Source: a virus (Duplodnaviria > Caudoviricetes). Taken from it: DNA of 53,621 bases. The stretch's first letter is position 1, and each line of letters starts with the position of its first letter. Position numbers and translations under genes: made by a program. The stretch covers positions 1 through 53,621 of IMG/VR virus record IMGVR_UViG_3300028326_000230; one strand, written 5' to 3'. Below the pieces are notes generated by a model, which did no database searches, was not told the origin of the DNA, and saw only the letters and a list, made by a program, of their open reading frames with translations. Positions 1 through 53,621 of the stretch are shown in pieces.

Positions 1-56
1 TCGGCCTCGCGAAGGATGCCGACCATCTGCTCTTCCGAAAATCGTCCCTTTCTCAT
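1..56 (-). CDS. IS3-family transposase OrfA, N-terminus (partial)
   Basis: Manual translation MRKGRFSEEQMVGILREA matches the typical IS3/IS407 OrfA start. Confidence 0.85.
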   Translation of the reverse strand, partial: MRKGRFSEEQMVGILREA

Positions 57-125
57 GGCTCCCTCTTTGTCGTCGGGAGTCACCTTCTCAAGTTTCAGAT
101 GGTCCGAAAAGACCAGGGCAGGTCA
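1..125 (-). mobile_element. Left end of an IS3-family (IS407-like) insertion sequence, running off the window edge
   Basis: The minus strand starts TGACCTGCCCTGGTC at 125, an IS3-type 5'-TG terminus, followed by an RBS (GAGGGAG) and an orfA start at 56. Confidence 0.8.
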
Positions 126-178
126 GTACAGCAGGAACGCCACATGATAAAAGTCTGAATTTGAAACAGGATTTATCG

Positions 179-634
179 ATGAGAATTCTTGCAGGAATTA
201 TTGCCACTCTAGTTATCGCATTAATTCTATATATATTCTATTTCCTTCAAAAAAATGATACTTTGCTTGACGACGGCGCGACTGTAGAAGATTGCATTTA
301 CAATAAAACTAAAAATGTCACCACAGAAATTGCGAAAGGAATAGCAGTACGGAAGTGTCGGAAAAAATTTAAGGACATTGCGCAGCGAAATCATTATCTC
401 GCCATACTCAAGATCGAAAAATTACATTACCAACCACTCTGCGTGATAAATCTCGAAAACTTCCGAAACGAAAACAAAGACTACTACAGACAAGCAAAAT
501 TAATCGATGTAGCGGAAGATCTTTTTACCCGCTCAGGTTCTGAAGAATCAGGCGTGTCATTTGAACAATTTGCCATCGACAACAGCTTAGTAGACCAACT
601 TGCAAACGAAGCCCGTTCTGTTGGAATAAAATAA
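179..634 (+). CDS. Membrane-anchored hypothetical protein; its C-terminal domain is homologous to the N-terminus of the giant phage protein
   Basis: N-terminal TM helix (ILAGIIATLVIALILYIFYFL) and a Cys-x20-Cys segment. Residues 96-147 of the TTG-161 ORF align ungapped to giant-protein residues 3-54. ATG 179 or TTG 161 start. Confidence 0.75.
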   Translation: MRILAGIIATLVIALILYIFYFLQKNDTLLDDGATVEDCIYNKTKNVTTEIAKGIAVRKCRKKFKDIAQRNHYLAILKIEKLHYQPLCVINLENFRNENKDYYRQAKLIDVAEDLFTRSGSEESGVSFEQFAIDNSLVDQLANEARSVGIK

Positions 635-824
635 ATATATAACAAAAAACGTCATAATTATTTCTAAACGCCACCAGATACTATTTACCTACACGTATCG
701 TCAATCACATTGAAAACATTGTAATATCCACATGTAATAAAAACATAAAATGCGAGCATATCATTACATAATAACATGTAAAACGCTGCAGCAAAATTAA
801 AAAAATAGCCTGCTATTAAAAACT

Positions 825-1763
825 ATGAATACAAAACAAAAAGTTTTTTTTCGTCGGGTCATGCTTGTAGCCGGTATTCTTCTTATATTTTCATTTGGTT
901 TTTACATATATCCTTTTGTCTTTAAAACATTTCCAGAAATAGATATCCGGATACGCTCAATAATTGTCATCTTAATCAGTATTTCAATAAGTATTGCAGC
1001 GGTAGCGCTACAAAAAAGTATCGAAAAGAAAGGAGAAAAAAATGAATTTCTTGAGATAGACTTCCGAAATTCACCATATAATCAAAAAAAACAATTAGTA
1101 TCCCTACAGGAATATATAAAAAAATTAATTGCACAGAATGACAACAAAAATAATGCAGAACTAATTGCAACAATAAATGAATTAAGCAACGCTAAAGTTG
1201 ATGACAAAACATATGAAAAATTTGAAAAATATTTTAAGTCAATAATTGATAAAATTGAGCAACAGATATCAGTTGCAGACGAAAAATCATCAATATTACT
1301 AAATCGTGGAATCCTATATGCTAAATTTGGAATCACTTTTTTCATTTTCAGCATAGCAGCATGGCAAATATTGAGCTTAATATTTCAATTTCATGAACAT
1401 TTTATTTACGGGATAATATCCTGCTCCATTCTATTTATATTTGTTGAATTTATTAGCGCTTGGTTCCTAAAACAATATCGTTGTTTTATTGACACTTCAA
1501 CATATCTAATTAAAATCAAATCAATATTTGATAAATACTTTCTTTGCTATATGTTTACAAAAGAGACAAAAACGTCCAACCAACACATTCAATGTATGTT
1601 AGATATTTTAAGTGCGGAAATCAAATGGCCAGAATCATATCTGTCCAAGAAAATGGATAATGGCTTCGCAAAAGAAGCAATGGAATCCATGACTTGTTTT
1701 TTTGAAGCCATGAAATCTCAAACAAAAGAACTAAAAACAAAAAAAGCTGAAAACGATAATTGA
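825..1763 (+). CDS. AT-rich hypothetical membrane protein (2 TM, coiled-coil, 2 TM)
   Basis: 312-aa ORF with four hydrophobic segments flanking a Lys/Glu-rich helical region. Confidence 0.75.
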   Translation: MNTKQKVFFRRVMLVAGILLIFSFGFYIYPFVFKTFPEIDIRIRSIIVILISISISIAAVALQKSIEKKGEKNEFLEIDFRNSPYNQKKQLVSLQEYIKKLIAQNDNKNNAELIATINELSNAKVDDKTYEKFEKYFKSIIDKIEQQISVADEKSSILLNRGILYAKFGITFFIFSIAAWQILSLIFQFHEHFIYGIISCSILFIFVEFISAWFLKQYRCFIDTSTYLIKIKSIFDKYFLCYMFTKETKTSNQHIQCMLDILSAEIKWPESYLSKKMDNGFAKEAMESMTCFFEAMKSQTKELKTKKAENDN

Positions 1764-1905
1764 TAAAAAATTCAATTTTAGGGCTTGGAAAACTATTGTC
1801 CTTCAAAATCAATAGAGATTTACACCAATGGAATAAGATACGAAGCTTGATACAGTTTTTTCCATGAAATATAAAATATTCATCCCTAAATAAGGAGATA
1901 ACCAT

Positions 1906-2274
1906 ATGCACCTCCACCTAGTTCCCTGCGGAATATATCAAAATAAAGGGCCAATTCAAGCACAAAATTTATACTACTCCCAACGATTTATAGACGCAAA
2001 AAATCATTGCACAACGAAAGGACTATTATGGCGCATCATTTCGACAAAGCATAACCTGCTCGATCCAACGACGGTAATAGCAAACTACAATACTCCTATT
2101 CCTATCACCGGTACTCAAAACTATGCAAACTGGTTAAGCACAATAATTTCTCAACTGGGAACTATCATTTCTACTAGTGACAATATTACTGTTGTTAATT
2201 CTACACCAAGTTTTGCACCCTTATTTGCTGATATCAAATTAATTTACAGCAATCTTGCTCTTATCTCTGTATAG
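1906..2274 (+). CDS. DUF6884-like protein
   Basis: Strong RBS (AAGGAG). The pattern LVPCG...AQNLYYSQRF...WRIISTKHNLLDPTTVIANYN resembles the DUF6884 consensus (A.DLY.S..F...ILSAKYGL..P...I..YD). Confidence 0.6.
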   Translation: MHLHLVPCGIYQNKGPIQAQNLYYSQRFIDAKNHCTTKGLLWRIISTKHNLLDPTTVIANYNTPIPITGTQNYANWLSTIISQLGTIISTSDNITVVNSTPSFAPLFADIKLIYSNLALISV

Positions 2275-2482
2275 TCAGCTACCTCCGGCAAAGCCTGGGG
2301 CATGCAAGGCAGTGAACCGCTCAAAGCGATTTAAGAGAAAGCTGGCTAAAGCTGGCAACCGCTAAACCAAGTTAAGTTGCTCCAACCGGCGATCTTCTTG
2401 CTCTTGTTTCCTGATGTATTCACGAACAAGAGCCTCATCCAGACCGACGGTTGAAACGAAGTAATTACGTGCCCAAAAGCTA
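2274..2482 (-). pseudogene. tnpA: IS200/IS605-family remnant: C-terminus of TnpA (Y1 transposase) plus right-end hairpin region
   Basis: 2478->2362 translates FWARNYFVSTVGLDEALVREYIRKQEQEDRRLEQLNLV*. Downstream lies CGCTTTGAGCGGTTCA...CCCCAGGCTTTGCCGGAGG, an IS200-type end. Truncated at the IS1595 left IR. Confidence 0.85.
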
Positions 2483-2547
2483 GGCGATATTATACTTTAC
2501 AAACCCAACCGGGCCAAGTATGTTTTAGCCAAGTTGAGGGTAACCCC

Positions 2548-3480
2548 ATGATCATTCATTCAAAGCCTTTTTTTCACGACGAGCACGCATCCATTGAAAA
2601 GCTTGAGCAAATTCTCTGGCCGAACGGGCCGGTTTGCCCACATTGCGGTGGAACCGAGAAGATATATCGGCTAAATGGTAGTTCTACCCGGGCCGGGTTG
2701 CTTAAGTGTGGACATTGTCGGAAACAGTTCACGGTAAAAGTGGGAACGGTATTCGAGTCCAGCCATGTGCCTCTCTACAAGTGGCTTCAGGCGGTCTACC
2801 TCATGTGCACCAGTAAAAAAGGAATCAGTGCGAACCAGCTCCACCGGACCCTTGAGGTGACCCTCAAAACGGCGTGGTTTATGGCGCACAGAATTCGTGA
2901 AGCCATGAAAGATGGCCTTATCCCCATGATGGGTGGAGAGGGGAAAATCGTGGAGGTGGACGAGACTTTTATCGGACGCGACTACACGATTAAACCCAGG
3001 GGGGATAAGCGTGGGCGCGGGTATGCCTATAAACATAAAGTTCTTGCACTTGTGGAGCGTGGGGGAAAGACCATCAATATGGTAATTGATGATCTTAAAG
3101 CTAAAACATTGCTGCCTATTCTAAAGGAGCAAATAGATCAGCAATCTAACATTACGACGGACGAAGCTAGTAAGTATGATGCCTTGAATAAATATTTCGT
3201 TGTCCATGACTTTGTGTATCATAGACAAGGTGAATATGGGTGTGGAATTATTCACCAGAACATTATTGAAGGATTTTTCAGTATCTCCAAACGAGGGATG
3301 AAGGGGGTTTATCAACACTGTACCCAAAAGCACCTTCATCGATATATTGCAGAATTTGACTTTAGGTATAACAATAGGGAAATTTCTGACATAGACAATC
3401 TTTACTATATCATTGGCGACATATCGGGTAAAAGGCTTATGTACAGGGACTCATTAATCGCTGTGGCAGTAGGAATGTAG
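2548..3480 (+). CDS. IS1595-family DDE transposase
   Basis: Zn ribbon CPHCG...CGHC, HTH (KKGISANQLHRTL...TAWFMAHRIR), catalytic VEVDETFIG / TTDE / NIIEGFFS, and YIAEFDFRYNNR. Confidence 0.93.
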   Translation: MIIHSKPFFHDEHASIEKLEQILWPNGPVCPHCGGTEKIYRLNGSSTRAGLLKCGHCRKQFTVKVGTVFESSHVPLYKWLQAVYLMCTSKKGISANQLHRTLEVTLKTAWFMAHRIREAMKDGLIPMMGGEGKIVEVDETFIGRDYTIKPRGDKRGRGYAYKHKVLALVERGGKTINMVIDDLKAKTLLPILKEQIDQQSNITTDEASKYDALNKYFVVHDFVYHRQGEYGCGIIHQNIIEGFFSISKRGMKGVYQHCTQKHLHRYIAEFDFRYNNREISDIDNLYYIIGDISGKRLMYRDSLIAVAVGM

Positions 3481-3482
3481 CC

Positions 3483-4292
3483 ATGGCTCATATTAAAATC
3501 AGAATGACCCTCGCTCGTGGATTGCCAGGAGTTCCTCTTGGCCATCTTTCCAAAGCTACGAAAGCTCTTGAAGATTTTTTGCATGTCCTGTCTATTGAGA
3601 ACGGGATAGAACTTGATCCTTGCAAATGGGTAGCTGAGTGCTTTAACGACAAGCACAGTGTTGCATTCAGCGCAATGAACCTTGACCAGTGCACTGACAG
3701 TCAGTTTATAGATTACAATAGGTCATTTGATTATGTTGCGAACTTTGATCCTTCCAAGGATGAAGTTTGCTATGTTTCCGGAGAGGTTATGGAAAAGTGG
3801 GTTGAGCTTGGTTCTAAGGCTCTGCCTGATATTCCAATTTATTTGGGATATTACACTACTCCATTATCTAAAAAAGCTAGGAGTGTACCTGCATTAAGCA
3901 AGAGTAAAGCCATGCGGTTGAAAAAATTTTTAACCGACAGAATAGTTTATAATACTACTCTGCTTTGTGAAATATCTTCTCTCCAGATAGATCAACTTTA
4001 CATAAACATTAGAGACGTTGCAACTGGACAAATTTTTAAATGCTATTTTGATGACGATAAGTATAAAGATATTTTGGGATCGATATACGACAGAGGTTCC
4101 AGGATATATATATCCGGCATGGTAACAGCCTTCCGCGTTGGACTAAAGGTTGAAAAAATGAAGCTTGAGAACTTTGAAACGGCTCCAGTTTATCAAGATG
4201 GTGATTTGGAAAAGTTACATGGTCTTTTTCCGGATATGACCGGGAAAGAATCTACTTCTGACTTTATAGACAAGGTCCGGCATGATGACTAA
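3483..4292 (+). CDS. Hypothetical passenger protein, possible antitoxin/partner of the PIN protein
   Basis: 269-aa ORF starting 2 nt after the transposase stop and overlapping the PIN gene. The C-terminal half is beta-rich (possible OB fold, inference). Confidence 0.7.
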   Translation: MAHIKIRMTLARGLPGVPLGHLSKATKALEDFLHVLSIENGIELDPCKWVAECFNDKHSVAFSAMNLDQCTDSQFIDYNRSFDYVANFDPSKDEVCYVSGEVMEKWVELGSKALPDIPIYLGYYTTPLSKKARSVPALSKSKAMRLKKFLTDRIVYNTTLLCEISSLQIDQLYINIRDVATGQIFKCYFDDDKYKDILGSIYDRGSRIYISGMVTAFRVGLKVEKMKLENFETAPVYQDGDLEKLHGLFPDMTGKESTSDFIDKVRHDD

Positions 4293-4875
4293 GAGCAAAA
4301 TATATATAGACTCGTGCTGTGTAATCAATTATTGCAAAGGAGAAACTAGAAGTAATTTAACAGAGGATGAAAAGAAAGATGTTTGGTTTATAAAAAGGAT
4401 GTTTTTAGCCAAATTTCATAATGATGTAGAAATTTTTACATCAGCATTAACTATAGCTGAATGTTTATATACGGACAAGATGACTTTTTCAGCAACAGAT
4501 GAAGAAAAGGAAATATTTAACAGGGTGCTTTTATCGGGTAGAATTGCACTATCTTACCCAGTTGACCACCTAATAGCATTAAAATCTCGTGATATTAGAT
4601 GGAACAATAAGATAAACATACGTCGTGGTGCTGACGGTGTCCACGTTGCGACTGCTGTAAACCTTAAATGCAATGAACTGTGGACCATTGATGGCAAGAT
4701 AGCGAAGGATGATGCTAGGAAAAAAATATTTTCTCAATATGGTTTGGCTATAATAAATCCGTCAAAAACATTATGTTTGCCAGATGAATATAAAAAGCTC
4801 TTGCTTACCGATAAAATTGAAGAGGGCATTAGAGATGGAAAAAGAAAAAAAGCAGAAGCAATCCAACCAGTATGA
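4282..4875 (+). CDS. PIN-domain (VapC-like) ribonuclease
   Basis: PIN acidic motifs IYIDSCCVI, SALTIAEC, ADGVHVATA and LWTIDGK. Confidence 0.85.
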   Translation: MMTKSKIYIDSCCVINYCKGETRSNLTEDEKKDVWFIKRMFLAKFHNDVEIFTSALTIAECLYTDKMTFSATDEEKEIFNRVLLSGRIALSYPVDHLIALKSRDIRWNNKINIRRGADGVHVATAVNLKCNELWTIDGKIAKDDARKKIFSQYGLAIINPSKTLCLPDEYKKLLLTDKIEEGIRDGKRKKAEAIQPV

Positions 4876-5005
4876 AAAATTTGCAGAAGTAGCCAAAATA
4901 CTTCAGTGCGACGAAAGCGAATCAGCCTTTGACGCAGCCCTCTCCAAGTTGGCCAAGCAGCCGCCAGCCCCCAAGCCTATCAAGAAAGACAAACCAACCA
5001 AATAG
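4835..5005 (+). CDS. Small IS1595-associated hypothetical protein
   Basis: MEKEKKQKQSNQYEKFAEVAKILQCDESESAFDAALSKLAK resembles the short Q..KF...A..L.CDE.E.AFD..L.KL proteins recalled from IS1595 element ends. Confidence 0.6.
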   Translation: MEKEKKQKQSNQYEKFAEVAKILQCDESESAFDAALSKLAKQPPAPKPIKKDKPTK

Positions 5006-5075
5006 CCTTAGCGACCTAGCCTAGCCTAATCCCACTGGATTTGGTGGGTTTGTAAAGTATAACTTCGCCCTATGT

Positions 5076-5759
5076 ATGTGTGGCCGATTCGCCCTTGCCA
5101 TCCCGCGACGGTTTGTTGCCGAAGCCGTAGGTCTTCCCGGACTCCCCGAGGTCCCCGACCGCTATAACATTGCCCCAACCCAGCTCGTGGAGGCGATCTA
5201 TGCCGACCGGCATGTCACACGTCGGGTGGCGGGTCTTTTTCGCTGGGGGCTTGTCCCATTCTGGGCCAAAGATCCAAAGATCGGGATCAAGTGCATCAAC
5301 GCCCGGATCGAAACCGTTTTTGACAAGCCGGCCTTCCGGGCAGCCATCCGCTATCGACGCTGCCTGATCCCCGCCCAGGGCTTCTACGAATGGCAGCATA
5401 ACGGCCCAGGGCACAAGGTGCCGTACTTTTTGACTCTGGAAAACGGCAGCGTCATGGTCATGGCCGGGATCTTCGAGCACTGGACCGGCCCGGACGGCGC
5501 CGTCCGCGATACCCTGGCCATTCTCACCCGCGAGGCCAACGGCGTAGTCCAGCTGCTGCATGACCGCATGCCCGTGATCCTGCCGCAGTCCAACCATGCC
5601 GCCTGGCTTGATCCTTTGCGTACAGCCCAGGCGGATATCCGGGACATCCTGGCAGCTCCATCCCCGCTCCTCACCGCAATCCCCATCGGTGCGCTCGTCA
5701 ACAGCCCCCGCAACGAGGGACCCGAACTTCTCACCCCCGTAGGCCCTCCACTTACCTAA
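5076..5759 (+). CDS. SOS response-associated peptidase (SRAP, YedK/HMCES family)
   Basis: N-terminal MCGRF, RYNIAPTQ, WGLVPFW, INARIET, RRCLIPAQGFYEW, HDRMPVIL, VNSPRNEG. Confidence 0.95.
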   Translation: MCGRFALAIPRRFVAEAVGLPGLPEVPDRYNIAPTQLVEAIYADRHVTRRVAGLFRWGLVPFWAKDPKIGIKCINARIETVFDKPAFRAAIRYRRCLIPAQGFYEWQHNGPGHKVPYFLTLENGSVMVMAGIFEHWTGPDGAVRDTLAILTREANGVVQLLHDRMPVILPQSNHAAWLDPLRTAQADIRDILAAPSPLLTAIPIGALVNSPRNEGPELLTPVGPPLT

Positions 5760-5775
5760 AATTGCTTATGATAAT

Positions 5776-5787
5776 GAACAGCTGTTT
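5776..5787 (+). promoter_or_regulatory. Putative LexA-type operator (GAAC-N4-GTTT) in the umuD promoter
   Basis: GAACAGCTGTTT, with core palindrome AACAGCTGTT, lies between TTGCTT (5762) and TATAAT (5787-5792) upstream of umuD. Confidence 0.5.
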
Positions 5788-5830
5788 ATAATTATAGACA
5801 ACAGACCAGGCTTCCTTCTATGAAGGGGCC

Positions 5831-6259
5831 ATGCAAGCGTTGACCTTTTTACCCCTGGCCGCCCCAACCCGGTTGGCTCTGCCCCTCTACTTATCGCCAG
5901 TCGCGGCCGGTTTTCCCTCGCCAGCCGAGGACTATATCGACCGGAAACTCGACCTCAACGAGCAGCTTATCCGCAACCCGGCGTCCACGTTCTTTGTGCG
6001 CGTGGACGGCGACTCCATGCGCGACGCCAGCATCGCTTCCGGTGACATCCTGGTGGTGGATCGATCCCTGGCCCCCCGCAACAACGCCATCGCCATCGCC
6101 GCGATCAATGGCGAGCTGACCGTCAAGCGTCTGAAAAAAGTCCTGTCACGGCTGTGGCTCGTGCCCGAAAACCCGGAATTTCCACCCATCGAAATCGTCC
6201 CGGAAATGCAATTCGAGATCTGGGGCGTAGTCACCTACATCATCCACAAGGCGGTCTGA
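5831..6259 (+). CDS. umuD: DNA polymerase V accessory subunit UmuD (S24 autopeptidase)
   Basis: VAAGFPSPAEDY cleavage site, FFVRVDGDSM (catalytic Ser), TVKRL (catalytic Lys). Confidence 0.95.
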   Translation: MQALTFLPLAAPTRLALPLYLSPVAAGFPSPAEDYIDRKLDLNEQLIRNPASTFFVRVDGDSMRDASIASGDILVVDRSLAPRNNAIAIAAINGELTVKRLKKVLSRLWLVPENPEFPPIEIVPEMQFEIWGVVTYIIHKAV

Positions 6260-6261
6260 CC

Positions 6262-7539
6262 ATGGCCCGGGTTTTCGCCCTGGTGGACTGCAATTCCTTT
6301 TACGCGTCCTGCGAAAAGGTCTTTGTCCCGGCCCTGGCCAGGCGGCCGGTGGTTGTGCTCTCGAACAACGACGGCTGCATCGTGGCCCGCTCGGCCGAGG
6401 CCAAAGCCCTGGGTATTCCTATGGGGAAACCGCTTTTTCAGTGCCGGGACCTTATCCGCTGCCATGACGTGGCCGTATTCTCGTCGAACTATGCCCTGTA
6501 CGGCGACCTCTCGGCCCGGGTCATGGCCACCTTGGCCAGATTCACACCGGAACTGGAAATATATTCCATCGACGAGGCGTTCCTGGAGTTAACCGGGATG
6601 TCCGAAGACCTGACCGCCTATTGCCTTCGCATTCGGGAGACGGTCAGGCGCTGGACCGGAATTCCGGTCTCCATCGGTATCGGTCCAACCAAGACCCTGG
6701 CCAAAGTCGCCAACAAGCTGGCCAAACAATATCCTCGCCTGGACGGCGTGCTGGATCTGACCGGGCGTGCCGACCTGGAACCGGTCCTGGCCCGGGTTGC
6801 CATCGATGATGTCTGGGGCATTGGCCGGCGCTACGCGGCCATGCTCGAAAAGTATGGCGTACGTACGGCGTTGGACTTCTCTCGGTTGCCCCGGGACTGG
6901 GTCAAAAAGAAGATGACCGTGGGCGGACTGCATACGCTGCTGGAACTGCAAGGCGTATCCTGCCTGTCCCTGGAGCAAGCGCCGGCGCCGAAGAAATCCA
7001 TAGTGTCCTCGCGCTCCTTCGGCGAACCGGTCACGACCTTGGCGGACATGCGCGAAGCCCTGTCCTGGCACGTGTCCCGGGCAGCGGAAAAACTGCGGGC
7101 ACAACGGGGACTGGCCTCCTCGATCCTCGTCTTCGTGCAGACCAATAAATTCATTGCCGGAGAACCGCAGTACGCCGCATCGGACTCGACAGCCCTCCCG
7201 ATCCCCACCGCCTACACCCAGGATCTGCTTCAGGCCGGCCTGGGCCTCCTGGAACGGCTTTTCAAGCCGGGCTACCGCTACAAAAAGGCTGGCGTCATGC
7301 TGGTCGGCATCGAACGGGCATGCGCTGTCCAGGGATCACTGCTGGCGTTGCCGGAGGAGGCGGACACGCGGCGCAAAGCGCTCATGACGGCCCTCGACCG
7401 GGTTAATTCCCGATGGGGGCGCGAAGCGCTAAGGCTGGCGGCCACAGGAATCAAACGATCCTGGACCATGCGCCAGGAACGGCGCTCGCCGAGATATACC
7501 ACGATATGGTCTGAACTTCCGGTGGTCAGGGCAAGGTAA
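6262..7539 (+). CDS. umuC: Y-family DNA polymerase V catalytic subunit UmuC
   Basis: FALVDCNSFYASCE, VLSNNDGC, YSIDEAF, and C-terminal W.MRQERRSPRYTT. Start reassigned to ATG 6262. Confidence 0.95.
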   Translation: MARVFALVDCNSFYASCEKVFVPALARRPVVVLSNNDGCIVARSAEAKALGIPMGKPLFQCRDLIRCHDVAVFSSNYALYGDLSARVMATLARFTPELEIYSIDEAFLELTGMSEDLTAYCLRIRETVRRWTGIPVSIGIGPTKTLAKVANKLAKQYPRLDGVLDLTGRADLEPVLARVAIDDVWGIGRRYAAMLEKYGVRTALDFSRLPRDWVKKKMTVGGLHTLLELQGVSCLSLEQAPAPKKSIVSSRSFGEPVTTLADMREALSWHVSRAAEKLRAQRGLASSILVFVQTNKFIAGEPQYAASDSTALPIPTAYTQDLLQAGLGLLERLFKPGYRYKKAGVMLVGIERACAVQGSLLALPEEADTRRKALMTALDRVNSRWGREALRLAATGIKRSWTMRQERRSPRYTTIWSELPVVRAR

Positions 7540-7576
7540 GAAACTAAAATCGGACGCGATTACTCTCAGACATGAA

Positions 7577-7837
7577 TCACGGCAAAAGATTATCTGGCAA
7601 CTGCATCGCCAACAATTGTGCCCGACGCTTTGCAGGTAATGGTTCCCTGCAGGAAATCAACCATTTCCCTGGCGCAGACTTATGAACGCCCATCCTCTTG
7701 GCCAATTTCGCAAGAGACAACCCCTGAACCTGCAGCCAAACCTGCAACCGCTTGGCGCGGGGCATGCCGGCAAAGACACCCGGAAGGGGCAACGAGCTGT
7801 GCATCTTGGCGATTGGATCGAAAAAATTGGTGGCCAT
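7577..7837 (-). CDS. Small XRE/Cro-like HTH protein
   Basis: QGLSLAKLAKRMGVHKSAPGKWL HTH pattern; ATG 7837 overlaps the upstream stop (TGATG). Confidence 0.65.
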   Translation of the reverse strand: MATNFFDPIAKMHSSLPLPGVFAGMPRAKRLQVWLQVQGLSLAKLAKRMGVHKSAPGKWLISCREPLPAKRRAQLLAMQLPDNLLP

Positions 7838-8523
7838 CAGCTCGGCACCATGATCGTCAGATCGAGCGCCCGCAGCTGGGACGGTTTGGAGCAGTCTTTG
7901 ATTTTGGCCACGAGCGCCTGGCGTTGCCCGATGATGTTGGCGCTTGTTGCCGACCACGCCTCATTGTTGGCCTGCACGGCCATGGCGAATGCCGCGTAGG
8001 TTTCTCCGGTCACGGCGATGATCCCACCGATCACCGGATATTTTGCAGCGGTTGGACTTGTGTCCTGCAGGATAGCCTCCGCCTCCGCGAGCTGCGCTGA
8101 CCAGGTCTGGCGTTCCAAATCCGAGAACCGCGACGCAAGCGCCGCCAGGGCCGCCTGGCAGTTATCCCGGGCCGTTTCAATTGCCGCCGTTTTGAGTGCA
8201 TCCATATCGGGCTGCAACCACTCCCCACCGAACATTGGCACTCCGGCTGGCGGATCGACCAAGGACACCACATCCGGCCAGGTCGCGGCCTCGATCACGG
8301 CGGCTTGCGCGTCCGTGGCCCGCAGCACGGCATACTCGCCGTCATAGTAGGTAGGGGCCGTGATCTCGGTGCCTGTGTCAGCATCGTAGACGCCAGGCGT
8401 CTTGACCACTTGGCCCACCCAAATCCAGTCGCCCACCACCTGCCCGTCGCACACCAATCCCAACACGTCCAGGGCCGTCACGAGTGTGCTCTGATCCGTC
8501 GTTTTGAAACAAAAATCCTGCAT
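7837..8523 (-). CDS. Phage tail fibre assembly-like protein
   Basis: C-terminal ERQTWSAQLAEAEA...IIGQRQALVAKIKDC pattern typical of tail-fibre chaperone-like phage proteins; RBS GAGG. Confidence 0.55.
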   Translation of the reverse strand: MQDFCFKTTDQSTLVTALDVLGLVCDGQVVGDWIWVGQVVKTPGVYDADTGTEITAPTYYDGEYAVLRATDAQAAVIEAATWPDVVSLVDPPAGVPMFGGEWLQPDMDALKTAAIETARDNCQAALAALASRFSDLERQTWSAQLAEAEAILQDTSPTAAKYPVIGGIIAVTGETYAAFAMAVQANNEAWSATSANIIGQRQALVAKIKDCSKPSQLRALDLTIMVPS

Positions 8524-8535
8524 TAACGCCTCGCT

Positions 8536-8898
8536 CTATTCTTGATAACAGGAAAAGTCCCACATTTGCCCTTCTGACCAACAGAACCGTACGCCCATGA
8601 TACCGGCATAGAATGTGGGAAGGGGCCTGAAAAACCGACATTTTGCGCAGGGCGCTGCCACGGGCAGAGGGGCCGATTCAACCGTTGTTTGTACCACAAA
8701 ATCCATTTTCACAGTCTTTTGTTCCGCATCGGAATCCTCTGAGAAATCAAACTCCTTCCATTGCGTACATCTGCGGCAACCCTCAGGCCGGACGAATGGA
8801 GAATCGAATGATGCAGAAAGCGGGCGGCTCCTGTTTATCCTGCATTGTTCAAGAGTGATACGCGCAGATAGCGCCTTGCAATCAAAGAGTTCAATCAT
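8536..8898 (-). CDS. Cys-rich hypothetical protein (possible Zn-binding)
   Basis: MIELFDCKALSARITLEQC...GCRRCTQW...CAKCRFF...FCW...SCYQE. ATG 8898 is preferred because the longer ORF start lies inside the repeat. Confidence 0.6.
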   Translation of the reverse strand: MIELFDCKALSARITLEQCRINRSRPLSASFDSPFVRPEGCRRCTQWKEFDFSEDSDAEQKTVKMDFVVQTTVESAPLPVAAPCAKCRFFRPLPTFYAGIMGVRFCWSEGQMWDFSCYQE

Positions 8899-8929
8899 AA
8901 TAAAGGGCTCGGTCAAACTTAATAAGATG

Positions 8930-9001
8930 TATGCTACGCAACACGAATCAACACTACACAACGCCCCCGCCGCACTTCACTTCACCACACCATTGCTAAA
9001 C
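8930..9001 (-). repeat. 5-nt-periodic degenerate repeat (GYG+NN, 14 units); candidate guide-like ncRNA
   Basis: Minus strand: GTTTA GCAATG GTGTG GTGAA GTGAA GTGCG GCGGGG GCGTT GTGTA GTGTT GATTC GTGTT GCGTA GCATA. 13/14 units start GY and 10/14 start GYG. Confidence 0.75.
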
Positions 9002-9002
9002 G

Positions 9003-9632
9003 TTACTGCGCTGGAAGCAGGTCGAACGTAAAACGCCCAAACCCACCACCGCGAAACTGACCGAGCCCTAAAAATTGGCCATATTCAAGCAGCTGCTCAA
9101 TAACTACAAAAGAAAGTTCCTCATGAGGAAGCAATCCAATGGTTATCGTAAACGACAACTCAGGGGACGGGTTAATAATTTCCGAACTGGCCAAGGTATT
9201 TCGTGGTCCGCGTATCGTCATTGCCTGAAGCGGCCGTTCAAATATTCCATCAGGCATGCGATTCAGATGAATAACTCGTGGACCGACATATAAAAATTGC
9301 GTGAGCTTGTTCCGTAAATTCTTGATGCCTTTTTTACCATGCCCAACTTCAACAAGAGCTTTCAATGTATTCCCGGCTGCTTTTAGGAATCCAAAAAATT
9401 GATAATCCAGCAAACAGCAAAAGCCTGATTCATCACGCAGAAAGACCGTCGTCTTCGGTTGGGTCACTTCAGGCAGCATATCCGTCTCTTCCTGACCTTC
9501 GACGTCAGGCTCAGGCGCTTTGCGAGCGATATAATCTTTATAGACCTGCTTGGATGACGGGAGAGAGCCCAGGATTGGCTCAATAAATGTGATCTTATAA
9601 TCACGATACTGTATGCTGTCGGAAAGAGACAT
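9003..9632 (-). CDS. Stand-alone RAMP/Cas7-like RNA-binding protein
   Basis: N-terminal strand YKITFIEPILGSLP, helix FFGFLKAA, and C-terminal glycine-rich loop YGQFLGLGQFRGGGFGRFTF, all RAMP-superfamily hallmarks; 209 aa. Confidence 0.75.
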   Translation of the reverse strand: MSLSDSIQYRDYKITFIEPILGSLPSSKQVYKDYIARKAPEPDVEGQEETDMLPEVTQPKTTVFLRDESGFCCLLDYQFFGFLKAAGNTLKALVEVGHGKKGIKNLRNKLTQFLYVGPRVIHLNRMPDGIFERPLQAMTIRGPRNTLASSEIINPSPELSFTITIGLLPHEELSFVVIEQLLEYGQFLGLGQFRGGGFGRFTFDLLPAQ

Positions 9633-9643
9633 TACATAAACCC

Positions 9644-9928
9644 CTATTGAAATAAGTCTTTGACATAAAAACTTCCAAATCTACACGTCCCATTCCATGC
9701 TCCAATCTTGAATCGTGGATGGAACTTATAGAATCCTGGCTGATCAAGATCACCTGTCTTCGTAATATAGACTAAATACTGACCATCCTGGAGCGTTGCC
9801 TCCCATACAACTTGTTTCCCATCAGGCTTCCGAACGAGAAACACAATATCGACAGCCCCGGTAATATCCTGCTGGCAATCTGCCCGAATCTCCAATCCGA
9901 CATCTCCGACATGTATATCCGTGGCCAT
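9644..9928 (-). CDS. Small beta-sandwich phage protein (BppU N-terminal-like)
   Basis: IHVGDVG...RKPDG...YITKTGDLDQPGFY pattern; RBS GGAGG. Confidence 0.6.
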   Translation of the reverse strand: MATDIHVGDVGLEIRADCQQDITGAVDIVFLVRKPDGKQVVWEATLQDGQYLVYITKTGDLDQPGFYKFHPRFKIGAWNGTCRFGSFYVKDLFQ

Positions 9929-9936
9929 AAAGCCTC

Positions 9937-10938
9937 CTAAACCTCTTCCACTTCACACGGAGTGGAACAACAGACGGACCGAGATAACGGTGTACACAAC
10001 AAGATATTCGATGGAAGAGATGACCGGATGACGACTGGCCCAGGGACTGCGGACTGCATGATGGTTTGTGATGCAAACGGCGTCACCCGAAGAAGCTGCG
10101 AGGTAAACGGAGTACGGCAACGCCAAACTTCACGAATCCCCGTGTCCGTTATGAGAGACTGGACAGAAATTGCGAGCAACGCCGCGTTCAGATGGGGTGT
10201 CGTCGCCACGTCAACCGATACTGAAAGCGCATCAATGCGCAGCTCGCAGACTTCGGACAACGCCACGGCACACGGTGTTCCCGCTGCGGCTGGTTCCTCA
10301 AGATGGCATTCCGCGACACTGGCATTCGCCAGTCCAGCCACGGACGTCGTTGTTGGCAACGCACTCCAAACGCCGACAGCCGTTCCAACCTGGACCGACA
10401 CCACGCTTTCGGTCGTAACCGTCGCCGGTTGGGGCACGACGGCCACGCCGACAAAACCAAGCTCGGCCAGCCCAAAACCAGCCGAAGCGGCGGGTCCAAC
10501 GAAGGACGTGATTGCAACTGACGGGGTTGCGCTGACGGCAGAGGCGACGATGCCGGCCTGGGCTACGGCAAGCGCCAATTCGGATCGGACAGTCTGGACA
10601 GAAGCGGCCGGGAAGACCTCGCCGGCCTGAAGACAAAAAGACATTCCGGCTGGCGTGGCCGGAACCGTGGTGCCCATGACGCCGGTCGCAGGTTGTGCCG
10701 CCACGGCAGCCTGTGTTGCCGGAATCGAAGCGATGGCGAATGGAGTGGCAACACAGCCCGGCGCGGAACTGGTGGCCATGGCCGCATTGACAGCCGCGAC
10801 AGCAGACGGGGCAGCCGTGGCCGCACAACACGCCACGCCAGCAGTGGCAACGCCAACGAGAACGGTGGCGTCACCACTGACCCATGCCGAGTCATCACCG
10901 ACCCAGGCTCTTGGAGAATCGCTCCAGGGACCGTTCAC
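9937..10938 (-). CDS. Ala/Val-rich phage tail-associated protein
   Basis: Long ORF in the operon; probable GTG start at 10938, 2 nt after the upstream stop. Confidence 0.55.
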   Translation of the reverse strand: MNGPWSDSPRAWVGDDSAWVSGDATVLVGVATAGVACCAATAAPSAVAAVNAAMATSSAPGCVATPFAIASIPATQAAVAAQPATGVMGTTVPATPAGMSFCLQAGEVFPAASVQTVRSELALAVAQAGIVASAVSATPSVAITSFVGPAASAGFGLAELGFVGVAVVPQPATVTTESVVSVQVGTAVGVWSALPTTTSVAGLANASVAECHLEEPAAAGTPCAVALSEVCELRIDALSVSVDVATTPHLNAALLAISVQSLITDTGIREVWRCRTPFTSQLLRVTPFASQTIMQSAVPGPVVIRSSLPSNILLCTPLSRSVCCSTPCEVEEV

Positions 10939-10940
10939 GA

Positions 10941-11357
10941 CTAGCTCAGCAACAAAATACCGGTGGCCTCGAACTGTACGGTAAACGTCCCGCCCGTGAC
11001 CCCTTTGTCCGCTCCGAAGTCGAGCAGGCACACAAGCGGGTTGACCAGGCTATTGGCCGTACCGGATTTGTAGATGACGGCATAGCGGGCCGTAATGGTG
11101 GCCGTGGTCCAGGACGGATCATCGGCATCCAGGACGGCCTTGCCATCCACGATGCCCCAGGTCACGTTGGCCAGGGTGGCGCCCCCGGCCGTATAGCCGG
11201 TGCCCGTCACCTCGCCGGTCAGATCGCCGAACACGGCATTGGCCGCGTTCGGCGTATGGGAGGAGGAGAACAAAGCGCACTTGAACGTGTCGGCATCCAT
11301 GTCAAAGGTGCCGTCGCCGATGCGCCGCTTGAAGCTCGTGTAGACGATGTCGGCCAT
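10941..11357 (-). CDS. Conserved phage structural protein
   Basis: DTFKCALF...EVTGTGYTAGGATL...DADDPSWTTATITARYAVIYK...GGTFTVQF, a widespread phage tail-region family; RBS GGAG. Confidence 0.8.
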   Translation of the reverse strand: MADIVYTSFKRRIGDGTFDMDADTFKCALFSSSHTPNAANAVFGDLTGEVTGTGYTAGGATLANVTWGIVDGKAVLDADDPSWTTATITARYAVIYKSGTANSLVNPLVCLLDFGADKGVTGGTFTVQFEATGILLLS

Positions 11358-11369
11358 GGTGGAGGTCTC

Positions 11370-14300
11370 CTATCTGGCAAATTGGGCCGCCCGGTCCATT
11401 GCCTGACGCTCTCTCTCGCGAAGAGCCTCCATCCTCCTGGTCTTCATCGGTTCGGGCAGGCGCGACTTCTGCACCTTGCCCATTTCGTCATGTACCGCTT
11501 GCACTCGATTAACCAACAGACGCAAGCGCGGCAAGCGGGATTCGTCGCGCACCCGCGCCGCCCCGGTCAGGTCGCCGTCCGCGCGCAGCGCGTCATAGCG
11601 TTCCTTGGCCTGGGCATAGGCCCGGCGCACCGCATAGTACGGATGATCGAGCCCGGCGATATCGCCTTCGGTCAACGCTTCGGCTGGCTTCTGTTCGCCG
11701 CCGGACAGCCTGTCCCGCTCGCGCTTCGTCGGCTGCGCCAGGCGTTCGGTCTGCCGCAACAGGGTCGCCCGGGTGATATACGACACGCGCCCCGAAAGTC
11801 CGGCTTCGGCTACGTCCCGGTTGTAGGCGGTCACCGCGTCCACGATTGCCGCCCGTTCGGCCGCGTCTTTCCCTCCGGACAAGGCAAAGGATCGGAACCG
11901 CGCGTACAGCCCGTCGCGACGTTCGGTGTAGCGGCGTTCCTCGTCGATGGCCTCGCTCGTCCGCTCCCTGGCCCGGGCTTCGCGCACCGGCCGGAAGCCC
12001 AAAGCCTTGGCCGCGGACTCTCCGGGAGTCGGCACAAGCCGTTTCCCGTCCGCATCGAAAACGGGATAGTTTTTCGATGTCGAAACGCCCTGCTCGGATT
12101 CCCGCACCGCTTGCAGGATCTTCGACACTCCGGTCGGCAGCAGCTTTTCCAATCCGCGCCCGGGCTGGCCGCCGGCAACGTATCCCAGCCCCTGGAGAAC
12201 ATCCCGCCCCAGGCCGCCCATGGGACCGAGCACATCCACCCAGGTATCCGGGATATCGATCATGGTGCCGATCGATCCATGCAGGTCCGACCCGGTCACG
12301 AGCCCAAGCAGGCCGAACCGGGCCAAATCCTCGGCCCCCTCGCCCAGGTTGCGCCTGGTCCAGTCGTACACCCATTTTTCCGGGTCGTCGTCCGATCCGG
12401 ACGCCGCGAAAATCCCTTTCACGAGCGAGGTCAACACCTGGCTTCCGATGCCGCCCAAAACAATGGGCGCCCCCAAGGCGTAGGTCGCGGCCTGCCAGTC
12501 TTTTTTGGCGAACAACTCATGGATCATTTGCAGGTAGTTGTGGCCGTACTTTTTGTAGACGTACCACGACTGCCCCAGCCGTGACCCCATGCCGGTTCCC
12601 CAGGTCCAGGCCGGTTGCGTGGCCCGGTCATAGACGCCGTGCGCCCGGTCGCTCGTTTCCCTGGCCCGGGCCATGGCCGTGGCATGATCGGCGCCGGCGC
12701 CCCGGGCCAGCCGATACGCCGCAAGCAGCGTCGAGCCCCGGTTCAGTTGCTCCGTCGCCCCGAACAGGGCCATGGTCTTGCCCATGAGCCAGGACCAGGT
12801 CTTGCCGGCCGTGTCGCGGTAGACGGACAACGCCTCCCGCGCAAACTGCGGATCATCCAGGGATTCGCGCCGCACCAGGTCCAGGAATTTTTGCTCGTCC
12901 GCCGAGAACCCGCCCCACTTGCCGGTCATGCGTCCCAGATAATCCCACATAGACCGGGCCACCTCGCGCCCGATCTTGGCCCACCCGCCCTTGCCTTCCA
13001 GGGCATAGGCGTGCAGGGCCGCCGGCACCGACGTGGCCATGGATGAGACGTTGACCAGGGCCGACCGGGGATTGAGACCCAGGTATTTCAGGCTGGCCAA
13101 CGATTTGGCCAGGGAGAACACGCGGTCCCCGGCTTCGGCGTTGCGCAGGTTCTCGGCCAGGTAATCCACCCCCAGCCGGTAGACCTCGCGCTCCTTGCGG
13201 ATATCCACGCCCGGGGCCTCCTTGGTCCCGAACAGGGTCTTGGTCGCCTTGCCGGCCGCCTCCATCTTGGCCAGGCCATAGGCCGTGTTCCCGGCGTACC
13301 GGGCGAACCGCTCCACGGCATCCTTGAAATAACCCTGCACCGCTTCGCCGTGGCGTCCAGTGCGCCGGATGGATTGCGCCCGGAACCCGCGTGCCTTCAA
13401 ATCCTCGGCCAGGTTCTCGACCAGCTCTTCGACCATGGCCGCGTCCACGCCGTCGCCGGCACTGCGCCGGGCCGCGCTTTCCACGGTCTTGGCCAGCTCC
13501 AACGCCTTGACCACCTGCTGGGTGGCCTCGGGCAGCTTTTCCAGCCGGGACACCGATTCCATGTTCCAGCCGTCCCGGGCCATCTTGGCCCGCAACGCCT
13601 CGGCCCCGGCCCGCCACTCCTTATGGGCGCGGAATCGCTCCACCGTGCCGTCCTCGCGCTCGCGTTGCCCGCGCACCACATACTCGCCCGTCTCGCGCAA
13701 ACGCGGGGCGTAGAACCCCTTGAGCTGGCCCATGCGCTCCACGGCTTCGGCCAGGGAGAGCATGACCGCCTTGCCGGACTCGTCCACGAACCGCACGTCG
13801 GCCAACTGGCCTTTGATCGTGATGCCTTCCTTGCGCGCCTTGCCCACTACCTCGCGCACCGTCTCGGCATGCGCCCGCAACTCCCGGGGCAGGCTTTGGT
13901 CCTTGTGGTAGGCGGCCGCGTCAAAGGTCTTGGACGCTTCGGCCGGCACGTCGGCCGCGACCAGGCGCCGCCGGATCTTGGCCTCGTACTGCTTGCGGGC
14001 CTGGTCGATCAGATCCCGGTAGGATTGCAACCGCGCATCGAGGAGCATGTCATAGCGTTCGCGCATGGTCCGCCAGAGGCCGATGGTCGCCTCCGTGGCG
14101 CCATGTTCCTTGAACCAGGTCTCCATGGCCTCGGGGCGGATCTCGTTCACATCGGCGTAATCCACGCCGTCGTTCAGGATCTCGCGCTGCGCCGTATCCT
14201 TGAGGACGTCCTTGGCTTCCTGGAGGATGGTGCGGTCTCCGTCCAGGTCAAAGGCCTTGTGGAGCAATTCGTGGGCGCGGTCGGTGCGGTCGCGGAACAC

Positions 14301-17300
14301 TTCGTACAACCGCTTGAGTACCGGATGCTGCCAGTATTCCGGGGAACGGAGGATTTTCCCGAGCACGGCGGTCTCTTTGAACTTGTCGCCGACCGCCGGC
14401 AGGATGGAGCGCACATGGGCCGTGGCTTCGTCGCGGAGCCAGTCCTTGAGCTTGGACGGTTCCTCCGGCACGCCAGTCAAGGCGCCGGCCCGGGCGTAGC
14501 GGACCGTTGTCTTGACTCCATTCAGAAGATGACTTACGGAAATAGTGTCTTGGCCATCGCCGCCAGGAACTGGTGAGCCGGTCGCAGGTTCGTTGATCCG
14601 CTGCCCATCGGGCATGTCACGGACAGGTCGGGCCGGCTCTTCCATTTCCGTCAGGGAATGGTCATAGAGCTTACGGCCGTCCGCGTACTCTTTCACCGTC
14701 AACTTGACACGGGCAAGACCCTCCCCAGTCCGCAACGGCGCGTACAGGCGATGAATGGCCTTGATATGCGGATCACCGGCTCTATCCGGTTCCGTGTTCG
14801 CCAGGACCGCCTCCCTGACTAGTGCCGGCATAACCCGCATCGCCTCATAGTGCAGCCGGTCTTCCCGTTGGCTTGTCTGCTTGGCGACACGGCTCCGCGT
14901 AATCTCGATATCCCAGCCCGTTTGTTCATTGCGGTAGATGCCAGGGAGATTTTCAACCGCCCATTTTCTGGCCTCCCGTCGCAGTGCGGCGATATTTCCC
15001 GCCTCGAATCGCTGTTCGGGCAAGGAAACGACCCGGACAGCCCTCTCTCCGTCCCGTCCTTCTTCGCTCCGGGCATAGGCCAACGACGGCGCCAAGGTCC
15101 GTCCCAGCGGCGCCACATAATCAAGCCCCTTGCCATCCACGAAATCATCGGCCTGGGCTACGAGCTGGCGCAATTCCGCCTTGGTCAGGGACAGACCCGG
15201 GAAGATCGAGCGCACCCATTGCGCGACCTTGGCCAACAACCGGTCCAGGGCGCGGTGCACGGTGCCGTCCTTGGCCCACGTGGCCAGGATTTCTTCGGCC
15301 GCTTCGGCCCTGGTTTCGCGTGTGGACTCCAGGCCGGCGCGCCCCAGCCATTTGGCGACCTCACGCGGCATGCTCCGTGAGGCCTGAAGCATAAAATCCT
15401 GGCGTCCGTCAGGCCCTCCCAGCATCAGATCAAAGGCGCCGTGCCGCCCCTCATGCCGCAGCAGCCCTTGGACGAAAGCGGTCTGGCCAGCCTTTTCCGA
15501 AGGGATATTGCCGGAGACAAAAACCATACGCCTGGAGTCCGGATCATAAGCGCCGAAAAACTGGCCGGAAACGCCGTCCCGCTCGACTCTCTTGCGTATG
15601 GCCGCCGGCAGGTCCGCCTCGGATTCGTAGATATCCACGATCCCGGCCAGGGCCGGCACCTGCCGCAACCCCTGCCGCAAGCTCTCGGACACGGCCCGGG
15701 CCATCCGCTCGATGCCGCGCGTGGGTGAACCCTGCCAGGCCCGTTGCAGCATAACCGGCGCGCCATCAGCCTCGTCTTCGCCATCTTCCCCGGCTTCCTT
15801 CGCTTTTTCCAGATCTTCGTTCTTGGCCGCCTTCAGTTCGGCCTCGACTTGGCGCAATCGCTTGCTTGTCTGCTGAAACTCTTCTTCCCGGGAGAATTTC
15901 TCCTCCACCAGCTTTTCCAGGGAAACCGCCGACTGTTGCGCCCGCTCGACCGCATTCTGAATGTTCTCCGGCTCCCTGGCGACACTCTCCAAGCCGTTGT
16001 TGAAGCTCTGCACGAACCCGGTCGGCGTATTGAAATTCTTTGAAAAAAGTTGATCTTTTTTCTTGTCGAGAACTTCATATTCCCCGGTCAGCATAACGTC
16101 GGTCACGTTGGCCATGCCATCGGAGCGATTCGAGTCGGCACCCACCGCCCGGGATGAAACCGGGGTAATGGTGGCCACGACCTCATACCCGCCCGTCTCG
16201 AATCGAACCGATCCGACGAACTTTTTGCGGACCGACTCGTAATGCGCGACGGTCCCTCCGACAGTCTCCTTTTCGAGGCGTTGCTTCACGCCATCATACC
16301 AGGCCGTCAGTTTGGTCGTAAAATCCTTGCGGTCGAAATTCCCGTCCTTGAGTGTGAACTTTTCCGCCTTGAGGCCAGGGAAAGCCTTGCGCAGCTGTTC
16401 GGCAGACGCTTCGGCCACCTTCAGGTTCGTTTCTAGTCTCGGGATCTGGACTTCCCGCAAGGCGTTCAGCTGGTGGATACGGGCGGCCTTCTCATCCTGA
16501 AACGCCTGGCGCAACCGCCCCAGGTCGCGGACATGGCCTTCCAGCTTCACACGCTCCATGGCCAAGGGATTGCCCGAGAAGGCGGCCATCATGTCCTCGA
16601 AGGACAATTGTACGTCGTCGAAGGGGTTCTCCATCACGTCCCCGTCGATCTCACCGCGCAACAACTGATTGATAAACTTCTGCTTGTTCTGGAGGATGTT
16701 GAAGCTCACGGAGTCCAAGGTGTTCTTCACTCCGTAGGCCAGAATCTCCACCTTGGAAAACATGTTCCCCTGACGTCGGATGCGCCCGTTGCGCTGCTCC
16801 CAATCCATGGGACGCACCGGGGGCGAGAGATGATGCAACGCCTGCAGGCGTTCCTGGATGTTGACTCCAACACCGAGCTTTTCTGTGGACCCCATCACCA
16901 CCCGCACGTCGCCGGCATTAACCGCCGTAAAAAGCTTTTCCCGGTCCTTCTCGTTGTAGTCGTAGATGATGGCGATTTCCTTGGCCGGAATGCCCTTGGC
17001 CACCAGCTTACGCTTCAGGTCCTTCCAGATGTTGAAGCTCTTGTCCGAGGATTGGTAAATGTCGCTGAAAATCGCCTGGGCCGCGCGCTTGTCCGCATGG
17101 GCCACGTAACGCTTGTAAATCTCGTCGGCCGCCGCCTCGAGCTTTCCCCCGGGCGCCTCGGCCAACTTTGGATTGACCAGGCGCATGTCCAGGGCCGCCT
17201 TCTGGGCCAGGTTGTAGATTAAAAGTGGCACATGGGATTGCTGGCGTTTTTCCTTCCCTCCCAAGTTCTCCCATTGCATCCGCCATTGTTTGAGATGCTG

Positions 17301-20300
17301 GATATATTCGGCCAGGGAGGGGTTGCGCTCCAGGGATATTTCGCTGGGACGCCCGCCTTCGATCTTGGGAATGTCCTGGATGTAGTCCAGATCCTCGGCC
17401 AGTACGACATCAGCCCCGGCCTTCCACATTGAAACGAGTTCGCCCAGGTTCTGGTAGCGGTTAAAACGGGTCACAGGCTTATAGTCGCCCGTGGCCGTCT
17501 CCTCGATGTCGGTCTTGGTGGCACAAAAGGTCGAGGCGAAATCGTCGAATTGCGTGACGTGATACCGCTCCAGCAAATCGGGCCGGATGTAGCGCAACAT
17601 CGTCCACAATTCGGCCAGGGTGTTGGAGACCGGCGTGCCGGTGGCCAGGTGGACGTTCTTGCCGCCGGTCTTTTCCATGACGTAGCGGGACTTGAGCAAA
17701 AGCTGCATGGACCGTTGGGAGGAATCCGTGTCCAGTCCCTTCACGTTGTCCATTTTGGTGACGAAATCGCCCCGCTTGTAGGCATGGGCTTCGTCCACTA
17801 CGAGCATATCCACGCCCGTATCCTCGAAAAAAATGTTCTCGTCCTTGCGCGCGTCCAGAAGGGACTTCAGTCGGGCCTCGCGCTTGAGAATCATTTTTTC
17901 GATCTGCTTAACACGCGGCGACTTCTTGCCTTTTTCCGACGAATCAGCCTTAGCCTCCTTCAGTTCGGCCCCGAGTACGGACAACTCTTCCTCGATAAAG
18001 GCCGTCTCCCGCTCCGGGGAGATGGCCAGGCCGTTGAAGAAGGAATGAGGCACGATTACCGCGTCCCAATCCCCGGTGGCGATCTGGGACAGCAGCCTCT
18101 GCCGGTTGGCCCGGGTCCGATCTTCGGCGTCCGGAGCCAGAACCCGGGCCGCCGGATAAAGCCGCTTGAAGGCACTGGCGAACTGTTCGAGTGTGGCACC
18201 CTGCACCACGATCATAGGCTTGCGGGCCGTGCCGAGCCGCCGGGCCTCCATGGCCATGGTGGTGACAAGGTAGGTCTTTCCCGCACCAACGCCGTGGGCG
18301 AAGATGGTATTTTCCTGGAGTCCGCGGGCCACTCCACGCTTCTGGTGGTCACGCAGGCTGACGGCCTCCACCGCCCCGGGAAAGTGCGCGACATCCGGAA
18401 CATCGTACTGCCGGGGCAGTTGCCCACCAAAATTGGAGTCGTAGAGTGCCTCCAATTCCTTGGCCTGGGCCGGCGTCTCCCGGACGAATTTTAAGAACTC
18501 CGCCTGCAACGCCTTCTGTTTTTCCTGGACCAGCAGGGTCGCGTTTTGGTCCACCTCCCGCTTCGTGCCGTCTCCGTCCGGCACGCGCCGATAGGCCTTG
18601 GATAACTTCAGATTAAGGGAGTCCTCGAGAATGCGAAGCAGGTCCGTGTCGTTGACCGTCCACCGATTCCTTGTCTCGTCGGTGAGCCAGCCCTTCACGG
18701 TCCAGGATGACAAGCCGTCCTCACCCGAGAAGGTGCGCGTCTGCACAGCCTGGGCCTGGCGCACGCCCAGGTGCGCCATGAAGGCGGCAACGGTCTTGTC
18801 AGGAATCCAGGTGGAACCCAGCCGTGCGTCGATACGGCTGATGGGTTTGGGGGTCGGCTGGACAGCTTCCAGGGCTTCCACGTTCCGTTTGTAATCCTGG
18901 TTCCCTTCCGCCGAAACTTTGGCCTCCTGGAGCTTGTCCCGGACATTGCCGGACAGGTACACCTGCGGCGTCTCCAAAAGCCCCGTGGTGGGATTCTCGT
19001 AAGCCGCTCCGGTCTCCAGCAGCCGCCGCTTGGCCTCGACCGCAGGAACGGCGAGTAGTTCGCCGATCCTGCCCACGTCCAGCCGACCTCGGTACAAAAT
19101 ACTGATTTTGACCGCGTCCTCGATTGAACTGGCCGTCTTCGGCTCCGTAAACGGCCGCAATGTCCGCTTGGTGAAAATGTCGGCCTTGGCGATAACCGCT
19201 TGCTTATCGCCGCCGCCCACACGCTCCTCTTTTTTCTCCAGAGCCAGGACGTTGGGATAATCGACGTCATCCCGCAGGAATTTCAGGCTCCGGTTTTCGA
19301 GAAACGGGCCGTGTTTCTTGACAAAGGCATCATAGGCCCTGGCCAGGGTCGCCTGCCCAGCGGCAATGTCGGCGTCGGAGGCCTCTTCGGACAGCATGGT
19401 CCGCACCAGGTCGGAGGCGGCGGTCTTGACGCCGACATACTCCCGGGCAATGGCCTGGCGGCGTTCAGCCAGACCGCCTTCCTGCCATTCCGGTCGGACC
19501 AGGCGGCCGTCTTCCACGGCGAGCACGTGGCCATCTTTGAGGACATAGGCCCCTTCCTTCATGCCCTCGTCGGCCCGTTCTCCCAGGGCGTCAGGACTCG
19601 GCAGTGGCTGGTTCGCCACGCCATCGCCCATGATGTCCACTGGCAGATGGGCAACGGCCTCGTAAAACTGTTTTTCCATGGGCCGGGTCTTGTCCGGCAG
19701 CACCGTGTACTCCTTGCCGCCGTACATGCTACCAGCCAGGGAATGCTTCCCGAGCACCATTTCCGGATGCGCCACGAAATACTCGTTGATTCCGGCCTGC
19801 CCTTCCGGGGTGTCCACCTTCTCAACCATGCGCCAGGGCTGCCCCTCGAACGGATGCTCGTCCTTCTTGCGCAGGATGAGGATGTCCGTGGTCACTTCCG
19901 TGCCGGCGTTTTTGGCAAAGGCATTTCCAGGCAGCCGCACGGCGCCCACCAGATCGGCCTTGCCCGCCAGATACTCCCGGATCTTGCCCCACTTGGTCGT
20001 GTCCATGGTGTAGTGCGAGGTGATAGCTACGACCAGGCCGCCCGGCCGCGCCACGTCCAGGGAGCGGGCCAGAAAATAATTATGGATGCTCCAGCCGGAA
20101 TAGTCCTTGTGTGCCTTGTCGTGGACGGGGTAGTCGCCGAACGGCACATTGGAGATGACCAGGTCGGCCGTATTGCTCCCCATGCGCTTGGCATCCTGAA
20201 AGCCGGTTACCTGGATGTCGGCGGCTGGATAGAGCTTGCCGAGCAACCGGCCGGTCACGGCGTCCAGTTCGACGCCGCGCAGGTCCGAGGCCTGAGCGAG

Positions 20301-23300
20301 TTTTTCCGGCATCAGACCGAAGAAGTGGCCGATGCCGGCGGCTGGCTCCACCACCCGGCCGCCCGCGAAACCGAGTTGCTCCACCATGTCCCACATGGCC
20401 GTAATAACCTGACGGTCGGTGTAATGGGCATTAAGGGTGGACCGCTTGGCCGCGTCCCATTCTTCCCGAGTGAGCAGGCCGCCGATTCCGGGATGCAGCT
20501 CCCCGTATTTACGTTTCCAGGCGTCAAACCTCTCCAACAGTGCCTCTTTTCTGTAATCTCTACGCACGGATGGAGGGATATCGTCACCGAACATATTGGC
20601 AAGCTGCTCAATGTCTGCCTTAAAAACCTCTTCGGCCAAGGAACCCCAGCCCGAGAATTGGGCCAGGATCTTGCGTTCATCGGGAGTGGGCAGCCGGTCG
20701 GCCGCCTCAAGCTCCTTCAGAAGCCGGATCGCCTCGATGTTGGCCCGTGCCCGGACGGCGTTTCCGCCGGGCACGAGCACGTCATCGGGCGCTATGCGGT
20801 GGTTATGGTCTCGCGATACGCCCCGTCGGGCAATACCGTAGCCTTTCGCGGCGGCAGGTTCTCTACCCACCTCCAAATTCGCATTTCCTTCTTTTCCGGC
20901 AGCGGTTCCGGCGGATTCTCCGCGTTTAGGGCCGGGCCGTTCGATGGCGCCACCACGGCCAGCATCGCCTCCTGCACCGCGTCCTCCGGTCTGCCCTTGC
21001 TCTTCAGGTCGTGCTGGACGTTGGCCGACTGCAACGTCTTGCGATCGATGGCTTCCTTCAACTCGTCCCGGTTTGCCAGAAATCGCTCCCACGTCTGCCG
21101 GGGTTCGTTCTCCAACAGCCAGGTCAGATGCGCTTTCCAGTCCCACATCCAGTGCGGATTCGTCAGCGTGTGGATGGCCGGTGTCGGTTGTGCCATGGTC
21201 ATTTCCTTTCGCCTTCGGCGCGGCCGTTTTTTCGGTTCCGGCCGGCTTGCCGGTTTCGGGGCCGGCTAGAACGGATTCCCGTTCCTGCTTCTGAAAACCG
21301 GAGACCTCTTCCCGGGTCAGATAATCATGATCGCCGTTCCGGTAAAGCTGTTCCGGCCCCTGCGGCCTGGTCTCCACCCCGGCCTGGTTCGGCACCACCG
21401 GGACCGGTGCCTGGATGCGGATTCCGTTTTCCGTCAGGAAGCGGTTGCCGTTTTCATCCGCGTAGACATCCTGGCCGCGCTGATTGACGCCCAGGGATTG
21501 GCTCGAAGTATTACCGCCCGCCGGTTGGGCCTGTTGCGGCAACGGCGTCTGCCCATTGGGCAGCGCGGCCTGCGTCGGCAGGGGATTTTCGGGCGCGACC
21601 GGTTTCTTGCCGAACCGATCAAGAAATGCCTCGGCCTTGGCTTTGTCCGTGAACTGGATGCCGGGGATGGCGCCTTGCGCCTTGTAGCTGGACCAATACC
21701 CGCCCTCCTTGGAAAATGCAGCTTTGAGCTGGTCGTACTCGGGGCGGGCCATTCGTTCATCCAACGTGACCACATAAAGCGGATGCCCCTTGCGGGCATG
21801 CTTGGTTTCGCGAAGTGACAGGGCATAGCGCGGCCCTTCGGGCGCGGCCGGCGTCACGGCCGCCGGCGCCGGGGACGCAACGGGCGTCTGGGTTTCCACG
21901 GGCGCGGCCGGCGCCGGCCTAGTCTGGGGAGCGACTGCGCTTCCTTCACGCGCATCGCCGTACTTGCCTACTTGTCGGGCAATCCCTTCCATTACCGTCT
22001 TTGGATCGACCGTCAGTAAGGCCTCCCCGGCCGCGTCGATCGCCCCATTCTGGGTCGGAGAATGCGAAGCGGCTAATCCCGTGGACGCTTCCGAGACGGT
22101 CCAGCCTTTTCCCTGGACATTCGGATGCACAACGAATTGCAGGTCCTCAAACCCGGGAAGGTCCAACGAAACAACCCTTCCCTCGACCTCGTGCCGCACG
22201 GTCATATTATTGTCCCGGCGGGTAGTGACGTAGGTACTTCCTTTTTCCTGCACCACCCGGTAGCCGGGAGACCCCTGCGACGCCGTGGATGCTGCGGGCG
22301 AAGCAGCCCCGGGCTGCTTCTGGGGAGCAACGACGTTAGGCGCCTGGGGCGCTTCAACCGATGCAACCGGCGCATTCGGGCTCGGCTTTTCCACCGCCGG
22401 CGCCGCCGTGGCAGGCGCTTCCGCCTCGGATATCGGTTCCCGGACAGCCGGCGTTTCCGTGACCTCCCCCACCGCGCGCATCGGGATCTCGCCGGTCGGC
22501 AAGGCCTCGGTCGGCGCCTGCTCCACCAGGGCCGGGCGAGGTTGCTTTTCCGCGAGGGGCTTGGGCGACTCGACGGGCGCGGTCGGTTCGCCGGTCTCGA
22601 CCATCGGGATCTCGCGCGTAGGCATGGCCGAGGCCGTGTCCGGCCCGGCCAGGGAACCGGCCAAAGGCTCTTGGGCCGGCGCTTCGGTCGCGGCCGTTTC
22701 AGCTCGCGGCTGTTCGGCCTGGGCTTCGGTTTCCAGAATCCTGGAAATCAGCGCATCTTTTTTGCCTTTCCCCGGCTTTTCGATGCCCAAGCCGTTCGCC
22801 AGTTCGTTCAAGGACAGCCGGGTCATGCCGGCCAGCTCGTCGGCCCGGGTCGGTTCCCGGGGCGATTCCGGAGTCGGCGTCACCCCTTCCAGGAACTGGT
22901 CCTGGGTGGTCGGGAACGGCGCGGCATGTGCTTCCTGGAAACGCGCGTCCACGTTCTCGGACGCGTTCCATTGCCGGGCCTGTTCCTCGGCCTGGAGGAT
23001 CGCGGCCGCCAGATCCTCGCGCCCGATCCGGCCTGGCTTGGCGATACCCAGGGAGGCGGCCAGGTCGTTCAGACCACTCTTTCCCATGCCGGCCAGCTCG
23101 TCGGCCCTGGTCGGATCTTGGACCGCCTCCGATGCTGTTCCCGGAGCCGGCGCCACGCCTTCCAGAAACTGGTCCTGGACGGTCGGGAACGGTGCGGCAT
23201 GCTCTTCCTGATACCGCGCGTCCACGTTCTCGGGCGCGTTCCATTGCCTGGCTTGTTCCTCGGCCTGGAGGATCGCGGCCGCCAGGTCCTCGCGCCCGAT

Positions 23301-24773
23301 CCGGCCCGGCTTGGCAATACCCAGGGAGGCGGCCAGCTCGTTCAGACCACCCTTGCCCATGCCAGCCAGCTCGTCGGCCCGGGTCGCCGCTTCCGTTCCC
23401 GGCTGCTCGGTTTCCGTCGCAGGCACGGCAGCGGGCGACTCCGGACCAGTCGGGAGGACTTGGCTCGTTCCCGGCGCGGGCTGTTCCTCAAGCGCATTGA
23501 GCGGGGCATTACGCCGCCGGAGCTGCTCGGCATTGAGTTCCAGCAACGCATCCCGCAGTTGGATACTGGGGTTGTCCTGAAACAGCTTGTTGGCCACGAC
23601 ATAGGCCTGGTCCAGATCCGCATCGCTCAGGTCGGCGTGCGCGCCGGCCTTGGTCGCATCGGAAATGGCCCCGGCATCGCGTCGCGCGGCAATGGCCCCG
23701 GGTCGAAAATGTTCCGCCGCGCCACCGAGGCCCATGGTGGCCAGGGTCATGACCGACGTCTGGGGTGCTACCTCTTCGAAGGCCTGGCCCCAGGTAGGCG
23801 CCTGGTCCCGCAAGCCGTGCTCGGCTTCGATGGCCCCCTGTTCGTGCTGGGTCCACGTTTCCGTGCCCAACTCCACCGGCAGATCCAGGCCCAACTTCAC
23901 CCCGGCCGACGCCATGGTCCGGGCAATGCCGTTTTTAATGAAGGGTACGTTTTTTACGATTTTCCCGACCGGTGTTTTCAGGATACCCCAGGTCAGGGCA
24001 TCCCCTACCGCTTCGGGGACAGCTTCATACAGGGCATATCGCGAAGCGATCTTGTTGATGGTCGGCTGAGCCTCGATCCACTGTGCATCGGTCAGGTTGG
24101 GGTTTTGTTTGAGCAACCACTGTCGGATATTATCCACGAACTGGTCCTTGGTCGCCCGGTAGGCCGTGCCCAAGCCCCCCATGGCCGCACCCAGGGCGCC
24201 GCCGGCCGCGCCGACCAACGAGCCCGCGCCCGGAACAACAGAACCGGCCGCCGCCCCACCCAGCAGACCGCCCACCATGGAACCCGCGCTGTAGCCCAGG
24301 TTCTGCAAACCTTCCTGGACGTCCTTGGCCTTGATGAGCCCGAACAATTCGCGGTCAGCTTCCTCGGGCGGTAGATTCCAGCGCTGCAAGTCTTTCTGCT
24401 GTTCGCCGATGACGCGGCCGGCAGCGGTCTCCTCCGGACGCAGCGGCACATCCCCGCCCCGCCAGGTTTCGGCCAAGGTCTTGGGCAGGACGTCGGCTGC
24501 GGCCGAATACAGGCCCTGACCGATGGTCTTTCCGGACAGCTTGATATCCTTCCAGACATCGGAGAGGCCATAGCCCGGCTCCTCGGCTTGGGGCTGCGCC
24601 TGAGGCTTACCCAACTGGGTATCCCAGCCGGCGCGATGGGAGTAATCCTCGAAGGTCTCGCCGGTATCCGCCGCTCCGGACCGGGTGTACAAATCCCTGG
24701 CCACGTCCTCGACGCCGGCCTGGCCGTAATACTCGGGGTGTTGATCCCGGAAATTGGCAAGATCAAGCGTCAT
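11370..24773 (-). CDS. Giant polyvalent virion-injected protein, DarB-like (~4467 aa): N6-adenine MTase + SNF2 helicase + zincin motif + LPD3-like domain
   Basis: MTase motif I EPAAGIGHF (~20340) and motif IV NVPF (~20145); Walker A HGVGAGKT (~18285), DEAH (~17790), EQRNGRIRRQGN; HEGRH (~15450). Start reassigned to ATG 24773, just after the upstream stop. Confidence 0.88.
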   Translation of the reverse strand: MTLDLANFRDQHPEYYGQAGVEDVARDLYTRSGAADTGETFEDYSHRAGWDTQLGKPQAQPQAEEPGYGLSDVWKDIKLSGKTIGQGLYSAAADVLPKTLAETWRGGDVPLRPEETAAGRVIGEQQKDLQRWNLPPEEADRELFGLIKAKDVQEGLQNLGYSAGSMVGGLLGGAAAGSVVPGAGSLVGAAGGALGAAMGGLGTAYRATKDQFVDNIRQWLLKQNPNLTDAQWIEAQPTINKIASRYALYEAVPEAVGDALTWGILKTPVGKIVKNVPFIKNGIARTMASAGVKLGLDLPVELGTETWTQHEQGAIEAEHGLRDQAPTWGQAFEEVAPQTSVMTLATMGLGGAAEHFRPGAIAARRDAGAISDATKAGAHADLSDADLDQAYVVANKLFQDNPSIQLRDALLELNAEQLRRRNAPLNALEEQPAPGTSQVLPTGPESPAAVPATETEQPGTEAATRADELAGMGKGGLNELAASLGIAKPGRIGREDLAAAILQAEEQARQWNAPENVDARYQEEHAAPFPTVQDQFLEGVAPAPGTASEAVQDPTRADELAGMGKSGLNDLAASLGIAKPGRIGREDLAAAILQAEEQARQWNASENVDARFQEAHAAPFPTTQDQFLEGVTPTPESPREPTRADELAGMTRLSLNELANGLGIEKPGKGKKDALISRILETEAQAEQPRAETAATEAPAQEPLAGSLAGPDTASAMPTREIPMVETGEPTAPVESPKPLAEKQPRPALVEQAPTEALPTGEIPMRAVGEVTETPAVREPISEAEAPATAAPAVEKPSPNAPVASVEAPQAPNVVAPQKQPGAASPAASTASQGSPGYRVVQEKGSTYVTTRRDNNMTVRHEVEGRVVSLDLPGFEDLQFVVHPNVQGKGWTVSEASTGLAASHSPTQNGAIDAAGEALLTVDPKTVMEGIARQVGKYGDAREGSAVAPQTRPAPAAPVETQTPVASPAPAAVTPAAPEGPRYALSLRETKHARKGHPLYVVTLDERMARPEYDQLKAAFSKEGGYWSSYKAQGAIPGIQFTDKAKAEAFLDRFGKKPVAPENPLPTQAALPNGQTPLPQQAQPAGGNTSSQSLGVNQRGQDVYADENGNRFLTENGIRIQAPVPVVPNQAGVETRPQGPEQLYRNGDHDYLTREEVSGFQKQERESVLAGPETGKPAGTEKTAAPKAKGNDHGTTDTGHPHADESALDVGLESASDLAVGERTPADVGAISGKPGRVEGSHRSQDVAVGQRPARPEEQGQTGGRGAGGDAGRGGAIERPGPKRGESAGTAAGKEGNANLEVGREPAAAKGYGIARRGVSRDHNHRIAPDDVLVPGGNAVRARANIEAIRLLKELEAADRLPTPDERKILAQFSGWGSLAEEVFKADIEQLANMFGDDIPPSVRRDYRKEALLERFDAWKRKYGELHPGIGGLLTREEWDAAKRSTLNAHYTDRQVITAMWDMVEQLGFAGGRVVEPAAGIGHFFGLMPEKLAQASDLRGVELDAVTGRLLGKLYPAADIQVTGFQDAKRMGSNTADLVISNVPFGDYPVHDKAHKDYSGWSIHNYFLARSLDVARPGGLVVAITSHYTMDTTKWGKIREYLAGKADLVGAVRLPGNAFAKNAGTEVTTDILILRKKDEHPFEGQPWRMVEKVDTPEGQAGINEYFVAHPEMVLGKHSLAGSMYGGKEYTVLPDKTRPMEKQFYEAVAHLPVDIMGDGVANQPLPSPDALGERADEGMKEGAYVLKDGHVLAVEDGRLVRPEWQEGGLAERRQAIAREYVGVKTAASDLVRTMLSEEASDADIAAGQATLARAYDAFVKKHGPFLENRSLKFLRDDVDYPNVLALEKKEERVGGGDKQAVIAKADIFTKRTLRPFTEPKTASSIEDAVKISILYRGRLDVGRIGELLAVPAVEAKRRLLETGAAYENPTTGLLETPQVYLSGNVRDKLQEAKVSAEGNQDYKRNVEALEAVQPTPKPISRIDARLGSTWIPDKTVAAFMAHLGVRQAQAVQTRTFSGEDGLSSWTVKGWLTDETRNRWTVNDTDLLRILEDSLNLKLSKAYRRVPDGDGTKREVDQNATLLVQEKQKALQAEFLKFVRETPAQAKELEALYDSNFGGQLPRQYDVPDVAHFPGAVEAVSLRDHQKRGVARGLQENTIFAHGVGAGKTYLVTTMAMEARRLGTARKPMIVVQGATLEQFASAFKRLYPAARVLAPDAEDRTRANRQRLLSQIATGDWDAVIVPHSFFNGLAISPERETAFIEEELSVLGAELKEAKADSSEKGKKSPRVKQIEKMILKREARLKSLLDARKDENIFFEDTGVDMLVVDEAHAYKRGDFVTKMDNVKGLDTDSSQRSMQLLLKSRYVMEKTGGKNVHLATGTPVSNTLAELWTMLRYIRPDLLERYHVTQFDDFASTFCATKTDIEETATGDYKPVTRFNRYQNLGELVSMWKAGADVVLAEDLDYIQDIPKIEGGRPSEISLERNPSLAEYIQHLKQWRMQWENLGGKEKRQQSHVPLLIYNLAQKAALDMRLVNPKLAEAPGGKLEAAADEIYKRYVAHADKRAAQAIFSDIYQSSDKSFNIWKDLKRKLVAKGIPAKEIAIIYDYNEKDREKLFTAVNAGDVRVVMGSTEKLGVGVNIQERLQALHHLSPPVRPMDWEQRNGRIRRQGNMFSKVEILAYGVKNTLDSVSFNILQNKQKFINQLLRGEIDGDVMENPFDDVQLSFEDMMAAFSGNPLAMERVKLEGHVRDLGRLRQAFQDEKAARIHQLNALREVQIPRLETNLKVAEASAEQLRKAFPGLKAEKFTLKDGNFDRKDFTTKLTAWYDGVKQRLEKETVGGTVAHYESVRKKFVGSVRFETGGYEVVATITPVSSRAVGADSNRSDGMANVTDVMLTGEYEVLDKKKDQLFSKNFNTPTGFVQSFNNGLESVAREPENIQNAVERAQQSAVSLEKLVEEKFSREEEFQQTSKRLRQVEAELKAAKNEDLEKAKEAGEDGEDEADGAPVMLQRAWQGSPTRGIERMARAVSESLRQGLRQVPALAGIVDIYESEADLPAAIRKRVERDGVSGQFFGAYDPDSRRMVFVSGNIPSEKAGQTAFVQGLLRHEGRHGAFDLMLGGPDGRQDFMLQASRSMPREVAKWLGRAGLESTRETRAEAAEEILATWAKDGTVHRALDRLLAKVAQWVRSIFPGLSLTKAELRQLVAQADDFVDGKGLDYVAPLGRTLAPSLAYARSEEGRDGERAVRVVSLPEQRFEAGNIAALRREARKWAVENLPGIYRNEQTGWDIEITRSRVAKQTSQREDRLHYEAMRVMPALVREAVLANTEPDRAGDPHIKAIHRLYAPLRTGEGLARVKLTVKEYADGRKLYDHSLTEMEEPARPVRDMPDGQRINEPATGSPVPGGDGQDTISVSHLLNGVKTTVRYARAGALTGVPEEPSKLKDWLRDEATAHVRSILPAVGDKFKETAVLGKILRSPEYWQHPVLKRLYEVFRDRTDRAHELLHKAFDLDGDRTILQEAKDVLKDTAQREILNDGVDYADVNEIRPEAMETWFKEHGATEATIGLWRTMRERYDMLLDARLQSYRDLIDQARKQYEAKIRRRLVAADVPAEASKTFDAAAYHKDQSLPRELRAHAETVREVVGKARKEGITIKGQLADVRFVDESGKAVMLSLAEAVERMGQLKGFYAPRLRETGEYVVRGQREREDGTVERFRAHKEWRAGAEALRAKMARDGWNMESVSRLEKLPEATQQVVKALELAKTVESAARRSAGDGVDAAMVEELVENLAEDLKARGFRAQSIRRTGRHGEAVQGYFKDAVERFARYAGNTAYGLAKMEAAGKATKTLFGTKEAPGVDIRKEREVYRLGVDYLAENLRNAEAGDRVFSLAKSLASLKYLGLNPRSALVNVSSMATSVPAALHAYALEGKGGWAKIGREVARSMWDYLGRMTGKWGGFSADEQKFLDLVRRESLDDPQFAREALSVYRDTAGKTWSWLMGKTMALFGATEQLNRGSTLLAAYRLARGAGADHATAMARARETSDRAHGVYDRATQPAWTWGTGMGSRLGQSWYVYKKYGHNYLQMIHELFAKKDWQAATYALGAPIVLGGIGSQVLTSLVKGIFAASGSDDDPEKWVYDWTRRNLGEGAEDLARFGLLGLVTGSDLHGSIGTMIDIPDTWVDVLGPMGGLGRDVLQGLGYVAGGQPGRGLEKLLPTGVSKILQAVRESEQGVSTSKNYPVFDADGKRLVPTPGESAAKALGFRPVREARARERTSEAIDEERRYTERRDGLYARFRSFALSGGKDAAERAAIVDAVTAYNRDVAEAGLSGRVSYITRATLLRQTERLAQPTKRERDRLSGGEQKPAEALTEGDIAGLDHPYYAVRRAYAQAKERYDALRADGDLTGAARVRDESRLPRLRLLVNRVQAVHDEMGKVQKSRLPEPMKTRRMEALRERERQAMDRAAQFAR
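20792..21196 (-). CDS. Out-of-frame gene nested within the giant gene (TnpV-like helical protein, tentative)
   Basis: Own RBS (AAGGA, 7 nt before ATG 21196), strong G/C third-position bias in this frame, and a globular-looking sequence. The host frame here is a G/R/A-rich linker. Confidence 0.65.
   Translation of the reverse strand: MAQPTPAIHTLTNPHWMWDWKAHLTWLLENEPRQTWERFLANRDELKEAIDRKTLQSANVQHDLKSKGRPEDAVQEAMLAVVAPSNGPALNAENPPEPLPEKKEMRIWRWVENLPPRKATVLPDGAYRETITTA
22720..23384 (-). repeat. Three intragenic repeats (273 and 261 bp spacing) encoding Rho_N/HeH-like helical modules
   Basis: TRADELAGMGKGGLNELAASLGIAKPGRIGREDLAAAILQAE-like units start at 23384, 23111 and 22850. Confidence 0.85.
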
Positions 24774-24774
24774 A

Positions 24775-26376
24775 TCAGTACCCCGCCTGCTGGCGTTTCT
24801 TGGTGGCATCGGTCTCGGTAAATCCCGGCACACCGCCGACCTGGCCGTCGTCCGTATAGGTCGGCTGTCCCTGGACCGCGCGCGAGAAATTCCGGCCGAT
24901 CTGGGACGCCACATCAAGGGCCGGTTGGGCCTTGTCGAGCAGCTTGTTCGCGGCCCACCCCGACAGGCTGGCAGCGGGCGCGTTGGCGACGGAAGCCACC
25001 GGGGCCAAGGCTTGCAACCCTTGGCCGATGCCTCCGACAAACGCCGAGACTTCCGGAGAGGCCGGCGTTTGCGGCCGATTGACCGCCCAATCCACCCCGG
25101 CCCGGGCCGCTTCAACATCCGGTTTGAACCAGCCGGCGACATCCTTTGCGACGGCGGGAACTTTTCTGGCCAAACCGATAGTCCCGGTCATGGCGTCGGT
25201 CATGCCTTGGACGATGCCGGCTGGCGCCGGAGAATAGACGCGTCCCAACGTTTCCTGGAGGGATTTCGCGTCAACGGTTTTGCCTTTGACGGCATCGAGC
25301 ACGGCTTCCATGGGCGTGTAGGAACGCGGCTCGACTGTCTGACTTTGTCCACGATTCTCGAAGCCGGGTACTCCACCCATAGGCGTGGCCGTGGTTCCGT
25401 TCGACACGGAGGGAGCCGTTGCTATCCCGGACGCCGCAGGGGCCACGCCGGCCGGCAATGTCCGGGACGACCCGGCGGTCGGAGCTGACGTGGCGCTCTT
25501 TCCGCTGGGAACAGTCGCCCCCGTCGTGCCGGATGCCGGGACGGGGCTGGCAGGCGCCCCACCAGCCGCCGCGCCCGCCTTCCCTTGGAGCAACGGCGGC
25601 AAATCCTTGGTCGGCACCGACGGCGCCAAGGACAAACCAAGTCCTTGTGCGGCTTCGGCCACTCGTTGTTGGCGAATTTTCTGGACAATGGCAGGATCGA
25701 CATAGTTTTGATTCTCATAGTTCAAGAGCGTATTTTCCCACTCCCGTCGCTGCATCGCCTCCCGCCTAGCATCATCGGCTTGTATCCGTGAGCCCGGATT
25801 TCTGGCCTCATCGACACGCTTTGCCAGGGCGTCCAATTGGTCGGATTGTGCCCAGAGGTCGTTATACCCCTTCATCGCATCAAGTTTTTGGCTAGCCGTA
25901 CTGTCAGGACTCATCCAAACATCATATTGCTTATCCGCGTCCTCCCGCCAATATTTGGTCGGGTTGGCGCGTCGGTCTTCCTCGTCCTGCCGTTGCTTGC
26001 GGGCAGCCGAAAGTTCATCTTGCTTGCGTGTATCAATAAACTTTTGGCGATCAATGGCCTCTTGCTGTGCGCTGGTCCTGTTGACGGAAGGAATGGCTTC
26101 AAGCGCCCCGGAAGCCGCTTCATGTTCCAACTGCCGCAATTCAGAGAGATTCTTGGCATGCACCGTCCCGGAATAACCACTGGAAACGGTATCAGCATCA
26201 TCCTCTGCATCAAATCCAGGCAACCCCCTGGCAGAACCAGCACTTTCGGCTTTCCCGCGCGCGAACAGTCGCATGACGTATTGCTCGACTTGCTTATCCA
26301 TTCCATCGGTATCAAGCGTATCAAGACCAAGATCACCGGAAGACAACTGCTTCCCGAAGGATTTCATGCTGGGCAT
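24775..26376 (-). CDS. Putative internal virion/ejection protein
   Basis: 533 aa; helical N-half and Ala/Pro/Gly-rich C-half; lies directly upstream of the giant protein, as podoviral ejection proteins do. Confidence 0.65.
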   Translation of the reverse strand: MPSMKSFGKQLSSGDLGLDTLDTDGMDKQVEQYVMRLFARGKAESAGSARGLPGFDAEDDADTVSSGYSGTVHAKNLSELRQLEHEAASGALEAIPSVNRTSAQQEAIDRQKFIDTRKQDELSAARKQRQDEEDRRANPTKYWREDADKQYDVWMSPDSTASQKLDAMKGYNDLWAQSDQLDALAKRVDEARNPGSRIQADDARREAMQRREWENTLLNYENQNYVDPAIVQKIRQQRVAEAAQGLGLSLAPSVPTKDLPPLLQGKAGAAAGGAPASPVPASGTTGATVPSGKSATSAPTAGSSRTLPAGVAPAASGIATAPSVSNGTTATPMGGVPGFENRGQSQTVEPRSYTPMEAVLDAVKGKTVDAKSLQETLGRVYSPAPAGIVQGMTDAMTGTIGLARKVPAVAKDVAGWFKPDVEAARAGVDWAVNRPQTPASPEVSAFVGGIGQGLQALAPVASVANAPAASLSGWAANKLLDKAQPALDVASQIGRNFSRAVQGQPTYTDDGQVGGVPGFTETDATKKRQQAGY

Positions 26377-26384
26377 AAAAGTTC

Positions 26385-29300
26385 CTACATACTCACCGAG
26401 TAATTATAATTTTCGGAACGCGCATCAACAGAGCTCGACGAGCTACTTGTTGACCTTACGGTGCTGGTATTCGTCGCCGTGCTGGAATTCGTACTTGAAC
26501 TGTCACTGGCGGCGACCGTGGCCGAAGCGTGAATCTGCCCCAATGCGGACGCCAGGGCCTGGCCGGCGACCTGGACGATCGCGGCCAATTGCCGTTCGTT
26601 CAGTTCCGCCAGCACCTTTCCCCGATCGAGCGTCAGGGAGGCCTCACGCAGGGAGGCGTCGAATTCGGTGGCGTATCGCTGGATGTCGGACGCAAATTTC
26701 CGGATGAGCACGTCGTTTTCCGAACTGACGCCCTGCATCTGGGCCGCATAAACCTTGACCAGGTTGTCGGCATACTTGGTCAGGCGATCCACTTCCGTGG
26801 CAACGCCCTGCCATTGCGCCCGGTAGGCCTCGACCCTTGAGGAATAGTTCGTGGCCTTGGTCTTGTTGCGATCGGAGACGACGCCGGCCCTGGCCACGCC
26901 GATATCCGCCACGGTCTTTACCCCCGCCACCTGGGCGGAATAGGCCCGGACCTGGGAATCGTAGACGTCGGCCTTGGCCTTTTCGCCCGTGATTTGGGCC
27001 ACCCGGGCATTGTACTTCGCGGTCACGCCGTTGACCCGGGCGCCGTAGGCCTGGACGCCTGTTTCATAGGCTTGAAGTCTGGACTTCTCGACTTCGGCCT
27101 GGGTCAAGGCGCCCTGCATCCGGGCCTTGAAAACCTCGACGATCTGGCTGACCCCTTGCAGCTTGCCCAGGTAGACCTGGACATCGGACTGCCGCAGCTC
27201 GCCGCGCACCTTGGCGGCCTCAAGGCGTTGCTTGTGCGCCTCCAATTCCGTGAGCGATGCCTTGATCCTGGCCTCGTACACGGCAGCATCGGCCTGGAAC
27301 CGCGCCAGATCGACGTTGAAGAGTTTCACGCGCGCATCCAGGTCCTGATAAGCCGCCGCCAAGGTCGTCTTGGCCGCTTCCAAGGCCCGGTTGTTGCCCT
27401 GGTTCCAGGTCTCGACGCACACGCCAACCACCACCGACGCGGCTTGCTGGAGCGCGAATTGCCGGTTGCGCACGGCCAGATCGATCGGCTTGATCGCTTC
27501 GGCCAGCACGGCCTGGCGATTGGCGATTTCCGTTTTCCCGTAATCCAAACCGGCTTGCACGGCCGCCTGTTTGGATTTGAGCTGGAGATCCGCCCGTTGC
27601 AGCAGATTCGCGGCCGCGCCCTGCTGCCGTTGCACCGTCAGCTCCGCGAGCTTGGCGGACAGAGCCATGGCCGCCTGCCGTCCCTGCAAGGCCAATTCTG
27701 CCGGGCGCATGGCCGCCGTCAGCACAGCCTGACGGTTGGCGACTTCCGTCTCCCCGATCTTGAGCACACCCTGAACCGAGGCCTGCCGGTTCTGGCTGGC
27801 CAGTTCGACCTGGCGCAACCCACCCTGCACCGCCTGGTTACGCCCCTCGATCACTTGGCCGATCATTTGGACGATCGCGGTGACGGCTGCCTGCCGGTTC
27901 TGGACCGTCAGCTCCGCCAACTTGGCGGACAGAGCCATGGCCGCCTGCCGTCCCTGCAAGGCCAGTTCGGCCGGGCGCATGGCCGCCGTGAGCACGGCCT
28001 GACGGTTGGCGACCTCTGTCTCCCCGATTTTGAGCACGCCCTGAACCGAGGCCTGCCGGTTCTGGCTGGCCAGCTCCACCTGGCGCAACCCACCCTGCAC
28101 AGCCTGGTTGCGTCCCTCGATCACCTGGCCGATCATTTGGACGATCGCGGTGACGGCCGCCTGCCGGTTCTGGACCGTCAGCTCCGCCAACTTGGCGGAC
28201 AGAGCCATGGCCGCCTGCCGTCCCTGCAAGGCCAGTTCGGCCGGACGCATGGCCGCCGTCAGCACGGCCTGACGGTTGGCGACCTCTGTCTCCCCGATCT
28301 TGAGCACGCCCTGAACCGAGGCCTGCCGGTTCTGGCTTGCCAGCTCGACCTGGCGTAACCCACCTTGCACAGCCTGGTTGCGTCCCTCGATCACCTGGCC
28401 GATCATCTGGACGATCGCGGTGACGGCCGCCTGCCGGTTCTGCACCGTCCATTCGACCGGCCGCAGGGCCAGTTCCATCACTGCCCGGCGATGCTCGAAC
28501 GCGAGCTCCGCTTTCTTGCCCGCGATCTGACCGTCCAGGTCTTCGAGTTGCCGCGCGGTCTCGCGTTCGATTAGCGAAATTTGTTTTTGCGCCGGTCCGG
28601 GCAGGCGTGCATAACCCATGGCCGCGTATGTGGATCGGACTTCCTCGACTTTGCGGGCCCGATCCTGTTCGATGCGTGTCCGCTGTTGCGCGAACATCCC
28701 GTCGATTTCCGGAATGGCGCCGCCGGTCAAATCGGCGTCCATCGTGGCTTGCAAGGCCGCCAGCCCAGCCAGGCCGGAAATGTCCCCGTCCCGGGCCAAG
28801 TCCACCCGCAGCAAAGCCAGGGCTTCGTCGGCCCCGGCAATACCGGAGAGCGCGCCGTCCCGGTCCAGATCGGCCAGCAACCGGGCGAGCAGTTGGGGCA
28901 TACCCGGCACGGCCGACAAATCCCCGCCGCTCGCCACATCCGCCACGAGCGCGACCAGGAGCTGTCCGAGTCCGGCGGCATCGGACACATCGCCACCGTT
29001 CGCCACGTAGCCGGCCAGGGCGGTCTGGACGGCGCCGAGCCCAGCCACGCCAGAGATGTCGGCCGACACATCCTCGGCCACAGCCTCGCGCAGCTCGGGG
29101 ACATCGGCCAGATCGGAAATATCGCCGCCTTGATCCAAATCCATTCGCAACAAGGCCAGGGCTTCGTCGGCTCCGACGATACCGGCCAGGGAGCCATCCC
29201 GGTCCAGATCGGCCAACAGCCTGGCCAAAAGCTGGGGCATACCCGGCACGGCCGACAAATCGCCACCGCTCGCCACGTCCGCCACGAGCGCGACCAGGAG

Positions 29301-30272
29301 TTGCCCGAGTCCGGCCGCATCGGACACATCCCCGCCGCTCGCCACGTAGCCGGCCAGGGCCGTCTGGACCGCGCCGAGCCCGGCCACGTCCGAGACGTCG
29401 GCGGCCATGTCCTCGGCCACGGCTTCGCGCAGCTCCGGCACTCCGGCGATGGTGGACAGGTCGTTATCGGCCAAATCCGCGGTAAGACGATCGACCAGGA
29501 CGGTCATGCCGGCCATGGCCGACACGTCCCCGCCGGACAGGACATCAGCGGCAATCTGCCGTTGCAGATCGGCCATGCCGGCGGCATCGGAGATATCCCC
29601 GCCGTTGGCGAGATATCGGGCCAAGGTTGCTTGCAGCGTGGCCATGTTGGCCACGTCCGACAGATCGCCGCCATTTTGCATGGCCGTCAGAAGCTGCTCT
29701 TGCAACGTATCCAGCAGTGACGAGGAAAACGCCGTATCCTGGTGGAAAAACACTTCTCCAGGCGTTTCCATGGCGGGCAGCGCCGGCCGTACCCCCTCGA
29801 AGTTCGGTGTGATGTAGGTCGGTGTTTCCGGTATTTCGATCAGGTCCCACTGCGGCGGATCGGGGATGACATACGTGTCGAGTTCGGGAATCGGGATACT
29901 TCCGACCTCGGGCGCTTCACCAGGATCTTCGGGAAAGGGCAAATCCTCAAACGTCGGAAAATTGAGGGTGGGGGGAGTCGCCGTGAAAACCGGAATCGCA
30001 ACCTCCGGCACCTCGGCTGTTTCCATTTCCGGCGCATCCGGGGCGCTCGGCGCCGTGACATCCATCGTCGGGACCGTTGGAGCGGTGGGATACGTGGCAA
30101 GCGTCGGCTCATACGGCGTTGTCACCGTATCCACCGCAATCGCATCAATCGTTGCTTCGGAGGTCAAGCCGGCCGCCGCGCTCGTCACCATATCCAACAT
30201 GGATTGTTGCAGATTTGATGACGTTACCCGGATACCGAAAATCTGATTATGAACGTCAGACGCGTCCGACAT
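26385..30272 (-). CDS. Large helical virion protein with expanded tandem repeats (~1295 aa)
   Basis: Pro-rich N-terminus, acidic repeat arm, central YAAMGYARLPG, basic repeat arm, coiled-coil C-terminus and Ser-rich tail. RBS GGAGGAG with TAATG coupling at 30272. Confidence 0.8.
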   Translation of the reverse strand: MSDASDVHNQIFGIRVTSSNLQQSMLDMVTSAAAGLTSEATIDAIAVDTVTTPYEPTLATYPTAPTVPTMDVTAPSAPDAPEMETAEVPEVAIPVFTATPPTLNFPTFEDLPFPEDPGEAPEVGSIPIPELDTYVIPDPPQWDLIEIPETPTYITPNFEGVRPALPAMETPGEVFFHQDTAFSSSLLDTLQEQLLTAMQNGGDLSDVANMATLQATLARYLANGGDISDAAGMADLQRQIAADVLSGGDVSAMAGMTVLVDRLTADLADNDLSTIAGVPELREAVAEDMAADVSDVAGLGAVQTALAGYVASGGDVSDAAGLGQLLVALVADVASGGDLSAVPGMPQLLARLLADLDRDGSLAGIVGADEALALLRMDLDQGGDISDLADVPELREAVAEDVSADISGVAGLGAVQTALAGYVANGGDVSDAAGLGQLLVALVADVASGGDLSAVPGMPQLLARLLADLDRDGALSGIAGADEALALLRVDLARDGDISGLAGLAALQATMDADLTGGAIPEIDGMFAQQRTRIEQDRARKVEEVRSTYAAMGYARLPGPAQKQISLIERETARQLEDLDGQIAGKKAELAFEHRRAVMELALRPVEWTVQNRQAAVTAIVQMIGQVIEGRNQAVQGGLRQVELASQNRQASVQGVLKIGETEVANRQAVLTAAMRPAELALQGRQAAMALSAKLAELTVQNRQAAVTAIVQMIGQVIEGRNQAVQGGLRQVELASQNRQASVQGVLKIGETEVANRQAVLTAAMRPAELALQGRQAAMALSAKLAELTVQNRQAAVTAIVQMIGQVIEGRNQAVQGGLRQVELASQNRQASVQGVLKIGETEVANRQAVLTAAMRPAELALQGRQAAMALSAKLAELTVQRQQGAAANLLQRADLQLKSKQAAVQAGLDYGKTEIANRQAVLAEAIKPIDLAVRNRQFALQQAASVVVGVCVETWNQGNNRALEAAKTTLAAAYQDLDARVKLFNVDLARFQADAAVYEARIKASLTELEAHKQRLEAAKVRGELRQSDVQVYLGKLQGVSQIVEVFKARMQGALTQAEVEKSRLQAYETGVQAYGARVNGVTAKYNARVAQITGEKAKADVYDSQVRAYSAQVAGVKTVADIGVARAGVVSDRNKTKATNYSSRVEAYRAQWQGVATEVDRLTKYADNLVKVYAAQMQGVSSENDVLIRKFASDIQRYATEFDASLREASLTLDRGKVLAELNERQLAAIVQVAGQALASALGQIHASATVAASDSSSTNSSTATNTSTVRSTSSSSSSVDARSENYNYSVSM
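27636..28445 (-). repeat. 3 x 270-bp tandem repeat (90 aa; five 18-aa sub-repeats)
   Basis: AGAGCCATGGCCGCCTGCCG recurs at 27661, 27931 and 28201; the protein units are identical. Confidence 0.95.
28764..29441 (-). repeat. 2 x 339-bp tandem repeat (113 aa; five ~23-aa sub-repeats)
   Basis: GCCACGAGCGCGACCAGGAG at 28942 and 29281; VPELREAVAED... unit present twice. Confidence 0.93.
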
Positions 30273-30715
30273 TACCATCTCCTCCCAAGCGAAAGGACAT
30301 CCACGCCCACGGCCGTCACCTCGGCCTGTCCCTCACCCGAAACCTCAAATTGAAAAGCCCCACCTTGACCTCCGCGCCCCGCGACAAAACACCCAGGCCG
30401 GAGTTGTTGCACAGCCGGGCTTGATCCATTTTCATAACGGATGGCCACACGGACATCCTCAAGCCTCGGCCCGGCCAAGGAAACCGCCCGCACCCGCTTG
30501 ACGTCATCGCGCCCCAAATCCGTTTCCGGCCCGGCGACACGCCAAAGAATCGGGTCTCCGGCGTCATCACCCCCCCCAATGCGATAGAGCCCATCGGGAG
30601 CCGTGGCATAAAAATGGCCATCCATTTGAAAGAAGGATGAAAACGGCCAACCACTATATTGGCTCGGAACCATTCCATCCAAAGCCAAGGACAAGCACAG
30701 CGTATTGCTGTTCAT
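30272..30715 (-). CDS. Phage tail-region protein
   Basis: ATGA-coupled ORF; SQYSGWPFSSF...GLYRIGGGDDAG...TDLG...KRVR pattern. Confidence 0.7.
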   Translation of the reverse strand: MNSNTLCLSLALDGMVPSQYSGWPFSSFFQMDGHFYATAPDGLYRIGGGDDAGDPILWRVAGPETDLGRDDVKRVRAVSLAGPRLEDVRVAIRYENGSSPAVQQLRPGCFVAGRGGQGGAFQFEVSGEGQAEVTAVGVDVLSLGRRW

Positions 30716-32880
30716 CGCCACCTCATGGGATCATAATGCAGGGGAGAGTTCCAGGATATTGGACTGGTTGCATGCCCAAAAACTGAAAACATTGGCAAGT
30801 CTTCGTCGGAATCTGCAACGGCGTCAGGCGAACTACCCATATCGCAAATAAAATTTGGAATCCGACAAACAGCCAGTGCCATCGGTCCCTGCTTTGCCTC
30901 GCCTACGTCACGAAGCATCGGAAGGAGCGCCACAGCAGCACCGACTCCACCAACAAAACCTTTGGCTTCGACAAGCAACCGGCGGCAGGAGAGAGAAGCA
31001 TCACCCCGAGAAGAGGCCGCGGCCGACATTTCGCCGCCACCGGTCGGACAAGGCAGCATTGCGACCCCGACTCCCCAAACACCCGCCGAGCCGCTCGCAT
31101 CGACAAGTAACCGACGACAGATGATCGAGGCCTCACCCCGAGAAGAGGCCACGGCCGACATTTCGCCGCCACCGGTCGGACAAGGCAGCGTTGCGGCACC
31201 CCTACCCGCAACACCAACGAGTCCGGAGGCGACGATTGCCGTCCGGAGTGCCAAGGCGGCAGCGGCGCGCAGGCCGGCAACGCCGGAAGCGGCGACACGC
31301 ATTCCGGTCAAGGTTCCGGACATGTCAGCGGCCGCCAACGCCTGGCACGCCACATCCGGTAGCCCGCACGCGGCGTGCGCCGCCGGTCCTTGGCGCAGGC
31401 GCCCCGTAGCCGCAATCCTGTCCAGGCGTACCACGCCTGCCGCCAGGCTTCCGGTGCTCCCCTCGCCCTTGCAGAGAGGCAGGGGCCAAGGCAGCGCAGC
31501 CTTGCCGATCAAATCCACGGTCGCGGCACCGGATATCTTGCAGGCGGGCAGCGCCAGGCCAAGGCGCCCGGCCGTGCCGGAGCACTGCCCGAGCATGGAG
31601 AATTCCGGCGTGAAAATCGTCGCCCGGGCACCGGCCCGGCTCTGTGTCACCAGCTGCGGCGCCTTCACGGAACCGAGGCAAAAGGCCTTTTGACTGCCGA
31701 CTCCGGTCGCCTGGAGGGGAATCTTCAGGCTCGCTCGCGCGCCTGTCTTGCCCTGTACGGTAAGAGACGTTGCCAGCAAGCCCTGAAAAAGCCGGAGGGT
31801 TGCAGAAGCACTTGATCCGACGCGCCCCGAAACGGAGAGTGCCGGAAACGAAAGCGCCGCCTCGGCCGTCAGGAGCGTCAGCTTCTTTACCCAGTCCGGG
31901 GTCGTGACAGCTGAAAAGGAGGTCGCGGTCAGGATATAGGCAACGGCCGTGTACGTATCGCGCACATCCAGCATGCGCTTCAGGTTGTCCACGGAAGCAA
32001 GGGATGCCAAAGCGGAATCCGTCCACTCCAACGGCACCCATTCCTCGTCCGACTCCCGCCGGTAGATCGTCCAGGCATGACCGGAACCGCCAGCCGTGCC
32101 AAAGCAGGTCATGATGCGGTTCGATTCGACGCCGGCCGCCAGCAAAAGCCCATGAATGAGGATCGCGCCATCTTCGCAATCGCCGTATTTGCGCTGATAG
32201 GTCGCTAGCGCACATGTCCAGGTGTCGCCGTAGCCGTCCCCGTCTGAAACATAAGAGAACCCCGCAACATACCGAGCCGCTTTTGCCGCGATCGCATCGG
32301 ACGTCGTGAGCCCATGAAAGAGCGTGGCCGCAGCATCGGCCAGGGAGATATTGCCCTGTTGCAGCAATCCGACAACCGCGACCGAGGGGAGGGAGTTGGC
32401 GATAGGCTTATAGAGGCCACAGGCGATCGCCTCGCCAGTCAGTGTCGAAAAGAGAGCGGCACCAGAAGCCGTTCTCGCAAAACTATCATCGAGCCCATAT
32501 GCGTTGAAGGCCGGGAGTGCATTACTCGCGATCGCTCCGGCCGAAGACTCCAGAAAGAACGGCGTAAGCAATGTTACCGACTCGATCACGACATGCGCCG
32601 TGCCGTCGCTTTCCATGGCCGGCGTCTCTGGATCACCCCAGGCCGGATGATAGTCGGCGTCCGTGCCCGTCGAATCCAACGCCGGCAGCGTACAGGCACT
32701 GAAAGGCGCCCAGTCCGCCGTACCATCTCCGGTCAGCGCCGGAATCGTGGCAAGGCCGACACAACCGCATGTTCCGGAACCGTCACCAAGAAGGAGAGGA
32801 ACGACACTAATTCCATCTCCTGTAGAATTTTGGATTGGTGTTGATTCAATAGTAGCTATATAGTCAAATATTGTATACAT
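30712..32880 (-). CDS. Tail-associated protein with a transglutaminase-like cysteine peptidase domain
   Basis: YGDCEDGAIL...GHAW...WVPLEWT catalytic-triad pattern inside Ala/Gly-rich repeats; a 132-bp duplication at 31021/31153. Confidence 0.75.
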   Translation of the reverse strand: MYTIFDYIATIESTPIQNSTGDGISVVPLLLGDGSGTCGCVGLATIPALTGDGTADWAPFSACTLPALDSTGTDADYHPAWGDPETPAMESDGTAHVVIESVTLLTPFFLESSAGAIASNALPAFNAYGLDDSFARTASGAALFSTLTGEAIACGLYKPIANSLPSVAVVGLLQQGNISLADAAATLFHGLTTSDAIAAKAARYVAGFSYVSDGDGYGDTWTCALATYQRKYGDCEDGAILIHGLLLAAGVESNRIMTCFGTAGGSGHAWTIYRRESDEEWVPLEWTDSALASLASVDNLKRMLDVRDTYTAVAYILTATSFSAVTTPDWVKKLTLLTAEAALSFPALSVSGRVGSSASATLRLFQGLLATSLTVQGKTGARASLKIPLQATGVGSQKAFCLGSVKAPQLVTQSRAGARATIFTPEFSMLGQCSGTAGRLGLALPACKISGAATVDLIGKAALPWPLPLCKGEGSTGSLAAGVVRLDRIAATGRLRQGPAAHAACGLPDVACQALAAADMSGTLTGMRVAASGVAGLRAAAALALRTAIVASGLVGVAGRGAATLPCPTGGGEMSAVASSRGEASIICRRLLVDASGSAGVWGVGVAMLPCPTGGGEMSAAASSRGDASLSCRRLLVEAKGFVGGVGAAVALLPMLRDVGEAKQGPMALAVCRIPNFICDMGSSPDAVADSDEDLPMFSVFGHATSPISWNSPLHYDPMRWR

Positions 32881-32881
32881 A

Positions 32882-33511
32882 TTAACTAGAGAGAGTTATG
32901 GTGTCACCGAAGCGAGTAAACTTTGCATCAACACCAGTTTTTGATTTTATTGTGATTGTCTCACCATCATCAATATAATATTTAACTCCTGATACAAAAA
33001 TATACTCCGATGAATCTATAATAAAGTCGGAAAATTCTAATGAAGCTAATGGACCAGCCGTCAAAGACGACAAATCAACACCCGACGGGATAAGCGTTTC
33101 ACACTCCCACTCATCAAAGTTCTCAATCGGCGGTTGTCCTTTGAATTCAATTATTATTAATTTTCTAATGTAAAATGTATAAAATTTATCAATTATATAT
33201 GTATTTGATGTCCAATCCCAGCCTTGGTAAAAAAAGAAAAAAGAAGCGAATCCATCAAACGTAATTTTTATATTGTAGTTTTCATCTTCTCCTGTATCAG
33301 AATATATACATTTATAATCTGGAAGGTCATTCCCCATAACATATTCGCCCTGCGCAACAAGACTTTTGGGCGTTTGTGTCAGAGAAACCTTTGTCCCAAG
33401 ACTTGCGCTAGGAACAAAACTCGCTCCAATAGAACCAAGTCTAATGTCAATAGACGCAGGGAACCCAACAAACTGCAACGGCACTGACTCAGGGTATGGA
33501 AGTTTGTTCAT
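32882..33511 (-). CDS. AT-rich hypothetical tail/receptor-binding module protein
   Basis: 209-aa beta-rich ORF, translationally coupled, low GC. Confidence 0.7.
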   Translation of the reverse strand: MNKLPYPESVPLQFVGFPASIDIRLGSIGASFVPSASLGTKVSLTQTPKSLVAQGEYVMGNDLPDYKCIYSDTGEDENYNIKITFDGFASFFFFYQGWDWTSNTYIIDKFYTFYIRKLIIIEFKGQPPIENFDEWECETLIPSGVDLSSLTAGPLASLEFSDFIIDSSEYIFVSGVKYYIDDGETITIKSKTGVDAKFTRFGDTITLSS

Positions 33512-34338
33512 TATAAACTTTCCACAAAGGCATTTTTTATAAACAATACGTCGTCGTCTTCAACCGTTGCCGCTTGGAAAGTTAGTGTTTGTTCTCCGCT
33601 ATGTATTTCTCCATAATCTGAGAAATTTTCTTCATGAATCAACACGCCATCTATTAAAAATCTAAAATAATTATTATACACGACTTCTAAAATATATTTA
33701 TGCCATTTATAATCAGACATATAATACTCGCTATTTTCATTGTACATTTTCATTCTGGAAATTCCTTCGCTCAATGATGTTTGTAACCGTACAGTAAGTT
33801 GCTCGGCATATTTTTTTGTACTCCATCCTGTCCCAAAATAAAATTCACTAAAGTTGTTTTGTACGTCTTGATTTCGTATTTCTAGATAAATACTAGCTTG
33901 ACATCCATATCCCATTGCCTCAAATCCAAAACGGACATGAGAAAGATCTATCATATTTTCATTAGGAACTATTATTTCAAGATGTCTCAGACCACCTACT
34001 TGTGCAACAATATTTCCGTCACCTGCCATTACTGATTGAATACTTCCGCGAGTGCTAATATAATATTCATCTTCTTGTGAAGTTTCATTGTTCCATACGG
34101 ATGTTGTGTCACGCTCAGTATATTTTGGTTTTACAATCCCAGGCTCTCCACTTGTATAAAAATAGAATCCACTTTCTGTGATTTTATAACCAATACCTAA
34201 ATCAAGATTCGCTGCTCGAAACATTTCATTAAAAGTATGCTTACCAGCCAGATTCTGATAAAATTCTCTTGTATCCATTCCAGGCGCGGCCGTTACAATT
34301 TTCCCATTTTTATTGTAATACTGTGAGATTAAATACAT
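33511..34338 (-). CDS. AT-rich protein with a concanavalin/LamG-like C-terminus
   Basis: DYKWHKYILEVVYNNYFRFLIDGVLI resembles a ConA-like lectin motif. Confidence 0.6.
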   Translation of the reverse strand: MYLISQYYNKNGKIVTAAPGMDTREFYQNLAGKHTFNEMFRAANLDLGIGYKITESGFYFYTSGEPGIVKPKYTERDTTSVWNNETSQEDEYYISTRGSIQSVMAGDGNIVAQVGGLRHLEIIVPNENMIDLSHVRFGFEAMGYGCQASIYLEIRNQDVQNNFSEFYFGTGWSTKKYAEQLTVRLQTSLSEGISRMKMYNENSEYYMSDYKWHKYILEVVYNNYFRFLIDGVLIHEENFSDYGEIHSGEQTLTFQAATVEDDDVLFIKNAFVESL

Positions 34339-34351
34339 GTGTAATACCTAT

Positions 34352-36187
34352 TCAAATTTGCACAGGTGTATAGCCAGCCGCCATAAGCATACTTGCTTCA
34401 AAATCGTCTGCAACAAACCGGCCGTTGAAAAGCTCTTGTGTCAGAAGCTGCTCTTCCTTCAGAGAAAGCGCCCTCTTATAAAATCGAGGCAATCCGATTT
34501 CCATGTTTGCTGAAAATAACCAGGATGAAGCCCAATCCGATGCTAGGCTATCATTCCCAGGTGTAAATGCGAACGCACTTTCACCTGAAACATAAGGCAA
34601 TAATTGTTCAAAGCCTGAATAGTTATAAAAAGATGCTGTGGTCTGCGCATCCTGCAAAAGTTCGCTTCCACCACCAAACTCTTTTAGATAAAGTGCCGCA
34701 TTTCCGCTGTCATCAAAAGTCATGCAAACATGATAATATGATCCTATGTTCAATTCGCTAGACATTATTTTATTGTATACATATTCATTTTCAAAATCGC
34801 AGAGCTTTCCAGCAAGAATCTTATTCCCGTTAGCAAAAAATAAACCTATGTAATTTAACCCAATCATGTATCCTTGCTTGTGACATACAGGAAAAGGTCG
34901 GCTCCCAAATGACAATGTCGGTGTGGTGCTGTTTATGTAGAGTTTGTATTGATAATCCTTTATTGTAAGTGTTGTATTTTTTATTGATCCGTCTTCATTG
35001 TATTCGCACGTAAATGTGTCAATTGTGGCATAGCGCGTATCTCCACTACCCGTTAGGCCCGTGACGCGTGTGCCAACAGGCATCCGATGGTCACCATCTA
35101 CTTTAAATTTGCAAAATGACGCATAGGGTGCCGCATTGTTTATCTCCGTATTTTCTTCCCAAAAATCAACGAATTCCCCTTCAAGCGTTTCTATTGATCC
35201 AATTTCAACTTTATCCCAATACGGAGAGTCTCTTGAATATTCTGTTAAAAGGAGCGGCTCATCTTCGCAAACACTTCCTATTTCTCGATATCCAATTTGT
35301 TTTTTTTGGTTACTAACAAAATTTTCATTTGTAGATGGCCATGGATTTGTCATTTTCACATAGTGATTTGAAAATCGAGAAGGATTAAGTATTCCTATAA
35401 TTGGAGCTACACTGCCAGGGCATTCCGTGAACCACGTTTTCCCCGCTGTAGATGATAAAACCCTCGGCTTAATTGGGTTATAAACAACAAACCCATTATT
35501 GATTTCCTCTGTTTTTTCTGTAAACGAATAATCGTATTTAATTTTGTCGTTAAGCCTTATAAGGCATGAAACAGTGAATGCCCCTGATAAAGGAATTACT
35601 TCGTCAGAATATTGAAGACCTGACGCTGCCTGTGTAAGTTTCGTTTCTGTAGAATCACCAGGCAACACCATAATCCCATATTCTCTTGTAATTAGGCCAC
35701 CCGGAGACGAGCCGCCTCTTGGCAAACCGGCTTCCTCGATTGTCTTTGACGTCTGGCTTGATACAACCTCATCTGACCCTTTTGCCACCAACACCTTTGA
35801 GTCTGCTATTTCACTATTGATGATGCAATTTTTTACACTACTCGATAAATCATACCTTGCCACACACCCAGGAACCCAATAAAATTGGTCTTCTTTTAGC
35901 TCTTGAAATGTCGGTTCTTCTTGTATCTCTTTCTCTTCTTTTGTCGGAGAAAAGATTGTAATTGTATAGTTGTCGCACAACACTTGCTTATCACGTTTTA
36001 CTGCAACAAACGTCCCATCCTCAAATTCCGCAGTCTTGCTATATTGTGCATAGTCATTCACATTCTCGCGCTGCATTTGAGCCAAAAGCTGAGAGCCGAG
36101 ACCACGCAAATTTTCCGCAGCCATCTTGTCACCTTGCAAATCCCAAGCGATCCGCACCGGCAGTGATGGTGGTTGAAAATTTTCCAT
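34352..36187 (-). CDS. Tail/receptor-binding protein with a LamG-like domain
   Basis: GAFTVSCLI...YYHVCMTFD...LYL...PRFYKRALSLKE LamG-like motifs; 611 aa. Confidence 0.65.
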   Translation of the reverse strand: MENFQPPSLPVRIAWDLQGDKMAAENLRGLGSQLLAQMQRENVNDYAQYSKTAEFEDGTFVAVKRDKQVLCDNYTITIFSPTKEEKEIQEEPTFQELKEDQFYWVPGCVARYDLSSSVKNCIINSEIADSKVLVAKGSDEVVSSQTSKTIEEAGLPRGGSSPGGLITREYGIMVLPGDSTETKLTQAASGLQYSDEVIPLSGAFTVSCLIRLNDKIKYDYSFTEKTEEINNGFVVYNPIKPRVLSSTAGKTWFTECPGSVAPIIGILNPSRFSNHYVKMTNPWPSTNENFVSNQKKQIGYREIGSVCEDEPLLLTEYSRDSPYWDKVEIGSIETLEGEFVDFWEENTEINNAAPYASFCKFKVDGDHRMPVGTRVTGLTGSGDTRYATIDTFTCEYNEDGSIKNTTLTIKDYQYKLYINSTTPTLSFGSRPFPVCHKQGYMIGLNYIGLFFANGNKILAGKLCDFENEYVYNKIMSSELNIGSYYHVCMTFDDSGNAALYLKEFGGGSELLQDAQTTASFYNYSGFEQLLPYVSGESAFAFTPGNDSLASDWASSWLFSANMEIGLPRFYKRALSLKEEQLLTQELFNGRFVADDFEASMLMAAGYTPVQI

Positions 36188-36219
36188 GGCTCGGCTCCCA
36201 GAGTATATGCTGTGACGGG

Positions 36220-36420
36220 TTAGCTGACCTTCGTGTCCTCGCCGGAATCAACCGTGCAGGGCGGATCGGGGATCGGTCCAGCGTAGTCCTGCAACAATGC
36301 CAGCAGCGCGCCAGAGATCGCGCGGAGATCCTTCAAGGTCTCATCAATACCCATAGCCGGGCGGCTTTTGACCAGATCAACCGCGCGGTCCAAAACAAAC
36401 ATGGCGGATTGTACGTCCAT
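36220..36420 (-). CDS. Small hypothetical phage protein
   Basis: 66-aa ORF with RBS AAGGAG, in the operon. Confidence 0.6.
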   Translation of the reverse strand: MDVQSAMFVLDRAVDLVKSRPAMGIDETLKDLRAISGALLALLQDYAGPIPDPPCTVDSGEDTKVS

Positions 36421-36448
36421 GCGATCATCTCCTTCCGGTTTCTGCGGC

Positions 36449-36907
36449 TTACGACGCAGGCATGGTCACGATGAATCTGTCGATGGTAGTGGTGGCCCCG
36501 GCGGTGATGGCCGTGCTCGACATGTTGAGCTGGGCGCCGGAGGTGGAGACCGAACCATCGAAACGGGCGGCCGTGGTACTGGCACCGGTGGTCAGATCAT
36601 TGGCGTAGAAGCGGAACCAACCGGCCGTGCCGGTAACGCTGGCGGCACCGGACCAGACCTCGGCGACGGCTTTGGCAAGGGAACCGCTGGCCGGATCACC
36701 AAAGTTCAGGCCGTTGGTGGCCGCGCCGGCCGTGAACGCGCCCGAGGACACGGTGATTTCCAGAAGAACGGTCGCGGCCTCGGCATCATCGGCCGTGGTC
36801 GGCTGCACCCCGGAAAAAATCCGGATGACCCCATTCGCCATAGCATCCTTGAAGCTTTGGGTGCCGAGCAGCTTGTTACGAAGCCCCGTGGACAAACGCA
36901 GTGCCAT
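36449..36907 (-). CDS. Conserved phage structural protein
   Basis: MALRLSTGLRN...IRIFSGVQPTTAD...GTAGWFRF...RFDGSV, a widespread phage family; RBS AAGGAG. Confidence 0.85.
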   Translation of the reverse strand: MALRLSTGLRNKLLGTQSFKDAMANGVIRIFSGVQPTTADDAEAATVLLEITVSSGAFTAGAATNGLNFGDPASGSLAKAVAEVWSGAASVTGTAGWFRFYANDLTTGASTTAARFDGSVSTSGAQLNMSSTAITAGATTTIDRFIVTMPAS

Positions 36908-36919
36908 GACAAAAGCTCC

Positions 36920-37828
36920 TTACGGGTGCAGCACTGCGACCAGCCGCTTCGGCAGGAGAACAAGCCCACCTGTCGAGGCGGGCGCGTCGAGCGCCACCCT
37001 GTCTTTGATGAGTTGCACAACCAACCCGTCCGGCAGGCCCAGGCACACGTCATGCGGCGTGACCCAGACCACGGCCCGAACAGGATCGAATTTGCCGAAG
37101 TTGTCGGCCTGGACATGGGCGTCCAGGCCCGGAATGGTGGGATCGGAAAAGACGCGGCGCAGCCGCATTTGGTCCGGATCGGTCCCGGCCAGGTAATAGA
37201 CCCCGGCCGACGTGCCGACATACAGCCCTTCGGCCAATCCCCGAATCATGGTGATCCGCCCGGGCATTTCGATGATATTGGCCGCCGGTTGCCAAAAATG
37301 CCACCCGCCGGCCCCCTCGGTGAAACACAGCGACGAATCAACGCCGATCCAGATCCGTCCCCCATGCGATCCGAGAACCTGGCCAGCCGGGGGCGACTCG
37401 AACCGGTGCGCCTCGCTCGCCACGGGCCACGACACCCCGCCCCAGGCAACCGCCTCCCCGTCCTGGATAAGCCCCTTCTCCAGACCATTGCTCCAAAAGA
37501 CCAGGTCATCCAGATCGGTCCAGGCCACCCGCCCAAAGGTCAGGAGAGACATCAGGGCACGCGTGGAGTTTTCCCCGAGGACTTCGACCAGCACGTCATC
37601 CTTGACGGCATAATGCCCGCCCAGGGAAGCATCGAAGCCGTCGCGCCAATTCCCGGACTCGACCCGCACGCAACCGGGCTTGGTGCGCCAACGCCGGCCG
37701 CCGTCGACAAAGTCGACATTGACGGCCAACGCGGCTTCCCAGGCGCCGCTTCGGGGATCGAAAATCAGGGACTGGGGAGCGGAGACGGTATTGAGGCCCA
37801 GGCACCGGGCAAACCGGAGCGATTTCAT
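36920..37828 (-). CDS. Putative tail nozzle/stabilisation protein (beta-propeller-like)
   Basis: Beta-rich 302-aa ORF coupled to the adaptor gene; positional inference. Confidence 0.6.
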   Translation of the reverse strand: MKSLRFARCLGLNTVSAPQSLIFDPRSGAWEAALAVNVDFVDGGRRWRTKPGCVRVESGNWRDGFDASLGGHYAVKDDVLVEVLGENSTRALMSLLTFGRVAWTDLDDLVFWSNGLEKGLIQDGEAVAWGGVSWPVASEAHRFESPPAGQVLGSHGGRIWIGVDSSLCFTEGAGGWHFWQPAANIIEMPGRITMIRGLAEGLYVGTSAGVYYLAGTDPDQMRLRRVFSDPTIPGLDAHVQADNFGKFDPVRAVVWVTPHDVCLGLPDGLVVQLIKDRVALDAPASTGGLVLLPKRLVAVLHP

Positions 37829-38670
37829 GCGAGCGCCTGGAAATGCAGTTCGGAGGATCGACCCGTAGGCGCGATATAGCCCGTGGCCACGATCGCGCGC
37901 TTCAGCTCCTTGATGCCGGCTTCATACAAGGCACGGTATCGATCGGTGTTCGGTTTTCCCTCCACGGCGTCTTCTATGGTCTCGAAGGCCATGGTCAGCA
38001 TGCCGTTGACGAGCACGTTGCGCCGCAGTTCACGGGGAATCCCTTCGATCTCCGTGGCCGCGATATTCACGTTTGTTGCGGTTTCGTCGGCAACCGCTTC
38101 CTCGACGGTACACGTGGTTTCGTCCGCTTCCGCGACGGTATAGGCCCCGGCATTCAAGGCACTGTCCGTGTTGAACAGGTCTCCGGCATGGAACCTGGCG
38201 AAGAGCGGCGCCGTGGCGGAAAGTCCCTTGGTCGCGGCCGAGAAGGTGACGCTTCCCGCCACCTGTTCGAGGGTACGCGGCAGTCGGAAATAGCCGAGTA
38301 CCAACGTTTCTTCCGCGTCTGCCTCGGGCCAGAGATGCAACGTGCTGCCGGCTGCGGCCACCACCCGGACCGCGCCGGGCGGTGGACAGCCCAGCCGCAA
38401 CCCCTTGATCTTCGCGGAGGTAGACACGACAAGCGGCACGCCATCGCCGTTTTTCACGGCAAACAGGTCCCGCTGATAATCGCCGGGCAGCGCCACGGAG
38501 GTGGCGCCGGCCGGCACGGTGATGGTTGCCGTTTCCTCCAGGTCGGGCAGGAAAACCCGGGAGGCGGCCAGCCGCAGCATCTCGTTGGCGTAGTCGATCA
38601 GCTCGGGATCGCCGATGTCACACGCCCGCAAAGGCCGCCGCACGGCCGCCAGCAGTTCAGGAAGTCGCAT
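37825..38670 (-). CDS. Phage head-tail adaptor protein
   Basis: LIDYANE...VALPGDY...LHLWPEAD...LGYFRLP...IPRELR pattern of adaptor proteins, with an inserted beta domain. Confidence 0.7.
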   Translation of the reverse strand: MRLPELLAAVRRPLRACDIGDPELIDYANEMLRLAASRVFLPDLEETATITVPAGATSVALPGDYQRDLFAVKNGDGVPLVVSTSAKIKGLRLGCPPPGAVRVVAAAGSTLHLWPEADAEETLVLGYFRLPRTLEQVAGSVTFSAATKGLSATAPLFARFHAGDLFNTDSALNAGAYTVAEADETTCTVEEAVADETATNVNIAATEIEGIPRELRRNVLVNGMLTMAFETIEDAVEGKPNTDRYRALYEAGIKELKRAIVATGYIAPTGRSSELHFQALA

Positions 38671-39022
38671 CGCCTGCGTCCGTCGTGGACGTGGTGGTGC
38701 CCGTCGTGTCCGAACTTTCCGCGCTGTCCGTGGCGCTGGTCGCCACTTCTTCCTGGCCCAACAGGGAGTAGGAAAAACGCCGCCGGCCCGGGACGGCTTT
38801 GACCCCGCCTTGGTCCGCCGCCGTATAACCCCGGATCGCCGCTTTTTCGAGCACTCCCAGGTACGGCTTGGTCAAAAGCACTTCCTTGTCACGCTCGACG
38901 CTGACGATTCTGCCGTTATGGATCAGCTCCACACGGTTCGTGCCACCCGGGCCCGAATCGGAATTGATAACCACCCGGTAGCGCGTTTCAGTCTGGGCCG
39001 TGGTCGTTTCGGTTTTGGCCAT
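38657..39022 (-). CDS. Hypothetical head-region protein
   Basis: 121-aa ORF with RBS GGAGG, downstream of the capsid genes. Confidence 0.7.
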   Translation of the reverse strand: MAKTETTTAQTETRYRVVINSDSGPGGTNRVELIHNGRIVSVERDKEVLLTKPYLGVLEKAAIRGYTAADQGGVKAVPGRRRFSYSLLGQEEVATSATDSAESSDTTGTTTSTTDAGDATS

Positions 39023-39036
39023 CAGAACAAACCTCC

Positions 39037-39501
39037 TTACAGGGTATCACCCGGCACGGCGCCGAACAGGCTGGCATACGTCACCGTAATATTCGTGGCA
39101 TCCAGGGCCGTGGTGCCGGCCACAAATTCCGAAGTCGACGCGTTGGCCACGGTCACGGCGCCCCAGAGACACGCGCCGTCGTCCGGCTCGGGGATCTCGG
39201 TCTCGCCGTCGCCGTCCGCAGTCACGCCGACCACCGAAACCGTCCCATTCGTGGTGATGGTCAAAAACGCCGTTTTCGTGGCCCCGGCCGCCACCGTGCC
39301 CAGCCCGGCCAGGGACAGCGTTGCTTGGGCAGCCTTGCTGCCGAGTTTGCCGTTGATGGCATAGGAAAAGGCCGCCGCCAGGGCATCGGCGCTCCCGGCG
39401 GCCTTGATGCCCAACCCCGGGGCGGTCATCGCCCCGGAGCGCAGATATCCCAGGACGACAACCTGGTCGGCCCGGGGGAATCCATCGATCATGCCATGCA
39501 T
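39037..39501 (-). CDS. Putative head decoration protein
   Basis: Ala/Gly/Thr-rich beta protein (FVAGTTALDA) directly after the major capsid gene. Confidence 0.6.
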   Translation of the reverse strand: MHGMIDGFPRADQVVVLGYLRSGAMTAPGLGIKAAGSADALAAAFSYAINGKLGSKAAQATLSLAGLGTVAAGATKTAFLTITTNGTVSVVGVTADGDGETEIPEPDDGACLWGAVTVANASTSEFVAGTTALDATNITVTYASLFGAVPGDTL

Positions 39502-39510
39502 AGTTGCTCC

Positions 39511-40539
39511 TTATTCGGACACGGCCGCTTCGCCGCGCACGATGTGCAGGTCCTGCAAAATGACCGTAGCGCCCCAGGTCTTGTAGCCGACGCTTCCCCG
39601 CTGCCCGAGCGGATCGGACTTGGACGGTTTGTTGGGCTGCTGGACCAGAATCTCCACCGGCACCACCATTTCGCCCTTGTTGTCGGCGTTCTGCATCCGG
39701 TAGCCCTTGAGGGGTACGTCGGCGTAGGCATTGGCGCCGAGAACCAGGAACGGGTAGACGTCGCATTTGGTGCCGCTGGTCGAAGCCAGCCCCGTGCTGA
39801 CGGCGCCGCCGGCATCCTCGTAGGGCAACAGCAGATTCTGTTCGATAAACCGGATATCCTCGATCGCGCCGATCTCGTTGATGTAGGGAGAGATCCCGGA
39901 ATAGTCCTCGACCGATTTGAAGCCGGCGAGGTCCTGGATGTCCGGAGTCATGGCCGGATGCACGAGACCGATGAAGGCGGGCTTGACCGACACCGTGCCG
40001 TAGGCATTGGAGCTTTTCAGCATCTTGGTGATGCGCGAGGCCCGGGCGATCTTCAAAAACTTGACGATCTTGCGGAGCATCACCTTGGTGACCTTGGTAT
40101 TCACGTCGCTACGGTATGACCCGTTAGCGAACATGACGTTCGTCCCGGACAGAAGGTGGGCGATACGGATGTTTTCGAGCATTTCGCTCGCGGACTCGCC
40201 GAGCAACCCGGAAAATTCCCGCAACACCGGGTCCTCGTGGGTATCCTCGACCACATCCGTAAGTTCAAGCAGATCACCGTACTGGGTAATATCGACGTAG
40301 ATATCGGTAATCTTCACTTTCCCAGCCTTCGGGGTCACACCCTCGAGCAACGGCTTGGGCGTTGATCCCCACGGATATTCGTATCGCCGGAACTTCTGTT
40401 TTTGACTTTTGTTCTTCGGCATGGGCTTGGTCTGCGCAAACAGACTGGTGACCATGTTGACCTTGGCGCGTTCCAGGAATTCTCCCGCAATCATCACCCC
40501 GGTCTCTTCCGAAATGTCACCGTACTTACTGAGGGCCAT
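39511..40539 (-). CDS. Major capsid protein, N4-gp56 family
   Basis: KFRRY...PLLEGVTP...QYGDLLELTD...EIGAIEDIRF...SKSDPLGQRGSVGYK. Confidence 0.93.
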   Translation of the reverse strand: MALSKYGDISEETGVMIAGEFLERAKVNMVTSLFAQTKPMPKNKSQKQKFRRYEYPWGSTPKPLLEGVTPKAGKVKITDIYVDITQYGDLLELTDVVEDTHEDPVLREFSGLLGESASEMLENIRIAHLLSGTNVMFANGSYRSDVNTKVTKVMLRKIVKFLKIARASRITKMLKSSNAYGTVSVKPAFIGLVHPAMTPDIQDLAGFKSVEDYSGISPYINEIGAIEDIRFIEQNLLLPYEDAGGAVSTGLASTSGTKCDVYPFLVLGANAYADVPLKGYRMQNADNKGEMVVPVEILVQQPNKPSKSDPLGQRGSVGYKTWGATVILQDLHIVRGEAAVSE

Positions 40540-40548
40540 ACGATCCTC

Positions 40549-41583
40549 TTATGCGTCTCCATAGACGACATCGTACGCGGCTTTCACGCCGGCCTTCGCA
40601 CTGTCGCGATCGGTCGCCAGACGGGTGGTACGGTTGCTGTCCACCCCTTCGGCGGCCTGAGCGCGACGCCGCGCGGCCGGATCGATAACCGTCTTCGGAG
40701 ATTTCGCTTGCTGCTTGTATTCGGTGAGAAGCGCGTTCACCTGGCTTGCACTGCCTTTTTGCAGTACAGCCACACGGTCAAGCGCCGCTTTGTACGGCAG
40801 GCTTTCGACCCACGTCTTGACGCCGGCCAGATAGGCCTGGGAGGTTTGCACGTCGCCGGGATCGCCCGTGACGAACCCGCGCATTTCAGGATGCGCGCTC
40901 GCGATCCGTTCCAGGTGTTCCTGGCGTGTCCGAGCTTCGGTCTTGGCCTCGACGCCCTTGATGCCCTTGTCCATTTGTGACCGGAGCATCGCCTGATCCA
41001 GGCACAGGGCCGCCATATCCGGTCCCGCGTCCCGCAACAGCCGGCGGGCGCGATCGCCAACCGCGCCGGCCAAGCGCAACGCCTGGGACAGGTCTGGATA
41101 GAGGGAATCGAACTCGGCTGCGTCCGAGGCCAGGCTTTCCGGGATCTCCACGACGGCCGGTTTTTCCGTGGCATTCGGCGTCGCATCCGGAGGCGTTGCG
41201 GGTTTTTTATCCCGCAGTTCGGTCACCTGGTCGTTTGCCGCCTTGAGGCGTCCTTCCATGGTGCGCAACTGCTGGCGCAGCCGCTCCACCTCGTCGTCTC
41301 CGGCGGGACCAGGTTCGGACGACGGGGACTCTTCCGAGGTTTCGCCGTCAGGCGTCTCGTCGGGACCAGGTTCGGGGGCAACGGCAGATTCGTTTTCGTC
41401 CTCCGCATCGGTTTCCGACGTCGTCCCTTCTTCCGAAGCCTGCGACGGCTTCGGTTGTGGCGCATCCGGGAGCGTAGGACTCTCTTCCCTGGAGGAGGTT
41501 GTGTCATCCCCGTAGACTGCATCCAAAGCCGTATCGAGGGCCGTGCTTTCTTCCTGCGTCATATCCTGCTTCTCACCAGCCAT
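40549..41583 (-). CDS. Putative capsid scaffolding protein
   Basis: Acidic disordered N-terminus, coiled coil (LRTMEGRL), IASAHPE; immediately upstream of the major capsid gene. Confidence 0.75.
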   Translation of the reverse strand: MAGEKQDMTQEESTALDTALDAVYGDDTTSSREESPTLPDAPQPKPSQASEEGTTSETDAEDENESAVAPEPGPDETPDGETSEESPSSEPGPAGDDEVERLRQQLRTMEGRLKAANDQVTELRDKKPATPPDATPNATEKPAVVEIPESLASDAAEFDSLYPDLSQALRLAGAVGDRARRLLRDAGPDMAALCLDQAMLRSQMDKGIKGVEAKTEARTRQEHLERIASAHPEMRGFVTGDPGDVQTSQAYLAGVKTWVESLPYKAALDRVAVLQKGSASQVNALLTEYKQQAKSPKTVIDPAARRRAQAAEGVDSNRTTRLATDRDSAKAGVKAAYDVVYGDA

Positions 41584-41652
41584 AAGTCCTCCAGTTGCGC
41601 CAGGTGCCGTTTCTTCCGGGCCTGGTCCGTCGGGTCCCTTGCGGGAAGCCGT

Positions 41653-41880
41653 TTATGATTGCCCGTCTTCTTCGCGCTTCCGCTCGGAAGTCAGGGACTT
41701 TTTCAATCCGCGCAAAGCTTCGATCCGGCCCTGCACACGTCGGAATTTGTCCACATCGCAGTTTTCCAGCTTTGTACGGGCCTGGTCGATTTTCACATCA
41801 ATCAGATCCATGAACGCCTGAAAACAGGGACTCAATTTGAATTCCGACAAACGGAACAAGCAGTCATCCTCACCCGTCAT
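41653..41880 (-). CDS. Small helical phage protein
   Basis: FRRVQGRIEALRGL pattern typical of small genes between portal and scaffold; start at ATG 41880. Confidence 0.7.
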   Translation of the reverse strand: MTGEDDCLFRLSEFKLSPCFQAFMDLIDVKIDQARTKLENCDVDKFRRVQGRIEALRGLKKSLTSERKREEDGQS

Positions 41881-42202
41881 CGCCGTACACCTTGCCGAAT
41901 GCCTCGGACACGCGATCGGACTTTGTCTGCAAATCCATGGACTCGATCTGCAACGAAACGCTCGTCTCTTCCTTGCCGCCTTCATCCCTGGATGTGACGG
42001 AGGTACATTTTGCCTTGCACAACAAAAAGACATACCCGCCGGACTTGAAATCGCTTTGCGTCCGACCGAGCTTTTTCAGGGACTGATTGTCGAGACACAG
42101 CCCCAGCCCCCAGGGATACTTGCCTTCGTCCAGGGCCATAGGCTTTTCCCGGCCATTCTTCTCGGACTTGGTCAAAGCCATGTTGGTCAGCTTCATGCTC
42201 AT
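41870..42202 (-). CDS. Capsid staple-like protein
   Basis: LTNMAL...YPWGLGLCLDNQSLKKLG...SVSLQIESMDL. Confidence 0.7.
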   Translation of the reverse strand: MSMKLTNMALTKSEKNGREKPMALDEGKYPWGLGLCLDNQSLKKLGRTQSDFKSGGYVFLLCKAKCTSVTSRDEGGKEETSVSLQIESMDLQTKSDRVSEAFGKVYGDDG

Positions 42203-44196
42203 GCCGCCACCTCCAGACCCTGGGCAGGGAGCGCCTGGGGCTGCTGCGCCGGACCAGGCGTGGCCTGGCCCTGCGAAAGTTCGGTCAAAACCTGGGCAAG
42301 CAACTGTTGCAGGGACTGATCCGGAGGGATGCCACGCGAATTCATCTCGTCGAGCAAGGTTTGGAGCTTCGACTGTTGCTCGGCGGAAACCTGCATCTGC
42401 ATTTGCTTTTGCTTGTTCTGCTCAATGGTTGCATCGTCGAAAATAATGCCTTCCGGAATCTCCATGGAAACGGCAATCGCACGAAGTGCCTTTTGCACGT
42501 TCGTCATCATCAGAAGATCAGGGCTCTGCATGACGATTTGCAGGAATTGAATAAGCCGTTGCGACTGGACTTCCTTGGCCATGAGCGCCGTGGAACCAAG
42601 AGCCTTGATGTTGTAATCGCCCTTGATATCCGCCCGGGAATTGAAATCCATGTTCCAGTGATAGAGCGCGGTGATAAACCGCGAGGTCACGTCGTCGTCG
42701 AAGATCTTGATCATCTCGGCCAGGTTGACCGACATGGCGGACATGAGCATGGACAGGCCGCCCAAGGTCTTGGCGGCATCGGAGACCTTGCCGTCGCCAT
42801 TGACCCAGCGTGGAACGGTCTGGTTGTCTCCGGCATCCTCAAAGGCCTTGAGCATGGCCAGCAGATCGGGAATGCGGCTTTGGGCCTGGAAAAACGCGAT
42901 CGCGCCCTTCATGTCGTCCGTGTCCTCAAACTTCAGGATCTTGAACGCATGCAGGCTTCCCGGATCATCGCTTTGGGATAGGGCCGTGGTATTCACCCCG
43001 ACAATGGGGCCGGCACTGATCGAAGCATTATCGATCATGGCCCGGACAATGGCGGCATAGGCCTCTTGCTGGTGCCGCATGATGCGCGGGATACTTTCGC
43101 CGCACAGTCCGGATTCGTCTTTGGAAAGACAAAAGATTTGGTAGGGATAATCCACGCCGCGCAACGGGGCGCGCACGGCTTTGATGATGCGGTCGCCGAG
43201 CAGCCAAACGTTGCAGAAATAGTCTTCTTCCAGGGGATCGTCGCCCATCTCGACGCCACATTCCTGGAGTTCATCCCCACGCAACCAGCCCCAGCGCTCC
43301 ACCACGCGGAACCGATTCTTGATTTGACGGCTGTTATTCTTGTCACCCAACAGCCGCAATTCCGACTCATAGGTGCGCTCGACCGCGTCCCCATCCCGGT
43401 TTTGCTGCAAGTACTCCCGGATCACGCCCCCGAAAAACGACTTCCGTTTGGCCAGGTCCACAACCTCGCCATACACCATCAGATATTCTTCCCAGAAACG
43501 CCGGCAGGACTGCAGGTCCTTGGCTGTCATATCCCAGAAGACGTTCCAGACGACCACATCCCGGAAATAGGGGCGCAGCTCGACCGGAGACTCGTCGAGC
43601 ACCCAGGCTTCCCGGGTTTCGGCCAGACCGCCCGCACCGGTGGCCGCAATGGCTTTGAGCTTCCACGTCTTGCGCGTGCGCTCATCGACCAGAGGTCCTT
43701 TATGCACGCCCATGCCGTACATCGCGGCCGAACGAACAACCTTGCGCATGGTCGCCCGATAACCGGACTTGTCCGGGGCTTCGGCCAGCTGGTCGGCCAT
43801 AACCTTGGTCATGGCATCAATGCGCTGTTTTACCACGGCATCGAGCAGGGTCTTTGCCGCCGCGTCTCCCTGCATCTGCCGCACGGTATCGACCAGCCCC
43901 ATGACATCCTGGCCAAGATATGGCTCCGGCGTGGCCTGAATCTCCCAGTTCCGATCGCCAGCCCGAGGGAAAAGGATGTCCATCAACCGCGCCACAACCG
44001 TATCCGCTTTCACCTTGGCGGTACGGAAATAGATCCGGCTTCGTCCCTCCTCGAAATGCATGCCGGGGTCATAGATGCCCATGTACATGCGGTAGTCTTC
44101 CAACCACCGCCGTTCGAGGGGTTCCCGATCGCGCTGATCCTCCTTAAGTTCGGCAACCAGGCGTTGCGCCAGACCAGGGAGCTTTTCTTCAGCCAC
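42199..44196 (-). CDS. Portal protein
   Basis: RWLEDYRMYMGIYDP...ARLMDILFP..DRNW...TLGGLSMLM...KGDYNIKALG; 665 aa with a Gln-rich tail. Confidence 0.88.
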   Translation of the reverse strand: MAEEKLPGLAQRLVAELKEDQRDREPLERRWLEDYRMYMGIYDPGMHFEEGRSRIYFRTAKVKADTVVARLMDILFPRAGDRNWEIQATPEPYLGQDVMGLVDTVRQMQGDAAAKTLLDAVVKQRIDAMTKVMADQLAEAPDKSGYRATMRKVVRSAAMYGMGVHKGPLVDERTRKTWKLKAIAATGAGGLAETREAWVLDESPVELRPYFRDVVVWNVFWDMTAKDLQSCRRFWEEYLMVYGEVVDLAKRKSFFGGVIREYLQQNRDGDAVERTYESELRLLGDKNNSRQIKNRFRVVERWGWLRGDELQECGVEMGDDPLEEDYFCNVWLLGDRIIKAVRAPLRGVDYPYQIFCLSKDESGLCGESIPRIMRHQQEAYAAIVRAMIDNASISAGPIVGVNTTALSQSDDPGSLHAFKILKFEDTDDMKGAIAFFQAQSRIPDLLAMLKAFEDAGDNQTVPRWVNGDGKVSDAAKTLGGLSMLMSAMSVNLAEMIKIFDDDVTSRFITALYHWNMDFNSRADIKGDYNIKALGSTALMAKEVQSQRLIQFLQIVMQSPDLLMMTNVQKALRAIAVSMEIPEGIIFDDATIEQNKQKQMQMQVSAEQQSKLQTLLDEMNSRGIPPDQSLQQLLAQVLTELSQGQATPGPAQQPQALPAQGLEVAA

Positions 44197-44683
44197 GTGG
44201 TGCCCCCTTTTCCTGCTTGCCCGTGAACACCGTGCAATCCCGATAATCCTTCAGGCGTTGGATGAGCTTTTGCGGAAGGGGCACACCGCACGCGCGCAAA
44301 TGTCCCAGGATGGACAGGGTCTCGTTTATGGCCAGATACATGACCATGCCGGCCCGGAAATCGATATGCAGCAAGGCTTCGGCCTTGACGTTGAGCACAC
44401 CGTCAAGCGTACTGGCCGCAAGGATAGCGGCCGCGTACAAAAAAAACTTCGCCAGCCCACGGCGGAACTTACGTCCCGACAAGCAATCGTCCATCCATCC
44501 CCGGGCAAAACCGAGGGCGAAATCCAGACACATCAAAAGGAAAAGTCCGCTCGCCAGTTTGTCCCATCCGCCAATACAGCTCAGCACCATGGCCAGCACG
44601 CCGGATACCGCCCCTTTCCCGAGCCATCCGGCGAGCAGATCGCGGAACACCTCGGTCAGATATTCCCTGGCCGTGCCCCACAT
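44189..44683 (-). CDS. Phage holin family protein (holin_4-like)
   Basis: IGGWD...LMCLDFALG...SGRKFRRGLAKF...NETLSILGHL..CGVPLP; start at ATG 44683 (coupled). Confidence 0.85.
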   Translation of the reverse strand: MWGTAREYLTEVFRDLLAGWLGKGAVSGVLAMVLSCIGGWDKLASGLFLLMCLDFALGFARGWMDDCLSGRKFRRGLAKFFLYAAAILAASTLDGVLNVKAEALLHIDFRAGMVMYLAINETLSILGHLRACGVPLPQKLIQRLKDYRDCTVFTGKQEKGAPRG

Positions 44684-45567
44684 CAGGCGGCCTCCACCAG
44701 TTGCAATGCCTGTGTCGCCTCGGCGCTTTCCGCCAGCCGCCTGGCGGCCAGACGCATCACCGCAAAGGCCCGTGCGTCCGTGGCGTCCATGGGCACATCC
44801 TCGGGCAGCTCGACCTGCAACCGGACATAATTGCTCCCCAGCCAGGACCGGCACAGCTGGTGCGCCAACTCGGCCTGGCCGGAAAAGATGATGTCGAGCA
44901 GATGCGGCGCCCATTGCGCGGCGCCAAAGTTCACGGCCTCATGCAGTGCGATCGGCCGCTCTCTCCGACCCGTACCAATGGAAACAAGAAAATGGGGCCC
45001 TTCGGCCTCGCTGAAAGCCAGAAGCGACGGATTGTTGGCCACCACCCCGCCATCCACACAGGCCAGGATGCGACCGGAGAGGTCAGGAATGGCGAAGGGC
45101 TCGAAGTAGCACGGTGCGGCCGAGGTGGCCCGGGCCACGTCGGCCAATCGGTAATCGGCATTCCCCCAAGACCGGAACAGCACGGTTTCGCGCTGCTCGA
45201 TGTCGTAGGCCACAGCCATGGACCGCGTTTCGACGTCGGACAGACGCCGATCCCCGAACAGGTCCGCCAGGGCAAGTTCCAACTCCCCGGCATCGTACAG
45301 CTCGTCGGCCAGCCCTCCGAGGGATTCCAGCCGCTTTTTGAGCGAGCGCGAAAAGATCGCCGGGCCGCGTTCCTGGTAAAACTCGGCCAAACACATGGCC
45401 GGGATGCCGGCGGCCAGCCCCAGGGCCACGATACCGCCGGTACTCGTGCCGGCGATAAAATCGAAGTGCTTGGCGACCGACTGGCCGGTCCGCGTCTCGA
45501 AGGCGGCCAGGACCAGGGCTGGAATCAGCCCACGGATGCCGCCACCGTCAATGGACAAAATCTTCAC
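44683..45567 (-). CDS. Patatin-like phospholipase (CapV-like)
   Basis: ILSIDGGGIRG, AGTSTGG (catalytic Ser), ATSAAP and VDGGVVANNP; GTG start at 45567 (GTGA overlap). Confidence 0.92.
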   Translation of the reverse strand: MKILSIDGGGIRGLIPALVLAAFETRTGQSVAKHFDFIAGTSTGGIVALGLAAGIPAMCLAEFYQERGPAIFSRSLKKRLESLGGLADELYDAGELELALADLFGDRRLSDVETRSMAVAYDIEQRETVLFRSWGNADYRLADVARATSAAPCYFEPFAIPDLSGRILACVDGGVVANNPSLLAFSEAEGPHFLVSIGTGRRERPIALHEAVNFGAAQWAPHLLDIIFSGQAELAHQLCRSWLGSNYVRLQVELPEDVPMDATDARAFAVMRLAARRLAESAEATQALQLVEAA

Positions 45568-45992
45568 GGCTTTGCTTCCTGTTTTCCGATAGGGACATCC
45601 ATCCGTGCCTGGTCCATCTGACGCTTCCGGTCTTCTTGAATCCGCGCCGCTTGATCGCTCAGGGAATTCAAATTTGCTTGGATCTCTTGCAGTAGGTATT
45701 GCCCCGAAGCCTGCGGCACGACGTCCGTAACTTGGCCGGACACCGTCAAAAGCGGCCCGCTGGCCTTGCCCCGAAAATAGAGCAGCAGCCAAACCAGGGC
45801 CGACGCGGCGGCGAACAAGACGGGGGCAGTCAAGGGAATGGTCCACAGCGTGGCGTCATCCACGCTGATATTGAGCGCATGGGTCTTGCCCGAGGCCATG
45901 AGGATGACCACACCATTGAGCAACCATTGCGCGATACCGACCCAGACCGTCCGGGACCGGACGTAGGCCTTGGCTATGTCCTTAGCGGGCAT
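45564..45992 (-). CDS. Two-TM membrane protein (holin/antiholin-like)
   Basis: YVRSRTVWVG followed by two hydrophobic segments and a C-terminal coiled coil. Confidence 0.6.
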   Translation of the reverse strand: MPAKDIAKAYVRSRTVWVGIAQWLLNGVVILMASGKTHALNISVDDATLWTIPLTAPVLFAAASALVWLLLYFRGKASGPLLTVSGQVTDVVPQASGQYLLQEIQANLNSLSDQAARIQEDRKRQMDQARMDVPIGKQEAKP

Positions 45993-46521
45993 GACCGGCC
46001 TCGACCGGGACACCCGGGCCCATGGTCCAGACATCGATCGGCGCGGCCGCTCCGGCCACGGCCAGCTTGAGCTTGTCCAGAAACCGGGCATCCCCGGGTC
46101 GCTCCAGGATCAGGACGATACCGGCATGCTTGCCGGTCGCCTCGGCATAGGCCAGGGCTTGGCCAACGGATTCGGCCCACTTGGGCGCGAAATCGAATTC
46201 GATGGCGTGGGTGTCCGTCTCGCAATCGACCCGCAGCCCTGCACGCGGAACGGTTTCCATGGCGCCGCCCTGCTCACTGCACCAGATCGCCTGGTACCAA
46301 TGCTCGGGATGAACGTGCTTTGCCTGGGCGGAAGTGGCGCAGGAGGCGATCACCAACCCCGTGGCCAGGGCGACGAGCGCCACGCGCGGCCGCCGGTAGA
46401 CCCATTCCCACACCGCGCTGACGCGCAGGGCCAGATTGCTGGACAGACCGCAATCCATCAGACGGCAGTAGAAATGCTGGGGGTTGAACACGTGCTGGAA
46501 GAAATTGCGCAGCTTACGCAT
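45982..46521 (-). CDS. Membrane-anchored protein with a PD-(D/E)XK-like domain
   Basis: TM/lipobox-like segment (VALVALATGLVIASC), then RVDCETDTHAIEFDF..KWAESVGQALAY; start at ATG 46521. Confidence 0.65.
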   Translation of the reverse strand: MRKLRNFFQHVFNPQHFYCRLMDCGLSSNLALRVSAVWEWVYRRPRVALVALATGLVIASCATSAQAKHVHPEHWYQAIWCSEQGGAMETVPRAGLRVDCETDTHAIEFDFAPKWAESVGQALAYAEATGKHAGIVLILERPGDARFLDKLKLAVAGAAAPIDVWTMGPGVPVEAGHAR

Positions 46522-47110
46522 CGGGAAGCCTCCCACCCGGGATTTGTGCCCGGATCTTGTCCACGTACTCGGGATTGGTATTGTGGGTGGCGGCGTAGGG
46601 ACCGCCGTTGTAGGCGCGCAGCACTCCAGGCCAGCCCAGGCTTCCCAGGTAGCGTTTGGCATAGGCCGCCAGATGCTTGCAGCCGATGTTCACGTTGAGG
46701 ACGGGATCATGAAGGGCATTCAGGAACCGGCCCGTGAAACCACGCTCCCGGGCCACGGCGCCCATGATCTGCATGAGCCCCCAGGACGCTTGCTGGCCCC
46801 ACCATTCGGCGTCCGGATCAACGCCGGCACTGGCGGCCCGGAAATCCGTGGGCGGCACCTTGGCCGCGACCTCGGCGCTCGTGACGGCTCGAAACGGCGT
46901 ATTCTTGCGGACATCCCAGAACCACCGGTAGCGGGGTTCGGGATTCCAGGCCCAGACATCGCCGCCCCCGGATTCGTGCAGGACCACGCCGCGCACGAGC
47001 GGAAACGGCAACGCCCATTGCTGGGCGCATTCGGCAACGATCTGATCCAACTGTCCGGGAGTGAGGACGAAAAGGGGGGACATGGCGGCCTCCGTGTTGG
47101 TGGCCGCCAT
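46514..47110 (-). CDS. Lytic transglycosylase (SLT) endolysin
   Basis: VVLHESGG (catalytic Glu), SWGLMQIM, AYNGG, EYVDKI. Confidence 0.88.
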   Translation of the reverse strand: MAATNTEAAMSPLFVLTPGQLDQIVAECAQQWALPFPLVRGVVLHESGGGDVWAWNPEPRYRWFWDVRKNTPFRAVTSAEVAAKVPPTDFRAASAGVDPDAEWWGQQASWGLMQIMGAVARERGFTGRFLNALHDPVLNVNIGCKHLAAYAKRYLGSLGWPGVLRAYNGGPYAATHNTNPEYVDKIRAQIPGGRLPDA

Positions 47111-47208
47111 GTCCGGGAGGATGAGGCTCTACCGAGAGAGAAGAAACGGTGGGCGGCCGTTCAGGCCTCCCTGTTAGCACGGGTTTTTCAGATTCCCGGC
47201 CGGTGATA

Positions 47209-47270
47209 CGGAATTGGCAGGGAATGAACGGGAGTCGCTAGGGGATTGCTAGGGAATTGACTATGAATTT
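47209..47270. promoter_or_regulatory. Helically phased direct repeats (GGGAATTG-like, six copies) upstream of the lysis/structural operon
   Basis: Units start at 47209, 47220, 47230, 47241, 47252 and 47263 (spacing 10-11 bp). Confidence 0.6.
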
Positions 47271-47285
47271 TTTCTTGACAGAAAT

Positions 47286-47477
47286 TCATGCCTGCAAATC
47301 TTTTTTCGTGCGCTCCTTCCACCAACGGAGAACATTTTCCTTGTCCGCAGTGTAGCTATATCCATCCTTTTTTACTGGCATTCCTTCCTCTATGTAGCGC
47401 AGGAACCGGCGGCGTCCGATACCACCGAGCACTTTGCAAATTGCAGCCATGCTACTCAAAACTGTTTCTTCGCCCAT
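47286..47477 (-). CDS. Small MerR/excisionase-like HTH DNA-binding protein
   Basis: LSSMAAICKVLGGIGRRRFLRYIEEGMPV...YTADKENVLRWW winged-HTH pattern. Confidence 0.7.
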   Translation of the reverse strand: MGEETVLSSMAAICKVLGGIGRRRFLRYIEEGMPVKKDGYSYTADKENVLRWWKERTKKDLQA

Positions 47478-47480
47478 AAA

Positions 47481-48137
47481 TCAATACCCCGCCACGTTAC
47501 CGGAATTTTCTGACTGCTCTTTTGGCTGCCGTTGCATCGCCGCGCGCTCATCGCAGTACGCGATGGCCCACACGAGCGCCGCCACGGCCGGGAAATCCTC
47601 GATCTTACGGCGCACATCCCGCCCGGCATCCTCGATCTTGGCAATAAGGTCGCGGTTTTTAAGCAGCAGGGCCGCCCGACCTACGATGCGACGTTGCAGA
47701 TAGGGCAACCAGTCTTCCAACACCTGCCATCCCTTCCCTATGCCGGGGGCTGGGCGCAGGTGGATACGCGGCCGGGCCTCCTGGGTCAGCCGGGCGTTGA
47801 ACGGTCGCAGCCGGCTATGGAACGGATGCCAGGGATTGCCGACCCAGACGGACACGGCCGAGCGCCCCAGGGAGTCGTCGGCCAGGGGGGCGATCTGGGA
47901 GGCCAGCTCCAGAAGCTGCTCCACATCCGCCTCGGCCACGTACTCGACCAGGTGCAAGACACGGATACCGTCAATGGCATCCGCGCGCGCATCCTCGGCC
48001 AGGGCCACAATCGCCCCGGGGGTGACCAGCTTGGGCCAGCACAGCCCGGCCACGATTCTGGTGAAGCACAGCTTGGATTCCGCGTCCCGCAGCCTGGTCA
48101 AACCGGACAGCGGTTCGACATAGGATTCGATCTTCAT
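47481..48137 (-). CDS. Hypothetical protein coupled to terL
   Basis: 218-aa ORF with ATGA overlap with the terL stop. Confidence 0.7.
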   Translation of the reverse strand: MKIESYVEPLSGLTRLRDAESKLCFTRIVAGLCWPKLVTPGAIVALAEDARADAIDGIRVLHLVEYVAEADVEQLLELASQIAPLADDSLGRSAVSVWVGNPWHPFHSRLRPFNARLTQEARPRIHLRPAPGIGKGWQVLEDWLPYLQRRIVGRAALLLKNRDLIAKIEDAGRDVRRKIEDFPAVAALVWAIAYCDERAAMQRQPKEQSENSGNVAGY

Positions 48138-49768
48138 TGCAAATTTGTCCCTGCAAAAACACTGTTGGCGGAATAATCAGCCGCAATGCAAAAGTAGTTG
48201 AACGCGTGTCTGTAGTGATCCGGCCCGAGCTTAACCCAAGTATAGACCTTACTCCCCGTCTCTTCGTCCTCTTCCAACTTCTTGGCTGTATTGGAGCAAT
48301 GCTTTGCAAACTCCTCAACAGCTTCACATTGGCGTGGGAGCACAACGACCTTCCTACTCAAGGCATCATGCGAGGCATCCAAGCTTTCCGTCCGATTGAC
48401 GGAAACCTGTTTTTTCCCCTCATCCCAGGCATAGGCGCCTTTCTGATGGGCGCTGTACCAGTTCAAAAAAACCCGACCTGGGAACCGGTCCGCGAATTCC
48501 CGGGCCTTCCGCGTCTCAGGCATACCGTCGATGACGCACCGAATGATGTTGAAAGCCTTCATCAACCCATCAAGTTGTTCAAAATCGCGATACTCGCCAA
48601 TATGCTTGATCACTTTGTTGCGCGGCCCGATAACAAGATGCAGCCCCTTCCCCTGGTCAACACCCATATAATTGGGGTCAGGATCGCTAGAAGCCATTCC
48701 ATGCGAACCGCACAGCTTCAGCACGTCCTCTTCCGTGATCCGGCAATCTGCTTCTACATAGGCTAGCCCGAGCTTGTAGTTATAAAACGCGGCCATGTTG
48801 AGGGTGGTACGATAATCCAATAAGATTTCCTGGGGCGTCACGTACTGCGAAAAAAGTTGGCTGTACTGGCGGCCGCGCCAGTCCGTCACCCCTGGCCGCT
48901 GAGCCACCCATTCCCCCTGTGCCGGATGCAACACACCTTCACGACAATGGTGGCAAAGCAACACGACTTCTCCATCCTTCCTCTCGCACAGCATATCCGG
49001 GGCCACGCGCTCCCGGGGTTTGGCGCCGGCTTCCCATTCCCCGATCGGATCGGTCCACTTCCCACACCGTGGGCACTTGAGGAGCCAGCGCCGGCCATCC
49101 GACAGCTTGTAGGTCCGGTCCACTCCATAATCGGGCAGCGTCGGGTTCGAGAGGTCCAGCTCCCACTTGAAATCCGAATGGCCCATGCGCTCTTTCGACA
49201 CGGCGAAAATCTCGGGTGACATCAGGTCCGACTCATCCCGGATGACCAGATCCACCGGATCGGAACGCAAGCCTTCGACCGATTTCGTTCCGCGAAAATA
49301 TAGGTTTTTCCCGCGTACGCGCTTGAGCGAAATGGAATCCGTATCCACGACATACTTTCCGAGTGAGTCTGGATTGCGTTCGATGAGCGGCCCGACGCGC
49401 GACCGGGAGAAGTCGCCGGAACCTTTGGAGGACGGAAAGAGGTACAGAATGCCGACGAACGGCATGAACAGTGCACACCAGAACGCCCACAGGATGGCCC
49501 TCGTCGTATTGCCCATCTGCGCACATTTGATCTCCACTTGGCGCGGATGATTGTCGGAATATGGCTCCTGCAAGCATTCGTGACGGGAGAAGGAGAACAG
49601 GCCCCTATCAAGGGCTACCCCCATCTGGCAGGCCCACCCCCCTACCCCCCCGGGGGGGGCCTCCTCGGTCGATCGCACGGCCGACTGGAGTCTGGTGGTG
49701 AAGTCGGCCAGGAGCGAGCCGCGCCCGCTCCCAGCCAGCAATCTGGATGTCCGTTTGGGTCCTGCCAT
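48134..49768 (-). CDS. Terminase large subunit (GpA-like)
   Basis: KCAQMGNT Walker A variant, LVIRDESD Walker B, SNPT, CPRC/CHHC Zn motif and YMGVDQG nuclease motif. Confidence 0.88.
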   Translation of the reverse strand: MAGPKRTSRLLAGSGRGSLLADFTTRLQSAVRSTEEAPPGGVGGWACQMGVALDRGLFSFSRHECLQEPYSDNHPRQVEIKCAQMGNTTRAILWAFWCALFMPFVGILYLFPSSKGSGDFSRSRVGPLIERNPDSLGKYVVDTDSISLKRVRGKNLYFRGTKSVEGLRSDPVDLVIRDESDLMSPEIFAVSKERMGHSDFKWELDLSNPTLPDYGVDRTYKLSDGRRWLLKCPRCGKWTDPIGEWEAGAKPRERVAPDMLCERKDGEVVLLCHHCREGVLHPAQGEWVAQRPGVTDWRGRQYSQLFSQYVTPQEILLDYRTTLNMAAFYNYKLGLAYVEADCRITEEDVLKLCGSHGMASSDPDPNYMGVDQGKGLHLVIGPRNKVIKHIGEYRDFEQLDGLMKAFNIIRCVIDGMPETRKAREFADRFPGRVFLNWYSAHQKGAYAWDEGKKQVSVNRTESLDASHDALSRKVVVLPRQCEAVEEFAKHCSNTAKKLEEDEETGSKVYTWVKLGPDHYRHAFNYFCIAADYSANSVFAGTNLQ

Positions 49769-50096
49769 GGTCCTGACCTCACCTTCTGGCGATGCCGGCT
49801 GCAGCCCACGCGATCCGGGCCGAGCCGCTTGCCCTCTCTTGACGTGTGCATCCGACTGCGCTAACCCTCACAATCGGCGTAACACGTAACCGTTTGAAAT
49901 GTCTCAGAATGGCCATTATGTCAACTTTGCCAACTTTTTTCTTCTGTGATTTTGGGTGGTTACAAAAAACCGGGTTTCGGCCAGTTTTCGGACCACGTTT
50001 TGTGCGCATACTGCATACCGATTCAATTTTCAGTATCACTAGCGTAGCACGAATACCCAAACTACCCTCTCACCACTTTTCCGGCTTGGCACGGTT

Positions 50097-50648
50097 TTAG
50101 ATCTCGTTTCTTGACTTAGACAGTCCGAAATCGAGAGCACTCACTGTGGCGTCGACCGCCTGGAGCCGGCGCACAATGTCGATTGCAATCTCGGGCGCAA
50201 TCTCTTGAATCACCTGCATGACCGTTTCTTGGAAGCGCATGACACGCTCAATATCGAACTTGGTGCGTTTGATCGTGTTGTCGAGTTCTAGAAGCTTCCG
50301 CAGTTCTCCGAGCAATGCCAGATAGGCCTTGAGCATTTCCCCTCGTCGCCCTGCCAAGCGTTCCAGTTTCCCTTTAGCCTGCCAATCGCCGTCCAATGCG
50401 GCCTGGAAAAGGGAGGACAAGTCCCTCGCCTGTTCGGCCAACGCTGCTAATTGGGCCAAGGCATCGTGCTGACGCGAAAGCACTTCCGCTTGAATAACAG
50501 GTGGCGCGGCATTGGACACTGCAGACTCACAGCGTTTCTTGACCTTCGAGACATACGCTTCTGAAACAGTGAAGCGCAGTGCCATCTGTTTTTGTGTCAA
50601 GCCTTCCTTGCGGCACCCGAGATAGTCTTGCTCTGTGAACTTCGCCAT
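50097..50648 (-). CDS. HTH protein, putative terminase small subunit
   Basis: GLTQKQMALRFTVSEAYVSKVKK HTH plus helical oligomerisation region; upstream of terL. Confidence 0.6.
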   Translation of the reverse strand: MAKFTEQDYLGCRKEGLTQKQMALRFTVSEAYVSKVKKRCESAVSNAAPPVIQAEVLSRQHDALAQLAALAEQARDLSSLFQAALDGDWQAKGKLERLAGRRGEMLKAYLALLGELRKLLELDNTIKRTKFDIERVMRFQETVMQVIQEIAPEIAIDIVRRLQAVDATVSALDFGLSKSRNEI

Positions 50649-50743
50649 ACGGATTACTCAACTCAGCATGGAAGTAAACTCTACTAAACTGTTTGATTAA
50701 TTTCAACGTGTAAATCTTAACTCACTTTTACTCTATTTTTCAG

Positions 50744-51586
50744 TTAAGGCGGTACACTTTTACAAGTTTGCAGTTTATTATTCTTGATACTGCATGAACG
50801 CTTCACACTTTCTTCAAATTCGGCATCGCTTACAGCCCGACCAGTGGACACTGGCTCGTTACTCCCCATTTTGAGTATAATCTGCGTGAAACGAGTCCGG
50901 AGACGTTTGGGTGAGAGAATAATCCCGGACCAGAAGGGATCTTCTTGGGCCCACCGGATCACCGCTTCGACCTCATCCGGAGTTCTGGGGTTGTCGCCGG
51001 AGAAAAGCCGATCCATGTCCCTCGCCCACCTGTCCATGTCTGGCGGCTTTGCTTTGGGATCACGTTTTTGAACCAGTTCGAAAAGAAGCTCTCCAAGCCT
51101 CCGCCCGTTTTCGGGTGGAGGTAAGGAGGTCTTTAAAGCTAAAGGAGCAGGAGAAGGAGCAGGAGAAGGGGCATTGCTTGTTTGTGCTTGGGGCAATGCT
51201 CCAAGCATGCTTGGAGCATTTTTGTCTTTGCTGCCCCATCGGGCAAGGGCGGCCTTCCTAGCTTTTTCTGTTCGCATTTCCGCATGGATAGCATAGCCCT
51301 GATGATCCTCCCAATCATGAAGAACATACACTCCGTCTTCGGTAATATCGACAAAGCCGCTCTCAAGTAACGCATTAACGAATTTATCCGGCTCATCTTC
51401 CCAACCGGCTTCGAGCGCAATATCTCGCGGCTTCATTCCTGTTAGAATTCCAGACGGATGATTCATCGCGGTCGAAATCCATAAGTCGATAAGATAGTCC
51501 GTGGAACCTGGCCCGAGCAGCATGCGCAAGAGCCGTCGTTTTCTGTGTCCCTTGAAGGAAACGGCAATTCGGATGTCCGTGTTCAT
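50744..51586 (-). CDS. Phage replication initiation protein
   Basis: DIRIAVSFKGHRK...LIDLW...LHDWEDHQ N-domain, PSPAPSPAP linker, and IRWAQEDPFWSGIILSPKRLR C-domain (lambda O C-terminal-like); start at ATG 51586. Confidence 0.8.
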   Translation of the reverse strand: MNTDIRIAVSFKGHRKRRLLRMLLGPGSTDYLIDLWISTAMNHPSGILTGMKPRDIALEAGWEDEPDKFVNALLESGFVDITEDGVYVLHDWEDHQGYAIHAEMRTEKARKAALARWGSKDKNAPSMLGALPQAQTSNAPSPAPSPAPLALKTSLPPPENGRRLGELLFELVQKRDPKAKPPDMDRWARDMDRLFSGDNPRTPDEVEAVIRWAQEDPFWSGIILSPKRLRTRFTQIILKMGSNEPVSTGRAVSDAEFEESVKRSCSIKNNKLQTCKSVPP

Positions 51587-51814
51587 GCGAAAATTCCGGT
51601 TCGTTTGTGCGTGAGCATTGCCCAAATCAAAAACGAGCATTGCTAAATCATGCTCGGAGCATATCCATTGAGAATTATTATGTTTCGCAGCGAAACCAAC
51701 TCTCGCTACGAACAACAATTCCCGATCATCAAAACACTGTGCGCGCGATCTGATGTACGCATTTCAGACTCCATGCTATCAAGGAAGTATGCCAGATAAC
51801 CCATGCCGAACGAC

Positions 51815-53167
51815 TCATCCTTCCTCGAATCGAACGTAATTTTTTCGATACCAAATTGGTACAGTCCCAGTTCCTGTGTTACGACCTTTTGCAACAATGA
51901 GATTTGTTTCAACATTGTCTGTAGATGCTGTCCACGGCTCGATAAAAATTATAATATCAGCATCTTGTTCGATAGCGCCAGACTCACGAAGATCACTCAT
52001 AAGCGGCTTTTTGTTTGTCCGTTTTTCGACATCTCTATTAAGCTGCGCAAGTAATACAATAGGTATATTCAACTCTTTTGCAGTTTCCTTTATCGACCGG
52101 GATATTTCAGCAAGTTCCTGTTCTCTATTTCGAAATTGCCTGTGCTCAGGTGGTACTAGCTGTAAGTAGTCAATAATGATTAGATCAAGTCCGCTCTCGC
52201 GCTTCCATCGCCGACAGGCGGTACGGATGTCCGTCGGCCGATTGGCTGGTTTGTCATAGATATAAAAGGGCAGGTTCTTGAAATACTCTGCATAGGCATA
52301 AAGTTTATTCCACTCGTCATCCGTGAACCGGCCATCCCGAAAACCCCTGGCTCGTACATTCGCACCCGATGCGAATAAACGATTGCACAGCAGGTATTTG
52401 CCCATTTCCAAAGAAAACAGACCAACCTTCGCACCGTTCCCGACCGCATGGTCGGCCAGATTCAGTGCAAGCGCCGTTTTTCCGTTACCCGGCCGACCAG
52501 CGACAATAGCCACCTCGCCCGGGAAAAAGCCTGTTATGATCTCATTGAGCCTCCGCCAGGGGGTGCTGATGGCCCCACCGCCAGTCTCCCCCAGCTTTTC
52601 CAAATAGCCGAAATAGTCATTGAGAAATTCTGCTGGGGTTTCGCCCGCCGTATCCAAGCGGTCCCGCAGAACCGCATCGCTCGCCATCTGGGCATAATTG
52701 AGGAATTCTGCAGGTTCACGTTCAGGATCATAGGCGATGTCCAACATGCGCATGCCCATGTCCACCATAGCGCGGCGCTTTGCCATGGCTCTGACGATGG
52801 CCGCATGATTTTTGGCATTAGCAAGGGCGATAGGCGCCGCCTCGGTGAGGCTGGCGAGGTAAGCCGGGCCACCAATTTTTTCGAGTTCTCCCTGGCTGCG
52901 CAGCTCTTCAGCTACGGTGACGAGGTCAACAGGCTTACCCCGCTGCCACAGGTTGCTCGCAGCAGCCAGTATGAGCCGATGTACAGGGCTGTAGAAATCC
53001 ACCGATCGCAGTTCGGAAAGAAGGCTGTCGAGCATTGTGGGACGCGTCAGGAGCGCACCCAGCACGGATGATTCCGCCTCCAGGTTCTGGGGCGGTACTT
53101 TTTTGCGAAGAGCCTCCTCCAGCGAGGCCAGCCCAGATTCAACCGGCCGTGATCGTGGCGCGCTCAT
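51815..53167 (-). CDS. dnaB: Replicative DNA helicase DnaB (phage-borne)
   Basis: PPQNLEAESSVLG, AGRPGNGKT, IIIDYLQL, LAQLNR, DLRESGAIEQDAD; RBS AAGGAG before ATG 53167. Confidence 0.95.
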   Translation of the reverse strand: MSAPRSRPVESGLASLEEALRKKVPPQNLEAESSVLGALLTRPTMLDSLLSELRSVDFYSPVHRLILAAASNLWQRGKPVDLVTVAEELRSQGELEKIGGPAYLASLTEAAPIALANAKNHAAIVRAMAKRRAMVDMGMRMLDIAYDPEREPAEFLNYAQMASDAVLRDRLDTAGETPAEFLNDYFGYLEKLGETGGGAISTPWRRLNEIITGFFPGEVAIVAGRPGNGKTALALNLADHAVGNGAKVGLFSLEMGKYLLCNRLFASGANVRARGFRDGRFTDDEWNKLYAYAEYFKNLPFYIYDKPANRPTDIRTACRRWKRESGLDLIIIDYLQLVPPEHRQFRNREQELAEISRSIKETAKELNIPIVLLAQLNRDVEKRTNKKPLMSDLRESGAIEQDADIIIFIEPWTASTDNVETNLIVAKGRNTGTGTVPIWYRKNYVRFEEG

Positions 53168-53192
53168 GGTCGCTCTCCTTACCAAATACCAG

Positions 53193-53219
53193 TTGACGTG
53201 GTTCCATAATTTGGTACCG
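53193..53219 (+). promoter_or_regulatory. Putative hicAB promoter/operator
   Basis: TTGACG (53193) followed by two near-palindromes, TGGTTCCA (53199) and TGGTACCG (53212). Confidence 0.5.
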
Positions 53220-53226
53220 ATTTGAC

Positions 53227-53481
53227 ATGAACACCCGGAATACAAAGACGCTCGCCGCGATCTTTAGCCGTCCGACTCCGGCAGGCATCCGATGGGAGGA
53301 CATCGAAGCGCTCTTGCGCGCCCTGGATGCAACCGTCACTGAAGGCCGGGGTTCACGGGTTCGCGTGGTCCTGGCGGATGTGGCCGCGACCTTCCATCGG
53401 CCGCATCCCGGCCCGGTGGCCAAAAAGGGTGCAGTGGAAAGTGTCCGGGAGTTTCTGAAAAATGCGGGAGTAAAGCCATGA
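53227..53481 (+). CDS. hicA: HicA toxin (type II TA)
   Basis: TLAAIFSRPTPAGIRWEDIEALL...EGRGSRVRV...FHRPHP. Confidence 0.92.
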   Translation: MNTRNTKTLAAIFSRPTPAGIRWEDIEALLRALDATVTEGRGSRVRVVLADVAATFHRPHPGPVAKKGAVESVREFLKNAGVKP

Positions 53482-53621
53482 ATGCCATGACATACAAGGG
53501 CTATACGGGAACATTTGAATTCATTCCCGACGACAACGAATTTCACGGTCACGTCATCGGCATCCGGGATGTCGTGCATTTCTCCGGCCGATCGGTTGAC
53601 GAACTGCGGCAGGCCCTGGCC
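53478..53621 (+). CDS. hicB: HicB antitoxin (partial, runs off the window)
   Basis: Manual translation MNAMTYKGYTGTFEFIPDDNEFHGHVIGIRDVVHFSGRSVDELRQALA; ATGA overlap with hicA. Confidence 0.92.
   Translation, partial: MNAMTYKGYTGTFEFIPDDNEFHGHVIGIRDVVHFSGRSVDELRQALA

Follow-up and report, generated by a model that had tools for sequence, protein, structure and literature searches.

We found that the product of a small gene near one end of a virus genome, a membrane protein of 151 residues (P0002), carries a homologue of the domain with which a giant virion protein (P0003) encoded in the same genome begins. The stretch of DNA analyzed here, hereafter the window, is an entire IMG/VR virus record of 53,621 bases that is classed as linear and estimated to be 81% complete (Table 1). 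Judging from the searches described below, the shared N-terminal domain (N-domain) of about 55 residues is an undescribed, so far unnamed family. It is a rare domain, and all the members encountered have one of two architectures, namely the extreme N-terminus of giant proteins and a position behind a transmembrane (TM) helix in small proteins. The small gene is a mobile, low-GC, repressor-linked accessory gene, and we propose, with a confidence just short of even, that its product is a candidate superinfection-exclusion protein that would display a mimic of this ejection-protein domain at the periplasmic surface of the inner membrane.

Table 1. Coordinates of the features discussed in the text (positions in the window unless another record is named)
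Feature	Position	Strand	Basis
Terminal part of a presumed IS3-family element; transposase orfA start at 56, reading MRKGRFSEEQMVGILREA	1..126	-	Similarity, start sequence
P0002 small-protein gene, 151 aa	179..634	+	Start ATG 179; ORF 161..634
Predicted N-terminal TM helix (signal-anchor), about residues 3-25	185..253	+	Hydropathy
Juxtamembrane helical segment between Cys39 and Cys60	293..358	+	Conserved Cys pair
Copy of the ~55-aa helical giant N-terminal domain, residues 90-144	446..610	+	Alignment, profile, fold model
312-aa multi-pass membrane protein	825-1763	+	Low-GC neighbour
DUF6884 protein matching PADLOC defence candidate PDC-M57A	1906-2274	+	PADLOC
IS1595-family transposase, 269-aa gene without family, 197-aa PIN-like gene	2548-4875	+	Same low-GC island
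Giant polyvalent virion protein P0003, 4467 aa	11370..24773	-	ORF; Pfam; NCBIfam
PLxRFG 'tail-700' domain, residues 3687-4328	11790..13715	-	NCBIfam NF032893, 172 bits vs cut-off 100
Gly/Ala-rich hydrophobic, glycine-zipper-like stretch, residues about 162-204	24162..24290	-	Hydropathy
Giant N-terminal domain, residues 3-58, homologous to the P0002 domain	24600..24767	-	BLASTP, alignment
Three genes just upstream of the giant: 533, 1297 and 149 aa	24775..30721	-	Order comparison with G001
MetMV 3002-aa hypothetical protein with subfamily-B domain	L010 (MK170447.1) 11995-21003		tblastn

The N-domain family

The two copies in the window are identical at 22 of 52 positions in a gap-free alignment of the two sequences, and all 22 invariant columns fall inside the 52-residue span; the coordinates at which the original prediction had placed this similarity, 446-601 and 24767-24612, proved exact. 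BLASTP aligned residues 90-132 of P0002 with residues 3-45 of P0003 at 20/43 identities and 34/43 positives (E 1e-11), and a degenerate DNA pattern derived from the motif matched the window at these two sites only, compared with 0 matches in 100 shuffles. A profile built from the two copies (h-D-L-x-x-Y-R-x-E-N-x-x-Y-Y-G-x-x-x-L-x-D-V-A-x-D-L-x-x-R-S-G ..., about 55 aa) was searched against 1,835,955,588 representative proteins and retrieved eight at E<=0.001, of which six were accepted (P0002, P0004, P0005, P0009, P0006 and P0010). The remaining two, P0007 and P0008, were dropped when their sequences turned out on reading to be low-complexity repeats. The match to P0002 itself (residues 85-151, E 4.5e-37, 141.8 bits) is a self-match, P0002 being in the profile; the independent family members score from E 1e-11 to 3e-4. 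The alignment that had been counted by hand is thus statistically significant. It is extremely improbable that the similarity arose by chance or that the small open reading frame is non-coding: the short length of the match is all that speaks for this, against the pairwise E value, the equally low profile E value obtained with the whole library, full-length homologues of P0002 with 46-61% identity in four other contigs, and a confident fold model of the domain (7-row alignment, pLDDT 86.9).

Among the accepted proteins, the giants P0004 (4234 aa), P0005 (3141 aa) and P0009 (3445 aa) have the domain at residues 2-58. P0006 (153 aa) matches P0002 over its whole length, with 70/153 columns identical, and P0010 (332 aa), of which a longer form exists (P0012), consists of a TM helix followed by two domain copies. 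A word-indexed profile search added P0013, a fragment of a close relative of the resident giant; P0014, a small homologue on a 284-kb contig; and P0015, an N-terminal fragment of subfamily B (see below). Pattern scans of IMG/VR located giants in the records G001 (= P0005), G002, G004 and G005 and a small protein in G003, and tblastn placed the domain at residues 3-71 of the large protein of the metagenome-assembled virus MetMV. A pattern scan of metagenomes gave five matches; the contigs L005, L006 and L007 carry one and the same small-protein locus, which is therefore counted once, and L003 and L004 were rejected as chance matches. Altogether, the known set comprises four small single-TM homologues (P0002, the P0006/P0011 cluster, P0014 and the G003 protein) plus a single two-copy form, which keeps the statistics of their genomic context thin.

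Outside this set, the searches were negative. A strict-motif scan of about 185,000 GTDB species genomes (one per species) yielded no true match, its single strict-pattern locus being rejected as a wrong-frame chance match in a Streptomyces contig. The subfamily-B pattern had 0 matches in IMG/VR; word-indexed searches with P0002 or with giant residues 1-70 returned the queries themselves only; a collection of 50,697 phage records contained no tblastn match to P0002 (E<=1) or to the first 158 residues of the giant; and no relative could be confirmed when viral and GTDB contigs were searched for related loci with alignment A1 or P0006. The N-domain matches no Pfam family at E<=1, the LPD families included, and none in NCBIfam or PADLOC. 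The Pfam families PF28554 and PF28555 are precomputed for P0003 and absent from the listings for the N-terminal fragment P0013 and for all the small homologues; accordingly, they probably do not cover the N-domain. Hence the domain is not widespread in unrelated non-phage proteins, across the 1.84 billion representatives and the GTDB species genomes alike.

The fold model depicts a small, all-helical bundle. Foldseek comparison of the model with the PDB had a best E value of 6, and the best Z score obtained with VIA-align against 48,161 chains, 4.7 for T4 gp33, is rated meaningless for small helical models; the ESM Atlas offered no usable match. The top match in BFVD was the first 1000-residue piece of a long viral protein (TM 0.78 on the query, E 0.04), which would be compatible with another giant.

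In P0002, the domain is C-terminal, behind the TM helix and a stalk, and not at the extreme N-terminus as in the giants; this second architecture of the family, with the domain behind a TM helix, is common to P0006, P0014, the G003 protein and P0010. The predicted open reading frame exists, and its likely start is the ATG at 179, because the DNA similarity to the homologous locus L006 begins there and the homologues, which open with MK[IL/T]L, start at the equivalent methionine; initiation from the TTG at 161 is possible, though less likely. The hydrophobic helix and the Cys pair, which had been singled out in the original prediction, are both present. The helix lies within residues 1-26 (Kyte-Doolittle 2.68), with only Arg2 preceding it and an acidic stretch following, and the positive-inside rule together with the Cys pair predicts an N-in/C-out orientation. 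Cys39 and Cys60 are kept in 4/4 small homologues seen (P0002, P0006, P0014 and the L014 small protein) and form a putative disulfide; Cys88 of P0002 is not conserved. The single-sequence fold model of the whole protein is poor (pLDDT 60), and no family in PADLOC, NCBIfam or Pfam covers it. The GC content of the small gene is 0.37 versus 0.63 in the giant gene, in agreement with the earlier contention that the small gene is not a recent DNA duplication.

The family divides into two subfamilies, A and B, each with giant N-terminal and membrane-anchored forms. The giants of subfamily A are the window giant, P0004, P0005/G001, G002, G004, G005 and P0013, with P0009 attached loosely (30-39% identity; in the tree, it branches from the stem of clade B), and the membrane-anchored forms of the subfamily are the four single-TM small proteins. 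Subfamily B consists of the MetMV giant and the fragment P0015 on the giant/N-terminal side and of the two-copy protein P0010/P0012 on the membrane-anchored side. The four single-TM proteins form one clade, with a local support of 0.89 that is weak on a tree of 58 residues, and are 32-53% identical to the subfamily-A giants, whereas the members of subfamily B are 56-58% identical to each other and 16-30% to subfamily A. By these identities, membrane-anchored forms exist in both lineages and resemble the giants of their own lineage. A special likeness to the resident giant is not supported: the P0002 domain is 38% identical to that of P0003 versus 39-47% to those of foreign subfamily-A giants. 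No closer to P0003 than to these, the domain was not copied from the resident gene, and exclusion directed at the virus itself is not indicated. The N-domains of P0013 and P0003 are about 56% identical, compared with about 88% over the next 95 residues (our own count; window 24000-24773, minus strand), which is suggestive, from this single pair of sequences, of fast change or exchange of the giant N-domain.

Giants bearing the domain

The gene of the resident giant belongs to the virion module, where it follows the terminase, portal and major head protein genes on the same strand, and the products of 1297 and 149 residues encoded just upstream have counterparts in provirus G001, where their genes precede the giant in an unchanged order. 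Pfam recognizes LPD3 (1.9e-24), an SNF2-type helicase, N6_Mtase and three Rho_N domains in P0003, and its PLxRFG region is the part common to the internal virion proteins of the F116/H66 type; distant tblastn matches of the giant are to PLxRFG or DarB-like proteins of temperate podophages. PLxRFG scores over the cut-off in six of the eight full-length giants (those of the window, P0004, G001/P0005, G002, G004 and G005) and was not found in P0009 or the MetMV giant. Encoded in the midst of virion genes, the giants unite LPD1/LPD3, MuF_C, SNF2 and DarB-like methylase domains within a single polypeptide.

In the available part of the work of Hardies et al. (PMC4819975), H66 gp60 is described as a very large structural protein, a homologue of T7 IVP-D (gp16) with a methylase site, in which the IVP-D homology is combined with a domain whose action must take place within the cell. 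The phage record annotates the H66 gp60 gene as encoding a PLxRFG protein. Polyvalent proteins in general have been proposed to be injected along with the DNA, according to the accessible text of Iyer et al. 2017 (PMC5512222). Because its PLxRFG C-terminal domain ties the giant to the T7 gp16 homologues of the F116/H66 type, labelling it an injected virion protein, as was done originally, is reasonable; by homology, and by analogy with H66 gp60 and T7 gp16, the resident giant may be present in the virion and be ejected into the cell.

Gly/Ala-rich hydrophobic stretches follow the N-domain within about 100-250 residues in 4/4 giants examined, including P0004 and P0005. In P0003, this stretch has a weak C19orf12-like Pfam match, and in P0005 it is labelled YcfJ-like by the source of the sequence. 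F116p59 has the Gly/Ala-rich stretch in common with P0015 and lacks the N-domain (0 matches), so that the N-domain can be regarded as an optional cap beside a probable membrane-interacting segment. The host of MetMV has been predicted, in silico only, to be an archaeon, Methanosarcina (PMC7164591, in the part available). Should this assignment be correct, not every member of the family can have a strictly periplasmic role, and the domain is not limited to viruses of two-membrane bacteria.

Several other features of the giants and of the virion module were observed in passing. Residues about 460-690 of P0003 (window about 22700-23400, minus strand) comprise three tandem segments of about 90-110 aa, each with a Rho_N (HeH-type) domain, which are near-identical as read in translation. 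In P0009, the methylase-helicase pair and PLxRFG are replaced by a CLCA_X-like region and two GGDEF domains (diguanylate cyclase). Within the GC-rich virion module of the window, a low-GC block (0.34-0.41; 32882-36187, minus strand) contains genes for products of 209, 275 and 611 aa that matched neither Pfam nor PHROG families; the block may represent a defence moron or a host-recognition cassette that has been swapped. A gene for a patatin-like phospholipase (44683-45846, minus strand; Pfam 3e-25) is located between the portal and terminase genes, and a virion-module protein of 722 aa (30712-32880, minus strand) has transglutaminase-like and CEP76 peptidase-like matches below the Pfam cut-offs.

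Genomic setting of the small genes

In the window, the small gene starts 52 nt from an element that we take to belong to the IS3 family and from the end of the contig; similarity to Burkholderia-type plasmid DNA ends at 125/126. Since the element is cut off by the end of the contig, what originally preceded the gene is lost and a linkage to a repressor gene would be invisible here; for the same reason, its status as a moron of this very prophage is uncertain. A scan of positions 1-2400 for promoters and terminators found sites no more often than in shuffles, and none upstream of the small gene. Downstream extends a low-GC island (GC 0.29-0.45) with a multi-pass membrane protein, a defence candidate, a transposase and further genes (Table 1). 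Between this island and the virion genes, GC-rich genes for an SRAP (SOS-response associated peptidase) protein and a UmuC-type Y-family polymerase are found (5076-7539, plus strand).

In two other types of loci, a conserved CI-type repressor gene precedes the small gene. In L005, L006 and L007, the small gene overlaps the end of the gene for a 172-aa product by 4 nt, and this product matches HTH_3 (34.7 bits, cut-off 23) and Phage_CI_repr (30.1 bits, cut-off 22). The next genes encode a Tin-like protein (PADLOC 2.6e-7), a pair of small membrane proteins, a TIR protein of 1728 aa and a fragment of a C5 methylase, and the surroundings in L005 look like a defence island. The contigs break in the end of a transposase gene, presumably of the IS5 type. 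The 1728-aa protein (L005 900-6086, plus strand) has an N-terminal TIR domain and DUF2963-type repeats. The other locus is in G003, a 98% complete provirus that is long-tailed by its tape-measure and terminase PHROGs. Here, a gene for a 184-aa repressor-type homologue (47% identity to the 172-aa protein, E 1.4e-34; no Pfam match of its own) is located upstream on the same strand, with one gene for a 153-aa membrane protein between it and the small gene; the locus occupies a patch of low GC content some 5 kb away from the integrase. G003 has no PLxRFG protein and no second copy of the domain, and in a BLASTP comparison with the window it shares nothing else beyond the small protein.

The distribution of the two kinds of genes bears on the possibility that the small protein is a helper that docks or receives the resident giant during the virus's own infection or assembly, which had been offered originally as the alternative to exclusion. 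Six virus records with a domain-bearing giant are available, namely the window, G001 (71% complete), G002 (99%), G004 (65%), G005 (49%) and the complete genome of MetMV, and the small gene is present in one of them, the window, and missing from the other five. Together with G003, which has the small gene without such a giant, this indicates that the small protein does not serve the resident giant. Co-occurrence of a TM-plus-domain protein with a giant that begins with the domain is accordingly seen in the window, and not in the other five records or in G003. A helper role has in its favour the presence of both genes in this one record; given that even the nearly complete G002 and the complete MetMV genome lack the small gene, and that in the window the gene differs sharply from the giant gene in GC content and lies outside the virion module beside IS elements, we consider such a role very improbable, and docking to the resident channel is not sustained.

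Two further interpretations of the small protein may be considered. The tethered domain might be a sensor of the incoming giant N-domain, or of the damage it causes, that triggers neighbouring membrane proteins to depolarise or kill the cell. Small multi-pass membrane proteins indeed occur beside the gene, of 312 aa in the window, 153 aa in G003 and 149 and 154 aa in L005, and the islands are defence-like; however, these membrane proteins are non-homologous between the loci by BLASTP, so that there is no conserved effector partner, and the repressor-type gene is the only conserved neighbour. We therefore consider a sensor quite unlikely. Somewhat less unlikely, though still improbable in our estimation, is a generic module that binds some common component of the envelope, with which the giants would anchor there and which small membrane proteins of lysogenic conversion or regulation would use independently, in a role unrelated to exclusion, for example, to signal to the HTH regulator encoded next to them. 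A membrane sensor working with a regulator would likewise agree with the conserved association with an HTH gene, and the domain always adjoins a membrane segment, which is a TM helix in the small proteins and the Gly-rich hydrophobic stretch in the giants. On the other side, the domain appears in no ordinary cellular protein among the representatives searched and has no true strict-motif match in the GTDB species genomes, and the membrane-anchored forms track the giants within each subfamily.

A proposed role in superinfection exclusion

The observations behind the exclusion proposal are the homology itself, the rarity and the architectures of the family, the membrane anchor, the repressor linkage, the IS-flanked, low-GC, defence-like islands and the occurrence of the small gene without a giant. 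Under this proposal, P0002 would be a bitopic inner-membrane protein composed of a signal-anchor helix, a short helical stalk with the Cys pair and the helical domain facing the periplasm. The giants with the N-domain, most of which have PLxRFG, would leave the capsid with the DNA and help to build or use a trans-envelope conduit. Expressed together with the CI-type repressor from prophages, in the lysogen, the small protein would exclude superinfecting phages whose ejection protein starts with the N-domain: the tethered copy may occupy a periplasmic or membrane ligand needed by the incoming N-domain, or may trap a phage partner, and the assembly of the conduit or the transfer of DNA across the inner membrane would then fail. 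The original suggestion of a decoy has gained the repressor linkage, the defence-like neighbours and a carrier without a giant in its support; from these, we infer the C-out topology, the expression in the lysogen, the competition for a ligand and exclusion itself. The predicted complex of the giant N-domain with the P0002 domain, computed with no controls, scored 0.00 and argues neither for nor against binding.

A wider generalization, plausible but appreciably more tentative, is that tethered mimics of the giants' leading domain, encoded in prophage repressor operons, form a class of entry-blocking factors, with diverging N-domains and at least two origins of mimics. If so, the prophages that carry them would be of unrelated types, the giants would respond by rapid divergence of their N-domains, and the mimics would have originated at least twice, in subfamily A with one copy of the domain and in subfamily B with two copies.

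Prophage membrane proteins that block entry are already known. Examples are HK97 gp15 and T4 Imm and Sp, small proteins of prophages or phages that are anchored in the membrane and block the entry of DNA. By description, P0002 resembles them in being small, membrane-anchored and proposed to act at entry, and to our knowledge none of them is a copy of an ejection or tape-measure domain of the excluded phage. Phage lambda rexAB and other exclusion genes are co-transcribed with the repressor, and Rex acts by abortive infection, not by an entry block; the homologues of the small gene similarly follow a CI-type repressor gene in the same orientation, but have no sequence relation to rexAB. The window giant, for its part, has the PLxRFG domain in common with the F116/H66-type giant homologues of T7 gp16 (IVP-D). 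The N-terminal domain of T7 gp16 is a transglycosylase that acts in the periplasm and provides a precedent for a periplasm-acting N-terminal module. In contrast to T7 gp16, the module described here is a helical one of 55 residues without an enzyme signature or a PDB relative, and F116 is without the N-domain.

The closest comparison in mode of action is with SieA of phage P22, an inner-membrane exclusion protein of the prophage against which escape mutations arise in the ejection proteins gp16 and gp20, as reported in the abstract of PMC10883804. For SieA, the block of DNA entry has been shown experimentally (same abstract), whereas for P0002 the same mode of action is proposed. The two proteins differ in that the tblastn search with P0002 (E<=1) matched nothing in the phage collection, which we assume to include P22, and in that P0002 is defined by its copy of an ejection domain, a likeness of which the abstract of PMC10883804 makes no mention for SieA. 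P0002 has one strong N-terminal hydrophobic helix, and its location in the inner membrane is predicted. As regards expression in the lysogen, the homologues of P0002 follow a CI-type repressor gene, the upstream region in the window being cut by the IS element.

In their many-domain composition and their place among virion genes, the giants resemble the polyvalent proteins of phages and conjugative elements (PMC5512222, in the text available), from which they differ in the N-domain, which belongs to none of the Pfam families. The terms transmembrane, glycine and decoy are absent from the main text of that article as available. In a limited search of the literature, parts of which were accessible only in abstract, we found no entry-blocking protein described as a homologue of the excluded phage's own ejection-protein domain.

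How short-tailed phages pass their DNA and giant cargo across the cell envelope is poorly understood, and so is the block of that step by prophages. The presence of one 55-residue module both on the tip of an ejected giant and on a repressor-linked membrane protein provides a concrete, testable handle on these processes. The module points to the portion of the giant likely to contact the envelope, predicts where escape mutations would be located, and may be used as a small bait for the ligand in the host or the phage. Furthermore, it adds an undescribed domain to the catalogue of polyvalent-protein modules.

Follow-up and report, generated by a model that had tools for sequence, protein, structure and literature searches.

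A probable compact VIPR locus with a G-pyrimidine repeat tract in a Caudoviricetes phage record

Organization of the locus

The stretch of DNA that was analysed, referred to as the window, is the whole of an IMG/VR virus record (IMGVR_UViG_3300028326_000230, Caudoviricetes; 53,621 nt), and the host of this phage is probably Desulfovibrio-like. On the minus strand, a vipr-like gene (9003..9632) encoding a 209-aa single-chain RAMP protein (Cas7/Csm3-like) with the C-terminal G-loop GLGQFRGGGFGRF was found to be followed by a candidate vrRNA repeat tract (8930..9011), a 3' tail that extends from the last repeat unit to the next start codon (8899..8929), and a candidate accessory, vap-like gene encoding a cysteine-rich protein of 120 aa (8536..8898). 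The vipr-like and accessory genes are both intact frames that carry all of the family-invariant residues.

When read on the minus strand, the 72 nt from 9001 to 8930 consist of 14 units, and two further in-phase units, GCGCA and GTAAC, lie over the stop codon of the vipr-like gene. The tract probably runs from 9011 to 8930, including the two units that overlap this upstream stop codon, and it then comprises 16 G-Y-N-N-N units. The first three bases of the 14 units are, in order, GTT, GCA, GTG (four times), GCG (twice), GTG (twice), GAT, GTG, GCG and GCA, and the last two bases are TA, AT, TG, AA, AA, CG, GG, TT, TA, TT, TC, TT, TA and TA, respectively. Two units, GCAATG and GCGGGG, are 6 nt long and the others 5 nt, and unit 11 (GATTC) is degenerate, with no pyrimidine at position 2. 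An earlier reading of the reverse complement of 8930..9001, made from the letters alone (the sequence-only reading), had listed the 14 units, their variable dinucleotides and the two 6-nt units exactly as they are found here. Position 1 is G in 14 of the 14 units, and the base counts at positions 2, 3, 4 and 5 are T8 C5 A1, G10 T2 A2, T9 A3 C1 G1 and A6 T4 G3 C1, respectively. Within the window array, positions 4 and 5 are the most variable, yet position 4 is T in 9 of the 14 units.

The longest chain of GY anchors on either strand of the 53.6-kb window has 12 unbroken anchors at 5- or 6-nt spacing (9011..8954), and it was matched by none of 100 block-shuffles, whose maxima were 7 to 11. A Fourier test of G at a period of approximately 5 in the 72-nt tract was not significant (1511 of 5000 shuffles were as good), because the 6-nt units shift the register, and Tandem Repeats Finder returned only a weak period-10 row for the tract. 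The statistical support from the window alone is modest, and the real support is comparative. Stop codons occur inside the tract in all three minus-strand frames, and the tract is not protein-coding. A TTG-started frame at 8536-8961 was rejected as to its 5' end, since all ten homologues start at the ATG at 8898. Of 200 shuffles, 198 fold better than the predicted tract RNA (z +1.87), and this poor folding fits a C-poor strand that is kept single-stranded for protein binding.

The tract starts at the stop codon of the 209-aa ORF and ends 31 nt before the start of the 120-aa ORF. Promoter and terminator scans gave nothing above shuffles, and no promoter was predicted between the vipr-like gene and the tract. 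A search of positions 7000-11000 against Rfam returned only a chance miRNA row (E 0.71), and blastn of 8400-10000 against phage records gave no match. An identical 256-nt contig from a wastewater metagenome corresponds to window positions 8674-8929 and ends exactly at the 3' edge of the tract; the end of this single low-depth contig may reflect an assembly break at the variable region. Metagenome contigs matched the stretch only in parts, and no RNA run was listed among the sequencing runs that contain the phage.

Homologues of the 209-aa protein numbered 36 at E <= 1e-3, among them hypothetical proteins whose sources are named as Desulfovibrio sulfodismutans and Solidesulfovibrio, and the family has the invariant C-terminal motif G-L-G-Q-[FW]-R-x-x-x-x-G-R-F. 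No Pfam, PHROG or PADLOC family was found for the 209-aa or the 120-aa protein, and tblastn of the 209-aa protein against phage records returned four unannotated gut phage records only. Vipr proteins are distinguished from the CRISPR RAMP proteins by the lack of the second RRM and of other elaborations; at the level of the list of secondary-structure elements, the 209-aa protein agrees with one RRM plus a hairpin.

VIPR (Viral Interference Programmable Repeat) is described in three bioRxiv preprints (10.64898/2026.04.26.720920, 10.64898/2026.04.26.720927, 10.64898/2026.10.15.759431), the text of which presents it as phage-borne RNA-guided DNA silencing that is older than CRISPR and uses a discontinuous pairing code. 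According to the text of the first, Vipr is a phage-borne RAMP protein that co-purifies with vrRNAs of approximately 100 nt, made of 9-16 YNNGG repeats and then a conserved tail; the protein binds GGY, the NN pairs read double-stranded DNA, passing over one base of the target in each unit, and phage genes were silenced by reprogrammed guides (10.64898/2026.04.26.720920). The same text gives NNNGG, YNNNG and NNNNG as alternative repeat consensus sequences; among the systems that it reports are some with just one vrRNA and arrays that are staggered or spaced by ribozymes, and the accessory genes fall into six families (10.64898/2026.04.26.720920). In the text of the second, each repeat is occupied by one protomer, the filament being right-handed and each of its turns made of six subunits, or of five once DNA is bound, and in the Vipr of Escherichia phage SUSP1 G1 is contacted by H17 and D177, G2 by R138 and W178, and Y3 by R179 and its neighbours, N4N5 being the pairing bases of the SUSP1 vrRNA (10.64898/2026.04.26.720927). 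The bench tests that these texts report have so far been of the GGY/NN type only, in E. coli and Pseudomonas phages.

When the profile of the 209-aa family (A1) was aligned by hhalign with a profile of SUSP1 Vipr and four diverse phage homologues (A5), the match was 94.9 % with an E of 4.4e-8 over 175 columns, near end to end (query 7-207, template 1-191). The match of A1 to the lone SUSP1 Vipr sequence was weak (45 %) and aligned at the C-terminal G-loop only, and an HMM search of the SUSP1 genome with A1 returned nothing. The product of the vipr-like gene has a RAMP fold and is homologous to a tested Vipr.

The 3' tail contains GTTTGACCGAGCCC at 8918..8905. A C.AGCCC motif was invariant in 12 of 12 aligned close-clade loci, 7-30 nt upstream of the start of the cysteine-rich gene; the loci with this motif are the window (8905-8918, minus strand), L093, L002, L003, L005-L010, L089, L095 and L171. 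In the L005 group the motif belongs to a hairpin, as its 3' arm, and an apparent compensatory change was noted by eye (GGCTC..GAGCC in L005 and GGCTT..AAGCC in L006). The motif may be part of the vrRNA tail, a processing site or a translation signal. Folding of the window RNA made no hairpin evident in the tail, which is short, and showed no pseudoknot, and no tail motif common to the wider family was found. The 120-aa protein has 8 invariant cysteines in two clusters (C7, C19, C41 and C44; C84, C87, C106 and C117), and in each of the 10 close-clade loci that were aligned its gene comes directly after the array. The middle domain of the cysteine-rich protein is variable and is absent in the window copy, and no BLASTP similarity was found between the 120-aa protein and SUSP1 vap1. 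These findings show that the tail motif and the neighbour gene are conserved. A prophage-like copy of the locus, L089 (NZ_CP188261.1, Solidesulfovibrio sp. DCME chromosome, 2765369-2773953), has a short array as in L005-L010 and is a clue to the host range of the phage group that carries the vipr-like locus; its frame after the array diverges past approximately 10 residues, and the accessory gene may be disrupted there.

Several other features of the phage record were observed. Positions 1-5000 form a low-GC island (29-46 % GC compared to approximately 62 % elsewhere) with genes for a DUF6884 protein (1906-2274), an IS1595-family transposase (2548-3480) and a PIN-domain protein (4282-4875), and it is followed by UmuD-like (5831-6259) and UmuC-like (6154-7539) genes. 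A second low-GC island (32882-36187, minus strand; 35-40 % GC) holds three ORFs of 209, 275 and 611 aa, none of which had a Pfam, PHROG or PADLOC family; the 209-aa ORF of this island (32882-33511) was considered as a Vipr relative and rejected as unrelated to Vipr. A single open frame of 4590 aa (11370-25142, minus strand), of unusual length for a 53.6-kb phage record, contains a 273-nt tandem repeat of 1.9 copies (22868-23386). The ORF at 26385-30278 (minus strand, 1297 aa) has in-frame tandem repeats at 27634-28449 and 28796-29435 (270 nt x 3.0 with 95 % match and 339 nt x 1.9, respectively), and the C-terminal part of its protein matches phrog_10969, a family of unknown function.

Linkage, composition and turnover of the arrays

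By scanning IMG/VR together with contigs from genomes and metagenomes, 164 loci carrying the gene were found, with approximately 130 distinct arrays in the comparison set. Linkage was counted in the 142 loci where the gene is flanked by 150 nt or more on either side, a strict array being a chain of at least 10 units on the gene's strand within 300 nt of it. Such an array was present in 116 of the 142 loci (95 downstream, 17 upstream and 4 on both sides), compared to a background of one chain of at least 10 units in 579 kb away from the gene. No strict chain was found in 26 loci, several of which show looser arrays under relaxed scoring, and an array on the opposite strand only was found in 3 loci. 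Nearly all of the first 29 related loci have a long run of 5-nt units beginning with GC or GT right after the stop codon. These findings show that the array is linked to the gene throughout the family. The longest array has 317 units in 1.66 kb (L046, 3574-5236). In the long array of L012 (3609-4507), blocks of approximately four units recur, for example GTAAA GCATT GTTCA GCGGT, which suggests growth by internal duplication.

In the 4937 five-nt units of 130 distinct arrays, the repeat was found to be G, then C or T, and then three mixed positions, with A, G, T and C making up 43, 29, 17 and 10 % of position 3, respectively. Substitutions were counted in 15 independent alignable array pairs, the phase being set by the G-Y anchors of one member of the pair. 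There were 2 substitutions in 464 sites at position 1 (0.4 %) and 32 in 462 at position 2, 24 of them C<->T, compared to 47 in 459, 58 in 457 and 57 in 460 at positions 3, 4 and 5, respectively (10-13 %). The changes among homologues were thus spread unevenly across the unit (chi-square p = 2e-11), and positions 3-5 were indistinguishable from each other (p = 0.5). These findings show that G-Y is the sole constant part of the family unit and that positions 3, 4 and 5 vary equally. The G at position 3 in 10 of the 14 window units is a property of one guide and not of the family, and in the closest relatives, L093 and L002, position 3 is G in 27 % and 12 % of units, respectively. Among the 5-nt units, only 27 % have G in the slot that precedes G-Y. 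In a test for avoidance of stop triplets at positions 3-5, as might be expected if the units mirrored codons, TAA and TAG were the two most depleted triplets (O/E 0.54 and 0.57), but TA is depleted in general and TGA was not depleted (1.04).

Steps of 6 nt made up 1267 of 6204 steps, about one in five. The extra base of the 6-nt units is G in 89 % of cases, and it changes in 1 of 83 sites of alignable pairs. The number of 5-nt units between successive 6-nt units peaked at 4 and 5, and gaps of 3-5 units made up 72 % of 869 gaps compared to 24 % (maximum 28 %) in 1000 order-shuffles. With this spacing, the super-periods are 26, 31 and 21 nt, and the period averages 5.20 nt (for example in L046, L105, L100 and L143). 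The window tract shows the modal pattern once, with four 5-nt units separating its two 6-mers. The recurrence of a 6-nt unit every 5-6 units equals the number of protomers per turn reported for the SUSP1 filament (5-6), and our working hypothesis is that the 6-nt units adjust the register once per helical turn. No mention of 6-nt units was found in the text, as distinct from the figures and supplements, of the first two preprints (10.64898/2026.04.26.720920, 10.64898/2026.04.26.720927).

The arrays differ between loci whose neighbouring sequences are alike. The vipr proteins of the window and of L093 or L002 are 65-72 % identical, and the arrays are of differing lengths and unalignable; despite this, a 14-nt block before the next start codon is common to the window and L093. 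In a contig from a sludge metagenome, vipr and the gene after it match the window at roughly 83-85 % identity, as counted from differences, and the segment corresponding to 8523..8983, which holds the array and the accessory gene, is swapped for 449 unalignable letters. In the subclade of L005-L010, L089, L094 and L095, a short array is nearly identical in all members, and its few changes are at position 5 or are C<->T at position 2.

Interpretation of the tract and its alternatives

In the A1-A5 alignment, D177-W178-R179 of the SUSP1 Vipr fall on Q192-F193-R194 of the 209-aa protein, where Q and R are invariant and residue 193 is F or W, and H17 falls on S23, a position occupied by S or T across the family. 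Residues contacting G2 and Y3 thus appear to be kept and those that read G1 (H17 and D177) to be replaced, in agreement with the absence of the first G from the G-Y-N-N-N repeats. By this homology the G and Y of the family unit would be G2 and Y3 of the SUSP1 repeat, so that N4N5 would correspond to positions 3-4. The pairing bases are probably the two right after the pyrimidine, with position 5 as the relaxed G1 slot.

We consider it highly probable that 8536-9632 (minus strand) is a compact VIPR locus in which a Vipr gene is followed by one vrRNA, a tail that is short and conserved, and a gene for a cysteine-rich accessory protein. By analogy with the systems of the preprints, the tract would be transcribed with or just behind vipr, as it starts at the stop codon of vipr and the scans predicted no intervening promoter, and the RNA would then be processed. 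One Vipr protomer would bind each unit of approximately 5 nt, with the constant G and pyrimidine held in the G-loop (Q192-F193-R194) and thumb pockets, and approximately 14-16 protomers would assemble into a helical filament along a C-poor RNA that is otherwise unstructured. The bases between the G-Y anchors, two or three of them per unit and under a skip rule of the published kind, would pair discontinuously with the double-stranded DNA of a competing phage, prophage or satellite, leading to its silencing.

The clade may also use a variant of the code, a possibility we put forward tentatively and think rather less probable than its negation, in which only G2 and Y3 are fixed, three bases per unit are free and an extra G is inserted each 5-6 units. 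The replacement of the G1-reading residues would mean that the protein fixes only G2 and Y3. If such a variant is true, the 6-nt units would keep the RNA and the filament, or the target helix, in register at each turn, very long filaments would be permitted (as with the relatives of up to 317 units), and the rule may be three bases per unit and not two plus a skip.

The sequence-only reading had proposed a constant G-Y-G alternating with a gapped-target code in positions 4-5, with the 6-mers as segment or processing boundaries and a promoter as the target. Its idea of a gapped guide is right in kind, since it is the mechanism already described in the preprints for the vrRNAs of VIPR, but when homologous arrays were compared the split between constant and variable bases lay after G-Y and not after G-Y-G. 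In its exact form that proposal is unlikely. The prevalence of G at position 3 and the concentration of variation at positions 4-5 that suggested it are both present in the window array, but position 3 is not constant family-wide, changes as fast as positions 4-5, and is not kept as G in the closest relatives. The slot before G-Y is unconstrained in the family and could in principle pair, but the alignment with the SUSP1 Vipr sets G-Y at G2-Y3 and hence N4N5 at positions 3-4, so the dinucleotide string read from positions 4-5 is probably shifted by one relative to the pairing bases (10.64898/2026.04.26.720927, as far as its text describes them). The 6-nt units do punctuate the tract in a regular manner, and the four 5-nt units between those of the window are the modal spacing of the family, but such punctuation is not special to the window array.

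Searches for a target of the guide were also negative. In 1.76 Mb of local sequence, no target rose above unit-order shuffles in any of 20 register and skip combinations, the best match in the register of the sequence-only reading being 20/28 compared to a shuffle maximum of 21. Spaced-seed and seed-and-extend searches with 11,865 units found no target above controls, exact scans of IMG/VR with 6 patterns, some of them in the register of the sequence-only reading, gave 0 matches, and in two registers no match with up to 3 mismatches was found in 251 genomes from the family to which the relative-bearing Solidesulfovibrio genome belongs. A 24/24 match under an 'x+G' register was rejected as a low-complexity coincidence of (AG.TG.)n with a hexamer repeat. 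A promoter target, which the AT-rich 3' half of the tract had been taken to suit, is left without support, as no gapped match exceeded the shuffles and no test of such a target succeeded. By the refuting condition set with the sequence-only reading, these results count against the detection of a target. The searches were narrow, however, and the positive control, an exact scan of IMG/VR with the validated SUSP1 vrRNA1, also gave 0 matches, so that the negative exact scans are weak and were not taken as sensitive. Moreover, since G1 is not conserved and the tract contains 6-nt units and one degenerate unit, the tested SUSP1 skip rule may not carry over to it.

The tract could instead be a cis-acting leader and not a trans guide, the G-Y anchors letting the oligomeric product of the upstream gene cover the cysteine-rich gene's 5' UTR and regulate translation of that gene in a TRAP-like manner. 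The short distance of 31 nt from the array to the next start codon, the conserved position of the tail motif before that start in 12 of 12 close loci, and the 5/6-nt spacing, which resembles TRAP sites, are consistent with this. However, the array lies upstream of vipr in 17 of the 142 loci, and in L046 it is far beyond the size of a leader. Furthermore, the variable positions turn over fast between conserved flanks, and a pure binding platform needs no such turnover, while the homologous SUSP1 system acts in trans on DNA according to the text of the preprints. We regard the leader as an improbable substitute for the guide, the two roles of the tract not being exclusive.

It is very improbable that the tract is a decaying or inactive vrRNA remnant, or a chance G/T-rich spacer, with no present function. 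The unit GATTC, the shortness of the array compared to many relatives, the modest statistics within the window and the failure to find a target would fit a remnant; but G-Y is kept in 13 of the 14 units and in both units over the stop codon, the vipr and accessory frames are intact, the tail motif is conserved, and internal degeneracy is frequent in working vrRNAs according to the text of the first preprint (10.64898/2026.04.26.720920). Chance is excluded by the family-wide linkage of array and gene (116 of 142 loci compared to one chain in 579 kb). The asymmetry of the arrays between strands, together with the homology of the protein to one that forms filaments on RNA, led to the rejection of a DNA-level periodic element as the principal explanation.

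As a VIPR locus, the window adds a compact and intact member from the phage of a sulfate-reducer-like host. The comparison set shows three features of this less-studied G-Y-only branch, namely the three equally free positions, the replaced G1-reading residues and the extra G approximately once per helical turn, and these bear on the generality of the published code and on what sets the length and register of the filament. Further work is best directed at the regular 6-nt punctuation and at the relaxed G1 slot. The locus is also relevant to the proposed origin of CRISPR backbones and to VIPR as a programmable repressor, and it offers a function for a large phage protein family that is unnamed by Pfam, PHROGs and PADLOC.

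Comparison with known systems

The 209-aa protein is 9-18 % identical to the backbone subunits of CRISPR class 1 systems (Csm3, Cmr4 and type VII Cas7). These Cas7 proteins impose a 6-nt periodicity on a free spacer and do not use a sequence-coded 5-nt repeat, and class 1 systems depend on a CRISPR array and on Cas6/Cas5 and further subunits; none of these was seen at the window locus. Tandem Repeats Finder detected no CRISPR-like repeat array in the window, and no Cas families (Pfam, PADLOC) were found among the neighbouring ORFs scanned.

TRAP of Bacillus binds (G/U)AG repeats spaced by 2-3 nt, 11 of which wrap around the protein ring, and it acts in cis on leader RNA. The window tract resembles TRAP sites in its short anchors with 2-3 variable spacer nucleotides, in its period of 5/6 nt and in an oligomeric reader. 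In contrast to the window system, the protein folds are unrelated, and TRAP spacers carry no information and serve a cis action.

The SUSP1 locus was found from its repeats and annotation; its arrays occupy 29226-29166 and 27966-27886, and its 195-aa gene occupies 28474-29061. It is VIPR type II (Vipr, vrRNA and vap1), and its layout of array, 195-aa gene, small gene and arrays is that of the window. The window locus differs from SUSP1 in that only G-Y, and not G-G-Y, is constant in its family; in that H17 and D177 align with S/T23 and Q192, whereas W178 and R179 align with F/W193 and R194; in that about one-fifth of the family's steps are 6 nt, whereas the two SUSP1 arrays are strictly 5 nt; in its tail, a short C.AGCCC block and not a shown pseudoknot; in its accessory product, a two-cluster cysteine protein with no similarity to vap1; and in having relatives with arrays of up to 317 units. 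The repeats of the window do not have the strict GGY/NN form, but G-Y-N-N-N corresponds to the reported VIPR variant YNNNG. As in SUSP1 VIPR, a phage-borne single RAMP protein of approximately 200 aa, homologous over nearly its full length, is encoded beside same-strand repeats of approximately 5 nt with a constant G-pyrimidine and variable bases between. The number of units in the window tract (14-16) falls inside the range of 9-16 reported for VIPR, a conserved sequence follows the last unit, and a small neighbour gene is present. On the basis of the fold, the A1-A5 homology, the array beside the gene, the number of its units, the tail and the neighbouring gene, the locus is filed as a member of VIPR.
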